Assembly: GCF_037902255.1 (NCBI RefSeq)
Contig: NZ_CP147990.1
Location: forward strand, 450,001-482,000
Reading direction: 5' to 3'
Length of the DNA stretch: 32,000 nucleotides
Source of the DNA: Candidatus Electrothrix sp. GW3-4
GTDB lineage: Bacteria > Desulfobacterota > Desulfobulbia > Desulfobulbales > Desulfobulbaceae
Part shown: in pieces, positions 1 through 32,000 of the stretch
How positions within the stretch are numbered: the stretch's first letter is position 1
Layout of the letters: each line of letters starts with the position of its first letter
Notes under the pieces: generated by a model
The model's input: only the letters and a program-made list of their open reading frames with translations
Told to the model about the DNA's origin: nothing
Databases searched by the model: none
Made by a program: the position numbers and the translations under genes

Positions 1-987
1 GAGCGAGCCCTGCGCAAGGCAAAACTGAGTCAAGATATCCAAAGCCAGTGCATACTACATTCCAAACATCCTTTTATTTACCCCCTGTTCGCCTTGGTTT
101 GCGGGGTTGTTGTCAGTTTTCTCTGGCTGTTTCCCCAGCCCAACCCCCGTATTCATCTTGATCTGGAAGTGGAAACAGCTGCTCTCAGGCTGGCTGAACG
201 AAAGGACTTCAGTTGGCATGCATCTCCTGGTCTGAAAATCGACCGTCTCCTGGTGGACGGACGCTTTACCATTCATGCCCCCGGCCTTGGGTTGGACGGC
301 TATGCTGAACGGCTGTTAACGGATGGTACCGATCTCTCTTTCAATCAATTGATAATCACGAAGGGGGCCCGGCTGGAAATAGAATGCGGCAATGACGGAA
401 TCAGTCTGTATGTCTATGAGGGCGCAGTTCAGGGGCTGCTGGAATTACGGGACGCTAGGCTGCGTCTTCTTGGTAACAAGGGATCCGCCACTCATACGAT
501 TCAGTCACCGGTGCCGGAATCTCTCCGCTTCAGTGCGCAGAACAACAGCGGACATCGCCTGCACCTGCGCCTACAGACCGCTCAAAACTGGCAAATCCAC
601 GGCCTTCAGATCACGGACATGCGCTTTCAGCAGGAGGTTCCGCCTGACTCGAATAATTTTATCTCTTCTATCCGCAAAGGAACCGTTGAGTTGCCTGAGA
701 TCAAACGGAAAGAATTCCTGCTGGATCGTGATCGGCTGCATCTTACCAAGGCGGCCAGCACCCGCCTTCGTCTTGATTTTCCGGCAAACGGGGCAGAGAG
801 CTTCAATCTTTTGTTTCTGGGCCGAGCCGCTTCCTTGGCCGCAGGTCCAGATGATTTTGAACAGGATCTGACTCCCTCCCTGCTGACCTGGATCTACCAT
901 CAGAAACAGCTGTATTTCTGTTGGGGGGCTCTCGTCTTTGCCTATAGTCTGCTGACCAACCTGCCTGCTCTGTTTGCTCAGCGATAA
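1..987 (+). CDS. hypothetical membrane protein, 5'-partial (open to window start)
   Basis: Frame 1 has no stop from nt 1. The track start at nt 94 is a TTG in the middle of a hydrophobic helix (FIYPLFALVCGVVVSFLWLF), with no in-frame ATG nearby. A second hydrophobic segment lies at the C-terminus (LYFCWGALVFAYSLLTNL). No family recognised. Confidence 0.5.
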   Translation, partial: ERALRKAKLSQDIQSQCILHSKHPFIYPLFALVCGVVVSFLWLFPQPNPRIHLDLEVETAALRLAERKDFSWHASPGLKIDRLLVDGRFTIHAPGLGLDGYAERLLTDGTDLSFNQLIITKGARLEIECGNDGISLYVYEGAVQGLLELRDARLRLLGNKGSATHTIQSPVPESLRFSAQNNSGHRLHLRLQTAQNWQIHGLQITDMRFQQEVPPDSNNFISSIRKGTVELPEIKRKEFLLDRDRLHLTKAASTRLRLDFPANGAESFNLLFLGRAASLAAGPDDFEQDLTPSLLTWIYHQKQLYFCWGALVFAYSLLTNLPALFAQR

Positions 988-1147
988 GCCGATTGGCCCA
1001 CGCCTATACTTGTCAGAGAGGGCCGCGTTCGTTATATTTTCCCAAGGTATCCTCTTGTCTTGCGAATTGATCACAGGGAACTTATAGAAAGTAATCACCC
1101 CGTTTCTGAACCGAAGTCGCTTTTGAAAAAAATATCATCCGTCATCC

Positions 1148-2935
1148 ATGCAGCAATTCATTTCTCCTCTTACCATCCTTTTCACGCTAGCTACGCTACT
1201 CGGTTCTGCTGTATCGGCATCAGCAGCCGGTATTGGCAGAAGAATTTGTGGGCCGTATAAACCCCTTGTGGTCCAGATAACGAGCCAATTTGCCCATGGG
1301 GCGCAGGAGCACGGTTTTGGCTTTCTTGTTGGCGAACAGGATCATCGGCTCTATATCGTCACTGCCAATCATGTTGTTCGTAGCAGATACCCTGACAACC
1401 CAACCGAACAGGTCTTGCTCCGTTTTTCCTGGGATCCCGGTGGAAGAGGCAACAGGGCTGAATTGCTCGACACGGTCTATAAACCCCTGGACCTGGCCCT
1501 GCTTCGTATAGATAAGCGGACGATCATGGGCACGAGAAGGGTTGAATGGAAGGGGCGTACCTGGTGCCGTCGCTGGCAAGTGGAAGAAAAGGTGTGGTTT
1601 ATTGGGCGCGCCCAAAAATGGTACGTGCCGCCGGACCAAAGGGCAGGTATCCTTCTGCGTCCTGAGGCGGATTTGTTGGGCTTTATTCATATAGATATTG
1701 ATTCCATCCAGCCCGGTACCTCTGGCGCGCCTCTGCTCATCAAAAACGGTCTTGTAGGTATGGTCGTTAACGATTCTCCAGAGAAAGCACAGGCCGTCAA
1801 TATTGATCATATTCGCCGATTTGTTTCTGTTGAAAATCCCTATCCTTGGAACCTGGTCAAGTATGAGAGGAACGCTGAACATACTGAAGTAACATCATCG
1901 ACAACGAGCAGCCGCATAAAAGATAATGACCAACCTAATGACCAATCGCCAGCTAAGGTTAAAGGCGATACAGTTCCCCAACAGAACAAGGTGACAAAGG
2001 GTAGTCAGGTGGTCAGTGGTGAGGGGGCGGGAGTTAAGATACTCCCTTATCCGCAACAGCTTCAAGGTACTGACAGGCCTCAGGGAGCAGCTCCGGCACA
2101 GCAGGAAGCCCAGACGACTCCGGCTGTTCCCCCTGCTCCATCTCCTCCCAAACCCGGTGATATGTTGTTTGAACCCATTACCAAGATAGAGCTCATCCGT
2201 ATCCCCGAAGGCTGTTTTGATATGGGCTCTCCAAAGGCGGATAAAAAACGCTATAATAATGAGGTGCCTCCGCACCAAGTCTGTATGGATGCCTTCTGGC
2301 TGGGAAAATATGAAGTGACATTGGCACAGTGGGTTAAGATCATGGGGAAAAAACCTCGTCGCTCCCATGGGAGAGGAACACATCCCGCAGTACCGGTTAC
2401 TTGGGAGGAAGCTCAGGAATTCATCAGTAGGTTGAATGAAAAAACAGGCTTGATGTTCCGTTTGCCCACCGAGGCAGAATGGGAGTATGCCGCACGAGCA
2501 GGGACGAGCACGATCCGGCATTGGGGGGATGATATATCCTGTGATCAGGCTATGTATAGCAATGATGCCAATGAGAATAGCTGTGTTGATTACGTGCAAC
2601 AGCATGGAGGAACTCTCGGTGTTGCAGCGCCTGTGGGGAGCTACCCCCCGAATGAATTTGGTCTCCATGACATGCTCGGTAATGTCAAAGAATGGTGCGC
2701 AGACTGGTATGGGAAAGAGTACTACTTCTCAAGTCCCAAAAAAAATCCCATAGGGCCTTCGCATTCAAGTACTGATCCACCTGCTCGTGTTCTTCGTGGG
2801 GGAAGTTGGTTGGATGGTTCTCGAATAATACGGGCCGCTGCTCGTAAATGGCTCCCTCCTGGAAGACGTTATTACGATACAGGATTTCGCCTTGTTTTGG
2901 AGGATCAAGGGAGAGTAGAGAGCGCACCAGAATGA
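1148..2935 (+). CDS. secreted trypsin-like serine protease fused to a C-terminal FGE-sulfatase (SUMF1-like) domain
   Basis: Signal peptide MQQFISPLTILFTLATLLGSAVSASAAG. Protease triad contexts TANHVV (His), DLALLRI (Asp), QPGTSGAPL (Ser). Pro/Gln-rich linker (PAVPPAPSPPKPG). C-terminal motifs RLPTEAEWEYAARAG, GLHDMLGNVKEWCADWY, RVLRGGSW and GFRLV are typical of the FGE-sulfatase fold. Confidence 0.85.
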   Translation: MQQFISPLTILFTLATLLGSAVSASAAGIGRRICGPYKPLVVQITSQFAHGAQEHGFGFLVGEQDHRLYIVTANHVVRSRYPDNPTEQVLLRFSWDPGGRGNRAELLDTVYKPLDLALLRIDKRTIMGTRRVEWKGRTWCRRWQVEEKVWFIGRAQKWYVPPDQRAGILLRPEADLLGFIHIDIDSIQPGTSGAPLLIKNGLVGMVVNDSPEKAQAVNIDHIRRFVSVENPYPWNLVKYERNAEHTEVTSSTTSSRIKDNDQPNDQSPAKVKGDTVPQQNKVTKGSQVVSGEGAGVKILPYPQQLQGTDRPQGAAPAQQEAQTTPAVPPAPSPPKPGDMLFEPITKIELIRIPEGCFDMGSPKADKKRYNNEVPPHQVCMDAFWLGKYEVTLAQWVKIMGKKPRRSHGRGTHPAVPVTWEEAQEFISRLNEKTGLMFRLPTEAEWEYAARAGTSTIRHWGDDISCDQAMYSNDANENSCVDYVQQHGGTLGVAAPVGSYPPNEFGLHDMLGNVKEWCADWYGKEYYFSSPKKNPIGPSHSSTDPPARVLRGGSWLDGSRIIRAAARKWLPPGRRYYDTGFRLVLEDQGRVESAPE

Positions 2936-4050
2936 GGCAGTAACAAGGTAAATCGTGTTCCTTTTTCTCTCCAACTCTGAATGTCGATGGTGCCCCCGAG
3001 GATTGTTACTCTTTCTCGTATGGTCGTTAATCCCAGACAGCCTTTTTCTTGCTGACTCTCAGCCAGGTCTGGCATGTCAAAGCCACAACCAAAGTCGGTG
3101 ATTTCAATACACAGGGAATCCGCCCTGTTAACAGTATCAAAATGGATCTTTTCTGTCCCTGAATGTTTGCCGATATTATTGACTATTTCCTGTAATATTC
3201 GATAAAGTTGATGCTGATCGTGTTTTGAGAAGTATTCCTGAATATGAATACTGCCTAAAACAACATCTATACCGTAATCTCGACTGAAGTTGTCCAGGAA
3301 TTCCTTAAGTGCCAAATCAAAGCCAAATTTTTCAATAATAACCGGCCAGAGATTCTGACAGATAGTCCTGGTACTTTCCAGAGTTCTTTGCAAGGTACTG
3401 TTGATAATAGTGGCTGCCTCCTGCCTCTTATCCTTGTCACTCGACTCAAGCTGAAAGCAAAAATTGTTGAACTGTAATTTCAATGCGATCAAATTTTGCC
3501 CGATATCATCGTGAAGTTCCATGGAGATACGTTTCCGCTCGTTTTCCTGGGCTTCAATAAGTCGGACAGAGAGCCGCTGTAACTCTTTGTATAGGCCTCT
3601 CAACTCATTTTCCATCCTCTTACGTTCACTGATATCCTCTTCAAGCTCTTGAACAAGTCGTTTGTTTTCCCGGACAAGAAGAAAGTTTTCACTGGCCTTG
3701 TCGAGAACTTGCAGCAGATCATTCTCAACCCATGGTTTGACGATATACTGGTAGATATGGCCCTTGTTGATTGAATCAATTATGTCAGCAACCTCTGTAT
3801 AGGCTGTTAAGATAATCCGAATCGCATCCTTATTATATTTCTTAATATGTTGAAGCAACTCAACGCCTGTCATACCAGGCATGCGCTGATCAGTAATAAT
3901 AATCGCAATGTCATTATTATTCTTTACAATTTCCAGTGCCTTCTGCCCAGAGTTTGCTGTGTATATTTGATATTTCGTCCTAAAGGCAATTGTGAAATTC
4001 GTTAAATTAACCTTTTCATCATCAACATAGAGCAGCTTTAATTTTGTCAA
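2905..4050 (-). CDS. hybrid receiver-histidine kinase (REC + HisKA_3 + HATPase_c)
   Basis: N-terminal receiver (LLYVDDE..., IIITDQRMPGMTGVELL, K in VKPW). Coiled-coil linker. H-box MELHDDIGQNLIALK (HisKA_3 type). ATPase motifs IVNNIGKHS, ITDFGCGF, GLGLTTIRERV. Its ATG overlaps the upstream kinase stop by 4 nt. Confidence 0.85.
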   Translation of the reverse strand: MTKLKLLYVDDEKVNLTNFTIAFRTKYQIYTANSGQKALEIVKNNNDIAIIITDQRMPGMTGVELLQHIKKYNKDAIRIILTAYTEVADIIDSINKGHIYQYIVKPWVENDLLQVLDKASENFLLVRENKRLVQELEEDISERKRMENELRGLYKELQRLSVRLIEAQENERKRISMELHDDIGQNLIALKLQFNNFCFQLESSDKDKRQEAATIINSTLQRTLESTRTICQNLWPVIIEKFGFDLALKEFLDNFSRDYGIDVVLGSIHIQEYFSKHDQHQLYRILQEIVNNIGKHSGTEKIHFDTVNRADSLCIEITDFGCGFDMPDLAESQQEKGCLGLTTIRERVTILGGTIDIQSWREKGTRFTLLLPHSGALSTLP

Positions 4051-5792
4051 AACGTTTCTCCTGGGGTCACCGGTAAAATGATTTCAAATACCGATCCGTT
4101 ACCAACATCACTCTGTACTTTGATATCACCACCATGCTGCCTGATAATTGAGTATGATATACCAAGTCCTAGACCGGTTCCCTTGCCAATCTCTTTGTTG
4201 GTAAAAAAAGGATCGAAGATCTTTGCCATGTCATGCGCATGGATACCGCAGCCAGTGTCTGAAAAATGGATATGAACATGCTCATTCCTCTGCTCTGTTT
4301 TTATAGTCAATTGCCCATCCCCATCCATAGCCTGGATACTATTATTTATAATGTTTAAAAATACTTGTCCTATGCGTCCCGGCAGGCAATGAACGAGCGG
4401 AAGAGGGCCATAGTCACGACGAATGGTTATGTTTTTCAAGAGTTGTTTATCAACATAATTGATCGTGGAATTAATGACTGTATGCAGGTCAAGCGGGGTC
4501 ATCTTTTCTACGTCTTCCCGTGAAAAGATTTTAAGATCACGAATGATACCAGTTGTCCGCGTGGTTCCTTCTTCCATATTTTCCATCAGTTGGTCAATGG
4601 TAATAAAGAGCTCCTCATAAGAAAGTTTTTCTTTTATGGCTCTTACTTCCTCAAATTTTTCATCCAGGATATTGGATCCTCTTGCTTTTTCAACTTCTTC
4701 ATATCTGGTAAGAATCTCTTTCATCTCATCGAAAGAGCGATGCAAAGAAGGCAGGGCCCCGGAGATAAAATTAACGGTATTATTGAGTTCATGTGCCACT
4801 CCAGCTACAAGTTGGCCCATGGCTGCAAGCTTTTCTTTCTGGATAAGTTGCTCCTGGGTTTCTTTCAGTTGCCTCAGCGCCTCGCTAAGATGCGTATTGC
4901 TGTTCTTAAGTTTTTCTTGTCTCTGGTGCAGCTCATCATTTGCCTCGGTGAGTTGGAGTGTTCGGTATTTTACCTTTTCTTCAAGTCCTTCATTTAATTC
5001 ACTAATGGTCTGAAATGATTTTTCAAGATCATCGACCATGCTGGTATAGGTTTCGGTCAGCATCTTCAGGTCGCTGGGGTGTTCAGTTTTTCCTTCCCGC
5101 ATCCTTATGGTTAGTACCAATTTTTGTAATGGTTCCATTACATTCTGTATAACAAGAAACGTTGTCAACAGAATAACAAAAAGAAAGATCAGGACTGAGA
5201 CGCCTGTCTGAATAAAGATATTGCGTACACCTTTTTTAAAGAATTTTTTGGAAAGAACAATTGCCGCATAGCCAACAACCTCTTGTGCTGAACTCTTCTC
5301 CTCTTCCTCAAAATACCAATCTTCTTCCTGGCTTGGCGTTGCATTAAAAAAAATCTGTCCCCATAATATAAAACTATCCTTAGTCTCCATGCTCTGATAG
5401 TCACTTTTATCATGTTGCCTGAAAATCATTAGCATTTTCATTGGGTTGCCAATAATGCGTAATCTCTTGGCCGGATTTTTTGTTTTTTGAAGAAGCATCT
5501 CCCCGTCTTTATTCCAGATAACCACCTCAAACACATCATCCTGCTGTAGTAGTCCCGACACTGAGGCATACATTTCATCTTTATTTTCAGTAACAACAGC
5601 AAGGCTGATCGAATGGGCAAGCAGCCGTATAAGGGTTGCCCCATGGGCATCGTGGGAAGACGTATATGTTTTTTTTTGTATACTGATCAAAACAATATTA
5701 AATAACGCTCCGATACACACCATAGTCACAATCAGGAGAAGAAATATCTTGGTACTCAAACTCTTCGGCAAAGCAAGAAAGGTTTTATTCAT
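4047..5792 (-). CDS. membrane sensor histidine kinase (2 TM, extracytoplasmic domain, coiled coil, HisKA, HATPase_c)
   Basis: TM1 IFLLLIVTMVCIGALFNIVLI and TM2 GVSVLIFLFVILLTTFLVI. H-box GVAHELNNTVNFI. N-box FLNIINNSIQAM. G-boxes DTGCGI and GTGLGLGISYSIIRQHGG. Overlaps the upstream gene by 8 nt. Confidence 0.85.
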   Translation of the reverse strand: MNKTFLALPKSLSTKIFLLLIVTMVCIGALFNIVLISIQKKTYTSSHDAHGATLIRLLAHSISLAVVTENKDEMYASVSGLLQQDDVFEVVIWNKDGEMLLQKTKNPAKRLRIIGNPMKMLMIFRQHDKSDYQSMETKDSFILWGQIFFNATPSQEEDWYFEEEEKSSAQEVVGYAAIVLSKKFFKKGVRNIFIQTGVSVLIFLFVILLTTFLVIQNVMEPLQKLVLTIRMREGKTEHPSDLKMLTETYTSMVDDLEKSFQTISELNEGLEEKVKYRTLQLTEANDELHQRQEKLKNSNTHLSEALRQLKETQEQLIQKEKLAAMGQLVAGVAHELNNTVNFISGALPSLHRSFDEMKEILTRYEEVEKARGSNILDEKFEEVRAIKEKLSYEELFITIDQLMENMEEGTTRTTGIIRDLKIFSREDVEKMTPLDLHTVINSTINYVDKQLLKNITIRRDYGPLPLVHCLPGRIGQVFLNIINNSIQAMDGDGQLTIKTEQRNEHVHIHFSDTGCGIHAHDMAKIFDPFFTNKEIGKGTGLGLGISYSIIRQHGGDIKVQSDVGNGSVFEIILPVTPGETF

Positions 5793-6699
5793 CTGCCTCC
5801 CTCCTTTCCGCGATGGATATGCCTAATTTTGCAGCAATTTTATAGTTGACTTTGGTTTGAACCGGTGGGGCAACAAGAGCTGTCTGGTCGGCTCTAACAC
5901 GATGCAACAGCATGTCCAGAGCCAAGGCTGCAGCCTGCCTGGCCATCTCATTTTTATCAAATGTTACGGCGATTGTCGCCCCATGCTTGAGGAGTTTTTG
6001 AGAAAAGGTAAGCAACGGAATTTTATTCCTGATCGAAAAAAGGACGTAACTCTGGATTGTTATCTTGTTGGTCGTCGTGAGATCAGGCAGCATCCAGAGA
6101 AGATCCACCTTTCCCTGTAAAGAATGGATTAGGTCAGGAACTTCAGCTATGTTTTCAGTTGCCAGAGCGATAAATTCCAAATCAGGTCTGGCCGACTGCA
6201 ACTGCTCTATAATTTTGCTGCTTCGCTTTGGGTCATAGACAAGCCCAACCCGCTTTACTTTGGGGAAAGAGCGACTCATTTCGTCCAATTGCACCTTGGG
6301 TGGCACGGACAGGCTCACTCCGCTTACGGGCCTTGACTTGTCAATACTTGTTACTGGATGAATGACCAACAGGTGAACAATAGGAATATCAGGGGTCTGG
6401 AGTGCCACTTCCAGAGCTTTGGAACCAAGGGCAAGGATCAAATCAGGGTGAATGCTTTGTATTGTATTTGCGCTGTCCCCTTCATTTCCCTTGGTAATGA
6501 CGATTTCCGTCATCTGGTTCGGTTGTATGGATTTGAGACCTTGATGGGGAAGACGCTTATCAAGTTCATCAAGAAAGATATCTTGAATTTGCTGGTTAAT
6601 CTTACTCGCACTGCTCTTCAGTACCACTATCTCATAGCCACAGGCGCTATCCGCCAGGCTGAAAACTGAAATAATGATAAGAAGGAGATACTTATTCAT
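5785..6699 (-). CDS. periplasmic substrate-binding-like protein (ABC_sub_bind-type fold), first gene of the sensor operon
   Basis: Signal peptide MNKYLLLIIISVFSLADSA. Size and alternating beta/alpha pattern (YEIVVLKSS..., RVGLVYDP..., DLLWMLPD...) resemble periplasmic binding proteins often encoded with kinases. Translationally overlapped with the kinase. Confidence 0.6.
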   Translation of the reverse strand: MNKYLLLIIISVFSLADSACGYEIVVLKSSASKINQQIQDIFLDELDKRLPHQGLKSIQPNQMTEIVITKGNEGDSANTIQSIHPDLILALGSKALEVALQTPDIPIVHLLVIHPVTSIDKSRPVSGVSLSVPPKVQLDEMSRSFPKVKRVGLVYDPKRSSKIIEQLQSARPDLEFIALATENIAEVPDLIHSLQGKVDLLWMLPDLTTTNKITIQSYVLFSIRNKIPLLTFSQKLLKHGATIAVTFDKNEMARQAAALALDMLLHRVRADQTALVAPPVQTKVNYKIAAKLGISIAERREADE

Positions 6700-6758
6700 A
6701 AAGTAAAAAAGAAGTGTGTTCTCTGGTGAGAAAAGGCTTTTTACTATTCGAACGGGAT

Positions 6759-6776
6759 AAAGCTACTAGTAGCTTT
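6759..6776. promoter_or_regulatory. perfect 18-bp palindrome AAAGCTACTAGTAGCTTT in the divergent intergenic region (candidate operator)
   Basis: Read directly; self-complementary over all 18 nt. Lies between the divergent binding-protein operon and the TonB-dependent receptor gene. A second dyad, TGTAAA-n6-TTTACA, follows immediately. Confidence 0.3.
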
Positions 6777-7261
6777 GTAAACAAATATTTACAAGCAAAT
6801 TTTGCACCGAATGTTCGCCAGGATTTGAAGAAAAAAATATTCCTAGGAAAAAAATAAAAGATATATTGGATAGATTCGAGTACTCTTTCTTTTTAAATTC
6901 ATCATTCTTAAAAATAATGCTGTTGTAAAAAAAGTCCGATCTACCGATGAAAAAGGATACTCCCCTCGCTGTTTTGCTGCTCCTCACAACCTTTCTTGCA
7001 GTCCCATCTGCTCAGGCCAATAACACGCGCCTGGAAGACAAACTCCTGGACCTGTATTTTGACGAAGAGGAGCTGGTGGAAACAGCGACCCGTTCTCCCA
7101 AACCCATCAGCCAGGTGGCGGAAAATGTAACCATCGTCACCGCCGAAGATATTGAGGCCATGCATGCCCATACCCTGGCCGAAGTGCTCAACCGGCAGGC
7201 GGGAGTCTTTGTCGATTTCTTTGGTCAGGATTTCCTTGGAGACGCAGCTGTCCGGCTTCTA

Positions 7262-7290
7262 GTGCTCTGTCACGACTTAATTTTAGGGTA
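7262..7290. repeat. IS630 terminal inverted repeat (end distal to the transposase start)
   Basis: GTGCTCTGTcacgacttAATTTTAGGGTA. Matches the reverse complement of 8462-8490 at 24 of 29 positions by hand alignment, with outer 9 and inner 12 nt identical. Confidence 0.8.
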
Positions 7291-7965
7291 AACGGATTTT
7301 AATTTGCACCGGGCATCAGAAATTTTCATTTGCCACTCAACACCACGTTGAGTGTTATTCACATCGCTTGACCATGCGGCAATCTCTTTCTGTAACGTCT
7401 CGATATCTCCTATACGACGATTGGCAAGACATTGTCGAGTCATGGAGCTCAATTCGTTTTCTGCTATATTGAGCCAGCTACCATGTTTCGGTGTGTAACA
7501 AAATTCAATCCGGCGTACTAATGCACGAGCACGTTCAGGAGGAAAAGCCTCATAAAAAGCTCCCTTTGTATGGGTGTTGAGATTATCGCAAACCAACGTT
7601 ATCTTTTCACATTCTGCATAGCGACCTTCAAGGAGGCGAGCCACTTCGATCGCCCAATCTGTTTTAGTCCGCCGAGGACGAGCTGTGGCTTCACGCCAGC
7701 CTGAAAGAGGCTCGGTGAACATGAAAATACTGGCTGTTCCGTTACGCTCATACTCATAATCAACGCGTTTAGCATGATTTTTAGTTGCCGGGATAGGTAA
7801 ACGAGTTTCCTTTATCAGCTGAACTGGTTGTTCGTCCATACAAAGAAAAGGATGATTAGGATTATACGGTCTTTCATAAACCTCTATCACATCTTCCATG
7901 TTGGCCACGAATTCCGCATCGTGTTTTGGTGGAATAACCCAGTATTGGATTTTCCGGTTGTTCAT
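7270..7965 (-). CDS. IS630-family transposase, DDE catalytic part (orfB)
   Basis: DDE_3-type motifs: LCMDEQPVQL (D), ITLVCDNLNTHTK (D), HGSWLNIAENELS (E). Confidence 0.85.
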   Translation of the reverse strand: MNNRKIQYWVIPPKHDAEFVANMEDVIEVYERPYNPNHPFLCMDEQPVQLIKETRLPIPATKNHAKRVDYEYERNGTASIFMFTEPLSGWREATARPRRTKTDWAIEVARLLEGRYAECEKITLVCDNLNTHTKGAFYEAFPPERARALVRRIEFCYTPKHGSWLNIAENELSSMTRQCLANRRIGDIETLQKEIAAWSSDVNNTQRGVEWQMKISDARCKLKSVYPKIKS

Positions 7966-8420
7966 CCCGTTTTTTTTATTACTTGGCGAATAGTTTCATG
8001 GCTGATCGACGGAACTATTTCCAATTCAACAACATGTCGGGCTAAAAGGCGCAGTGACCAATTTGCGTATCCCGGCGGAGGTGAACCAAGACGAGTGGCA
8101 ATGATTTTAACCTCCTGCTCCCCATTCAATAGTTTCGGAGTAGGCGGGGTTGCACGTTTTTTTCCGTCAAGAGCCTGTTGAAAACCGTGCAAAACAAAAT
8201 TTTGACGGATGTTCTCAACCGTTTTTGTCCTACAGTTGAATGCTTCTGCTATCCTGCTGTCTTTCCAACAGGGGCCATTTGCATCAGCTTTCAATAAGAT
8301 GTGAGCACGACGGACTTTCTGGCTGCCCCCCGAAAGCTTTTTGATAACCTCCTGTAAATGACAGCGTTCTTTTGGAGTCAATTGGACAATGTATTTTTTT
8401 GGCATGAAATCCTCTTTCAA
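7962..8420 (-). CDS. IS630-family transposase, N-terminal HTH DNA-binding part (orfA)
   Basis: 152 aa with helix-turn-helix-like segments (LTPKERCHLQEVIKK..., IAEAFNCRTKTVENIRQNF...). Its stop overlaps the ATG of the DDE ORF (ATGA at 7962-7965). Confidence 0.8.
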   Translation of the reverse strand: MKEDFMPKKYIVQLTPKERCHLQEVIKKLSGGSQKVRRAHILLKADANGPCWKDSRIAEAFNCRTKTVENIRQNFVLHGFQQALDGKKRATPPTPKLLNGEQEVKIIATRLGSPPPGYANWSLRLLARHVVELEIVPSISHETIRQVIKKTG

Positions 8421-8461
8421 TTTTTTTTTCGGACAACATGCTACATTAATTTTAAATACGC

Positions 8462-8490
8462 TACCCTAAAATTTAGATTTTACAGAGCAC
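8462..8490. repeat. IS630 terminal inverted repeat (end proximal to the transposase start)
   Basis: TACCCTAAAATTtagattttACAGAGCAC, the reverse complement partner of 7262-7290. Confidence 0.8.
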
Positions 8491-10173
8491 TAGGGTCCCA
8501 GCGACATCATGTGTTATTGCTCCTTGACGGGGTGCGCTTAAACCTTAACTCAAACGGCAGAGCCTTAACCCATTTTATCCCTCTCGGCATTATCAAGCGT
8601 ATTGAGATCATCAAAGGCGCGGCCTCTTCCAGCTGGGGCTCTGCCCTTGGTGGCGTGATCAATATTATCACCAAGGATGTCGGGAAGTCCAAGCGCCCCA
8701 CCGGTAATGTCCATGTCAGTTATGGCAAGAGGAACAGCCGTGATGTTGCAGCCGATGTGGCTGGCAAGGTGAAGGCCTTGGGCTATTATTTCCATGGCGG
8801 CAATATTGATTCGGAGGGGCTACGCCTTGACCGCTATGCTGAAAGAGATTCCGTTTACTGCAAAATGCAGCTTGAATTGCCCCACACCTCGCGCCTGACA
8901 GCTACCGCTGGCTCCAGTGATCCCTTTTATAAAAACCTTGACTGGCAGGATGCCTGGGGAATTACCGATCTCAATCTCTATACAGATGTTGAAAATCGAA
9001 ATTTCTGGGGCACCCTCTATTTTGATACCGAAATAACACAAGAGGTCACTCTCCATCTCTCTGGGCAGTATTTTGACAATTCCTATGCTGCCAACAGGCA
9101 TTCCTTGGGGACGGGGCTGGGTGGCTCCCAGGGTGAGCTGATCTTTGGGGAGAAATGGGACGATGAGGTTAGCTCTTTTATCGGTCGACTCACCTGGACA
9201 AGAGAATCTGTTATTGCTAATCTCGGTTTTGAGGCAAGCCGTAGCGAAATGCAATATGTAAGTCGATCAGGGGGCTTCTTTGATGGGCCATCATTCACAG
9301 AAGATGAGCCGGTCACAGAGGACCGGCACGGCGTATATGCTAATCTCACCTACGTCAAAGGTGATTTTTCCATTACCCCTGGCTTGCGTTATGACGACCA
9401 CTCCAATTCAGAGGAGACGGTCAATCCCTCTCTGGGCCTCACCTATCTGCTTACCCACGACACCCTTATTAAAGGTGCTATTGCTAAGGGGTTTTCAGCC
9501 CCTTATTTATCCTCCTCTTCCACTTCTCCAGCTCTTGAACCGGAAAATACCTGGACATACCAGGCTGGCATTGAAACAGGACGTATTATTCCCTCTCTTC
9601 ATCTCAAGGGGACCTTGTTTTATCACGATATTCAAGATGCATGGGATTACAATATGGTTCCCTGGGCCAATACCGGCACCATTCACCTTAATGGTTTTGA
9701 GATTGAGGCAAAAACTGCTGATTACCATGGTCTGAGCCTGACCGGCAATTTCACCTACGTTAAAGAAAAAAGTAAGGCGACGAGTACCACCTGGGAAGAT
9801 GATGAGACCTCTATCGCTAATCTTATTTTTTCTTACCGTAACACGACATATGGTCTACGCACAGAAATGGCTGGTCATTATTACAGGATGACTGATTATG
9901 TAATCAATGAAAAGCCCGAACATAGTACTGTTCTCTGGGATCTTCTCATTGCAAAAGACCTTGATATCTTATCCCCCGGTGGCGAAATTTACCTCAAAGG
10001 GCGTAATGTATTTAACGGCGATCAATATTTTGATATTGACTACTCCAACCCGCAGCAATGGATAGAGGCTGGGCTGACTTTCAAATTTTAGATTGACGTC
10101 TTCTTTACTCATCTGTTAGATTAAGCTATTGTACTCATTATGTTGCTCAACTTTACTAGCTTGGAGGTTCAAA

Positions 10174-10272
10174 ATGAAGAAAAAAATGGTCGTTCTCAGG
10201 AAAGGAAAAAATGTTAAAGCTGTAGCTACGGATGGCACTTGTTGTAAAAGCTCACCCTCAGCTGACAAATAA
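10174..10272 (+). CDS. small peptide, candidate RiPP precursor (MKKKMVVLRKGKNVKAVATDGTCCKSSPSADK, 32 aa), not in the ORF track
   Basis: Hand translation. GGAGG at 10163-10167 lies 6 nt before the ATG. Lys-rich N-terminal half, then a Cys-Cys/Ser/Asp C-terminal half. Followed by a terminator hairpin and then a radical SAM/SPASM gene. Confidence 0.5.
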   Translation: MKKKMVVLRKGKNVKAVATDGTCCKSSPSADK

Positions 10273-10297
10273 CAGGTTAACCTGTTGGCTTTTACTG

Positions 10298-10328
10298 AGG
10301 AGAGCTGCGGCTCTCCTTTTTTTGTTTT
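10298..10328 (+). terminator. intrinsic terminator or attenuator between the peptide ORF and the rSAM gene
   Basis: aGGAGAGC-tgcg-GCTCTCCt stem (7-8 bp, GC-rich, 4-nt loop) followed by TTTTTTTGTTTT. Confidence 0.7.
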
Positions 10329-10344
10329 CCTTCTGGAGAGTTAG

Positions 10345-11655
10345 ATGCTGTTCACCCCCTACCTCACCGTCCACCGCCATCATTCCATCCCGGGACAGGT
10401 CCTGCTTTTTTCCACCAAGACCGGGGCCCTTGTCCTGCTACCGGAAGAGGATTTTACCGCCCTGCACAACGGGGAGACGGAAAATGAGTATATTGAGCCT
10501 CTCAGCGAAATGGGGTTTCTTGTCCAAGACCTGGAGGCGGAACACCGGGAAGTTGCCCGATATATGGAGGACATTAACCGCCATAACCCCAATCTGACCC
10601 TGGCAATTATCTTGGGAATGGAGTGTAACTTCGCTTGCAAGTACTGTTTTGAAGGGAAACAGAAGGGGAAGAAGGTGATGGATGACCGGACAGCGGATCA
10701 GCTCATCTCCTTTATCAAAGGGCAGTTCCGGCCGGGTAAGAAAAAGCTCATCTTACAGATCTACGGCGGCGAACCCCTCCTCTATACCAAGAGGATTATC
10801 TACCTGGCTGAGCGTTTGAAGCCCTTTATTGAGGAAAAGGGCGCAGAATTTACCTTTACTCTGATCTCCAATGGTTCCCTGCTCAGCGAAAAGGTGGTGG
10901 AGGAGTTGAATGAATGGGGCCTGGACGGTGTCAAGGTAACCATTGACGGACCACCTGAGAACCATAATCAGTTCCGGCCCTTCAAGTCTGGCGCTGGCAG
11001 TTTTGCTGTTATTGCAGGTAACCTGAAAAAGGTCTGCACCAAGACCAAAATTCGCCTGGGTGGTAACTATACCAGTGCAACATACCGGAATTTTGCCACT
11101 GTCCTCGACCTGCTTGCCCAGCAAGGCATAAGCCCGGACAAGATTGACCGGGTCAGCTTTAATATCGTCATGCAGGTCCAGGATAAAATTACCAGCAATG
11201 AATTTGTAGGAGGGTGCGCCACCATCAACGAACCCTGGCTGCGCGATGCTGCTCTCCATGTGCGGAAAGAGGTGTTACAAAGGGGGTATCCCATCGGAGA
11301 ACTTGGCCCGGAACCCTGTGCCGTTGAGATGGATGCCGCCTTTACTGTGCATTACGACGGCAGCCTTTATAAATGCGTGTGCTGGGTAGGGCATGAACAG
11401 TATAAAATCGGCGATATCTGGCAGGGTGTCACTGAAGACTACCAGGAGTCCCACCATCTCTTGCACTGGCAACGGGAAGAGAAATGCCAGAAATGCAAAT
11501 ACCTGCCCCTCTGCTTCGGCGGTTGTCGTTATATGGCCTATCAGCGCGACGGGCATATGGGGCAGGTGGATTGTCGGAAGCCCTTTCTTGATGCGACCCT
11601 GGAAAGTATGCTCTTGCAGGACCTCCAGTATCTGCACGGGCAGATAAGTGACTGA
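10345..11655 (+). CDS. radical SAM/SPASM peptide-maturase-like enzyme with an N-terminal RRE-like extension
   Basis: CNFACKYC (Cx3Cx2C) at about residues 94-101. About 90 aa precede it (LLFSTKTGALVLLPEEDFTALHNGE...), resembling the leader-recognition domain of peptide rSAMs. C-terminal SPASM cysteines (YKCVCW..., CQKCKYLPLCFGGCRYMAY, VDCRKPF). GGAGAG RBS before the ATG. Confidence 0.85.
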   Translation: MLFTPYLTVHRHHSIPGQVLLFSTKTGALVLLPEEDFTALHNGETENEYIEPLSEMGFLVQDLEAEHREVARYMEDINRHNPNLTLAIILGMECNFACKYCFEGKQKGKKVMDDRTADQLISFIKGQFRPGKKKLILQIYGGEPLLYTKRIIYLAERLKPFIEEKGAEFTFTLISNGSLLSEKVVEELNEWGLDGVKVTIDGPPENHNQFRPFKSGAGSFAVIAGNLKKVCTKTKIRLGGNYTSATYRNFATVLDLLAQQGISPDKIDRVSFNIVMQVQDKITSNEFVGGCATINEPWLRDAALHVRKEVLQRGYPIGELGPEPCAVEMDAAFTVHYDGSLYKCVCWVGHEQYKIGDIWQGVTEDYQESHHLLHWQREEKCQKCKYLPLCFGGCRYMAYQRDGHMGQVDCRKPFLDATLESMLLQDLQYLHGQISD

Positions 11656-11752
11656 ACGCCGAACGCATCCTTCTTGCAAAGCGGCATTGAATCCTTCCAC
11701 GACCTCGTCCGGGCGTTCGGTGGAAGGAGTTTGGTGCTGCTGAAGGGTGGTT

Positions 11753-11986
11753 TCACACCGTATGAACAGTGGATATCACTGCCGTGGCAATAAGCCCCCC
11801 TGCAACAAAGATTGCGCTGCCGATAAAGACAGCCGCCGCCGCTGCAACATAGCGGGGGCCAGCCGTCATCATATAGCGTATGCTGAGCAACATCCCTGAG
11901 GCCCCGATCCCCACCACGGTCACCGAGATAACCAGAATGATCTTTTGAAGAGCACTCAGATGGTCAAGGGTTTCATGTTTGGACAT
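11753..11986 (-). CDS. small two-TM membrane protein, hypothetical
   Basis: 77 aa with two hydrophobic helices. AGAGGGA Shine-Dalgarno 6 nt upstream. 39 nt downstream of the HIT gene on the same strand. Confidence 0.55.
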   Translation of the reverse strand: MSKHETLDHLSALQKIILVISVTVVGIGASGMLLSIRYMMTAGPRYVAAAAAVFIGSAIFVAGGLIATAVISTVHTV

Positions 11987-12025
11987 TTGTAATCCCTCTT
12001 TTTCTTCCAGATCGAGATACGTCTT

Positions 12026-12367
12026 TCAACCCGGAGGCCAGGTCAGGCTGCGCCCACCCAGGACATGCATGTGGATATGGAAAACCGTCTGTCCGGCATC
12101 TGTTCCGTTATTCAGGACCAGGCGAAACTGTTCAATGCCTTCTTTTTTTGCGACCTGATTGCCGATTCGTATCAACTTGCCCATGAGCTGTTCGTCCTCT
12201 TCGTTCACCGCAGCAGGACCGCTGATATGTTTTTTCGGGATGACAAGAAAATGGACAGGCGCTGTAGGGGCGATGTCCCGAAAGGCTAACACCTCATCAT
12301 CCTCATAGAGTTTGTCTGAAGGGATATCACCCTTAATAATCTTGCAGAAAAGACAATCTTCAGCCAT
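12026..12367 (-). CDS. HIT-family (histidine triad) nucleotide hydrolase, HinT-like
   Basis: CLFCKII..G.IP start and the histidine triad HIHMHVLGG; 113 aa is typical. Confidence 0.9.
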   Translation of the reverse strand: MAEDCLFCKIIKGDIPSDKLYEDDEVLAFRDIAPTAPVHFLVIPKKHISGPAAVNEEDEQLMGKLIRIGNQVAKKEGIEQFRLVLNNGTDAGQTVFHIHMHVLGGRSLTWPPG

Positions 12368-12442
12368 AGCTTGCTCCTTTTTTGAAAACGTATGGTTATC
12401 CTTGGAGGGGTAGTGTATGGGCGAGCTTTGTGAGCGCCCGTA

Positions 12443-13111
12443 TTACCTTATTTTTTTCCCTGTCTTTGTCGAGCCGATTTTACCGGTATGGGGACGGAAT
12501 TGGAGTTCCAGCGAGTCCCCACGCAACCGGATATCCACCGGCTCCAGTTGGACAAAGATTGGGGTGACACCCAGTTTTCCTGCCAGCGGATCCAGTTTAT
12601 CCAGAGGCAGGGCATATTCCCTGCTCAGACCATCCAGCAGGGGGGCCAACGAGGCCGCCGCAGGGTCCTGTTGCCGGGCTTGCTTATAAAAGGTTGGTCT
12701 GAGAAAAAGGGTTTTTCGCTCTCGATCATAACGGAGCGCGATGTCGCAACTGACCGGCAGGACCATCTCTCCCAGCTTGATCTGGATAGTCTGGCCTCCG
12801 ACCTGGGCATTGACGGCCATATTTCTGCCGCTGAGCTGTCCCTGGACAGCAATGACATTTTGTTGTACCGCAAGCCGGGTAATGGAGTCCACGACAAAAC
12901 TTCCTCGGAAGTTGCTGTTTCTCTTCTGCTGTTCAATGGGAAGAGGGAGGAGGCTCGTCAGGGCCTGATGCAGGGTAGGAAGGGGCAGGTTCAGGACGAT
13001 CGGTGGGCTCTGTACGGCCTGGGTCGGTGTTGTAAGCAGGCTGAAGGCGCAGAGAACGAGCAGGAATATGTATTGATGGCGGTAAGGAGAAAAAGGCATG
13101 TGCTCAATCAA
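12443..13111 (-). CDS. hypothetical secreted/periplasmic protein
   Basis: Signal-peptide-like N-terminus (YIFLLVLCAFSLLTTPTQAVQ) and globular composition. Preferred over the fully overlapping plus-strand ORF 12488-13126, which is Arg/Gln-rich and has no features. Confidence 0.5.
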   Translation of the reverse strand: MIEHMPFSPYRHQYIFLLVLCAFSLLTTPTQAVQSPPIVLNLPLPTLHQALTSLLPLPIEQQKRNSNFRGSFVVDSITRLAVQQNVIAVQGQLSGRNMAVNAQVGGQTIQIKLGEMVLPVSCDIALRYDRERKTLFLRPTFYKQARQQDPAAASLAPLLDGLSREYALPLDKLDPLAGKLGVTPIFVQLEPVDIRLRGDSLELQFRPHTGKIGSTKTGKKIR

Positions 13112-13510
13112 AAAAACTGTTTATAGGGGCTGATAATATCGGGAGATCTCTTTATCAGTCTTGTTCCGTTGTTTCGCCTATCCTACTACGTTTTTTCCAG
13201 AGTGCAACAGGCCAGACCGTTTCGAGGAGAAATATCCCGATATTGGAAGCAAGCTCACAAAAGCGCTGATGGTCGTGGTCGTTCTTGACAAGGTGCTGGT
13301 TGTCAAGAAATTGACCTGGCAGGGAAAGGATGCTATTTTGAACGGTGAGCCTGCTGCGTTGCATCGGAAGAAAGTTGTGCAGCCGCCGCTGCAGGCTTTT
13401 CGCTCGTCCGATGCCTCTTGTAAAAGCGTGGGGCACCGGGAAGGGCAACAGACAGAAAACAGAATCCGCTTGTAACAGCGAGGAGCCAACAACGGGCAAA
13501 GGGGAGCAGC

Positions 13511-14881
13511 ATGGCAGCAGCGCAGGTGGGTGTGAAATTAACCGTGACGTCGGAGTGTTTTCTCAGCGGGGCGCCAGAGGAACTCCAGGCCGCTATCCAG
13601 GAGCAGCTGACCGTGGATAATCCCAAATATTTGGCTGCCCAGCGTTATTCCCGTTGGCTGGACAAGCAGATCAAGCCAAAGCTCCATTTCTATCGCCTGG
13701 AAGGGGGGAGTCTGGTCTTTCCCCGGGGCTTTGGCAATCGGGCAGTACTTCTCTGTCGCCGTCTGTTGGGGGAAGATCCGGTGCTCATCGATCAACGGCG
13801 GAAGGTGGCGCCCATTAACTCTGATTTCCTTGGGGAGCTGCGTCCCTATCAGCAAGAGGCGGTCCAGGCCCTGACTCAGCACGCCTTTGGGGTGTTAGAG
13901 GCCGGGACCGGTTCCGGCAAGACGGTCATGGCCCTCAAGATGATTGCTGAGCGCAGGCAACCCACTATCATTCTCGTTCATTCCCGCGAGCTCCTGGAAC
14001 AGTGGATAGAGCGGATCGCGCTTTTTCTCAACATCAGGGCCGGGCAGGCTGGTGGCGGGCGTTATGAGCCCCGACCCGTGACCGTGGCCATTGTCAATAC
14101 GGCCCGGAATCGTCTGGACGATCTGGTCCCGCGCTTTGGTCATCTCATTGTTGACGAATGCCATCGGGTGCCAGCCAGCCTCTTTACCGAGGTAGTGAGC
14201 GGCTTTGATTCCTTTTACATGCTGGGCCTGTCTGCTACGGCCTTTCGTCGGGAAATCGGGATGACCAGGCTTATCTATAGCTATATGGGCGATCGGGTCC
14301 ACAGGGTGGATCCGGGAGTACTGGCAGAGACAGGCGCTGTTGTTCGGCCTGATCTTGTCCAGCAGGAGACTGCTTTTTTTACCCCCTATACCGGGGAATA
14401 TCCCAAGCTGATCAAGGCCCTGACCAGGGACCGGGCCCGCAATCAACAGATCATCAGCGATGTGGTGGAGAGGATTCGCCAAGGGGACGAGGGCACAGTG
14501 CTGTTGGTCTCAGACCGGGTGGCCCATTGTCAGGAACTGCTGAATGGTCTGCAAGAGGAGAGCATTATCGCGGAAATGCTCACCGGAAGTATTTCACTGA
14601 CTGCCCGGGCAGAAATTGTGCAACGGGTGCATAAGGGCAAGGTCCAGGTACTTTTGTCCACCTTACAGCTGATCAGTGAGGGGTTTGACTGCCCTGGCCT
14701 CTCCACCTTGGTGCTAACCACGCCGATTCGCTTTGAGGGTCGGCTTCTCCAGGTGGTGGGGCGGATCATGCGGCCAGCTGAGGGCAAGAAGGCCCTGGTC
14801 ATTGATTATGTAGATACCCGGATCGGGGTCCTGCACCGCTCCGGCCTGGCCCGGGCCGAGATGTTTGCGCGCTGGCAGTAG
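13511..14881 (+). CDS. superfamily-2 DEAD/DEAH-box helicase (ResIII/XPB-like core) with a roughly 110-aa N-terminal domain
   Basis: Q-like motif LRPYQQEAV, Walker A EAGTGSGKT, Walker B VDECHRV, motif III LGLSATAFRR, C-terminal helicase lobe (LLSTLQLISEGFDCPGL, GRIMRP). AAAGGGGAG RBS. Confidence 0.85.
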   Translation: MAAAQVGVKLTVTSECFLSGAPEELQAAIQEQLTVDNPKYLAAQRYSRWLDKQIKPKLHFYRLEGGSLVFPRGFGNRAVLLCRRLLGEDPVLIDQRRKVAPINSDFLGELRPYQQEAVQALTQHAFGVLEAGTGSGKTVMALKMIAERRQPTIILVHSRELLEQWIERIALFLNIRAGQAGGGRYEPRPVTVAIVNTARNRLDDLVPRFGHLIVDECHRVPASLFTEVVSGFDSFYMLGLSATAFRREIGMTRLIYSYMGDRVHRVDPGVLAETGAVVRPDLVQQETAFFTPYTGEYPKLIKALTRDRARNQQIISDVVERIRQGDEGTVLLVSDRVAHCQELLNGLQEESIIAEMLTGSISLTARAEIVQRVHKGKVQVLLSTLQLISEGFDCPGLSTLVLTTPIRFEGRLLQVVGRIMRPAEGKKALVIDYVDTRIGVLHRSGLARAEMFARWQ

Positions 14882-14905
14882 GTGCTGTGATTCCTGGATA
14901 GGGTT

Positions 14906-15946
14906 ATGATTTTTCAATGGCATATTACAAACCGGTGTAATCTTCGCTGCCTGCATTGCTACCAGCAGACCTATGAGGATACCAGCGAGTTTTCGCTGAC
15001 AGATATCGAGCAGGTTCTGGAGCAGATTGATCAATTCAGTACCAAGCACCCGGAGCGGGGGCGTATTCATCTCACCCTAACCGGTGGCGAGCCCTTGTTG
15101 TTTCCCCATCTTGAAGCCCTGATAAAAAAGGTGCATGAGCGAAAAACGATCCGAACTTATAGCCTGCTCACTAACGGGCATTATGTGGATGCCGCACGTG
15201 TTCAATTCCTGAAAAAGTATCCCCCTGCCTATGTACAAATCAGTTTAGATGGCACCCAGGAAAAGCATGAGATAATACGAGGGAAAGGGAGTTTTGTAAA
15301 GGCTGTCCAGGGGGTTCGCCAGCTGGTCGCAGCACGTATCAGAACGACTGTATCTTTCACCGCTACAAAGAAAAATTATAAGGATATATTAAGATTATCC
15401 TTTTTCTGTAATCGGCTGAATATCAATCATCTTTGGACCGATCGGGTGATACCGAGTCCGGGAGACGCGGAGGGGCTCTCCCTTGGACCTGATGAGGTCA
15501 GAAAATATATCTGGCTGTTGCGGCTGGCCGTTTTCATCAACCTGCATCATCCCTTTACCCACAATCGGATTTCTTTTGCCAGGGGCTTGCAGTTCCTCTC
15601 CTTTCCCCTCCAAAAGCCGTACCGGTGTGCTGCCGGAAGAACCCTGCTTGCTCTCATGCCCAATGGTGATCTTTATCCTTGCAGAAGGATGGAACATCTG
15701 GTGGGGAATTTTTTTGAACGTAGTATTTCGAAAATATACGAGACAAATGAATTGCTCAACCGCCTTCAGGACAATGCTCTTCCTGTCTGGGGATGCGAAA
15801 AATGCAGGCATGCGTGGTCCTGTCATGGCGGGCTGAAATGCCTTGCAAGGGCAAAGAATGGTGATCCCTTTACCCGGGATCCAGGTTGCTATGTTCGTTC
15901 AGAAAAAGTGAAAGGGGCAGTGGATGCGGTCGTAGAGAAGGTATGA
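14906..15946 (+). CDS. radical SAM/SPASM-domain enzyme with the cluster motif at the extreme N-terminus (no RRE domain)
   Basis: NRCNLRCLHCY at residues 9-19. GGEPLL SAM-binding motif. C-terminal SPASM pattern (YRCAAGRTLLALMPNGDLYPCRRM ... CEKCRHAWSCHGGLKCLA ... DPGCY). Starts 24 nt after the helicase stop. Confidence 0.85.
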   Translation: MIFQWHITNRCNLRCLHCYQQTYEDTSEFSLTDIEQVLEQIDQFSTKHPERGRIHLTLTGGEPLLFPHLEALIKKVHERKTIRTYSLLTNGHYVDAARVQFLKKYPPAYVQISLDGTQEKHEIIRGKGSFVKAVQGVRQLVAARIRTTVSFTATKKNYKDILRLSFFCNRLNINHLWTDRVIPSPGDAEGLSLGPDEVRKYIWLLRLAVFINLHHPFTHNRISFARGLQFLSFPLQKPYRCAAGRTLLALMPNGDLYPCRRMEHLVGNFFERSISKIYETNELLNRLQDNALPVWGCEKCRHAWSCHGGLKCLARAKNGDPFTRDPGCYVRSEKVKGAVDAVVEKV

Positions 15947-16047
15947 GTGGCGTCGGAGGAGGTTGTGGAGGAAGCTGAAATTTTTTTATCAGGTTTACCT
16001 CCCTGCTCCGGCGAAAAATGATCATAGGTTTACGCAGGTAAGCTGTT

Positions 16048-16479
16048 ATGGATGATTCGGTGAGGTGGGAAATCGCAAGAGGTGTGTTGCTCTTTTTCTT
16101 CTGTGAGATCGTGGTGGTGCAACTTTCGTATTTCATGACACCTGGCGTAAAAGGCCCAGCTTTTTTGCTGTATTATTTTTTTCTTTGGTTTGTGGTATTG
16201 GCTGTCGGAAAGCTGATCGGATCGAAAATGATGGCGCCTAGTATGCTCTATTGTTCCGCTGGGCTTGCTCGTATAATTGAAGGACTGGAGCACGGTATGT
16301 CGAACTTCCTCCTTTTGGTGCTTATGATGATCGGCGGCACAGTTGTATATATCGCTCTTACTGCTGATTCATTTACCTCTGGCGGTGGCTACGGAGGAGG
16401 CTGTGGCTGTGGGGGAGGAAGCGGTTGTGGCGGTGGAGGCGGATGCGGCGGCGGATGTGGGGGCTGTGGAGGGGATTGA
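16048..16479 (+). CDS. polytopic membrane protein with a C-terminal Gly/Cys repeat tail
   Basis: Three hydrophobic helices, then the tail SGGGYGGGCGCGGGSGCGGGGGCGGGCGGCGGD (7 Cys, about 23 Gly in the last 33 aa). From memory it resembles proteins NCBI labels 'TIGR04222 domain-containing membrane protein'; not verified. Confidence 0.65.
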   Translation: MDDSVRWEIARGVLLFFFCEIVVVQLSYFMTPGVKGPAFLLYYFFLWFVVLAVGKLIGSKMMAPSMLYCSAGLARIIEGLEHGMSNFLLLVLMMIGGTVVYIALTADSFTSGGGYGGGCGCGGGSGCGGGGGCGGGCGGCGGD

Positions 16480-16510
16480 GGTTGTTACCCCATTTTAAGC
16501 ATGGCCCAAT

Positions 16511-16543
16511 GAACGGATAATAAACGGATAATAAACGGATAAT
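16511..16543. repeat. three tandem 11-bp direct repeats (G/A)AACGGATAAT upstream of the CDF transporter
   Basis: gaacggataat aaacggataat aaacggataat read directly. They end 8 nt before the ATG at 16552. The period is about one helical turn. Confidence 0.8.
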
Positions 16544-16551
16544 ATGAATTC

Positions 16552-17487
16552 ATGGCTGAACTTCTAAGCCCGCTTCGCTGTAGCAACTCGGAAAAGCGTC
16601 GGCAAAAGGCGGAGACCGTGGTCAATGTCGGCCTTGCTGTGAACACAGTCCTTGCCCTGGTCAAGGTGTTTGCCGGGATTGTATGGCATAGCCAGGCCTT
16701 GTTGGCTGATGGTATCAACTCAATCTCTGATGTGATCTACTTTATCGCGGTCAAGATCTTTGTCCGGCTTTCCGGGAAGCCAGCAGATTCGGAACACCCC
16801 TATGGGCATCACCAGCTGGAGAGCATTGCTGCCCTGGTTATTGGTGCCTTTGTTATTACCACTGGCACGGCTATCTTCTGGGACTCTATCGATTCGGCCT
16901 TTAAGCTGTTCACTGGAGCTACGCAGGCCTATCTCATAGGACAATTTGCCATCTATGTGGCCTTGGCAACCATCTTGGTCAAAATCTTGCTCATGCTCCA
17001 GGCGAGCAGGGTCGGGCGAGAGACAGGGAATCTGGCTATCAAGGCCTTGGCCCGGGATCATCTCAATGATATCTTTGCCTCAGCCGGGGCGGCTGTGGGC
17101 ATCCTCCTGAGTAAGTCAGGCGCACCTTGGGTCGATCCGGTTGCCGGGGCAATCGTGGCGGTGATCATGGCAAAAACAGGCCTGGATATCCTCCGTGAGG
17201 CCTCTTCTGATCTCATGGATAACGTGCCGAGCGAGGAGCTTGCTCGTGAGATCTATGAGTTGCTTGAAGAGGTAACCGAGGTGGAGGCCATTGAAGATAT
17301 TCATGCCCATCGCTTTGGCCCCTATCTTGTGGTGAACTTAGCTATCTGTGTTGACGGGAATCTGACCGTCAGGAAGGGAGATGAAATCGCCGACAGGGTT
17401 GAGAACAGGCTTCTCGACGGGATAGAGATGCTCCGTAAGGTCTATGTGCATTACCATCCTTCCAAGAAGCTTGAGGATGCCCGATGA
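16552..17487 (+). CDS. cation diffusion facilitator (CDF) family metal efflux transporter
   Basis: Six-TM core with metal-site contexts (ADGINSISD, HPYGHHQLESIAALV) and a cytoplasmic C-terminal domain (VEAIEDIHAHRFGPYLVVNLAICVD). Confidence 0.85.
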   Translation: MAELLSPLRCSNSEKRRQKAETVVNVGLAVNTVLALVKVFAGIVWHSQALLADGINSISDVIYFIAVKIFVRLSGKPADSEHPYGHHQLESIAALVIGAFVITTGTAIFWDSIDSAFKLFTGATQAYLIGQFAIYVALATILVKILLMLQASRVGRETGNLAIKALARDHLNDIFASAGAAVGILLSKSGAPWVDPVAGAIVAVIMAKTGLDILREASSDLMDNVPSEELAREIYELLEEVTEVEAIEDIHAHRFGPYLVVNLAICVDGNLTVRKGDEIADRVENRLLDGIEMLRKVYVHYHPSKKLEDAR

Positions 17488-17765
17488 GACGGAACGTCGC
17501 CGCTCGTTATGAAGAGGAACAGGACGACAAGGCTGTGCTGGTATGTAGGCTGTGCTGGTATGTATTGACCTATGTCATGGCCGTATGGCGTATGGCCAGC
17601 AAAGGAGGAGGTAAACCTGTTTACACGATATCTGAGATGAATTACAATCAAATTAAAATGGCTACTAACCAGCTGGAAGAAGAGATCTCTTATGAAGAGG
17701 TACGTTTCAGTATATCCCCGTTCTTAGTGCTCAGGGGGAAAACGGGTGAGCCTATTGATCATTAA
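17484..17765 (+). CDS. doubtful ORF (93 aa), ATGA-overlapped with the CDF stop; contains a 17-bp tandem duplication
   Basis: No recognisable motifs. A perfect 17+17 bp duplication inside would shift the frame. Coding status uncertain. Confidence 0.2.
   Translation: MRRNVAARYEEEQDDKAVLVCRLCWYVLTYVMAVWRMASKGGGKPVYTISEMNYNQIKMATNQLEEEISYEEVRFSISPFLVLRGKTGEPIDH
17531..17564. repeat. perfect 17-bp tandem duplication GGCTGTGCTGGTATGTA x2
   Basis: Read directly: 17531-17547 equals 17548-17564. Confidence 0.9.
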
Positions 17766-17785
17766 CCGAACAAACGGAGAGTTTC

Positions 17786-18157
17786 ATGCTACAGACATTG
17801 GGAAGGATACCTTGGATCTTTACCCCTATCATCTATCTGCTGGCGGTCCATCAGCTCAACATCTCTTTGGAAGGCCCGTCGGGCTATGCTTTTATCGGCA
17901 TAGCCGTGGTGGTGCTGTTTATCGAGTTTGTGAAATCAGGAGATATCGGGGTGGTTTCCTTTCTTCTTGATACCATCTCTTCGGTTCTGGCCCTGATGGT
18001 CTCTACGGCCTTGCTCACCTATATGATTTTCTCCCTCAATGAGGCACCGACTTTTTTCCATTGGTTTGGTTACGCAATCATCGTCGGTGACGCCCTGTTC
18101 AGCCCTGCCAACGCCTTTCGGACTGCGTTGCGGAACTTTGGGGTTGCCGGGCAGTAG
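17786..18157 (+). CDS. small four-TM membrane protein, hypothetical
   Basis: 123 aa with four hydrophobic segments. GGAGAG RBS 5 nt upstream of the ATG. Confidence 0.6.
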   Translation: MLQTLGRIPWIFTPIIYLLAVHQLNISLEGPSGYAFIGIAVVVLFIEFVKSGDIGVVSFLLDTISSVLALMVSTALLTYMIFSLNEAPTFFHWFGYAIIVGDALFSPANAFRTALRNFGVAGQ

Positions 18158-18267
18158 AGGAAAGAGGGGGAGGTTGTTTTCCGTTTTTTAGGTCATCCTG
18201 ACCCAGAACTAAACTGAATAATTCTTAACGATTCTGAGTAATTCCACTAGATTATATAGCAGGATTA

Positions 18268-20700
18268 ATGAAGATACAGACTGTTACCCCGGAAGAGGCC
18301 TGTCGTTCCTGTCATGCCGATGAATTCTCCTTTGAAACGACTGCAGAAATCGAGGAACTGACCCGGTACCTTGGCCAGGAGCGTGCCCTTGAGGCAGTGG
18401 ACTTTGCTATTTCTATAAAACAGCACGGCTTTAACCTCTTTGTTGTCGGCCCTGAAGGTTCTGGGCGCCATTGCGCTCTGCAATCCTTTATCCATCGCCA
18501 GGCCAGGGAAGAGCCCACCCCTGACGATTGGGGGTATGTCTATCATTTTGACCATCCGCATAAACCCCTTGCCCTGCAATTCCCGCCTCAGCAGATCTCT
18601 GTCTTTAAGCAGGAAATACATGAACTGATTGATGCCTTGAAGACGACGCTTGCTGCTGTCTTTGAAAGCGATGAATACCGGGCAAGGACTCAGGTCCTGA
18701 AGGAGAACCTGGGGCAAAAGGTTGATAAGATCTATAAGGAACTGATCGATAAAGGAAAAGAGCGCTCTGTTTCCGTTGTCAGAAACGAAAAAGGTGTTGT
18801 CTTTGCCCCACTTGATGAAGAAGAGCAGACTATAGATTTTGAAGCGTTTCAGAAGCTCCCTGAAGAAACGCAAAAAAAGATAGAGGCAGATATCGAGAAG
18901 CTGCATGGCGCATTGCAGCAGACAGTCCATCAGATCAGCCTGTTGACTCGTGACGCCAAAGAGCAGGAGCGCAGGCTGAAGCAGGAAACAGCTGCTCTCT
19001 GTGTTGCCCAGATTATTGATACCCTGAAGGCCAAGTACGCTGGCCAGGAAAAGATTCTCCGATATCTCAATGGGGTCGAAAGACAGCTTGTCGAAAATGT
19101 CGATGATTTTCAGGGCCGTTCCGATGCAGGTCCAGAGGCCATTATCTCGCTTGTTGCCCATCGCTCCCCCTTTGATCGCTATGATGTCAATATCCTGGTC
19201 TCTCATGGAGAGAGCGGGGCCCCTGTGGTCTATGAGGACCTGCCCACCTATCAAAACCTGCATGGCCGCATTGAGCATCAGGCCCAGATGGGGATGCTGA
19301 CCACCAATTTTTCTCTGATCAGGCCCGGGGCACTCCACCGGGCCAATGGCGGCTACCTTATTCTTGATGCGAGAAGGCTGCTGATGGAGCCCTTTGCCTA
19401 TGAAGGGTTGAAGCGGACCCTGCGTTCTGGACAGATTCGCATGGAGCCGGTGGAGCGTCTTCTTGGTATGATGAGTACGGTCTCCCTGGAGCCTGAGCCC
19501 ATTGCGCTTGATGTTAAAGTGGTGTTGGTTGGCGAGCCTATGATCTATTTTTTGTTGAGCCATTATGATCCGGAATTTGGCTCGCTGTTCAAGGTGCAGG
19601 CGGATTTTGAACACGATATAGAGAGAACAGCGGCGAGTCAGCAGCAGTATGCAGCCCTCCTTGCTGGTCTTGTCCAGGAGAACAAACTCTTGCCCCTGCA
19701 TAAGAGCGCAGTGGCCCGGGTCATTGATGAGGCAGCCCGCCATGCGAGCGACAACACAAAGCTCTCTCTCCATATCAGAAAGGTTGCTGACCTGATCAAA
19801 GAAGCGGATTATCTGGCCGGAAAAAGGCAGGGGGAACGGATTGAGGCCGAGGATATCGAGACAGCGGTGGCGGCCCGCAAACGCCGGGGCGCCCGCATCC
19901 GTGATCGTTTTTTTGCCTCCATTGATGACGGGCTCCATTATATTACAACTGAGGGGGCAAAAATCGGGCAGGTGAACGGACTTTCCGTGGTCCAGATGGG
20001 CGATAACGCCTTTGGTTTTCCCACCCGTATCACCGTCGTGACCCGACCCGGCAAGGGCGATATAGTGGATATTGAACGTGAGGTTGAACTAGGCGGTCCT
20101 CTCCACTCCAAGGGGGTGATGATCCTTGGTGCCTTTCTTCGTTCACGCTATGCCCGCAACATTCCGCTGGGGTTGCAAGCGAGTCTGGTCTTTGAACAGT
20201 CCTATGGCGGCGTTGACGGAGACAGTGCCTCCTGTGCCGAGCTCTGCGCCTTGCTCTCCTCTCTGGCCGAGGTCCCGCTCCGGCAGGATTTGGCCCTTAC
20301 CGGCTCAATCAGTCAACAAGGGGAGGTGCAGCCTGTGGGCGGGTTGAATGAAAAGATTGAAGGGTTCTTTGATGTCTGCGCTACCAGAGGCCTGACCGGC
20401 CAGCAGGGGGTCATTATTCCGGCGGTGAACCGTCGCCATCTGATGCTCAAAAAAGAGGTGGTCCAGGCTCTTGTGGATAACCAATTTACTCTCTACCTGG
20501 TAAACACGGTGGACGAGGCCATTTCCCTGCTCACCGGTCTTGAGGTCGGTGAATGTAACAGTGAAGGCCGCTATCCGCAGGATTCAGTTAACGCTCGCGT
20601 TGAGGCGACCTTGCTCCGTTTTGCCCGGGATCTGCGGGCCTTTGCAAGGCAGGAGAAGGGTGAGGAAGAGAACAAGGAAACAGATCAGGATGGCACTTGA
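18268..20700 (+). CDS. Lon-like protease (LonB/COG1067-type): AAA-like N-terminal region plus Lon S16 proteolytic domain
   Basis: GQERALEAV..., P-loop-like VVGPEGSGRH, then a C-terminal Lon domain (IGQVNGLSV, ELGGPLHSKGV, catalytic Ser context DGDSASCAE, Lys context GGLNEKIEGFF). Confidence 0.85.
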   Translation: MKIQTVTPEEACRSCHADEFSFETTAEIEELTRYLGQERALEAVDFAISIKQHGFNLFVVGPEGSGRHCALQSFIHRQAREEPTPDDWGYVYHFDHPHKPLALQFPPQQISVFKQEIHELIDALKTTLAAVFESDEYRARTQVLKENLGQKVDKIYKELIDKGKERSVSVVRNEKGVVFAPLDEEEQTIDFEAFQKLPEETQKKIEADIEKLHGALQQTVHQISLLTRDAKEQERRLKQETAALCVAQIIDTLKAKYAGQEKILRYLNGVERQLVENVDDFQGRSDAGPEAIISLVAHRSPFDRYDVNILVSHGESGAPVVYEDLPTYQNLHGRIEHQAQMGMLTTNFSLIRPGALHRANGGYLILDARRLLMEPFAYEGLKRTLRSGQIRMEPVERLLGMMSTVSLEPEPIALDVKVVLVGEPMIYFLLSHYDPEFGSLFKVQADFEHDIERTAASQQQYAALLAGLVQENKLLPLHKSAVARVIDEAARHASDNTKLSLHIRKVADLIKEADYLAGKRQGERIEAEDIETAVAARKRRGARIRDRFFASIDDGLHYITTEGAKIGQVNGLSVVQMGDNAFGFPTRITVVTRPGKGDIVDIEREVELGGPLHSKGVMILGAFLRSRYARNIPLGLQASLVFEQSYGGVDGDSASCAELCALLSSLAEVPLRQDLALTGSISQQGEVQPVGGLNEKIEGFFDVCATRGLTGQQGVIIPAVNRRHLMLKKEVVQALVDNQFTLYLVNTVDEAISLLTGLEVGECNSEGRYPQDSVNARVEATLLRFARDLRAFARQEKGEEENKETDQDGT

Positions 20701-20747
20701 AACAGCGAGGAGTCTATATAATTCATTTTTTCTGATACCCTGCTCTG

Positions 20748-21917
20748 TTAGCGTGGTTTTTCCTTTTGCCGAACCAGGTCACTTTTTGCATGGTGCGCAT
20801 ACCAATACGCCTTGACCCATCTCCACACCATCCGTGGATGCTCAATACATCGTGCCTTCCAATAGTGCTTCCCTTTCAGATGGCCATAATAGAGTTGCAC
20901 CCACCACCTGGACGGCCATAGGGTTTCCTTGGCAAGGGCTGGTAACCTTGTCCACGGTGTTTTTCGTATCTTCCGCAGGGGCCAGCCGTCAAAGGGGAGT
21001 CCGGCATGCTGCGGACGATCAGTTATATCCAGCTTAAGCCCTTCGCGGATGTGTTCAGGCCACGGCGTCAGGTGGTGCAGACAGGAAAGCACGTTAACGA
21101 GGATCGGCATCTCTTTGTGGGTGGCTTGCCAGTCTATCTTGTCATAGAATTTCTCAACAAGGGTCACCAGATCGGCGACATGGATGAGCCTGAACGGCTC
21201 ATAGGTCAAAGGTGCCTGAAATCCATGCAGGTAGATATACCATAAGCTCTCTTCCAGGTTGAGGGTACGGGCTCTGACACCGTTGATCGCAAACGCCATA
21301 GCTGTATGGTAGGACTTTTCCAGAGGCCACAAGGGGTATTGTGGGTGGAAGGGCAGGAGGTTGTGATGGACCTCCAGGCTTACCGGCAACCCGTCAATGT
21401 CCCTGCTCATCGGCGTAAGGTGGTAATAGTCCTCCGGGACAGCATGCCCTTCATCTGGCCGATAGCCAAGCTGCAAGAGAATGTCTTTCACCTCAGCAAG
21501 ATCGTCCTTGCTGACCAGGAGGTCGATATCCCGCATGGGGCGCATCCCGATTTCACCATAGGCGAAGTTGGCCAGGGCGATCCCCTTGACAAGCAGGAGC
21601 TCGATTCCTTGTTGGCAACAGACATGGACGACTTCCTCGATAGCCCTGTTTCTGATGGTATTGGAGCGCCGGTTGCGCAGGTACAGGCCCTGCAATATCC
21701 GTCGGTCATTGCGCGGTATGGTGCAGTCCAAGTCCAGTAGCCGGGTATGTTGATAGAGTAGGGGGGCTACACCCTGTCTTTCCGCCTCCCGGATCAGTTG
21801 CCCCCATGCGCCTCCCTGGCTTTGAAAAGCGGCAAGGGCTTGATCCAGCTGGGAGAGCATGGGGGCATGGCTCAAATTCCGGCAACAGAGTGCGAGGATG
21901 GTCCGGATATCAGTCAT
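20748..21917 (-). CDS. nucleotidyltransferase-fold protein (uncharacterised NTP_transf_5-like family)
   Basis: Motif GEIGMRPMRDIDLLVSKDD..LGY (G-x...DxD nucleotidyltransferase signature). Start moved to ATG 21917 (MTDIRTIL), preceded by GAGGA overlapping the upstream TAG. The track's longer form overlaps the kinase gene by 146 nt. Confidence 0.7.
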   Translation of the reverse strand: MTDIRTILALCCRNLSHAPMLSQLDQALAAFQSQGGAWGQLIREAERQGVAPLLYQHTRLLDLDCTIPRNDRRILQGLYLRNRRSNTIRNRAIEEVVHVCCQQGIELLLVKGIALANFAYGEIGMRPMRDIDLLVSKDDLAEVKDILLQLGYRPDEGHAVPEDYYHLTPMSRDIDGLPVSLEVHHNLLPFHPQYPLWPLEKSYHTAMAFAINGVRARTLNLEESLWYIYLHGFQAPLTYEPFRLIHVADLVTLVEKFYDKIDWQATHKEMPILVNVLSCLHHLTPWPEHIREGLKLDITDRPQHAGLPFDGWPLRKIRKTPWTRLPALAKETLWPSRWWVQLYYGHLKGKHYWKARCIEHPRMVWRWVKAYWYAHHAKSDLVRQKEKPR

Positions 21918-21924
21918 GGTTCCT

Positions 21925-22782
21925 CTAGCGGGCCAACCCGGTAACAAGATCGTCCAGCGCCTCCTTGATGCCTGCAAAACTGCTGTAGGTGAGCCGGTAA
22001 GCAGGCGTTGAGCGGGCAAGTTGTACCATCTGTTGAAAGCCGTGATCAGAGAGATTGCGTGCGTTAACATCGCAGGCCATCAGCAATGAGGAAGCCCGGG
22101 CTCCTGAGATCTTTTCTTTCCGCAGAGGTGCGCCGCTTTGATAGGTCGGAAAGAGGAGCAACGCGGGTGGGGCGGATATGGGGGTATATAGCGGATTGAG
22201 TGCTCTATGCGCCACCACGGCTCCCTGCTCGTCTTCGAGCAGGGGGACGGGAGGATTATTGCCTGGGATCAGTTTCTTGATAACCGCTACGGCCTGCGAT
22301 TTTATGCAGAACGGTCTGGTAAAAGGAATAACCTGATCCGGTTTTTCGGCAGGAAACAAGACAAGCTCGTCTGTCAAGTAGGAACAACCCTGAGCAGTCA
22401 GCCAGGCGGACAAGTTACTTTTCCCAGAACCGCTTGGGCCAGGCAGCAAGATGACCCTGTCCTTGCCCCGCTCTTGATAGGCAACAGCGCCAGCATGAAC
22501 AGCAACACCGGCGCTGTTGTCCTTGAGGAGGTTGAAAATGACCAGATCAAATACGATCGCCGCACATTGCACCCCGAGGCGGCCCGTGTACTGTGGCTCC
22601 TCGTTGATGGCAAGGGTGTATTGTCCGTTGTTCTGCCGGGAAAATGTCAGTCGTGCTGCCTCCTCTCCACCGCTGGAGCCATGCAGATCTGCAAAGAGAA
22701 AAGAGACAAAACGATGAACCTCTTTCTCTTCGGAGAGGATGGTGACCGTTGTTCCGGCAAATTGCACGGGATATTCCGCCAT
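21925..22782 (-). CDS. HPr-kinase-related P-loop kinase (HprK C-terminal-domain-like)
   Basis: Walker A LLPGPSGSGKSNLSAWL followed by YLTDELV. Size and layout resemble the HprK-related kinases encoded next to PqqD-like proteins. Confidence 0.7.
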   Translation of the reverse strand: MAEYPVQFAGTTVTILSEEKEVHRFVSFLFADLHGSSGGEEAARLTFSRQNNGQYTLAINEEPQYTGRLGVQCAAIVFDLVIFNLLKDNSAGVAVHAGAVAYQERGKDRVILLPGPSGSGKSNLSAWLTAQGCSYLTDELVLFPAEKPDQVIPFTRPFCIKSQAVAVIKKLIPGNNPPVPLLEDEQGAVVAHRALNPLYTPISAPPALLLFPTYQSGAPLRKEKISGARASSLLMACDVNARNLSDHGFQQMVQLARSTPAYRLTYSSFAGIKEALDDLVTGLAR

Positions 22783-22795
22783 GAGGGATTCGCTG

Positions 22796-23152
22796 TCAAC
22801 AGGGAAATGGTTCGTTACGCTGCCTTAAGCGGGCAATATCCTTGTCCACCAGGCTGGTGATAATCTCCACTACACCAGCCTGGATAGACTCTCTGCTTTC
22901 AGGATACGCAGCCATCAGGATATCGATAATCTCCCTGATGCTTCTTTTTCCGTCACAGAGTTCCCAGATCAGAGCGCCGGTCTCGTTCAGGTAGATCGAG
23001 GTGGTGAGAGACGGGTGATACACGGTAATTTCATTGTCTATCTTCTCCAGAAGATAACCTGCTTCCAGGACAACAATGCTGTCTTTATGCATCAGACGGC
23101 TCGCTAGCGGGAATTGCCTGCATGGAGAACTTTTTTGAACTGCTCCCGTCAT
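22796..23152 (-). CDS. PqqD-family (RRE-type peptide-binding) protein
   Basis: ITVYHPSLTTSIYLNETGALIWELCDGKRSIREIIDILMAAYP...VVEIITSLVDKDI matches the PqqD pattern (beta strands, then LN.TA..IWELCDG..S..EI). Its ATG shares a base with the upstream TAA (TAATG). An alternative start is M21 at 23092. Confidence 0.75.
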   Translation of the reverse strand: MTGAVQKSSPCRQFPLASRLMHKDSIVVLEAGYLLEKIDNEITVYHPSLTTSIYLNETGALIWELCDGKRSIREIIDILMAAYPESRESIQAGVVEIITSLVDKDIARLRQRNEPFPC

Positions 23153-23934
23153 TACTCTCCATGTGCTTGTTTGGCGTAGCTGGTAAAGTCGATGGGGACA
23201 TGGGGATTTGACTTATCATATCCGCTCCCCTTAATATCGCCTGCTGCGGTTATGCTTCGCACATAATCACCTTTACTGCCACTGGAATAGTCATACACCT
23301 CAATAACGCTTTTGTTGTCAGAATTGGCGATACCTTCATGTGTATTCAACGACATAGTCAAGGTTGCCTTTTGGATAGTCGCAGATGAGGGAATAGAGCT
23401 CAGGTCAGCGCTGAAATATTCAGGTCCCCGTGTTTTTTTAATCAGCATAGGACTTGATTGCGAACTGGTAAAGGTGCCGTTACTGTGCTCGATGACAAGC
23501 CTTGCCGAGTCAAACCATATTCCGCAGCTGTCGCAGGCCATGACAGTCTGGTAAAAAACCAGGCTGAACATACCCGTGCCAGCAACGGCCGTGTCCAGAG
23601 CTTCTTCCGCTGTCTCGGATGTGTCAGCCGTAACTGTGTCCTCAGCTTCTTCGACGGTCTCAGATGCATCTGCAATAATTTTTTCCAGAGCTTCTTTGAA
23701 CTCCCCGGATGTGGTTGCATGGGCGGGCAGGGAGCCAAATTCTATAATTGGTGCGGTCCATTTTTCGGGCAGTATACTGCATCCGGCCAAAGCGGCGCTT
23801 CCAACGGCAAGTTTTTTGATTACCGTTCTTCTGCTGATGTTCTGCTCTCGGTCAATAGATTGCAGGCACTGATCGGCTTTATCATTGTTGTGGGGCTCTG
23901 TTTCGTTATTGGGCATCGTTAAGGTAAACCTCAT
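23152..23934 (-). CDS. predicted Tat-exported lipoprotein, hypothetical, with an acidic internal repeat
   Basis: Twin-arginine motif SRRTVIKK, h-region LAVGSAALAG and lipobox LAGC. Start trimmed to ATG 23934 (or 23916) because a near-consensus promoter sits at 23973-24000, inside the track's 344-aa version. Confidence 0.6.
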   Translation of the reverse strand: MRFTLTMPNNETEPHNNDKADQCLQSIDREQNISRRTVIKKLAVGSAALAGCSILPEKWTAPIIEFGSLPAHATTSGEFKEALEKIIADASETVEEAEDTVTADTSETAEEALDTAVAGTGMFSLVFYQTVMACDSCGIWFDSARLVIEHSNGTFTSSQSSPMLIKKTRGPEYFSADLSSIPSSATIQKATLTMSLNTHEGIANSDNKSVIEVYDYSSGSKGDYVRSITAAGDIKGSGYDKSNPHVPIDFTSYAKQAHGE

Positions 23935-23972
23935 CTTATTTCGATTATTCAGTAGGTAAAAGTTGTCACCAC

Positions 23973-24000
23973 AGTATACTCTGTTGGTAGATAAGGTCAA
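23973..24000 (-). promoter_or_regulatory. sigma70-like promoter for the Tat-lipoprotein/PqqD/kinase/NTase operon
   Basis: Minus strand reads TTGACC, a 16-nt spacer, then TATACT, about 40 nt upstream of the first candidate ATG. Confidence 0.45.
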
Positions 24001-24222
24001 TGAATAATGGCGGTTTAACTGCTCATTTTCAGGTTTATCTTGAGGGCTTTTTCCGCCCAACGCACGTTGAATTGCTATGGGCAGGTTTTTCTGGTGCCTC
24101 AGTTGGTGCCGGTGCTCGGGTTGGGGGGGCGACACATGACTCGATATAGAAGAGGATCGGGAAGACCGTGGGGGAATGAGGGGCAATGCTGCAATCTCTT
24201 GAAAATATTTGCTGTTACGGGT

Positions 24223-24250
24223 GGCTAAGCTGACATCATTCGGCTTAGCC
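24223..24250 (-). terminator. hairpin immediately after the GGCT-like gene stop (possible terminator, no clear U-tract)
   Basis: GGCTAAGC-n12-GCTTAGCC, an 8-bp perfect stem abutting the stop codon at 24251. Confidence 0.3.
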
Positions 24251-24805
24251 TCAATCCTTTTTTACTCCGATTTTAAGAAAAGGAATCTTTAGCGCATTCC
24301 CTTGTGCAAGATACGGTATGATGACTTTGGCCAATATATCGACAGCATGTGAAACAACAGGCAGATGAAAGGTCTCAACCTTGCGAAGTTCTTTGATATA
24401 GACTTCAGGAAGCCCGTGTTCCAAGGCTCCGGCGATCAACTTACTCATATACCGCCTTGAAGGCTTTCTTCCCCGACATGGGTGACGGGTGATATAGGTG
24501 AAACAGGTTATCTTGCCGGTTTCAGTACTGGACACCTTAAGTTTTGTATAACGATATTCATTACCTTCCGAGTTATGCAGTCGCTCGACATCGTTCGGGG
24601 TTATTCTGTAAAGTATCCCGTACACCTGCGCATTGATTTGTTTCTCCAGTGAAGCAAAACAGGGCTCCAGGTACTGAATCCCCTTATGGTCAAAGACTAA
24701 TCTATAATCCTGAAGTAGGGCATTATACTGTTCAAGAGGTTGTATCCCTCTTCTTTCAACAAAAATTTCACTGCTCATATTTGAGCCGTAGGCAAAATAA
24801 TACAT
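24251..24805 (-). CDS. gamma-glutamylcyclotransferase (GGCT/AIG2-like) family protein
   Basis: N-terminal YFAYGSNM signature. ATG at 24805 is preceded by AGGA. The track's GTG start at 24826 is the alternative. Confidence 0.75.
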   Translation of the reverse strand: MYYFAYGSNMSSEIFVERRGIQPLEQYNALLQDYRLVFDHKGIQYLEPCFASLEKQINAQVYGILYRITPNDVERLHNSEGNEYRYTKLKVSSTETGKITCFTYITRHPCRGRKPSRRYMSKLIAGALEHGLPEVYIKELRKVETFHLPVVSHAVDILAKVIIPYLAQGNALKIPFLKIGVKKD

Positions 24806-24910
24806 AGAGTCCTGTTTCACGAGCACCTTTGGCTCTCATTCAATTTTTTATCCATATCTTGATGCCTTGAAGTCGATTGATTAGCCTCCCGTCCTCTTTG
24901 AAAAGGGGTG

Positions 24911-25588
24911 TTATACACTGAAGGCCGTAACCAGCAATAAACCTTCCAAAGTTCCGGTCACTGCAACGCCCAGCATATAAGCTATTCCACGCCAGTATGA
25001 GCTATAACCGGCATTGATATATTGCACCTGATGCAATATTCGCGCACCGGCATATACGCAAAGAAGAAGAAAGACAGGTACAGGAAAAAATAAAGACAGC
25101 AGGACAGCATTAATACCAATCGGAGCCGCATTCTCCACAAAATTTTCCATACTGCGATTGGCTCTGTTATATCTTCCCACCAAACCGTCCATATTCATGA
25201 CAACAGCCTTCCGGGGCCCATCTTCAACTATCTTGTATATCTTCATGTTTGCCCGAAGATCTCCGGCGTCGGAGCGCATGGCTTTCTCCTTTTCCACCAT
25301 CGGAAAAAGATTCAAAAAAGCTGATAAACGGGAGAAAACAAAGGCTGTGAGCAACACCCATTGCCAATCAAGCTGCGCAAACGTCGAAACTCGGTTATTA
25401 TAATATGCTCCAGTATTCAATGAATGAATAAGAAGGGCAGAAGGAATCCCGAATATCAGCGGCGCTCCGAACCCTCCCAAGAAATTTCGCCAGCCTCTTT
25501 TTTTGCCCTGGCGAATTTCTGCCTCATCCATAGCTGGGAATTCTCCATCGTCGATTTCCTCGGAACTTTTATCCGCAGACATATTCAT
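24911..25588 (-). CDS. membrane protein, MAPEG-like C-terminal region
   Basis: Hydrophilic acidic N-terminus, then four or more TM segments. RANRSMENFVENAAPIGINAVLLSLFF ... YAGARILHQVQY resembles MAPEG motifs (R..N..EN...F ... R..H...Y). Start ambiguous (GTG 25594, ATG 25588 or 25582). Confidence 0.45.
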   Translation of the reverse strand: MNMSADKSSEEIDDGEFPAMDEAEIRQGKKRGWRNFLGGFGAPLIFGIPSALLIHSLNTGAYYNNRVSTFAQLDWQWVLLTAFVFSRLSAFLNLFPMVEKEKAMRSDAGDLRANMKIYKIVEDGPRKAVVMNMDGLVGRYNRANRSMENFVENAAPIGINAVLLSLFFPVPVFLLLCVYAGARILHQVQYINAGYSSYWRGIAYMLGVAVTGTLEGLLLVTAFSV

Positions 25589-25612
25589 TTTCACCTTTTT
25601 AACTGTTCGTAC

Positions 25613-25636
25613 AAAGGGGGACAGATTTATTTTTTT
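25613..25636 (+). repeat. REP-like element copy 1 (AAAGGGGGACAGATTTATTTTTTT) overlapping the RAYT stop
   Basis: Read directly; near-identical to 26324-26346. Confidence 0.75.
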
Positions 25637-26319
25637 CTTCCAGGTCGACCTTGCTTTTTATTTGATAGGCGAATTCCAAGCTTTTTTTCGATCTCTCCCC
25701 GAAACCGGTCGGTGCCGGTCAACTGCCCTCTCTGTACTGCTTCCCGTATCAGTTTGATTTCATGTTCCGGTACAGTACCGAAGACATATTTTTTATACGC
25801 TGTTTGCCTTTCCTGTTCAGTATCTCCTAAGGACAGATAAAATTGAGGCAGATCCACAACTGTGTCCCTTCTCCCGTAAACTTTAGCCCCATAGCTTGAC
25901 CATTGATATTGAGCAGGGTCAGTAACCATTCCGGCACGGAGAGGATTCAGTTCAATATAACGGCAGCAGGCTGGCAGATACTCTTGGGCAGATATTATGC
26001 TGGATTTATAGCGACCTTCCCATAAACTGCCTGAACGCTCTTCCCGTTTGTTGATATATCTCGTCTGTCGCCCGGCGACCCGCTTCATCAGGAGTGCAAG
26101 TGATCCTGGACTTCTCCCAGGGTCAACGATGAGGTGGACATGGTTGGTCATCAGGCAGTAGGCGTATATTCCACAGCCGAACTCCTGTTTAAAGACCGTA
26201 AGGTTCTCCAGATAATAATTATAATCGTCATCGGAAGTGAAAACGGCCTGACGATTATGTCCTCGTTGGACAATGTGGTGAGGGGTATGCGGAAGGACAA
26301 TTCGTGCTGATCGAGGCAT
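25627..26319 (-). CDS. rayT: REP-associated tyrosine transposase (RAYT) / IS200-like Y1 HUH transposase
   Basis: PHHIVQRGHNRQAVF, HUH motif in YCLMTNHVHLIV, and SGSLWEGRYKS with the catalytic Tyr context. Flanked by REP-like repeats. The ATG at 26319 is more likely than the track's TTG at 26325. Confidence 0.8.
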   Translation of the reverse strand: MPRSARIVLPHTPHHIVQRGHNRQAVFTSDDDYNYYLENLTVFKQEFGCGIYAYCLMTNHVHLIVDPGRSPGSLALLMKRVAGRQTRYINKREERSGSLWEGRYKSSIISAQEYLPACCRYIELNPLRAGMVTDPAQYQWSSYGAKVYGRRDTVVDLPQFYLSLGDTEQERQTAYKKYVFGTVPEHEIKLIREAVQRGQLTGTDRFRGEIEKKLGIRLSNKKQGRPGRKK

Positions 26320-26323
26320 TTTC

Positions 26324-26406
26324 AAAAGGGGACAGATTTATTTTTCTTGTCAAGGTAACCAGTTTTAAGCCAAAAGCCAAGTGGAAAATAAATCTGTCCC
26401 CTTTTG
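26324..26406. repeat. REP-like inverted pair (copies 2 and 3) forming a long hairpin 5 nt upstream of the RAYT start
   Basis: AAAAGGGGACAGATTTATTTTTC (26324-26346) and its inverted copy GAAAATAAATCTGTCCCCTTTTG (26384-26406), separated by 37 nt. Confidence 0.8.
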
Positions 26407-26495
26407 TCTAAACAGAATAATACATCATGTTGAAGTCGCACCCTTTCGACTGATACTATATGCGGACTTGGTTCTGATAATCCATTCCTTCAATC

Positions 26496-26524
26496 TTGAC
26501 AGTTACGCACCCTATATGTATGGT
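26496..26524 (+). promoter_or_regulatory. sigma70-like promoter of vapBC
   Basis: TTGACA (26496-26501), a 17-nt spacer, then TATGGT (26519-26524). A GAGGA RBS precedes the ATG at 26566. Confidence 0.45.
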
Positions 26525-26565
26525 TTAGATATGAACTATTACACATATAAAAATGAGGAAAAAGT

Positions 26566-26784
26566 ATGCGAACAACATTAAATATTGATGACTGTCTGTT
26601 TCAGGATGTGTTGAGCATAACCAAGGCGAAAAGTAAAACAGAGGCAGTCAGAACCGCCCTGACAGAATACTTACGAATGAAACGGAAAGAAAAGATACTG
26701 GCGATGCGCGGCAACGTGGATATTAGGGACTCGGAGACATTGCGTCAGGAAGAAATCAAGGAGTATGAGGAAGACAGGCAATGA
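26566..26784 (+). CDS. vapB: type II antitoxin, VapB family
   Basis: MRTTLNIDDCLFQDVLSITKAKSKTEAVRTALTEYLR is typical of the VapB (DUF2191-like) antitoxin N-terminus. ATGA overlap with the PIN gene. Confidence 0.8.
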   Translation: MRTTLNIDDCLFQDVLSITKAKSKTEAVRTALTEYLRMKRKEKILAMRGNVDIRDSETLRQEEIKEYEEDRQ

Positions 26785-27173
26785 ACGTGTTGATTGATAC
26801 GTCTGCCTGGATTGATTTTTTTCGGAATACTGGCGGGGCGGCAGGGGATTTGGTTGCGGAGCTGATCCGGCTTGATCAAGCGTATTTAACAGGGCCGGTT
26901 ATGGCTGAACTGTTTCATGGAGCCAGAGGTAAACGGGAAACAAAGGAGCTGGATGCTGTTTTTGCAACAATTCCAATTTTGGATGTCGGTCGTGAAGATT
27001 GGATCAAGACAGGAAGCATATTGCATGGCCTGCGCAAAAAAGGTCTGTCTGTTCCGTTAACTGATGTCTTGATAGCTTCTGTTGCTCTGCATAACAAGAT
27101 GACTGTCCTCACTCTGGATAAACATTTTCAGCATCTGCCGGTCGAATGCGTGAAAATTCAGGAGGAGAGGTAA
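26781..27173 (+). CDS. vapC: type II toxin, VapC PIN-domain ribonuclease
   Basis: LIDTSAWIDFFR (first acidic residue), ...AEL..G... and LTDVLIASVA...LTLDKHF are PIN-domain hallmarks; 130 aa. Confidence 0.85.
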   Translation: MNVLIDTSAWIDFFRNTGGAAGDLVAELIRLDQAYLTGPVMAELFHGARGKRETKELDAVFATIPILDVGREDWIKTGSILHGLRKKGLSVPLTDVLIASVALHNKMTVLTLDKHFQHLPVECVKIQEER

Positions 27174-27224
27174 TCCTGCCGGGATATGGTGGTGTATCCG
27201 GTTGGGCATATAACAATCTGGTTT

Positions 27225-27303
27225 GTCCGGGAAAACCGCATGCTCGGTTTGATGAGGGGATATCGAGGATCAAAGCAGGGTAAAGGTGGGCTGGCCCCGA
27301 TTT
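27225..27303 (+). repeat. about 79-bp repeat, copy A, directly 3' of vapBC
   Basis: GTCCGGGAAAACCGCATGCTCGGTTTGATGAGGGGATATCGAGGAT...AAAGGTGGGCTGGCCCCGATTT. Hand-aligned to copy B at about 40/46 plus 19/22 identities, with an 11-nt indel. Confidence 0.7.
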
Positions 27304-27396
27304 CCCGGCACTCCTTGCCTTCAGGGTGATATGATGATATAAAGAACCCATGATGCAGGATGAATATATTTGAATACATACCTGAGAGGTTATACC

Positions 27397-27636
27397 ATGA
27401 AGGCAACAACAATTCGTATGGAAGATGCTGTTCTGGAGCGTGTGGATTCTCTGGCAAAAGCTCTGAACAGGTCACGCACCTGGGTTGTCAATCAGGCTGT
27501 TCAGCGTTTTCTCGGTTATGAGGAATGGTTTATTCATGAAGTGAAATCTGGAATCCGGGAAGCTGAAAACGGCGACCTTGCGTCAGACAAAGAGGTGGCG
27601 GAACGCTTTGCCCGCTGGGGTGCGGATGCGGATTAG
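27397..27636 (+). CDS. ribbon-helix-helix (CopG/ParD-like) antitoxin
   Basis: MKATTIRMEDAVLERVDSLAKALNRSRTWVVNQAVQRFL is the RHH fold pattern. GAGAGG RBS lies 7 nt before ATG 27397 (the track ORF starts earlier at a non-ATG codon). Overlaps the parE start. Confidence 0.75.
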   Translation: MKATTIRMEDAVLERVDSLAKALNRSRTWVVNQAVQRFLGYEEWFIHEVKSGIREAENGDLASDKEVAERFARWGADAD

Positions 27637-27910
27637 ATGGACAAACAAGGCACTTGATAATCTGGATACCGCTGTGGAGTTCATTGCCGCAGACAATCCC
27701 GGAGCAGCGCAAAAGGTTGCCCGGACAATTCAGCAATCTGTACAGCTGCTTGCGGAACAGCCTGGAATCGGCAGGCCAGGACGGGTTGCGGGCACAAGAG
27801 AGCTGGCTATCAGCGGATTGCCGTATATTATTCCCTAGATAGAGCAGGACGGAAGCGTTATTATTCTGCGGATCATGCATGCCTCCATGAAATGGCCTGA
27901 GTCCTTTTAG
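27626..27910 (+). pseudogene. parE: ParE/RelE-family toxin with an in-frame amber codon (TAG at 27836-27838)
   Basis: MRIRWTNKALDNLDTAVEFIAADNPGAAQKVARTIQQSVQLLAEQPGIGRPGRVAGTRELAISGLPYIIP-TAG-IEQDGSVIILRIMHASMKWPESF. The same frame continues after the TAG to a stop at 27908-27910 and encodes the conserved ParE C-terminus (..ILRI.H....WP). Confidence 0.7.
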
Positions 27911-27950
27911 TCGTCAAGGATCAATCGAGTCTGACCCCATTTTTTGCCGT

Positions 27951-28018
27951 GTGCGGGAAAACTACACGCACGGTTTGATGAGGGGATATTGAGGATAAAG
28001 GTGGTCTGACCCCTATTT
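27951..28018 (+). repeat. about 68-bp repeat, copy B, directly 3' of the RHH/parE module
   Basis: GTGCGGGAAAACTACACGCACGGTTTGATGAGGGGATATTGAGGATAAAGGTGGTCTGACCCCTATTT. See copy A. Confidence 0.7.
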
Positions 28019-28205
28019 ACGTTGGATGACATGAACCGGTAGGCCTATGGGGGATATTCTCGGGAGTCGGGGTATTGTTTTTTCAATTTGGTTAGATGAA
28101 GTTATGTGGCTAAGTCTATGATTTATCGTATTTTAACGCAATGTTTAATTTTACTCCGATCCCTTGACCCCTTTTATTATTAATCCTGTATGAATCACCA
28201 CCCAT

Positions 28206-29294
28206 TTATCGATCACCCTTAAAGTGGGATGTCACATGTCGCATCAATCCTTCCAGAAATCCCAGTCCTAAGCCAACATGCACTGTAAATATAATTGTAG
28301 GTATCAAAAGAATCTTTGGGTTGTCCCTGACTCTAAGACATTTTACAAACTTAGCTTCCTCAACCCCAAGAAGAAGCACATACAGAATCATTGGGCACCA
28401 TAATAATAACGATGAAGAAAAAATCAACGAAATACTCATCAACGTTAGTAAATAAATCACAAATGCTGACGGCACTATGGTATCAATCGTTAATCGTTTC
28501 GAATGCTTAATAATAAACATTGCTCTTCCATGCCCATAACGAAACATTTGGCGATATACTGACGAGAGTGAATCACGAGGGTAATAGTTAACTGCCAGGT
28601 TAGAGGCGATATAACACTCAATCTCCTCTTTTTCTATACGATAGTTAAACTCATAATCTTCAGCAGCATCGAAATTTTCATCAAAATAACCAATCTTTTC
28701 AAAAATCTCTTTGTGATAAAAAACGGCACAGCTGATCGGACTTACCCACCCAGAAAAATCATCATAAATGTATGATTCTGGAGAATGAGCTAGGCGTGAG
28801 GACCTTGCAAGAGTGACAGCTTTTTGAAAATTAGATATATGGGGTGGTGTTAAGGGCTGCGGACGCCCAATCACCTTAGCGTCATTGGTAATGGCGGCGT
28901 TAGCATAATGTGATAGCATACTGTTAGTTGGTATATGTACATGCCCATCAATGAGTAAACAATAGTCACCCTTTGAATTGCGTATAGCAATATTGCGTGC
29001 TGCACTAGATAGTCGCTTTGGGTTTTCAAACAGTCTGATGTCTAAATCATTATGCTTGTGTTTAAAATCCTTGATTAATTCCCCTGTTCTATCCGTTGAC
29101 ATTCCATCAACAACAATTACCTCCATTCGGTCATGTGAATAATCCTGCTGATAAATTTGATCCAAGGTTTTCACAATAAATTTTTCCTCATTGTAAACAG
29201 GTATTATCACAGTAATAAAAGGATTCTCGCTATCCATTCGTAGTACCTTCTCCAAAATCCAGGGTAAAATATGCTCAATGACATTTTTCTGCAC
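28206..29294 (-). CDS. family-2 glycosyltransferase with a C-terminal membrane region
   Basis: ITVIIPVYNEEKFIVKTLDQIYQQDY...MEVIVVDGMSTDRT (GT2 N-terminus, DxD-type VVDG), ED in AAEDYEF, then three or four TM helices. The start may be ATG 29237 rather than GTG 29294. Confidence 0.85.
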   Translation of the reverse strand: MQKNVIEHILPWILEKVLRMDSENPFITVIIPVYNEEKFIVKTLDQIYQQDYSHDRMEVIVVDGMSTDRTGELIKDFKHKHNDLDIRLFENPKRLSSAARNIAIRNSKGDYCLLIDGHVHIPTNSMLSHYANAAITNDAKVIGRPQPLTPPHISNFQKAVTLARSSRLAHSPESYIYDDFSGWVSPISCAVFYHKEIFEKIGYFDENFDAAEDYEFNYRIEKEEIECYIASNLAVNYYPRDSLSSVYRQMFRYGHGRAMFIIKHSKRLTIDTIVPSAFVIYLLTLMSISLIFSSSLLLWCPMILYVLLLGVEEAKFVKCLRVRDNPKILLIPTIIFTVHVGLGLGFLEGLMRHVTSHFKGDR

Positions 29295-29436
29295 CGTAAA
29301 TGGCTGAGTTTACGTGTTGGCAAATTTACGCTAACGGTAATAGTCCTGAAGATGAGATTACAGTTTTTCCATTAATGCCCCAGAAACAGAATGAAACAAT
29401 TGATTCTGAATCAGGCATCACCACCTCATTGTAGGG

Positions 29437-30693
29437 CTACTCCCCACCAGAATACCTATCATAAGCAACTCCATCTTGAAAATGAAGCTGTGCTTTTTGC
29501 CACGCTTCATCCTGTAAGCCTGTAAGGTGGTCCCAATCATAACAAGCTGTAACTAGTGCATACCCCTCGTTTCCTATCATTCTTTGTTTTCTTTCGTCCC
29601 TTAAAATATCCAAAATAGCAGCAGCAAAATCATCAGGCAGATCGGCCAAGACAATATTCTTGCCATCAGTTATACTTAGTCCTTCTGCACCTATTGAGGT
29701 CGAAACAATCGGCTTGTGCATTGCCATAGCCTCAAGAATTTTCAGCCGAGAGCCTCCACCGATTCTCAGAGGAACAATACAAATTTTCGATCGTGCAATA
29801 AATTCTCTAACATCAGGCACACTACCAGTTACCTTAATTTGACTATTCTTCTCCCCATATTCCCTTATCTTAGCGGGAGGGTTTTTTCCAACAAGCCACA
29901 GCTCAATATCTGTGAGGGCTTCTTGCAGTATTGGAAAGATATTATTCACAAAATAATGGGCACCATCTTGATTGCTAAAGGTATCGAAAGAAGCAACAAA
30001 TATTATCCTATTTCCCTCAAGCTCTTCCCGTTGACCGATCTTGTTGTTTTCGTTATAGAATTCTAGATCAACTCCGTTGTCAACCAATGAAACCTTTCCA
30101 CCATATTCTTCAATTACTAATTTATCAGCTTCACTAACAGCAATACATCTATCGACCCTAGGATACCATTTTCTTTCAAGTTTTTCTATTCTTTTAGCCT
30201 GAACTCTCCCTAGCAATCGTTTGAAAATATTTGAGCCATTCAACGCAAACCTATACCAAATATCAGATTCAATATTATGGGCAGCTATTACAGTGGGAAA
30301 ATCGCCATATTCTTCGAGCAAAGGTGCTAGATTTGTCCACTCGCAATGAATAAGGTCGGGAGATAATCTACGCACAGCATTATGCATTCGCTCTTTAAAT
30401 GCTTTCGTGACATGATACTGCGTAGAAAAGGGTACCGATAAAAAAAAATTTATTATCACCTCCCAATAAAATTTAGTTGTCCATTTAGCAGTACGGACAT
30501 CAGGGACAGGTATCACATGGATACCGATTTCCTGAAAAATTTTAATTTTCTCGTTGTCTTTATTCTTGTCAACGTATGCTAGAAAATGTATTTCATGCCG
30601 ATTGGCAAGATTGGCTATCGTGTTAAAAGTACGAATTTTTTTTCCTGTTTCTAAAGGCCATGGCAACCATTCATCCACCACTAAAACTTTCAT
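29437..30693 (-). CDS. GT-B fold glycosyltransferase (GT4 / Glycos_transf_1-like)
   Basis: MKVLVVDEWLPWPLETGKKIRTFN N-terminus and a C-terminal sugar-donor domain (FVASFDTFSNQDG..., VPLRIGGGSRLKILEAMAMHKPIVST..GAEGL). GAGAGGAAG RBS. Confidence 0.85.
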   Translation of the reverse strand: MKVLVVDEWLPWPLETGKKIRTFNTIANLANRHEIHFLAYVDKNKDNEKIKIFQEIGIHVIPVPDVRTAKWTTKFYWEVIINFFLSVPFSTQYHVTKAFKERMHNAVRRLSPDLIHCEWTNLAPLLEEYGDFPTVIAAHNIESDIWYRFALNGSNIFKRLLGRVQAKRIEKLERKWYPRVDRCIAVSEADKLVIEEYGGKVSLVDNGVDLEFYNENNKIGQREELEGNRIIFVASFDTFSNQDGAHYFVNNIFPILQEALTDIELWLVGKNPPAKIREYGEKNSQIKVTGSVPDVREFIARSKICIVPLRIGGGSRLKILEAMAMHKPIVSTSIGAEGLSITDGKNIVLADLPDDFAAAILDILRDERKQRMIGNEGYALVTACYDWDHLTGLQDEAWQKAQLHFQDGVAYDRYSGGE

Positions 30694-31085
30694 TTACTCT
30701 TCCTCTCAATTTTTGCGGGTCACCCCGCTGAGTGAGATACGGCGGTTTTCTGGTTCGCCAACACTCTAAAGAGGCACCACCCAATTTTTGGTTATCAACT
30801 TAAGCCGGGACAGAAAATAAATTTAAAGAATAAAAAGGGCAGAGTAAAATTGATGGTTTCGTAAAAAGTCCAATTTTGCGAAAAATCGTGTTGTAACTCG
30901 ATAGTATAGGAATTTTCATTTTTTCGCCTTGATATCATTCATGTTTTTTTGAAGCCTTAGGCATTCGCTGTTTCAAGTCGTGAGCATGTCGGGGGACTAA
31001 AAACCCGCCCGTAGGGCGCTAAGTTCTTGAGTTGCCGTTAGCGAATTACTGTTTTCTGACTTTTTACCAGGCCATCAAAATTAAA

Positions 31086-31289
31086 TCAGATATCACGATT
31101 AGAATCATCAGCCTCCTTTTTTATTTGCCCCCCACAAGAACCGCAAACCACCCTACCACTCCGATGACACATCCCAGTCAACCCATGCGGCGATTTCCGC
31201 TGCCGTCGTTTACTGAAATTAATAATCAAAGCAGCAACAAGAATAACCATAAAACTAATCCCGAAAGTAAGCAAGAGAATCTTCATCAT
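31086..31289 (-). CDS. nqrM: (Na+)-NQR maturation protein NqrM-like small membrane protein
   Basis: 67 aa with one N-terminal TM helix, then a Cys motif (MC...VVCGSCGG). ATGA-overlapped with the nqrF stop, the usual position of nqrM. Confidence 0.6.
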   Translation of the reverse strand: MMKILLLTFGISFMVILVAALIINFSKRRQRKSPHGLTGMCHRSGRVVCGSCGGQIKKEADDSNRDI

Positions 31290-32000
31290 CCCCCGAACTC
31301 ATCCTTATAGATATTATCCTCTTCCACCCCCAGATCAATCAGCATCTTGACCAGAGATCGGGTCATCATCGGCGGGCCGCAGGTATAGTACTGGATATCC
31401 TCAGGTGCCTCGTGGTCCTTCAGATACTCCTCGTACAGGACATTATGGACATGCCCCACCGGTCCGGTCCACTTATCTTCCTCCTTGGGCCGGGACAGGC
31501 AGAGGTGAAAGGTGAAATTCGGATACTTTTCAGACAGCGCGGTAAAGTCGTCCAGGTAGGGAACCTCCAGCAGGGTACGGCTGCCGTACCAGTAGGATAT
31601 CTTGCGGTTGGAATGGCGTCCCTTCATCAGCTCCAGGATCTGGCTGCGCAGCGGGGCCATGCCTGCCCCGGCACCTACGTAGATCATCTCCTGCTTGCCT
31701 TCGTGGATGTAGAAATCCCCATAAGGCCCGGAGATGGTGACCTCATCGCCTGGTTTCAGGTTAAAGATATAAGAAGAAGCCTTGCCCGGAGGGGGTGGCT
31801 CTTCGCAGCCGCCGGGCGGACAGGCAATCTTGACATCCAGCTTGAGCAGGCCCTTCTCTCCAGGATAGTTGGCCATAGAGTAGGCCCTGGTGATGGGCAT
31901 GGTCACATTGGACTTGTACTGAAAAAGGCGGAACTTGCTCCAGTCAGACAGGAATTTTTTATTAATATCAAAGCTCTTAAAGGAGAGGGCATGGGGCGGG
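31286..32000 (-). CDS. nqrF: Na+-translocating NADH:quinone oxidoreductase subunit F, 5'-partial (continues beyond the window end)
   Basis: RAYSMANYPGEKG, PPGKASSYIFNLKPGDEVTISGPYGDFY (FAD site), MIYVGAGAGMAPLRS (NAD site) and C-terminal ...DEFGG. Hand translation shows the frame stays open from 31906 to nt 32000 (..FDINKKFLSDWSKFRLFQYKSNV..). Confidence 0.9.
   Translation of the reverse strand, partial: PPHALSFKSFDINKKFLSDWSKFRLFQYKSNVTMPITRAYSMANYPGEKGLLKLDVKIACPPGGCEEPPPPGKASSYIFNLKPGDEVTISGPYGDFYIHEGKQEMIYVGAGAGMAPLRSQILELMKGRHSNRKISYWYGSRTLLEVPYLDDFTALSEKYPNFTFHLCLSRPKEEDKWTGPVGHVHNVLYEEYLKDHEAPEDIQYYTCGPPMMTRSLVKMLIDLGVEEDNIYKDEFGG

Follow-up and report, generated by a model that had tools for sequence, protein, structure and literature searches.

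The window, that is, the whole 32,000-nt stretch of Candidatus Electrothrix sp. GW3-4 DNA analysed here, carries on its forward strand a short peptide gene, an intrinsic terminator and a gene for a radical SAM (rSAM)/SPASM maturase. As the earlier note had stated, these lie directly downstream of a TonB-dependent receptor (TBDR) gene; the receptor ORF ends at 10091, and the copy in the window is split by an insertion sequence. A periplasmic binding protein, a sensor kinase and a receiver-kinase hybrid are encoded on the reverse strand, divergent from the receptor. The precursor peptide gene (10174-10272, forward strand) encodes 32 aa, MKKKMVVLRKGKNVKAVATDGTCCKSSPSADK, from an ATG at 10174 to a TAA at 10270-10272. 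The small ORF pointed out earlier is thus present, and has homologues beside related rSAM genes, but its start is at 10174 and not at 10175. The strong ribosome binding site, GGAGG (10163-10167, forward strand), is indeed found 6 nt 5' of the ATG, and nearly all loci have a GGAG-type site in front of the homologous ORF. The Lys-rich leader contains (M)VVLxxGxxVxxVA, a motif of the family. The core opens with the invariant C23-C24, and its last residue, at CC+9, is basic. No signal sequence is present in the peptide, and 72 nt separate its gene from the rSAM gene.

A candidate sigma-70-type promoter in front of the peptide gene (10093-10122, forward strand) consists of a -35 element, TTGACG (10093-10098), and an extended -10 element, TGtTAGATT, that ends at 10122, with N18 between TTGACG and TAGATT. 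A consensus scan alone does no better than chance (3 sites found against 3.6 expected), but this promoter-like sequence, which had already been noticed, keeps its position: TTGAC and TGnTAnnnT are conserved right after the TBDR stop codon in four related loci (L001, L004, L026 and L013). We infer that it drives the peptide gene as its own promoter.

Because the ORF is short, is missing from most annotations and has no exact copy in a 15-billion-protein collection, it might be a chance ORF in an intergenic spacer, with the rSAM enzyme acting on some other substrate. Comparative data effectively refute this reading, whose probability is negligible. The search for homologues beside orthologous rSAM genes that the earlier note had proposed was carried out, and of 87 related rSAM genes 83 have a homologous ORF of 28-45 aa, with a ribosome binding site and an invariant CC, at a distance of 43-138 nt upstream. 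In the controlled comparison an equivalent ORF was present upstream of 68 of 73 related rSAM genes, whereas the reverse complement and shuffled sequence each gave 1/73 and the downstream side 0/67. The 76 distinct peptide sequences all contain the Cys pair, the only invariant residues of the core; conservation at the amino acid level spans residue 1 to the C-terminus, and pS (0.29-1.0) far exceeds pN (0.11-0.34), as under purifying selection. A leave-clade-out HMM built from distant relatives only recovered the window peptide with an E-value of 4.4e-9 as its unique match in the window. By these comparisons the small ORF is a genuine gene encoding a predicted Cys-Cys precursor. The peptide is almost never annotated beside the related enzymes, and no database copy is named as a geopeptide precursor.

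The terminator between the two genes (10299-10323, forward strand) is made of GGAGAGC (10299-10305), a TGCG loop, GCTCTCC (10310-10316) and seven T residues (10317-10323). The 76-nt segment that includes it (10270-10345) folds with -28.5 kcal/mol (z -3.4), and the terminator scan gave 9 pairs. The hairpin is kept in 20/20 loci of the Lys-leader clade with variable loops, and a T-run follows it in 19 of the 20 (the exception is L026). Its stem varies in a compensatory manner (GGAGGGC/GCCCTCC, AGAGAGC/GCTCTCT, GAAGAGC/GCTCTTC), which bears out the earlier call of an intrinsic terminator after the small ORF. The additional description as an attenuator is not supported: the hairpin is a plain terminator, and no conserved alternative structure was found. 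The maturase gene has a ribosome binding site, GGAGAG (10335-10340, forward strand), and the aligned loci share a TGGAGA-like element there. Only ~20 nt, too few to hold a promoter, separate the terminator from the rSAM start, so expression of the maturase would depend on read-through. The promoter of the peptide gene would drive its transcription and the strong ribosome binding site its translation, and the strong terminator would halt most transcripts behind it, leaving precursor mRNA in excess of maturase mRNA.

Tandem Cys codons in a short ORF directly before a terminator could also mark a cis-acting leader, in which ribosome stalling at the two codons confers Cys-responsive attenuation on the rSAM gene and the peptide is no substrate at all; in the window, an imperfect pairing is conceivable between GCTCACC (10252-10258) and the 5' arm of the terminator. 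L001, L004 and other loci, however, do not keep this potential antiterminator. No antiterminator pairing partner overlapping the leader ORF is conserved in the related loci, where the upstream sequence is variable, and an Rfam search gave no match. The full-length purifying selection, the membership of the enzyme in a peptide-maturase family and the covariation of leader charge with the N-terminal domain of the enzyme (below) likewise argue against a cis-acting leader, which is very improbable.

The precursor reading requires a peptide-modifying enzyme, and the 436-aa rSAM/SPASM ORF described earlier is present at 10345-11655 (forward strand) with a CX3CX2C motif and the full set of SPASM cysteines. 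It matches the NCBIfam model TIGR04280, "geopeptide radical SAM maturase", with 484.4 bits (E 3e-145) over residues 1-429, above the curated cut-off of 400 bits; the family itself is an in silico, computational prediction ("hypoth_equivalog"). Three relatives (L009, L064 and L089) score 517-628 bits on this model, and NCBI gives the family name to homologues of the maturase. The radical-SAM motif, C94-X3-C98-X2-C101 (CNFACKYC; 10624-10647, forward strand), is invariant in alignments of 11 and 72 sequences, and Pfam Radical_SAM matches with 55 bits. The SPASM domain (11317-11574, forward strand; TIGR04085, 57.4 bits against a cut-off of 27) contains C325-X13-G339-X4-C344, C381-X2-C384-X5-C390-X3-C394 and C410; these cysteines and C291, upstream of the domain, are all invariant in 72 homologues. 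The next-best families are CefB, TIGR04463, Clo7bot and PapB, all maturases of Cys-rich peptides or thioether maturases. Membership in SCIFF (TIGR03974, 103 bits against a cut-off of 425), PapB (NF047865, 140 against 340) and CefB (NF038107, 182 against 600) was rejected. Judged by these sequence scores, the maturase is related to the three families but a member of none.

The AF2 model of the maturase has a mean pLDDT of 94.2. In a Foldseek search its best PDB matches were two structures of CteB (5WHY and 5WGG; E 3e-22, TM 0.68-0.70), also the best sequence match among solved proteins with ~20% identity; anSME was the second-best structural match. The earlier note had proposed an N-terminal extension that binds the leader. 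The model contains a predicted leader-binding, RRE-like domain at residues 1 to ~85 (10345-10599, forward strand): residues 7-80 have a beta-beta-beta-alpha-alpha-alpha order at pLDDT >90, with strands 7-10, 18-23 and 29-33 followed by helices 34-41, 50-55 and 63-80, and the alignment with the RRE-bearing CteB is full-length (~440-460 columns). A Pfam search of the N-terminus gave no PqqD/RRE match, and the RRE is thus a prediction from the modelled fold. Across 76 enzyme-peptide pairs the net charge of this domain is anticorrelated with that of the leader (Spearman -0.73; +0.34 for the rest of the enzyme); part of this correlation stems from clade structure, given the lack of phylogenetic independence among the sequences. 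The RRE-like domain would bind the leader through the motif VVLxxGxxV..VA, and complementarity between the Lys-rich leader and the acidic domain may contribute. Taken together, the TIGR04280 match, the conserved Cys-Cys peptide, the selection acting on it, the terminator and the CteB match support what the earlier note had read from gene order, a RiPP-like unit of precursor, intrinsic terminator and rSAM/SPASM maturase with a putative RRE.

The kind of enzyme is already known as the geopeptide radical SAM maturase family; what this analysis adds is the definition of its precursor family (76 distinct sequences, all with the CC pair and basic at CC+9) and of its setting. The enzyme scores above the family cut-off, and the window peptide is homologous to the CC peptides beside the top scorers, including one at a Geobacteraceae locus. 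The window clade (Ca. Electrothrix and other Desulfobulbales) is nevertheless divergent: its leader is Lys-rich and not acidic, its core is of the CCxGxPSAxK type as opposed to CCRGPFxxFR, and an adjacent half-size MFS gene is absent. TIGR04229 is presumably the companion precursor model. A search of NCBIfam with the window peptide and six homologous peptides gave no match even at E<=10, for which a model missing from the library or the filtering of short peptides may account. No paper on the geopeptide family was found in the literature, and no modification is reported for any member.

With one radical-SAM cluster and a pair of auxiliary [4Fe-4S] clusters in its SPASM domain, the maturase would modify the Cys-Cys of the core, CCKSSPSADK (~10 residues). 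The likeliest chemistry would be an intramolecular thioether between a Cys sulfur and a carbon of a downstream residue, as formed by CteB and PapB, the nearest relatives that have been characterised, and the precursor is probably cross-linked in this way. The thioether is drawn by analogy, since the PapB, SCIFF and CefB scores fall below their cut-offs and the core has no conserved Asp/Glu acceptor. CteB and the window enzyme have a three-domain layout in common, with an N-terminal RRE (predicted in the window enzyme), the rSAM barrel and a SPASM domain with two auxiliary clusters, and also a Cys-containing peptide as known or putative substrate. Apart from the sub-cut-off SCIFF score of its enzyme, the window locus differs in its single CC pair (SCIFF peptides have six Cys in 45 residues) and in its TonB receptor, to which SCIFF loci are not linked. 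The ranthipeptide (freyrasin) maturase PapB, also an rSAM/SPASM enzyme, joins Cys sulfur to side-chain carbons within a short core, and its precursor gene is directly upstream, as in the window. PapB, however, lacks the long N-terminal domain (its match to the maturase starts at residue 86), and its substrates carry repeated CX3D motifs that are absent from the window peptide.

The same gaps in score leave some room for a different reaction within an unchanged architecture and role, for example oxidative heterocyclisation of Cys to thiooxazole (as by SbtM), formylglycine-type oxidation of Cys (anSME), epimerisation or a C-C cross-link between the aromatic residues frequent in other clades. The models of all characterised thioether maturases score below cut-off, anSME follows CteB in the structural ranking, the cores of other clades are rich in F/Y/W/P (CCRGPFxxFR), and no acidic acceptor is conserved. 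Against such chemistry, which is improbable, the two Cys are alone invariant in the core, the nearest sequence families (CefB, TIGR04463, Clo7bot, PapB and SCIFF) all act on Cys-rich peptides, and the best structural match is itself a thioether synthase.

The receptor gene upstream is in two parts. Its 5' fragment (6947-7260, forward strand) encodes the signal peptide and the start of the plug (Pfam Plug), with residues 10-108 of an intact orthologue aligning at 6974-7258 by tblastn. The 3' part (8493-10091, forward strand) encodes the rest of the plug and the beta-barrel (residues 110-641 at 8493-10088; Pfam TonB_dep_Rec_b-barrel, 93 bits). Between them lies an IS630-family element (7259-8493, reverse strand) with 32-nt terminal inverted repeats (7259-7290 and 8462-8493, 84% complementary), flanked by TA at both ends; its transposase is spread over two ORFs, HTH_32 (7962-8420) and DDE_3 (7270-7965) by Pfam. 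Orthologous receptors are uninterrupted in L001, L004, L026 and L012. Since the element splits the gene, the uptake arm is probably inactive in this genome; the genes for the peptide, the maturase, the binding protein and the kinase are undamaged.

Divergent from the receptor are genes for a periplasmic solute-binding protein (PF04392; 5785-6699, reverse strand; ABC_sub_bind, 73.5 bits), whose N-terminal hydrophobic segment is a signal peptide, and for a sensor histidine kinase (4047-5792, reverse strand; HATPase_c) with transmembrane segments 18-36 and 197-215 around a ~160-aa periplasmic domain. The kinase gene is conserved beside that of the binding protein in L007, L008, L009, L011 and L092 and in 31 loci. 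A receiver-HisKA_3-HATPase hybrid protein (2905-4050, reverse strand; Pfam Response_reg, HisKA_3 and HATPase_c) is probably the next phosphorelay step, and related loci encode receiver-containing proteins at the equivalent position.

The main result is that the peptide-maturase unit is embedded in a conserved receptor, binding-protein and histidine-kinase module across several anaerobic phyla. The TBDR gene is directly upstream of the peptide gene on the same strand in 42 of 46 related loci, and a divergent binding-protein homologue is present at 29 of the 36 loci with enough sequence. The six genes are arranged as receiver/kinase, sensor kinase and binding protein divergent from TBDR, peptide and rSAM, and the same architecture recurs in Desulfogranum, Thiovibrio, Desulfobacterales, Geobacteraceae and Nitrospirae. 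The link to TonB-dependent uptake, offered as speculation in the earlier note, is therefore stronger than its author thought because synteny with the binding protein and kinase is conserved as well, even though the window receptor is itself split. Neither a Fur box nor a sigma-54 promoter was found near the receptor and peptide promoters, nor any conserved Cys in the receptors; thus no particular metal is indicated.

These genes suggest a peptide ligand that the cell makes and exports, then takes up again and senses. A mature peptide of ~1-1.3 kDa would be above porin size and would most probably act outside the cell; the receptor would retrieve it across the outer membrane, and the binding protein and kinase would sense it in the periplasm. 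By synteny, the product may be a metallophore-like or autoinducer-like ligand. This whole reading, a geopeptide-type RiPP unit whose product is modified, re-imported and sensed, is judged moderately probable; with the receptor disrupted, the proposed loop cannot be complete in the window organism.

The same precursor and maturase could instead yield an intracellular or periplasmic product, such as a Cys-derived metal-binding peptide, chaperone or small cofactor that handles the cargo of the TBDR, and the synteny would then reflect co-regulation and not peptide uptake. In favour of this, neither an exporter nor a leader protease belongs to the module as conserved in the window clade, the module lacks an inner-membrane importer, no signal sequence is present in the peptide, and the peptide and rSAM genes have their own promoter and have stayed intact beside a broken receptor. 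In 24 sister-clade loci, however, the rSAM gene is translationally coupled to one for a half-size MFS membrane protein, which is consistent with export. Furthermore, duplication has affected entire TBDR-peptide-rSAM units, whose peptides and receptors diverge as expected of cognate ligand/receptor pairs, and the periplasmic binding protein and kinase point to a ligand outside the cytoplasm. A retained product of this kind is regarded as unlikely.

Two known systems resemble the secreted and sensed peptide proposed here. Methanobactin operons, to which the earlier note had drawn the analogy, also encode a ribosomal Cys peptide (MbnA) beside a dedicated TonB-dependent transporter (MbnT) and a periplasmic binding protein (MbnE), and this pairing is what the 42/46 and 29/36 loci contain. 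Methanobactin is matured by MbnBC and not by an rSAM/SPASM enzyme, no DUF692/MbnB-type protein is encoded in the module, and the PF04392 binding protein of the window is paired with a histidine kinase in place of a sigma/anti-sigma pair. The PfeS/PfeR-PfeA system of Pseudomonas is a siderophore-responsive two-component circuit in which the ligand of a receptor is sensed in the periplasm by an adjacently encoded kinase. The window differs from it in having a separate binding protein, a multi-step relay and, presumably, a self-made ribosomal peptide as ligand.

The RiPP-like call has thus become a concrete hypothesis of a circulating peptide ligand, and the regulatory anatomy of the unit now comprises a promoter dedicated to the peptide gene, a terminator kept across related loci and presumed read-through into the maturase gene. 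More tentatively, and with a probability clearly below even, geopeptides may form an unrecognised class of secreted, rSAM-tailored Cys-Cys peptides, each with its own TBDR and a periplasmic sensor of binding protein and histidine kinase, the cognate peptide/receptor pairs diversifying by module duplication. Such peptides, ribosomally made, would in effect serve anaerobic sediment bacteria (Desulfobulbales, cable bacteria among them, Geobacteraceae and Nitrospirota) as metallophores or autoinducers. The window locus itself is one more geopeptide-family member, its receptor probably inactivated by the IS element. Cable bacteria have several TonB-dependent transporters without a known substrate (PMC11247825), and the receptor family described here is a candidate for one such role.

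The locus in the window is a predicted precursor/maturase pair of the geopeptide family, conserved across genomes and set within a conserved receptor/binding-protein/kinase module. The precursor ORF lies on the plus strand, runs from the ATG at 10174 to the TAA at 10270-10272, and encodes MKKKMVVLRKGKNVKAVATDGTCCKSSPSADK; its RBS, GGAGG (10163-10167), ends 6 nt 5' of the ATG. All the elements named in the earlier note were found in the sequence, including the small ORF and its strong RBS, with the start at 10174, one base before the naive count. The peptide ORF and the rSAM ORF share a reading frame (10174-11655), with 24 sense codons between them that are flanked by TAA and TAG; this is probably a coincidence. 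The exact sequence of the window peptide is absent from public protein data, and a protein-database search with the 47-aa extended ORF gave zero candidates. Neither the window peptide nor six peptides of other loci matched any NCBIfam model at E<=10. When 20 peptides were looked up exactly, half were absent from the protein collection and those present were unnamed or "hypothetical". Precursor peptides of this kind are systematically unannotated in public data.

The comparison set consisted of 6 genome loci, 79 metagenome loci and 7 further contigs (L-numbers below), with rSAM genes 39-91% identical to the window's. Occurrence was counted over the 87 rSAM copies for which 135 nt or more of upstream sequence was available. 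In 83 of them the rSAM gene is preceded by an ORF of 28-45 aa that has a GGAG-type RBS, encodes a Cys-Cys pair and ends 43-138 nt before the rSAM start. One fixed detection rule recovered the peptide ORF in 68/73 real upstream regions; applied identically to controls it picked up an ORF in 1/73 of the reverse-complemented regions, 1/73 of the shuffled ones and 0/67 of the regions downstream. Around the CC, which is invariant, the 76 distinct peptides can be aligned without gaps. Gly occupies position CC+3 in 51/76, and Arg or Lys position CC+9 in 58/75, mostly at or beside the C-terminus; the family leader motif is I-[IV]-V-L-D-x-G-x-D. The clade of the window peptide has a Lys-rich leader, VLKKGKNVK.VA, and the core CCxGxPSAxK, a pattern that the window peptide fits with Ser, not Gly, at CC+3. 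In ten 32-codon orthologues pS is 0.29-1.0 vs a pN of 0.11-0.34, and dN/dS is 0.1-0.5 wherever computable. A cross-clade profile, built solely from 56 peptides adjoining distant enzymes (<55% identity), matches the window peptide at E 4.4e-9; it matches no other ORF in any of the six frames of the 32-kb window, the runner-up scoring 0.27. These comparisons mark the small ORF as a true gene, conserved under purifying selection, and the rival reading, a chance ORF, is effectively excluded.

Four of the 87 copies carry no peptide. L012, an Electrothrix-like metagenome contig, is a rearranged locus in which the peptide ORF is missing (2282-2612) and a duplicated, decayed 5'-end fragment of the rSAM gene and AT-rich sequence stand in its place; it keeps the terminator hairpin and the rSAM gene and is a natural precursor-less variant. 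The other three, L069 (2416-2746), L071 (124-454) and L073 (1-281), are rSAM homologues of ~42% identity with unrelated sequence and repeated or palindromic elements where the peptide is expected. GGGGGAGTTCAGAA motifs are common to the L069 and L071 upstream regions, and L073 has a long direct repeat. No TonB-dependent receptor (TBDR) gene was detected upstream of L069 (2.7 kb available), L071 or L073 (<0.5 kb each).

A conserved terminator separates the predicted precursor from the rSAM/SPASM enzyme with its RRE-like domain. In the window it is an intrinsic terminator on the plus strand, GGAGAGC-TGCG-GCTCTCC followed by T7 (hairpin 10299-10316), called by a terminator scan; the 76-nt stretch that contains it (10270-10345) folds at -28.5 kcal/mol, z -3.4. 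In the Lys-leader clade the same hairpin follows the peptide stop codon in 20/20 loci and a T-run follows the hairpin in 19/20, L026 being the one without; the loops vary, and the stems show compensatory changes on both sides, of three kinds. A cruder, family-wide test found hairpin plus T-run in 53/72 unique loci. The T-run usually ends 10-30 nt before the rSAM start, too close for a promoter to fit between them; the maturase would therefore be expressed by read-through, in agreement with the "leaky terminator" of the earlier note. Its "attenuator hairpin" holds as to the hairpin, which is the terminator, and lacks support in the regulatory sense: an attenuation model was rejected since the loci share no conserved alternative structure. 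The search of 9800-12600 against Rfam had no match, which argues against a riboswitch or known leader. A cis-acting leader peptide, as a rival account of the small ORF, can be set aside as effectively excluded.

A candidate promoter on the plus strand, TTGACG-N18-TAGATT at 10093-10122, probably drives the peptide gene. The consensus scan found 3 promoter-like sites vs 3.6 expected, so the site by itself is no better than chance. A -35 TTGAC and an extended -10 (TGnTAnnnT) are kept directly 3' of the receptor stop codon in the window, L001, L004, L026 and L013, and because of this conservation in five loci the peptide probably has its own promoter; the promoter-like site proposed earlier is present and conserved. 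Upstream of the receptor and peptide genes, searches for Fur boxes and sigma-54 promoters gave none above background, a weak test with E. coli-type consensus sequences. The intergenic region between the binding protein and the receptor (6700-6946) is strongly conserved among the window, L001 and L004, and its palindromes, AAAGCTACTAGTAGCTTT and TTGTAAACAAATATTTACAA, could be regulator sites.

The maturase (10345-11655, plus strand, 436 aa, GGAGAG RBS 4 nt before its start) scores 484.4 bits over residues 1-429 on NCBIfam TIGR04280, "geopeptide radical SAM maturase", a computationally defined family (model type hypoth_equivalog) with a curated cut-off of 400; by every TIGR04280 criterion that can be tested, it is a member. 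Every runner-up model describes a maturase of Cys-rich peptides: CefB 182/600, TIGR04463 169/525, Clo7bot 141/600, PapB 140/340 and SCIFF 103/425 (score/cut-off). Since all are under their cut-offs, the enzyme falls outside the SCIFF, PapB and CefB families. The CX3CX2C motif (C94/C98/C101) and the canonical SPASM pattern, C325-X13-G339-X4-C344 ... C381-X2-C384-X5-C390-X3-C394 ... C410, are invariant in 72 homologues. Many homologues already bear the NCBI name, from Desulfobulbales, Desulfurivibrionaceae, Thiovibrio, Desulfogranum, Geobacteraceae and Nitrospirota; the closest genomes by rSAM are Candidatus Electrothrix (89-91% identity), which places the window in a cable bacterium or a near relative of one. 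PADLOC gave generic viperin-like rSAM similarity and nothing more, so the maturase is not regarded as a defence gene. "Geopeptide", TIGR04280 and TIGR04229 (the companion peptide model) are mentioned in no paper found, and literature searches on rSAM/SPASM, TonB, RiPP, metallophore and Cys-Cys gave nothing about the present system. Geopeptides are known to curators and, as far as the searchable literature shows, experimentally untouched.

An AlphaFold2 model of the maturase, resting on a 72-sequence alignment, has a mean pLDDT of 94.2 and a pTM of 0.90. In it residues 7-80 have RiPP recognition element (RRE) topology, three beta-strands and then helices. The best Foldseek matches in the PDB are CteB entries 5WHY/5WGG (E 3e-22, TM 0.68-0.70, ~440-460 aligned columns, full length), ahead of anSME, TigE, ChlB, SuiB and SkfB; CteB is also the best solved relative by sequence (E 1.7e-26). 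CteB is a SCIFF thioether synthase that contains an RRE, and the likeness to the model extends over the full length. When the N-terminal 90 residues of four family members were run against Pfam on their own, no PqqD/RRE match came up; the RRE assignment therefore depends on the fold. Among 76 peptide/enzyme pairs, the net charge of the leader is anticorrelated with that of enzyme residues 1-88 (Spearman -0.73) vs +0.34 for the rest of the enzyme; N-domains average -7.4 beside basic leaders and ~0 beside acidic ones. This is independent, suggestive support for leader binding by the RRE-like domain, short of proof because the sequences are phylogenetically non-independent. The leader-binding role proposed earlier for the N-terminal extension finds suggestive backing in the modelled fold, the CteB match and the charges, and the overall reading of precursor, terminator and maturase with an RRE-like domain is supported by the TIGR04280 score, conservation and the RRE-like fold.

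The maturase would modify the invariant CC of the peptide. By analogy with CteB and PapB, thioether cross-links from the CC to downstream residues are tentatively taken as the most likely chemistry, a little short of an even chance; the rival reading is a different chemistry on the same peptide. The mature core, ~1-1.3 kDa, may be exported and then brought back through the receptor, and the binding protein and kinase may sense it in the periplasm; it may carry a metal or may serve as a signal. The rival reading is that the product stays intracellular. Of the rSAM copies with enough sequence, 42/46 have a TBDR gene immediately upstream in the same orientation, so the TonB-receptor link, put forward as speculation in the earlier note, is borne out as conserved synteny and is the strongest contextual signal. 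A divergent gene for a PF04392 periplasmic binding protein is found in 29/36 copies, with a histidine kinase gene after it and, in most cases, one for a receiver-containing protein. In the window the TBDR ORF ends at 10091, and the module further comprises the binding protein with a signal peptide (5785-6699), a sensor histidine kinase that has two TM helices and a ~160-aa periplasmic domain (4047-5792), and a receiver-HisKA_3-HATPase protein (2905-4050). No inner-membrane importer belongs to the module. Literature searches on PF04392/COG2984 gave nothing useful on kinase-linked binding proteins. The module-associated receptors have no conserved Cys or Sec, and their matches to the NCBI families of selenocysteine-motif TonB receptors are weak and far under cut-offs.

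In 24 acidic-leader-clade loci a 189-aa, half-size MFS membrane protein of ~six TM overlaps the rSAM stop codon (e.g. L040 6388-6957, L092 7302-7871) and is a candidate exporter for that clade; the gene is absent from the window and the Electrothrix-clade loci. Whole TBDR-peptide-rSAM units with divergent peptides are duplicated in tandem in L003/L010 and L015 (two modules each) and partly in L025 (two rSAM) and L033 (two TBDR). The paralogous units have diverged strongly, the enzymes being ~48% vs 70% identical to the window's and the peptides differing, e.g. MKKKITILNKGKNVQAVASLEGCCLGKPSATK beside MASEIIIVFESGQDDQEIAETTTCCTNAQAPLRITS. Like methanobactin clusters, the window locus combines a peptide, a TonB transporter and a binding protein; unlike them, it is without MbnBC. 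Several TonB-dependent transporters of cable bacteria have no assigned substrate in a paper on nickel homeostasis (PMC11247825), and a tie between that process and the window locus is speculation. The chief value of the locus lies in the family-wide anatomy and in a testable receptor/sensor hypothesis.

The window copy is a member of the divergent Lys-leader clade, and its receptor is broken. Orthologue residues 10-108 are encoded at 6974-7258 and residues 110-641 at 8493-10088, and between these parts lies a 1.2-kb IS630-family element (7259-8493) with 32-nt inverted repeats (7259-7290 and 8462-8493), a TA flanking it on both sides, and minus-strand transposase ORFs (HTH_32 and DDE_3). The element has no further copy in the window or in any compared locus. 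The orthologous receptors are intact in L001, L004, L026 and L012, as are the peptide, maturase, binding-protein and kinase genes of the window.

Just past the receiver/kinase gene, a 595-aa protein (1148-2935) has trypsin-like peptidase and FGE-sulfatase (formylglycine-generating enzyme-like) domains; in the other loci its gene is not a conserved neighbour of the module. At 14906-15946 lies another, unrelated radical SAM/SPASM gene (346 aa), which is under the cut-off of every NCBIfam family (best SbtM, 126/350). Directly before it lies an SF2 helicase with ResIII, DEAD and Helicase_C domains (13511-14881). PADLOC gave at most weak pVip-like and PbeA-like matches to this region (13511-15946), and the two genes could form a defence-type or maturation pair.

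Follow-up and report, generated by a model that had tools for sequence, protein, structure and literature searches.

The locus and its sequence context

The window analysed here is a 32,000-nucleotide stretch of the genome of the cable bacterium Candidatus Electrothrix sp. GW3-4. Three closely spaced genes of interest lie on the same strand throughout, with a gap of 24 nt between the helicase and radical SAM (rSAM) genes and of 101 nt between the rSAM gene and the gene of a Gly/Cys-tailed protein (hereafter the tail protein). These genes and the features around them are listed below.

7270-8420: IS630-like element (DDE_3/HTH_32)
13511-14881, + strand: gene 1, SF2 helicase, 456 aa (ORF call; Pfam ResIII, DEAD, Helicase_C)
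14906-15946, + strand: gene 2, rSAM/SPASM enzyme, 346 aa (ORF call; Pfam Radical_SAM, SPASM)
14936-14959, + strand: CX3CX2C motif CNLRCLHC, residues 11-18 (C11, C15, C18), assigned to the SAM-cleaving [4Fe-4S] cluster
15626-15889, + strand: SPASM region with seven conserved Cys (CX17C ... CX2CX5CX5C ... C)
15947-16047, + strand: rSAM-tail spacer, 101 nt
16048-16479, + strand: gene 3, tail protein, 143 aa (ORF call; no Pfam family)
16048-16380, + strand: membrane domain of gene 3, residues 1-111, a "short form" scaffold with 3-4 hydrophobic segments
16381-16479, + strand: Gly/Cys tail GGGYGGGCGCGGGSGCGGGGGCGGGCGGCGGD, residues 112-143, with 6 Cys, ending in CGGCGGD and the stop codon; candidate substrate
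16552-17487, + strand: MamM/MamB-like cation efflux transporter of the CDF family (Pfam Cation_efflux, 155 bits, and ZT_dimer; NCBIfam CDF, 210 bits)
22796-23152, - strand: PqqD gene, the only one in the window, part of a separate, non-conserved cassette
25627-26325: RAYT (Y1_Tnp)
26781-27173: PIN toxin

The open reading frames, motifs and spacing that an earlier note had described for the three genes were all exact on recheck, and the surrounding insertion sequence, RAYT and toxin genes it mentioned are present (IS630-like, Y1_Tnp and PIN). HMM searches against Pfam and NCBIfam, run on all three proteins, found the domains of genes 1 and 2 and none in gene 3. GenBank names the three products of GW3-4 a DEAD/DEAH box helicase, a radical SAM protein and a hypothetical protein, respectively.

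The CDF transporter adjoins the rSAM/tail pair solely in 6-7 Electrothrix loci, and any functional tie to metal handling is hypothetical. The NTP_transf_5/HprK-like/PqqD cassette located 4 kb downstream was considered as a component of the pair and rejected; it is not kept beside the pair in other Electrothrix loci and is therefore treated as a separate system. Genes resembling this cassette also flank peptide-type members of the rSAM family. A promoter and terminator scan of positions 13000-17600 returned the same counts as shuffled sequence, with signals in the spacer no higher than chance, and an Rfam search near the CDF and rSAM genes gave zero families at the gathering score and zero tRNAs.

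The radical SAM enzyme and its Gly/Cys-tailed partner

Both domains of the Radical SAM/SPASM superfamily (PF04055 and PF13186), together with the cluster motif and the SPASM cysteines, are found in gene 2, with scores of 84.6 bits for Radical_SAM (cut-off 29.5) and 26.8 bits for SPASM (cut-off 21.5). The C11, C15, and C18 are nearly invariant across the homologue alignment. In the SPASM region, C241, C259, C297, C300, C306, and C328 are invariant among 18 homologues, and C312 is nearly so (at least 90%). Profile alignment to PDB chains revealed zero extra cysteines between the first two SPASM cysteines, a pattern like that of CteB and unlike that of anSME. The AlphaFold (AF2) model of the enzyme, with a pLDDT of 83.9, begins straight with the rSAM barrel. 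Foldseek matched it to SuiB, SkfB, PqqE, CteB, and anSME; the likeness to anSME (PDB 4K37) is nearly full length both ways, with TM-scores of 0.76/0.72. By sequence, the best PDB matches are SkfB and CteB. The predicted fold is anSME/CteB-like and the model contains no RRE domain, which agrees with the proposal of the earlier note that a cluster motif at residue 11 leaves no room for one. In addition, no PqqD-like domain was found in the enzyme and no PqqD gene in its conserved neighbourhood, features expected of a leader- and RRE-dependent maturase.

No NCBIfam model reached its cut-off on the window rSAM. The top matches were SbtM (TIGR04082; 126 bits, cut-off 350) and the rSAM of the ACGX system (TIGR04340; 121 bits, cut-off 400), and one of these two was the top match in 5/5 family members scored. 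Other members of the family reached 131-175 bits with SbtM, and relatives 150-158 bits with ACGX. The ACGX, NirJ and TIGR04053 models score close to SbtM, so that the scores do not single out one chemistry, and the sub-threshold matches also include the thioether maturases PapB, StsB, and CefB. A search for homologues yielded 2235 sequences at E<=1e-10, and those about 40% identical span many phyla. The family occurs in hundreds of species of at least 10 phyla and has no curated model; judged by sequence, the window rSAM is a divergent Electrothrix branch of it.

The tail protein consists of the membrane domain and a low-complexity Gly/Ser/Cys C-terminus past the last membrane segment. The three transmembrane (TM) segments originally reported hold up as one outcome of a crude hydropathy scan, which gives 3-4, so that the exact count is not fixed; by hydropathy and the positive-inside rule, 3 or 4 segments are predicted, differing among homologues. 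Searches of the gene 3 protein against Pfam and NCBIfam gave zero matches even at E<=1, including to TIGR04222, a membrane protein family with a domain of about 229 residues and a threshold of at least 43 bits. Nevertheless, the low-complexity C-terminus past the last TM segment is a TIGR04222 trait, the end signature CGGCGG is common to the window tail and the TIGR04222 long forms, and, with the tails stripped, hhalign detected a remote match between the short form and the TIGR04222 TM hairpin (probability 83%, E 9e-6). The short-form membrane domain is rare, with 13 representatives in 1.84 billion proteins, nearly all of them Gly/Cys-tailed. Among 65 tails, the composition is nearly all Gly, Cys, and Ser, Gly precedes 321 of 335 cysteines (96%), and CGGCG lies within the last 9 residues in 54. 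One Electrothrix MAG has a tail cut down to a single Cys.

The rSAM and tail genes are adjacent far more often than expected by chance. Of 86 loci, 57 have an ORF with a GCGGGGCGGCGG end no more than 300 nt from the rSAM gene (odds ratio 49, Fisher p = 4e-41), as do 50/78 when the Electrothrix loci are set aside. Most of these ORFs directly precede the rSAM gene on its own strand, at a median distance of 66 nt; about a quarter of the 86 loci have no clear tail ORF, partly owing to contig ends. The pairing recurs in Verrucomicrobiota, Planctomycetota, Nitrospinota, Desulfobacterota, Chloroflexota, giant sulfur bacteria, Kangiellaceae, and others, and supports the suggestion that the Gly/Cys membrane protein is a likely substrate of the rSAM. 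The rSAM and tail genes of E. communis adjoin directly. The usual partner of the rSAM relatives is a TIGR04222 membrane protein of about 300 aa, scoring 100-130 bits (cut-off 43). The short 3-4-TM form is found in the window and at L005, L029, L034, L036, L044, and L089, and at L015 and L065 the partner is a 56-60-aa leader-plus-GGGGCGCGCGCGCG peptide of the GCGCGC type, which matched zero NCBIfam models. The Gly/Cys repeat is the sole element common to these three scaffolds, which are unrelated or remotely related, and the scaffold type follows the rSAM clade in a neighbour-joining tree. These comparisons suggest that TIGR04222 proteins are the usual substrate of the rSAM family and place the Electrothrix pair in it as a divergent representative of the short form. 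Besides the tail protein, only a nucleotidyltransferase-fold protein is a widely conserved neighbour of the rSAM, at 26/86 loci. A search of the 32 kb of the window with an HMM made from these 26 copies gave zero matches, so the Electrothrix system is perhaps incomplete or works differently.

Collectively, the reading we favour, with a probability of about 70%, is that genes 2 and 3 form a maturase-substrate pair acting on the Gly-Cys tail, with the helicase as an unrelated neighbour specific to the lineage. The data show the gene pair and its conservation, the agreement of scaffold type with enzyme clade, the fold and the Cys pattern; we infer that the tail is the substrate, together with the chemistry and the metal-binding role discussed below.

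Alternative readings of the locus

The earlier note had proposed a three-gene module of helicase, rSAM and tail protein, possibly for anti-phage defence or a nucleic-acid-related function. The 24-nt same-strand gap is in its favour, as is the gene order, which is kept in every Electrothrix locus with enough flank. The helicase is of the ResIII plus Helicase_C, XPB/RadD-like type, with GTGSGKT at residues 132-138 and DECH at 215-218. It adjoins the rSAM in Electrothrix alone, being missing at 78/78 other rSAM loci and upstream of the closest outgroup rSAM (L089, 49% identity), where a short-tail gene lies 12 nt downstream. Its orthologues occur across Desulfobulbales at 62-70% identity without an adjoining rSAM: in the non-cable loci L086, L087, and L088, a block of a HIT gene, a gene of about 205 aa and the helicase is kept, and what follows the helicase is BipA, a group II intron RT or HrpB and never the rSAM. 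Within Electrothrix the helicase is 84-89% identical and the rSAM 66-83%, the higher conservation being as for a core gene. PADLOC-DB matches were limited to generic, partial cores (PbeA helicase core, 84 bits; pVip rSAM core, 76 bits), with none for the tail protein, and the defence-type proposal gains nothing from them. Of the synteny anticipated across genomes, the rSAM and tail genes proved conserved and the helicase did not. By sequence and gene order, the helicase is a conserved Desulfobulbales core gene and a lineage-specific neighbour outside the conserved module. The three-gene module is therefore very improbable, and the helicase/defence hypothesis is a spurious one that is now removed. 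Even less probable is a housekeeping heme or cofactor SPASM enzyme of the NirJ/AhbC/AhbD kind that lies by chance beside a low-complexity membrane protein. The NirJ, NirJ1, and AhbC models do score 113-120 bits, but their cut-offs of 515-650 bits are far higher; over all models of this kind the scores are 84-120 bits against 500-650 (500-515 for the NirJ/AhbD type, which the earlier note had named as the competing assignment). Heme and siroheme genes are absent from the conserved neighbourhood, and the tail partner is strongly conserved.

Two further readings retain the pair. The tail might be a metal- or Fe-S-binding accessory, for instance supplying the rSAM at the membrane with iron, sulfur or electrons, while the enzyme acts on a small molecule, a lipid or a cofactor. 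Unmodified Cys/Gly-rich tails are able to bind metals, the RRE-less SPASM matches include the small-molecule and cofactor enzymes NirJ, AhbD, and BlsE, and the CDF transporter adjoins the pair in Electrothrix. We consider this reading improbable, since the same repeat is carried by the leader-type peptides beside family members, as is typical of substrates and not of accessory subunits, no further conserved gene for a small-molecule pathway accompanies the pair, and the tail signature is the Gly-Cys motif modified by SbtM. Alternatively, the same pair may carry out another chemistry, in which sactionine- or ranthionine-type thioethers (Cys S to Gly C-alpha) would stiffen the tail to a ladder in the manner of CteB, SkfB, and AlbA. 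The best PDB sequence matches, the CteB-like Cys pattern of the Aux I region and the sub-threshold PapB, StsB, and CefB matches all point in this direction. Thioether maturases almost always possess an RRE and act on leader-peptide substrates, unlike the window rSAM, and SbtM and ACGX outscore every one of them. Moreover, the tails are almost purely Gly, Cys, and Ser, so that the acceptor carbons are limited to Gly or Ser. Thioether formation is thus a minority possibility, of perhaps one chance in a handful.

Proposed tail chemistry and its meaning

For the maturase-substrate pair, we propose that the RRE-less rSAM would bind the unstructured C-terminal Gly-Cys repeat directly. The Aux I site of CteB is reportedly open to a substrate Cys, and because the Cys pattern of the rSAM is CteB-like, an open Aux I site is suggested for it by analogy. 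A tail Cys thiolate would probably ligate this open site of auxiliary cluster I, after which the 5'-deoxyadenosyl radical would abstract the C-beta hydrogen of the Cys. The most likely outcome would be the repeated oxidation of Gly-Cys units to 5-thiooxazole-type heterocycles in the fashion of SbtM, followed in likelihood by thioether cross-links. The result would probably be a sulfur-rich, membrane-anchored tail capable of binding metal. TIGR04222 tails are predicted to be periplasmic (PMC12452194); if so here, the cytoplasmic rSAM must act ahead of tail translocation.

Among the closest known parallels is SbtM, whose target is a conserved -Gly-Cys(Sec)- motif, where it abstracts the Cys C-beta hydrogen and forms a thio(seleno)oxazole (PMC9204691). 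The SbtM/SbtA system of Geobacter and Desulfobacteria shares with the window pair a SPASM rSAM, a Gly-Cys(Sec) motif in the target (here a putative one), which the tails contain at 321 of 335 cysteines, and a related, deltaproteobacterial-type lineage, and its model ranks first or close to first in NCBIfam for family members. SbtM differs in its own N-terminal extension of about 200 aa, which the window rSAM lacks: its match is confined to positions 201-356 of the profile and to the SPASM part, and matches of the family begin at position 200-201. SbtM modifies one or two residues of a soluble peptide, in contrast to the membrane-anchored tail with 5-6 repeats proposed here. The SbtM product is marked by -4 Da per Cys, a chromophore at about 304 nm and a thiol that is still alkylatable. 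The ACGX system likewise combines an RRE-less rSAM/SPASM enzyme of about 340 aa, matched at full length and below threshold (121-158 bits), with a Cys-Gly repeat target; the repeat is ACGX rather than (G)nC, and most of the proposed targets in the present family are membrane proteins. The anSME resembles the window rSAM in its RRE-less architecture and, as proposed for the latter, oxidises a Cys of a protein substrate via C-beta hydrogen abstraction. However, its model (TIGR03942) has a cut-off of 349 bits and gives the window rSAM 68, an extra Aux I Cys ligand is found in anSME only, and the sulfatase motif C/S-x-P/A-x-R is absent from the window tail. CteB/SCIFF has a SPASM fold and agrees with the window rSAM in the spacing from the first to the second SPASM Cys, with no further Cys in it, but, like other sacti- and ranthipeptide maturases, it carries an N-terminal RRE, depends on a leader and acts on small soluble peptides.

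A different enzyme has already been linked to these tails. The Cys-rich tails of TIGR04222 proteins were proposed in 2025 as substrates of MNIO (DUF692) enzymes, which are missing from a third of TIGR04222 genomes; an rSAM partner is not mentioned in the main text of that study (PMC12452194). The bufferin MNIOs (BufA/BufBC) convert Cys to 5-thiooxazole, with copper binding (PMC12452194, PMC11626156, PMC12668002). The two enzymes share a proposed substrate family, TIGR04222 proteins with Gly/Ser/Cys tails, whereas MNIO is an O2-dependent non-haem iron enzyme and the rSAM an O2-independent one of a different superfamily. Furthermore, the MNIO-linked TIGR04222 proteins are mostly from Actinomycetota, and the window protein is a short form with no TIGR04222 match. 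The rSAM pair would be an O2-independent alternative to MNIO, and two unrelated superfamilies may have converged on one Gly/Cys tail. Our literature search on Gly/Cys repeats with SPASM, on ACGX, and on radical SAM enzymes of Electrothrix or cable bacteria (including nickel) returned nothing relevant.

The FGE and anSME present a parallel case of such convergence. Radical SAM/SPASM enzymes for Cys-rich peptides are a known theme, and the present family stands out within it in having no curated model and no characterised member. Its targets appear to be mostly bona fide membrane proteins (TIGR04222 and the rare short form) and few leader peptides, which would bring RiPP-like chemistry, with no RRE involved, to the tails of proteins. 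The conductive periplasmic fibres of cable bacteria use sulfur-ligated nickel. A highly speculative extension is that the rSAM turns the Gly-Cys repeats into a membrane-anchored "poly-thiooxazole" metal tail of sulfur heterocycles or thiolate ligands which, beside the MamM-like CDF transporter, handles or delivers the nickel of the fibres. For the wider family, the role of the TIGR04222 tail may be metal buffering at the membrane, and the pair offers a testable route to the modification and function of the tail.

Window genes and their surroundings

The genome of the marine cable bacterium Ca. Electrothrix sp. GW3-4 carries three same-strand ORFs separated by 24 nt (helicase to radical SAM gene, rSAM) and 101 nt (rSAM to tail gene). 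ORF and Pfam checks reproduced the positions, gaps and motifs described in an earlier note on this DNA.

13511-14881, plus strand: DEAD/DEAH box helicase (GenBank name), 456 aa; Pfam ResIII/DEAD/Helicase_C
14906-15946, plus strand: radical SAM protein (GenBank name), 346 aa; Pfam Radical_SAM and SPASM
16048-16479, plus strand: hypothetical protein (GenBank name), the tail protein, 143 aa; no Pfam match

The helicase contains Walker A (GTGSGKT, residues 132-138) and DECH (residues 215-218) motifs, the CX3CX2C motif occupies residues 11-18 of the rSAM, and six Cys lie in the 32-residue tail GGGYGGGCGCGGGSGCGGGGGCGGGCGGCGGD of the third protein. A second rSAM system is found upstream, in which the small ORF plausibly encodes a geopeptide precursor.

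10129-10272, plus strand: small ORF (...MKKKMVVLRKGKNVKAVATDGTCCKSSPSADK), just upstream of the maturase gene
10345-11655, plus strand: geopeptide maturase, an RRE-bearing rSAM/SPASM protein; TIGR04280, 484 bits against a cut-off of 400

The accessory character of the neighbourhood is real, with an IS630-like element, a RAYT and a PIN toxin present. The IS630-like element (DDE_3 transposase and HTH_32; 7270-8420, minus strand) appears to interrupt a TonB-dependent receptor gene, leaving a Plug fragment before it and the remaining Plug and beta-barrel after it (6947-7291 and 8358-10091). Elsewhere in the window, 1148-2935 (plus strand) encodes a 595-aa protein in which a trypsin-like peptidase domain is fused to a domain of the FGE-sulfatase type (formylglycine-generating enzyme-like). 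A LonB/LonC-like AAA+ protease gene (18268-20700, plus strand; AAA_32, LonB_AAA-LID, Lon_C, LonC_helical), overlapped by a probably spurious 557-aa antisense ORF, sits between the CDF transporter and 123-aa genes and an HprK/PqqD cassette.

Genomic partners of the radical SAM enzyme

The gene order in Electrothrix is syntenic, with 77 aa, HIT and ~220 aa (minus strand), then the helicase, the rSAM, the tail protein, a CDF transporter and 123 aa; as genus-level synteny it says little. Scanning one genome per species with an rSAM-family profile yielded 80 further loci from many phyla, and tblastn found the helicase in Electrothrix rSAM loci only (0/78 other loci). Helicase orthologues with 62-70% identity occur throughout Desulfobulbales, and three non-cable genomes keep a HIT/~205-aa/helicase block; what comes next is a group II intron RT together with BipA, or BipA, or HrpB, and in none of them an rSAM. 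At L089, the locus of the closest non-Electrothrix rSAM (49% identity), a 148-aa Gly/Cys-tailed membrane protein is encoded 12 nt downstream, and no helicase was found in the 139 nt upstream of the rSAM. These surveys from both directions, together with the closest relative, indicate that the helicase is a conserved core gene of the lineage, next to which the rSAM/tail pair came to lie in Electrothrix. The helicase was therefore dropped as a member of the unit. A PADLOC search of the three genes gave no defence-system match, and the defence reading was dropped as well. Thus, of the three-gene, perhaps defence-type module suggested in the earlier note, the pairing of the rSAM with the Gly/Cys membrane protein stands, and the helicase and defence parts fall away.

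A tail ORF, defined by 3 or more Cys and 15 or more Gly/Cys/Ser among its last 25 residues, occurs no more than 300 nt from the rSAM gene in 57 of the 86 loci, and in 50 of 78 outside Electrothrix (odds ratio 49, p = 4e-41 relative to all remaining ORFs of these flanks). Several loci scored negative are truncated or frameshifted, or carry tails with 1-2 Cys or small peptides. Unsupervised clustering of all flanking ORFs identified a dominant partner family in 52 loci, on the same strand and immediately upstream with a median gap of 66 nt. Its ~300-aa members (the long form) are membrane proteins that belong to NCBIfam TIGR04222 ('near_uncomplex'), with scores of 100-130 bits (cut-off 43). This pairing is genuine and widespread, and the actual unit consists of two genes, an rSAM/SPASM enzyme and its Gly/Cys-tail partner, from a large, uncurated and uncharacterised family, which fits the known theme of an rSAM maturase with a Cys-rich target.

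A canonical long-form pair without the helicase is present in Ca. Electronema sp. PJ, a freshwater cable bacterium (TIGR04222 protein and rSAM, L017:5057-5977 and 6001-6990), whose rSAM is 42% identical to the window enzyme.

An accessory second partner of ~250 aa has a nucleotidyltransferase fold (ANT/AadA-like), and its GS...DxD motif is intact. This protein is encoded up- or downstream of the pair in 26/86 loci and is absent from the window. The window holds a cassette of the HPr-rel-A peptide-modification type, in which the kinase A-like protein scores 96 bits, under the cut-off of 200. The same three gene kinds flank peptide-type rSAM family members at five loci (L015, L065, L071, L081, L039), and the cassette is not conserved beside the pair in other Electrothrix loci.

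L005:4720-5439: nucleotidyltransferase-fold gene, example
L048:6996-7805: nucleotidyltransferase-fold gene, example
Window 20748-23152, minus strand: NTP_transf_5 nucleotidyltransferase, HprK-related kinase A-like and PqqD-family cassette

Tail scaffolds and their shared repeat

Three scaffolds accompany the enzyme family, and scaffold type tracks enzyme clade in an NJ tree, which places the Electrothrix enzymes on a long branch close to other short-form clades. Besides the long form, a short form occurs in Electrothrix, L089, Kangiellaceae, a Sedimenticolaceae MAG, Opitutus and a Verrucomicrobiota MAG; its members have 110-200 aa and 3-4 TM segments, and some carry an N-terminal zinc ribbon. 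The short form does not match the TIGR04222 HMM; stripped of its tail, it aligns with the TIGR04222 TM hairpin in profile-profile comparison (probability 83%, E 9e-6). With 13 representatives in a set of 1.84 billion proteins it is rare, and almost every one terminates in Gly/Cys repeats. The third scaffold, in a Poribacteria MAG and relatives, consists of one or two 56-60-aa peptides upstream of the rSAM, in which the leader PRVLATYSKEELEExIRPHG is conserved and the core is of the GGGGCGCGCGCGCGAG type. These RiPP-like precursors matched no NCBIfam model at L015 and L065, where a ~320-aa HprK-related kinase-like gene follows.

L015:5305-5481: RiPP-like precursor, upstream of rSAM
L015:5590-5760: RiPP-like precursor, upstream of rSAM
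L065:4917-5099: RiPP-like precursor, upstream of rSAM

The 65 tails analysed have a median of five Cys at spacings of 3-6, Gly precedes Cys in 321/335 cases, and CGGCG falls within the last nine residues of 54. The Gly/Cys repeat is the sole element common to all three scaffolds, and mainly for this reason it is the likely substrate.

Repeat length varies among loci. Three tandem short Gly/Cys-tailed paralogues follow the rSAM on an Electrothrix-like metagenome contig (L004:6930-7310, 7407-7844, 7881-8339), the tail has shrunk to ...GGGSDGGGCGGD with one Cys in an E. marina MAG (L007:~7010-7350), and the database representative P0243 has a frameshift inside the repeat. Instability of the GGN/TGY repeat DNA is possible, as is its collapse by assemblers.

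Enzyme architecture and proposed chemistry

No NCBIfam model reached its cut-off on the window rSAM or four other family members. In all five the top match was either SbtM, at 126-175 bits for a cut-off of 350, or the ACGX-system rSAM, at 121-158 bits for a cut-off of 400, with NirJ/Ahb, mycofactocin and anSME models far under threshold. Of the seven SPASM Cys, six are invariant across 18 diverse homologues; the seventh, C312, is nearly so, as are the three Cys of CX3CX2C. The AF2 model (pLDDT 83.9) matches SuiB, SkfB, PqqE, CteB and anSME. Of these, anSME alone aligns over the full length of both proteins (TM 0.76/0.72), confirming that the enzyme is built of core plus SPASM and bearing out the earlier reading that an RRE is lacking. 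Profile alignment to PDB chains showed that the window enzyme, like CteB, has no additional Cys between the first two SPASM Cys, whereas anSME has an extra one. In CteB structures, the Aux I iron is reportedly open and binds the substrate Cys; together with the shared Cys pattern, this suggests an open Aux I iron for a substrate Cys in the window enzyme.

The chemistry that we infer for the pair is as follows. The flexible Gly/Cys tail would be recognised directly by the rSAM, a Cys thiolate of the tail would bind at Aux I, and the C-beta hydrogen of that Cys would be abstracted. SbtM carries out the same Cys C-beta chemistry, converting a -Gly-Cys- motif into a 5-thio(seleno)oxazole (-4 Da, 304 nm band) with the Gly carbonyl within the ring (PMC9204691). 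This heterocycle is also made by MNIO enzymes, in bufferins that bind copper (PMC11626156, PMC12668002). A 2025 survey proposed the Cys-rich tails of TIGR04222 proteins, mainly from Actinomycetota, as MNIO substrates; MNIO is missing from a third of TIGR04222 genomes, and the main text makes no mention of an rSAM partner (PMC12452194). Weighing this literature on SbtM, bufferins and TIGR04222, we put the probability that the tail is the substrate of the rSAM at about 0.7. A thiooxazole-type product is, overall, a tentative assignment, and thioether cross-links are a still less probable outcome.

The long-form tails are predicted to be periplasmic (PMC12452194), so their modification would be needed before translocation. 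The adjoining gene for a MamM-like CDF transporter fits a metal theme, but it is adjacent to the pair in Electrothrix alone. If this reading of the chemistry holds, the family would provide a second route, besides MNIO and independent of O2, to a membrane-anchored metal-binding tail.

Follow-up and report, generated by a model that had tools for sequence, protein, structure and literature searches.

What is the target of a PqqD-like protein, an HprK-like kinase and a nucleotidyltransferase that are encoded together with a protein bearing a twin-arginine (Tat) leader? The question is raised by four co-directional genes on the minus strand (23916..20748) of a 32,000-nucleotide stretch of Candidatus Electrothrix sp. 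GW3-4 DNA, here called the window, in the order gene A, PqqD-like gene, kinase, nucleotidyltransferase (Table 1). Gene A and the PqqD-like gene meet at GGAGAGTAATG, where the stop and start codons share 1 nt (TAATG), and spacers of 13 and 7 nt separate the PqqD-like gene from the kinase and the kinase from the nucleotidyltransferase, as an earlier, sequence-only reading had described. We propose that the operon is probably a self-contained, RRE-dependent protein-modification cassette of the linear polyphosphorylated peptide (LPP) type, fitted to the Gram-negative envelope, with the gene A product as its substrate. If so, it would be a Gram-negative, Tat-exported version of the LPP systems described in 2026 for Bacillota only.

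The near-consensus promoter that had been placed upstream of gene A does exist as a match (24000..23973), but 10/12 matches are common by chance: the window holds nine of them versus 7.6 ± 2.6 in shuffles. It is therefore position alone, on the right strand and in an intergenic gap of about 330 nt, that speaks for this match, with p roughly 0.04.

Profile searches back the PqqD, HprK-like and NTP_transf_5 assignments, with the kinase scoring below its family cutoff. The best solved relative of the PqqD-like protein is the lasso RRE (B1 protein) TbiB1 (E = 3.3e-5). The AF2 model of the kinase (pLDDT 91.8) resembles PEPCK and HprK/P folds, and its homologs carry precomputed Pfam hits to PF27840 (ScmC), graded as faint in those contig look-ups that give a grade. 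A D-I-D motif is present in the nucleotidyltransferase at 21522..21530. The proposed link with lasso-type tailoring also holds. Lasso pathways are known to use HprK-like kinases and NTP transferases for tailoring, the former adding one or more phosphates to a Ser while the precursor is still linear, the latter adding one or more hexoses to the phosphate; in pseudomycoidin, the group added onto the phosphate is a hexose (PMC8498205). The cassette enzymes belong to the same families as those of the paeninodin and pseudomycoidin type (PadeK-like kinase, PsmN nucleotidyltransferase), and the leader of gene A shares with this type a WxxP motif with W at −15. However, the lasso acceptor is a C-terminal Ser, whereas the conserved Ser of the cassette lies at +3, and no client ends in Ser. 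In addition, neither an Asn-synthase-like macrolactam cyclase nor a transglutaminase-type B2 protease was found in Pfam scans of 38 window ORFs or among the annotated conserved neighbors, and scans of 34 further window ORFs gave no ABC exporter near the operon; the sequence-only reading was right that all three are absent.

The gene A product has 254 aa from the ATG at 23916 or 260 aa from an alternative ATG at 23934, the former being favored because homologs begin MP[IN]N[EK]. Its leader comprises SRRTVIKKL, an h-region and PAHA, with an unusually long c-region of 18 aa. The product scores 16.2 bits against TIGR01409, just under the cutoff of 16.7, and the homologs P0131 and P0178 are named [quoted passage not shown] by NCBI; an HMM of the leader has a single match in the window. 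The leader appears to be a twin-arginine signal that carries, as W-x-x-P-[IVL] in its extended c-region, the [Y/W]xxP motif bound by lasso and LPP RREs. Cleavage is predicted at AHA, although the c-region is long for signal peptidase I. The acidic linker that follows contains 8 Thr and 3 Ser. In the AF2 model (260-aa numbering), residues 1 to 118 are disordered and residues 120 to 260 form a β-sandwich, which has no significant fold match in the PDB and no Pfam hit, matches NCBIfam DNRLRE weakly (23 bits, cutoff 34) and is also found behind ordinary Sec-lipoprotein signals.

Table 1. Features of the four-gene operon, in window positions
Feature	Position	Strand	Evidence
Sigma-70-like promoter match, TTGACC-16-TATACT	23973..24000	-	10/12 match, upstream of gene A
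Gene A, putative Tat-leader client protein	23152..23916	-	Leader, acidic linker and β-sandwich domain
Leader (putative Tat-type signal peptide) with PAHA (AxA site) at its end	23716..23916	-	RR, W, P, PA(H)A invariant at fixed spacing (alignments A3, A5)
Twin arginine RR of SRRTVIKKL	23827..23832	-	RR invariant in A3 and A5
LAGC, lipobox-like, within the h-region	23779..23790	-	Cys not conserved
WTAPII, fits RRE-binding motif [Y/W]xxPx[L/V/I]	23743..23760	-	W and P invariant; W at −15 from the AHA site
PAHA, predicted signal peptidase I (AxA) site, leader end	23716..23727	-	In 131/132 motif-bearing representatives
TTSG, Ser +3 as predicted phospho-acceptor	23704..23715 (Ser codon 23709..23707)	-	Conservation of +3 and analogy to LPP Ser3
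Acidic, Thr/Ala-rich disordered linker	23578..23703	-	Sequence and AF2 model
C-terminal β-sandwich domain (CDSCGIWFDSA...)	23155..23577	-	AF2 model, pLDDT >94
Discrete RRE (PqqD-like peptide chaperone)	22796..23152	-	PF05402, 54.9 bits (GA 23.4)
HprK-like P-loop kinase	21925..22782	-	Best match TIGR04352 HprK_rel_A, 96.4 bits, E = 1.6e-27
Walker A/P-loop GPSGSGKS of the kinase	22417..22440	-	G115, S117, G118, G120, K121, S122 invariant in alignment A2
NTP_transf_5 nucleotidyltransferase	20748..21917	-	PF14907, 152.8 bits (GA 31.2)

The N terminus of A carries the invariant pattern RR-(22)-WxxP-(7)-PAHA-x-T-S. At least 1,758 protein clusters have the same leader, their cargoes ranging from poly-Thr peptides to folded domains. 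The motif is intact in 132 of 137 diverse representatives, of which 110 have Ser and 22 have Thr at position +3. In the manner of precursors, the family combines a conserved N terminus with a hypervariable C terminus of 4 to 286 aa past the site, and some cores are poly-Thr or TTTAAP. Distant relatives bear the leader on tandem peptides of 59 to 93 aa; Bradyrhizobium (L050) has three leader-bearing copies in tandem, and L042 has two.

The nearest described system, one absent from the sequence-only reading, is the LPP family encoded by Bacillota gene clusters (Popov et al., Nat Commun 2026, PMC13381572). LPP precursors of 35 to 200 aa have a conserved N terminus with [Y/W]xxPx[L/V/I] and a variable C terminus, and their aromatic residue stands 15 or 16 positions ahead of the cleavage site; LppA has Y at −16, and PbaA, of the paeninodin type, has W at −15. 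LppK polyphosphorylates core Ser3, the only residue modified in LPPs; the LPP nucleotidyltransferase showed no activity in a heterologous host; glycan genes lie nearby; and LPPs are said to be restricted to Bacillota (PMC13381572). Like these clusters, the cassette has a discrete RRE gene, an HprK-like kinase, an NTP transferase and a putative precursor with an invariant WxxP N terminus and a hypervariable C terminus. Its W at −15 and Ser/Thr at +3 mirror the aromatic residue at −15/−16 and the acceptor Ser3, and both systems frequently lie amid glycan genes and are devoid of a cyclase. The kinase may be likened to LppK and the paeninodin kinase at the level of the family rather than by direct sequence comparison, and the NTP_transf_5 enzyme would be equivalent to LppN by way of the lasso literature, not by sequence. 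The cassette differs from the LPP clusters in its leader, an apparent twin-arginine signal that ends in AxA and has W, not Y; in its hosts, which are Desulfobacterota and Proteobacteria; in its cargoes, which include folded domains; and in the gene fusions of some relatives, which join GT2 with the kinase or a sulfotransferase with the nucleotidyltransferase. A SipW-type (SpI-like) leader peptidase was found neither in the window nor among the annotated conserved neighbor clusters, and the window holds no MsbA-like pump, in place of which MacB-type ABC, MFP and OEP genes occur in some relatives.

By analogy with LPPs, the Ser close behind the export signal of A is most likely what the enzymes decorate. 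In the cytoplasm, ahead of export, the PqqD-like RRE would bind the precursor at its WxxP segment and present the residues that follow, so that the HprK-like kinase could phosphorylate or polyphosphorylate the Ser at +3 past AHA. The NTP_transf_5 enzyme would then extend or cap the phosphate with a nucleotide-activated group, the weakest of these steps, since the nucleotidyltransferase of the LPP study was inactive. The modified, already folded protein would be exported by Tat, after which signal peptidase I would remove the leader at AHA or, in this subfamily, lipidation at LAGC might possibly occur. Tat and a housekeeping peptidase would thereby stand in for the MsbA-like pump and the SipW-like peptidase of the Bacillota clusters.

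The proposal that the Tat protein might be a modified client is supported by the conservation of the leader and by synteny. In a kinase-anchored search, a leader-bearing ORF adjoins the trio in 29 of 51 nonredundant loci, 21 of them in the order RRE-kinase-nucleotidyltransferase-A; about six more loci are interrupted by contig ends. The Tat protein had been taken for a new element, which these counts contradict: the leader usually lies downstream of the trio, and the window departs from this in gene order alone. Gene A is a conserved fourth component, not an add-on, and probably encodes the substrate. In a peptide-anchored search, all three short leader peptides (Mesorhizobium L058, L059 and L060) have genes for a kinase and an NTP_transf_5 enzyme next to them, with a PqqD gene called in L058 and L060, not in L059, and GT2 alongside the kinase in L058 and L059. 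In distant relatives, GT2 is fused to the kinase: the fused domain reaches the Pfam cutoff in L050 and L043, the GT2 hit of L039 is below cutoff, and L053 has the same architecture of about 600 aa by sequence alone. Together with a sulfotransferase-nucleotidyltransferase fusion in L058, these proteins tie the kinase step to further decoration. The client was not found nearby in 11 informative kinase-anchored loci, and in L030, L031, L033, L038 and L054 the trio is followed by the same β-sandwich protein with an ordinary Sec-lipoprotein signal devoid of WxxP/PAHA. Consequently, either A must sometimes lie elsewhere or the β-sandwich protein has a non-substrate role. In Ca. Electrothrix laxa, the ortholog of A lies 0.5 Mb away from the trio, and the ortholog in L056 is not linked to it either; both keep the leader, which points to recognition in trans through it. 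As for the short precursor that the sequence-only reading did not find, the first gene would itself be the precursor.

Among the alternatives, it is unlikely that A is a partner or effector, with the RRE serving only as a Tat “proofreading” chaperone and the kinase and nucleotidyltransferase acting on another target, such as a glycan or lipid of the nearby polysaccharide pathway or peptides encoded elsewhere. The β-sandwich domain does stay linked to the trio even with a plain Sec-lipoprotein signal and no leader, and the substrate of the nucleotidyltransferase is unknown even in LPPs. Glycan genes also recur nearby: sugar-nucleotide epimerase, GT1 and GT2 genes are found near related loci, and the ORF clusters common to at least five of these are annotated as ABC/MacB exporter parts, epimerase, glycosyltransferases, ABC permease, PilZ, MFS and FAD oxidoreductase, two further such clusters having no Pfam match. 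Against a partner or effector role, the distance from W to the site is fixed and position +3 is invariably Ser or Thr, which mirrors the acceptor geometry of LPPs; the leader is found on many unrelated cargoes, among them poly-Thr peptides of 59 to 93 aa that are hard to picture as one class of effector; and characterized homologous kinases phosphorylate peptides.

Equally concerned with A as substrate, but quite unlikely, is a reading in which A is a Tat-exported lipoprotein processed at LAG|C, which keeps WxxP...AHA-TTS as a tether and is modified at several Ser/Thr of the linker instead of the single Ser at +3. In its favor, A has a canonical lipobox (23790..23779), the Cys of which is retained by most Desulfobulbales members; the eight Thr and three Ser of the linker and the poly-Thr cores of distant members would also suit multiple modification. 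Yet lipoprotein, the term of the sequence-only reading, does not name the conserved feature. The close relatives L009, L029 and L047 have Y or L in place of the Cys, distant members lack it, and only 12 of 137 diverse representatives have it, whereas RR, WxxP, PAHA and the Ser/Thr at +3 are essentially invariant; in LPPs, moreover, Ser3 alone is modified. LAGC would be an alternative processing site in A.

The sequence-only reading likened the operon to an HPr-rel-A cassette, a system that pairs an HprK-related kinase A (TIGR04352) with a PqqD-family protein (TIGR04353, PqqD_rel_X) and for which we know of no described client family. That it is an ordinary member, with the Tat lipoprotein as an incidental or lineage-specific neighbor, is very unlikely. 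A PqqD gene adjoins the kinase, and TIGR04352 is the best NCBIfam match of the latter; both proteins nevertheless miss the defining cutoffs by wide margins (kinase, 96.4 versus 200 bits; PqqD-like protein, 13.1 bits, E = 0.14, versus 35), so by NCBIfam criteria the cassette is not a member and would be a sister clade at best. All tested kinase relatives likewise score 82 to 96 bits against TIGR04352, and synteny of the Tat-leader gene is seen at most informative loci as well as in the reciprocal searches.

Orphaned lasso tailoring genes, with gene A unrelated and the precursor, the cyclase and the B2 protease encoded at another genomic location, would account for the kinase, the NTP transferase (PMC8498205) and an RRE resembling B1 proteins, but this is scarcely credible given that the clusters common to at least five related loci, where annotated, include neither cyclase nor B2 protease, that the window has neither and that the conserved fourth gene itself bears an RRE-binding motif.

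Two further comparisons concern the enzymes and the leader. The faint PF27840 mark on the kinase homologs and a weak match of the RRE to ScmD (TIGR04248) are reminiscent of SynChlorMet cassettes; the ScmD score (28.6 bits, cutoff 100) speaks against membership, and so does the lack of adjacent radical SAM/SPASM maturases, the nearest such gene lying about 5 kb off, behind unrelated genes. Tat proofreading chaperones (REMPs of the TorD, DmsD and NapD type) are cytoplasmic binders that engage a signal peptide before export and serve cofactor insertion. The RRE would act at the same point, with an unrelated fold. Bufferins are signal-peptide-led RiPPs whose signal peptides double as RiPP leaders, as that of gene A would; they use Sec signals and MNIO enzymes.

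As judged from gene order, gene A, which encodes the protein with the Tat-type leader, is a conserved fourth component of the cassette that it forms with a trio of genes for a PqqD-like RRE protein, an HprK-like kinase and an NTP_transf_5 nucleotidyltransferase (NTase). A kinase sequence-pattern scan of one genome per species yielded 50 loci with a kinase relative, a sample that, being chosen by this pattern, is biased to relatives of the window. Most are from Desulfobulbales (Ca. Electrothrix, Ca. Electronema, Desulfobulbus, Desulfocapsa), and a few are from Arenicellales, Thiomargarita, Hyphomicrobium, Bradyrhizobium and other alphaproteobacteria. When 51 non-redundant loci were tallied by tblastn and a leader HMM in all six frames, the order RRE-kinase-NTase-A was found in 21, a leader-bearing ORF lay elsewhere beside the trio in 8, and a leaderless relative of A was present in 5; about 6 loci were cut by contig ends, and these searches found no leader-bearing gene within the fetched flanks of 11. 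The order of the window, A-RRE-kinase-NTase, occurs in none of the other loci. The sequence-only reading had presented the Tat protein as the new element of this operon, a view at odds with its recurrence beside the trio elsewhere. Its guess that this protein could be the modified client we judge to be correct, the leader gene being conserved beside the trio and the modification itself being argued by analogy.

Clustering of the 1,004 ORFs of all loci indicated that the four core genes alone are generally shared. A MacB-type ABC system, missing from the window, is found in 19 loci, and genes for sugar-nucleotide epimerase, GT1 and GT2 enzymes reappear in smaller groups. Among ORF clusters common to at least 5 loci there is no dedicated peptidase, and the only recurrent pump is the MacB-type ABC ATPase. 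Five Desulfobulbales loci carry, directly upstream of the RRE gene and after an OEP-MFP-MacB exporter, an ORF cluster (c18; L002:5855-6565, L003:5673-6650) that is not in the window; its protein has a signal peptide, acidic E/T/K-rich repeats, a Gly/Ser/Thr-rich stretch and a conserved C-terminal domain, with no Pfam match. Three further loci (L006:5892-7767, L010 and L011, from Ca. Electronema and a Desulfobulbaceae MAG) have a kinase paralogue adjoining a MauG-like di-haem cytochrome c peroxidase (PF03150), without NTP_transf_5, and may represent a different kinase-containing cassette.

The conserved stretch of A is residues 31-77 (up to 81% identity), rather than the folded domain, and the C-terminal portions vary from locus to locus. 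Alignments of diverse members define the leader as RR-(22)-W-x-x-P-(7)-P-A-H-A, with RR, W, P and PA(H)A invariant and the spacing fixed. A profile of a 52-residue leader segment, searched against 1.84 billion representative proteins (clusters at 50% identity), matched 4,503 clusters at E<=1e-3 and 1,758 at E<=1e-10; among the 150 matches listed, all start within the first 84 residues, in proteins of 51-345 aa. This length range is taken from the exhaustive representative search because a first alignment-based protein search gave short proteins only. The best 150 of the 4,503 matches include 137 new sequences, 132 of which have the full motif; PAHA is exact in 131 of the 132, and the third residue after it (+3) is either Ser (110 sequences) or Thr (22). 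A lipobox-like Cys is present in just 12 of the 137, and within Desulfobulbales L009 and L029 have Tyr, and L047 has Leu, in its place; "lipoprotein" would hence be at most a subfamily trait; this earlier label fits the LAGC of the window protein, but not the family at large. The leader peptide had no match in a PDB search, and we found no description of the Tat-leader family in the searchable literature, which is not proof of absence.

The window RRE scores 54.9 bits against PF05402 PqqD (Pfam; GA 23.4), and its closest solved structure is the lasso-peptide RRE TbiB1 (E=3.3e-5), ranking above PqqD itself. The NTase matches PF14907 NTP_transf_5 at 152.8 bits (Pfam), with a D-I-D motif at 21522..21530. 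For the kinase, Pfam gave no match and a PDB sequence search with its profile gave P-loop-level matches only; its top NCBIfam match is TIGR04352 HprK_rel_A (E=1.6e-27), its GPSGSGKS P-loop is invariant in the kinase alignment, and its AlphaFold model (pLDDT 91.8) resembles PEP carboxykinases and HprK/P (Foldseek probability ~1, E 3e-4 to 2e-3). Taken together, the profile scores and the kinase fold therefore support the PqqD, HprK-like and nucleotidyltransferase assignments first made by eye. The accompanying proposal that the operon belongs to the HPr-rel-A system (TIGR04352 plus TIGR04353) is ruled out by the NCBIfam cutoffs. In a search at E<=10, the kinase reached 96.4 bits on TIGR04352 (cutoff 200), with five diverse relatives at 82-96 bits, and the RRE 13.1 bits (E=0.14) on the TIGR04353 PqqD model (cutoff 35); resemblances to ScmD and ScmC were likewise sub-threshold. 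On these scores, the cassette is a clade related to, yet separate from, HPr-rel-A.

The four operon genes are co-directional, their junctions being a stop/start overlap (GGAGAGTAATG) followed by gaps of 13 and 7 nt, exactly as described from the sequence. TTGACC-16-TATACT at 24000..23973 matches the promoter consensus at 10 of 12 positions, a quality that occurs nine times in the window versus 7.6 +/- 2.6 in composition-matched shuffles. The claimed motif is thus present, but its match quality alone is indistinguishable from chance, and only its location in the ~330-nt gap ahead of gene A argues for a promoter. The upstream boundary of the operon is made up of AIG2/GGACT and MAPEG genes together with an IS200-type transposase and two toxin-antitoxin pairs. 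Pfam scans of 38 window ORFs, the four operon genes included, detected no Asn-synthase-like cyclase, transglutaminase-type (B2) protease or ABC exporter near the operon, and a six-frame leader HMM over the window matched gene A alone, with no further small precursor genes; the sequence-only reading had reported both absences.

Features of the operon and its downstream boundary (window coordinates)
Feature	Position	Strand	Remarks
Gene A	23916..23152	minus	In-frame upstream ATG at 23934; homologues begin MP[IN]N[EK], fitting the 23916 start
Leader peptide of gene A			ILPEKWTAPIIEFGSLPAHA
PqqD-like gene (RRE)	23152..22796	minus	
Kinase gene	22782..21925	minus	
Nucleotidyltransferase gene (NTP_transf_5)	21917..20748	minus	
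LonB/LonC-like protease gene	18268..20700	plus	Convergent; downstream boundary of the operon

A 557-aa ORF lies antisense to the protease gene (18265-19938, minus strand) and is probably a non-coding shadow ORF.

Two characterized systems are relevant here. Paeninodin-type lasso precursors receive phosphate on their C-terminal Ser from HprK-like kinases, and in pseudomycoidin a nucleotidyltransferase puts one or two hexoses on the Ser phosphate (PMC8498205). Linear polyphosphorylated peptides (LPPs), defined in Bacillota by Popov et al. (Nat Commun 2026, PMC13381572), are often encoded within capsular-polysaccharide loci and derive from precursors of 35-200 aa with a conserved N terminus (YxxPxVLxHQxIxFETxxS) and variable C termini. 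In these systems the RRE-binding motif is [Y/W]xxPx[L/V/I/F/A], with Y at -16 in LPPs and W at -15 in the paeninodin-type leader; LPPs are cleaved after T-1, core Ser3 receives as many as four phosphates from the kinase, and the NTase was silent in the sole reconstitution (PMC13381572). The window leader has nearly the same geometry, with the W of WTAPII at -15 from the AHA site and an invariant Ser/Thr at +3. Unlike that of LPPs, it doubles as a predicted twin-arginine signal peptide with an AxA site at its end, and the cassette comes without a dedicated peptidase or pump. The likening is built on leader geometry and enzyme families, the LPP enzymes LppK, LppB and LppN being known here by description. 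The authors regard LPPs and paeninodins as restricted to Bacillota (PMC13381572). By the analogy drawn here, the description that suits the window locus best is a variant of the LPP type with a Tat leader and Gram-negative hosts, part of a large unnamed leader family. The interpretation made from the sequence alone thus stands as to enzymes and client, but not as to family label or what is new.

Gene content, synteny in both directions, leader invariants and spacing, and fold families are observations; the mechanism proposed here borrows its enzymatic steps from the LPP and lasso systems and its export steps from the features of the signal peptide. The RRE would bind the cytoplasmic precursor at its WxxP segment, the kinase would (poly)phosphorylate Ser+3 (codon 23709..23707), and the NTase would attach a nucleotide-activated group to the Ser+3 phosphate. 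The modified, folded protein would then exit by Tat, and general signal peptidase I would remove the leader at AHA. Since Tat accepts cargo that is folded or decorated, an ABC pump would not be needed. The c-region, at 18 residues, is long for signal peptidase I, and LAGC in the window protein would offer an alternative processing site. Tat proofreading chaperones hold back export until modification is finished; we speculate that the RRE, sitting on the signal c-region, may also delay export until modification is complete.

We advance as a tentative possibility, about which we are more doubtful than confident, that a Tat signal serves, by co-option, as RiPP-type leader in some 1,700 or more Gram-negative protein clusters. 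The RRE, docked on the c-region WxxP, would then have two roles, recruiting substrate for the HprK-like kinase and the nucleotidyl/glycosyl-transferase and acting as Tat "proofreading" chaperone, so that only precursors bearing a +3-(poly)phosphate or phosphoglycan are exported. If so, the products would be proteins of the periplasm or surface, along with poly-Thr peptides, that carry an N-terminal phospho(glyco) tag and form a class not recognised before; they may be tied to exopolysaccharide/envelope assembly in cable-bacteria relatives and rhizobia. The window locus hints that LPPs have a Gram-negative counterpart on a far larger scale, with a Tat signal as leader and no dedicated peptidase or pump needed. 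Should the mechanism hold, RR...WxxP...PAHA-x-T-S would provide a simple genome-wide substrate rule that includes full-size folded proteins, and RiPP-style leader recognition would be linked to Tat export quality control. The four-gene operon and three tandem Bradyrhizobium peptides would then be tractable cases for what NTP_transf_5 adds to phospho-serine.

The cargoes behind the leader are diverse. Poly-Thr or TTTAAP peptides (59-93 aa in total) occur in Bradyrhizobium, Mesorhizobium and Variibacter; a Bradyrhizobium locus (L050) has three tandem leader-peptide genes directly upstream of the kinase, and L042 has two. Other cargoes are a His-rich peptide and folded domains. The former, the leader-bearing peptide P0126 (L059:6001-6264), has a His/Asp-rich core, AHAALSGTTHHHYHDDSCTHDDHDHHYHD, in place of poly-Thr, which suggests metal binding by some family members. 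In the model of window gene A, residues 1-118 are predicted to be disordered and 120-260 to form a confident beta-sandwich, for which no significant solved-structure or Pfam match was found. In five loci from "delta proteobacterium"/Desulfofustis (L030:12063-12674, L031:12123-12791, L033:12116-12802, L038:12070-12693, L054:11878-12516), this domain follows RRE-kinase-NTase behind a Sec-lipoprotein signal, LLTISC-SDDDGGTSGGSG, without RR, WxxP or PAHA. These versions share C-(S/G)-D-D-D-G-G-(T/S)-(S/A)-G-G-S-G after the lipobox, and about 69 of 120 gene A homologues are leaderless in this way. Why the trio stays linked to this leaderless beta-sandwich protein is not accounted for by the substrate model.

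In a reciprocal search that took three short leader peptides from long contigs (L058, L059, L060) as its starting point, all three were found to adjoin the cassette. In L058 (Mesorhizobium sp.) the order is peptide, 595-aa protein, PqqD and a sulfotransferase-NTP_transf_5 fusion (L058:8490-10172, Sulfotransfer_2 domain), the 595-aa protein having a weak Glycos_transf_2 match and occupying the place of kinase-GT2 fusions. L059 has peptide, ScmC-like kinase (faint match), GT2 and NTP_transf_5, with no PqqD gene called, and L060 has peptide, PqqD, a 293-aa gene in the kinase position without a recorded Pfam match, and NTP_transf_5. Kinase-GT2 fusions, with a C-terminal kinase extension of about 290 aa, are seen in alphaproteobacterial, Arenicellales and some Desulfobulbaceae loci. 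Among the loci to which Pfam was applied, Glycos_transf_2 scores 28-32 bits, above GA, in L050 (9827-11668) and L043 (9887-11671) and is sub-cutoff in L039 (9932-11644); for L053 (9875-11671), the shared architecture of ~600 aa is judged from sequence only. Both kinds of fusion, which belong to distant relatives, tie the kinase step to further decoration.

The closest relatives of window A, in Ca. Electrothrix laxa (70% identity) and the metagenome contig L056 (69%), keep the leader, yet the trio is not adjacent. In Ca. Electrothrix laxa the relative lies about 0.5 Mb from the cassette, which there has its own, different A. The trio therefore probably serves several clients per genome via the shared leader, the window trio sitting by a paralogous client. 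A HIT gene, a 456-aa DEAD/ResIII helicase, an rSAM-SPASM gene, a cation-efflux gene and a 123-aa ORF at window 12026-18157 recur in L055/L056. These shared genes surround the unlinked A orthologues in Ca. Electrothrix laxa and the metagenome contig; L056 shares the helicase, rSAM-SPASM and cation-efflux genes with the window and lacks the trio and the Lon gene. The recurrence puts the window within or close to the cable-bacteria lineage; it also suggests that, in the window, gene A acquired the trio and the Lon gene as neighbours.

On the other side of the operon, window 25627-27838 holds an IS200-type Y1 transposase (25627..26325), a VapB/PIN pair (26566..27173) and an RHH/ParE pair (27370..27838), and glycosyltransferase genes (28206..30693) lie on the far side of this block. 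The GT2 at 28206..29294 shares its ORF cluster with GT2 genes located behind the cassette at other loci, so mobile elements may have separated an originally contiguous glycan-plus-cassette region. Elsewhere in the window, a TonB-dependent receptor (6947-10091) is seemingly split into a Plug-domain fragment (6947..7291) and a barrel (8358..10091), with an IS element between the pieces on the opposite strand (DDE_3 transposase 7270..7965, HTH_32 7962..8420), and a single ORF at 1148-2935 combines trypsin-like peptidase and FGE-sulfatase (formylglycine-generating enzyme-like) domains.
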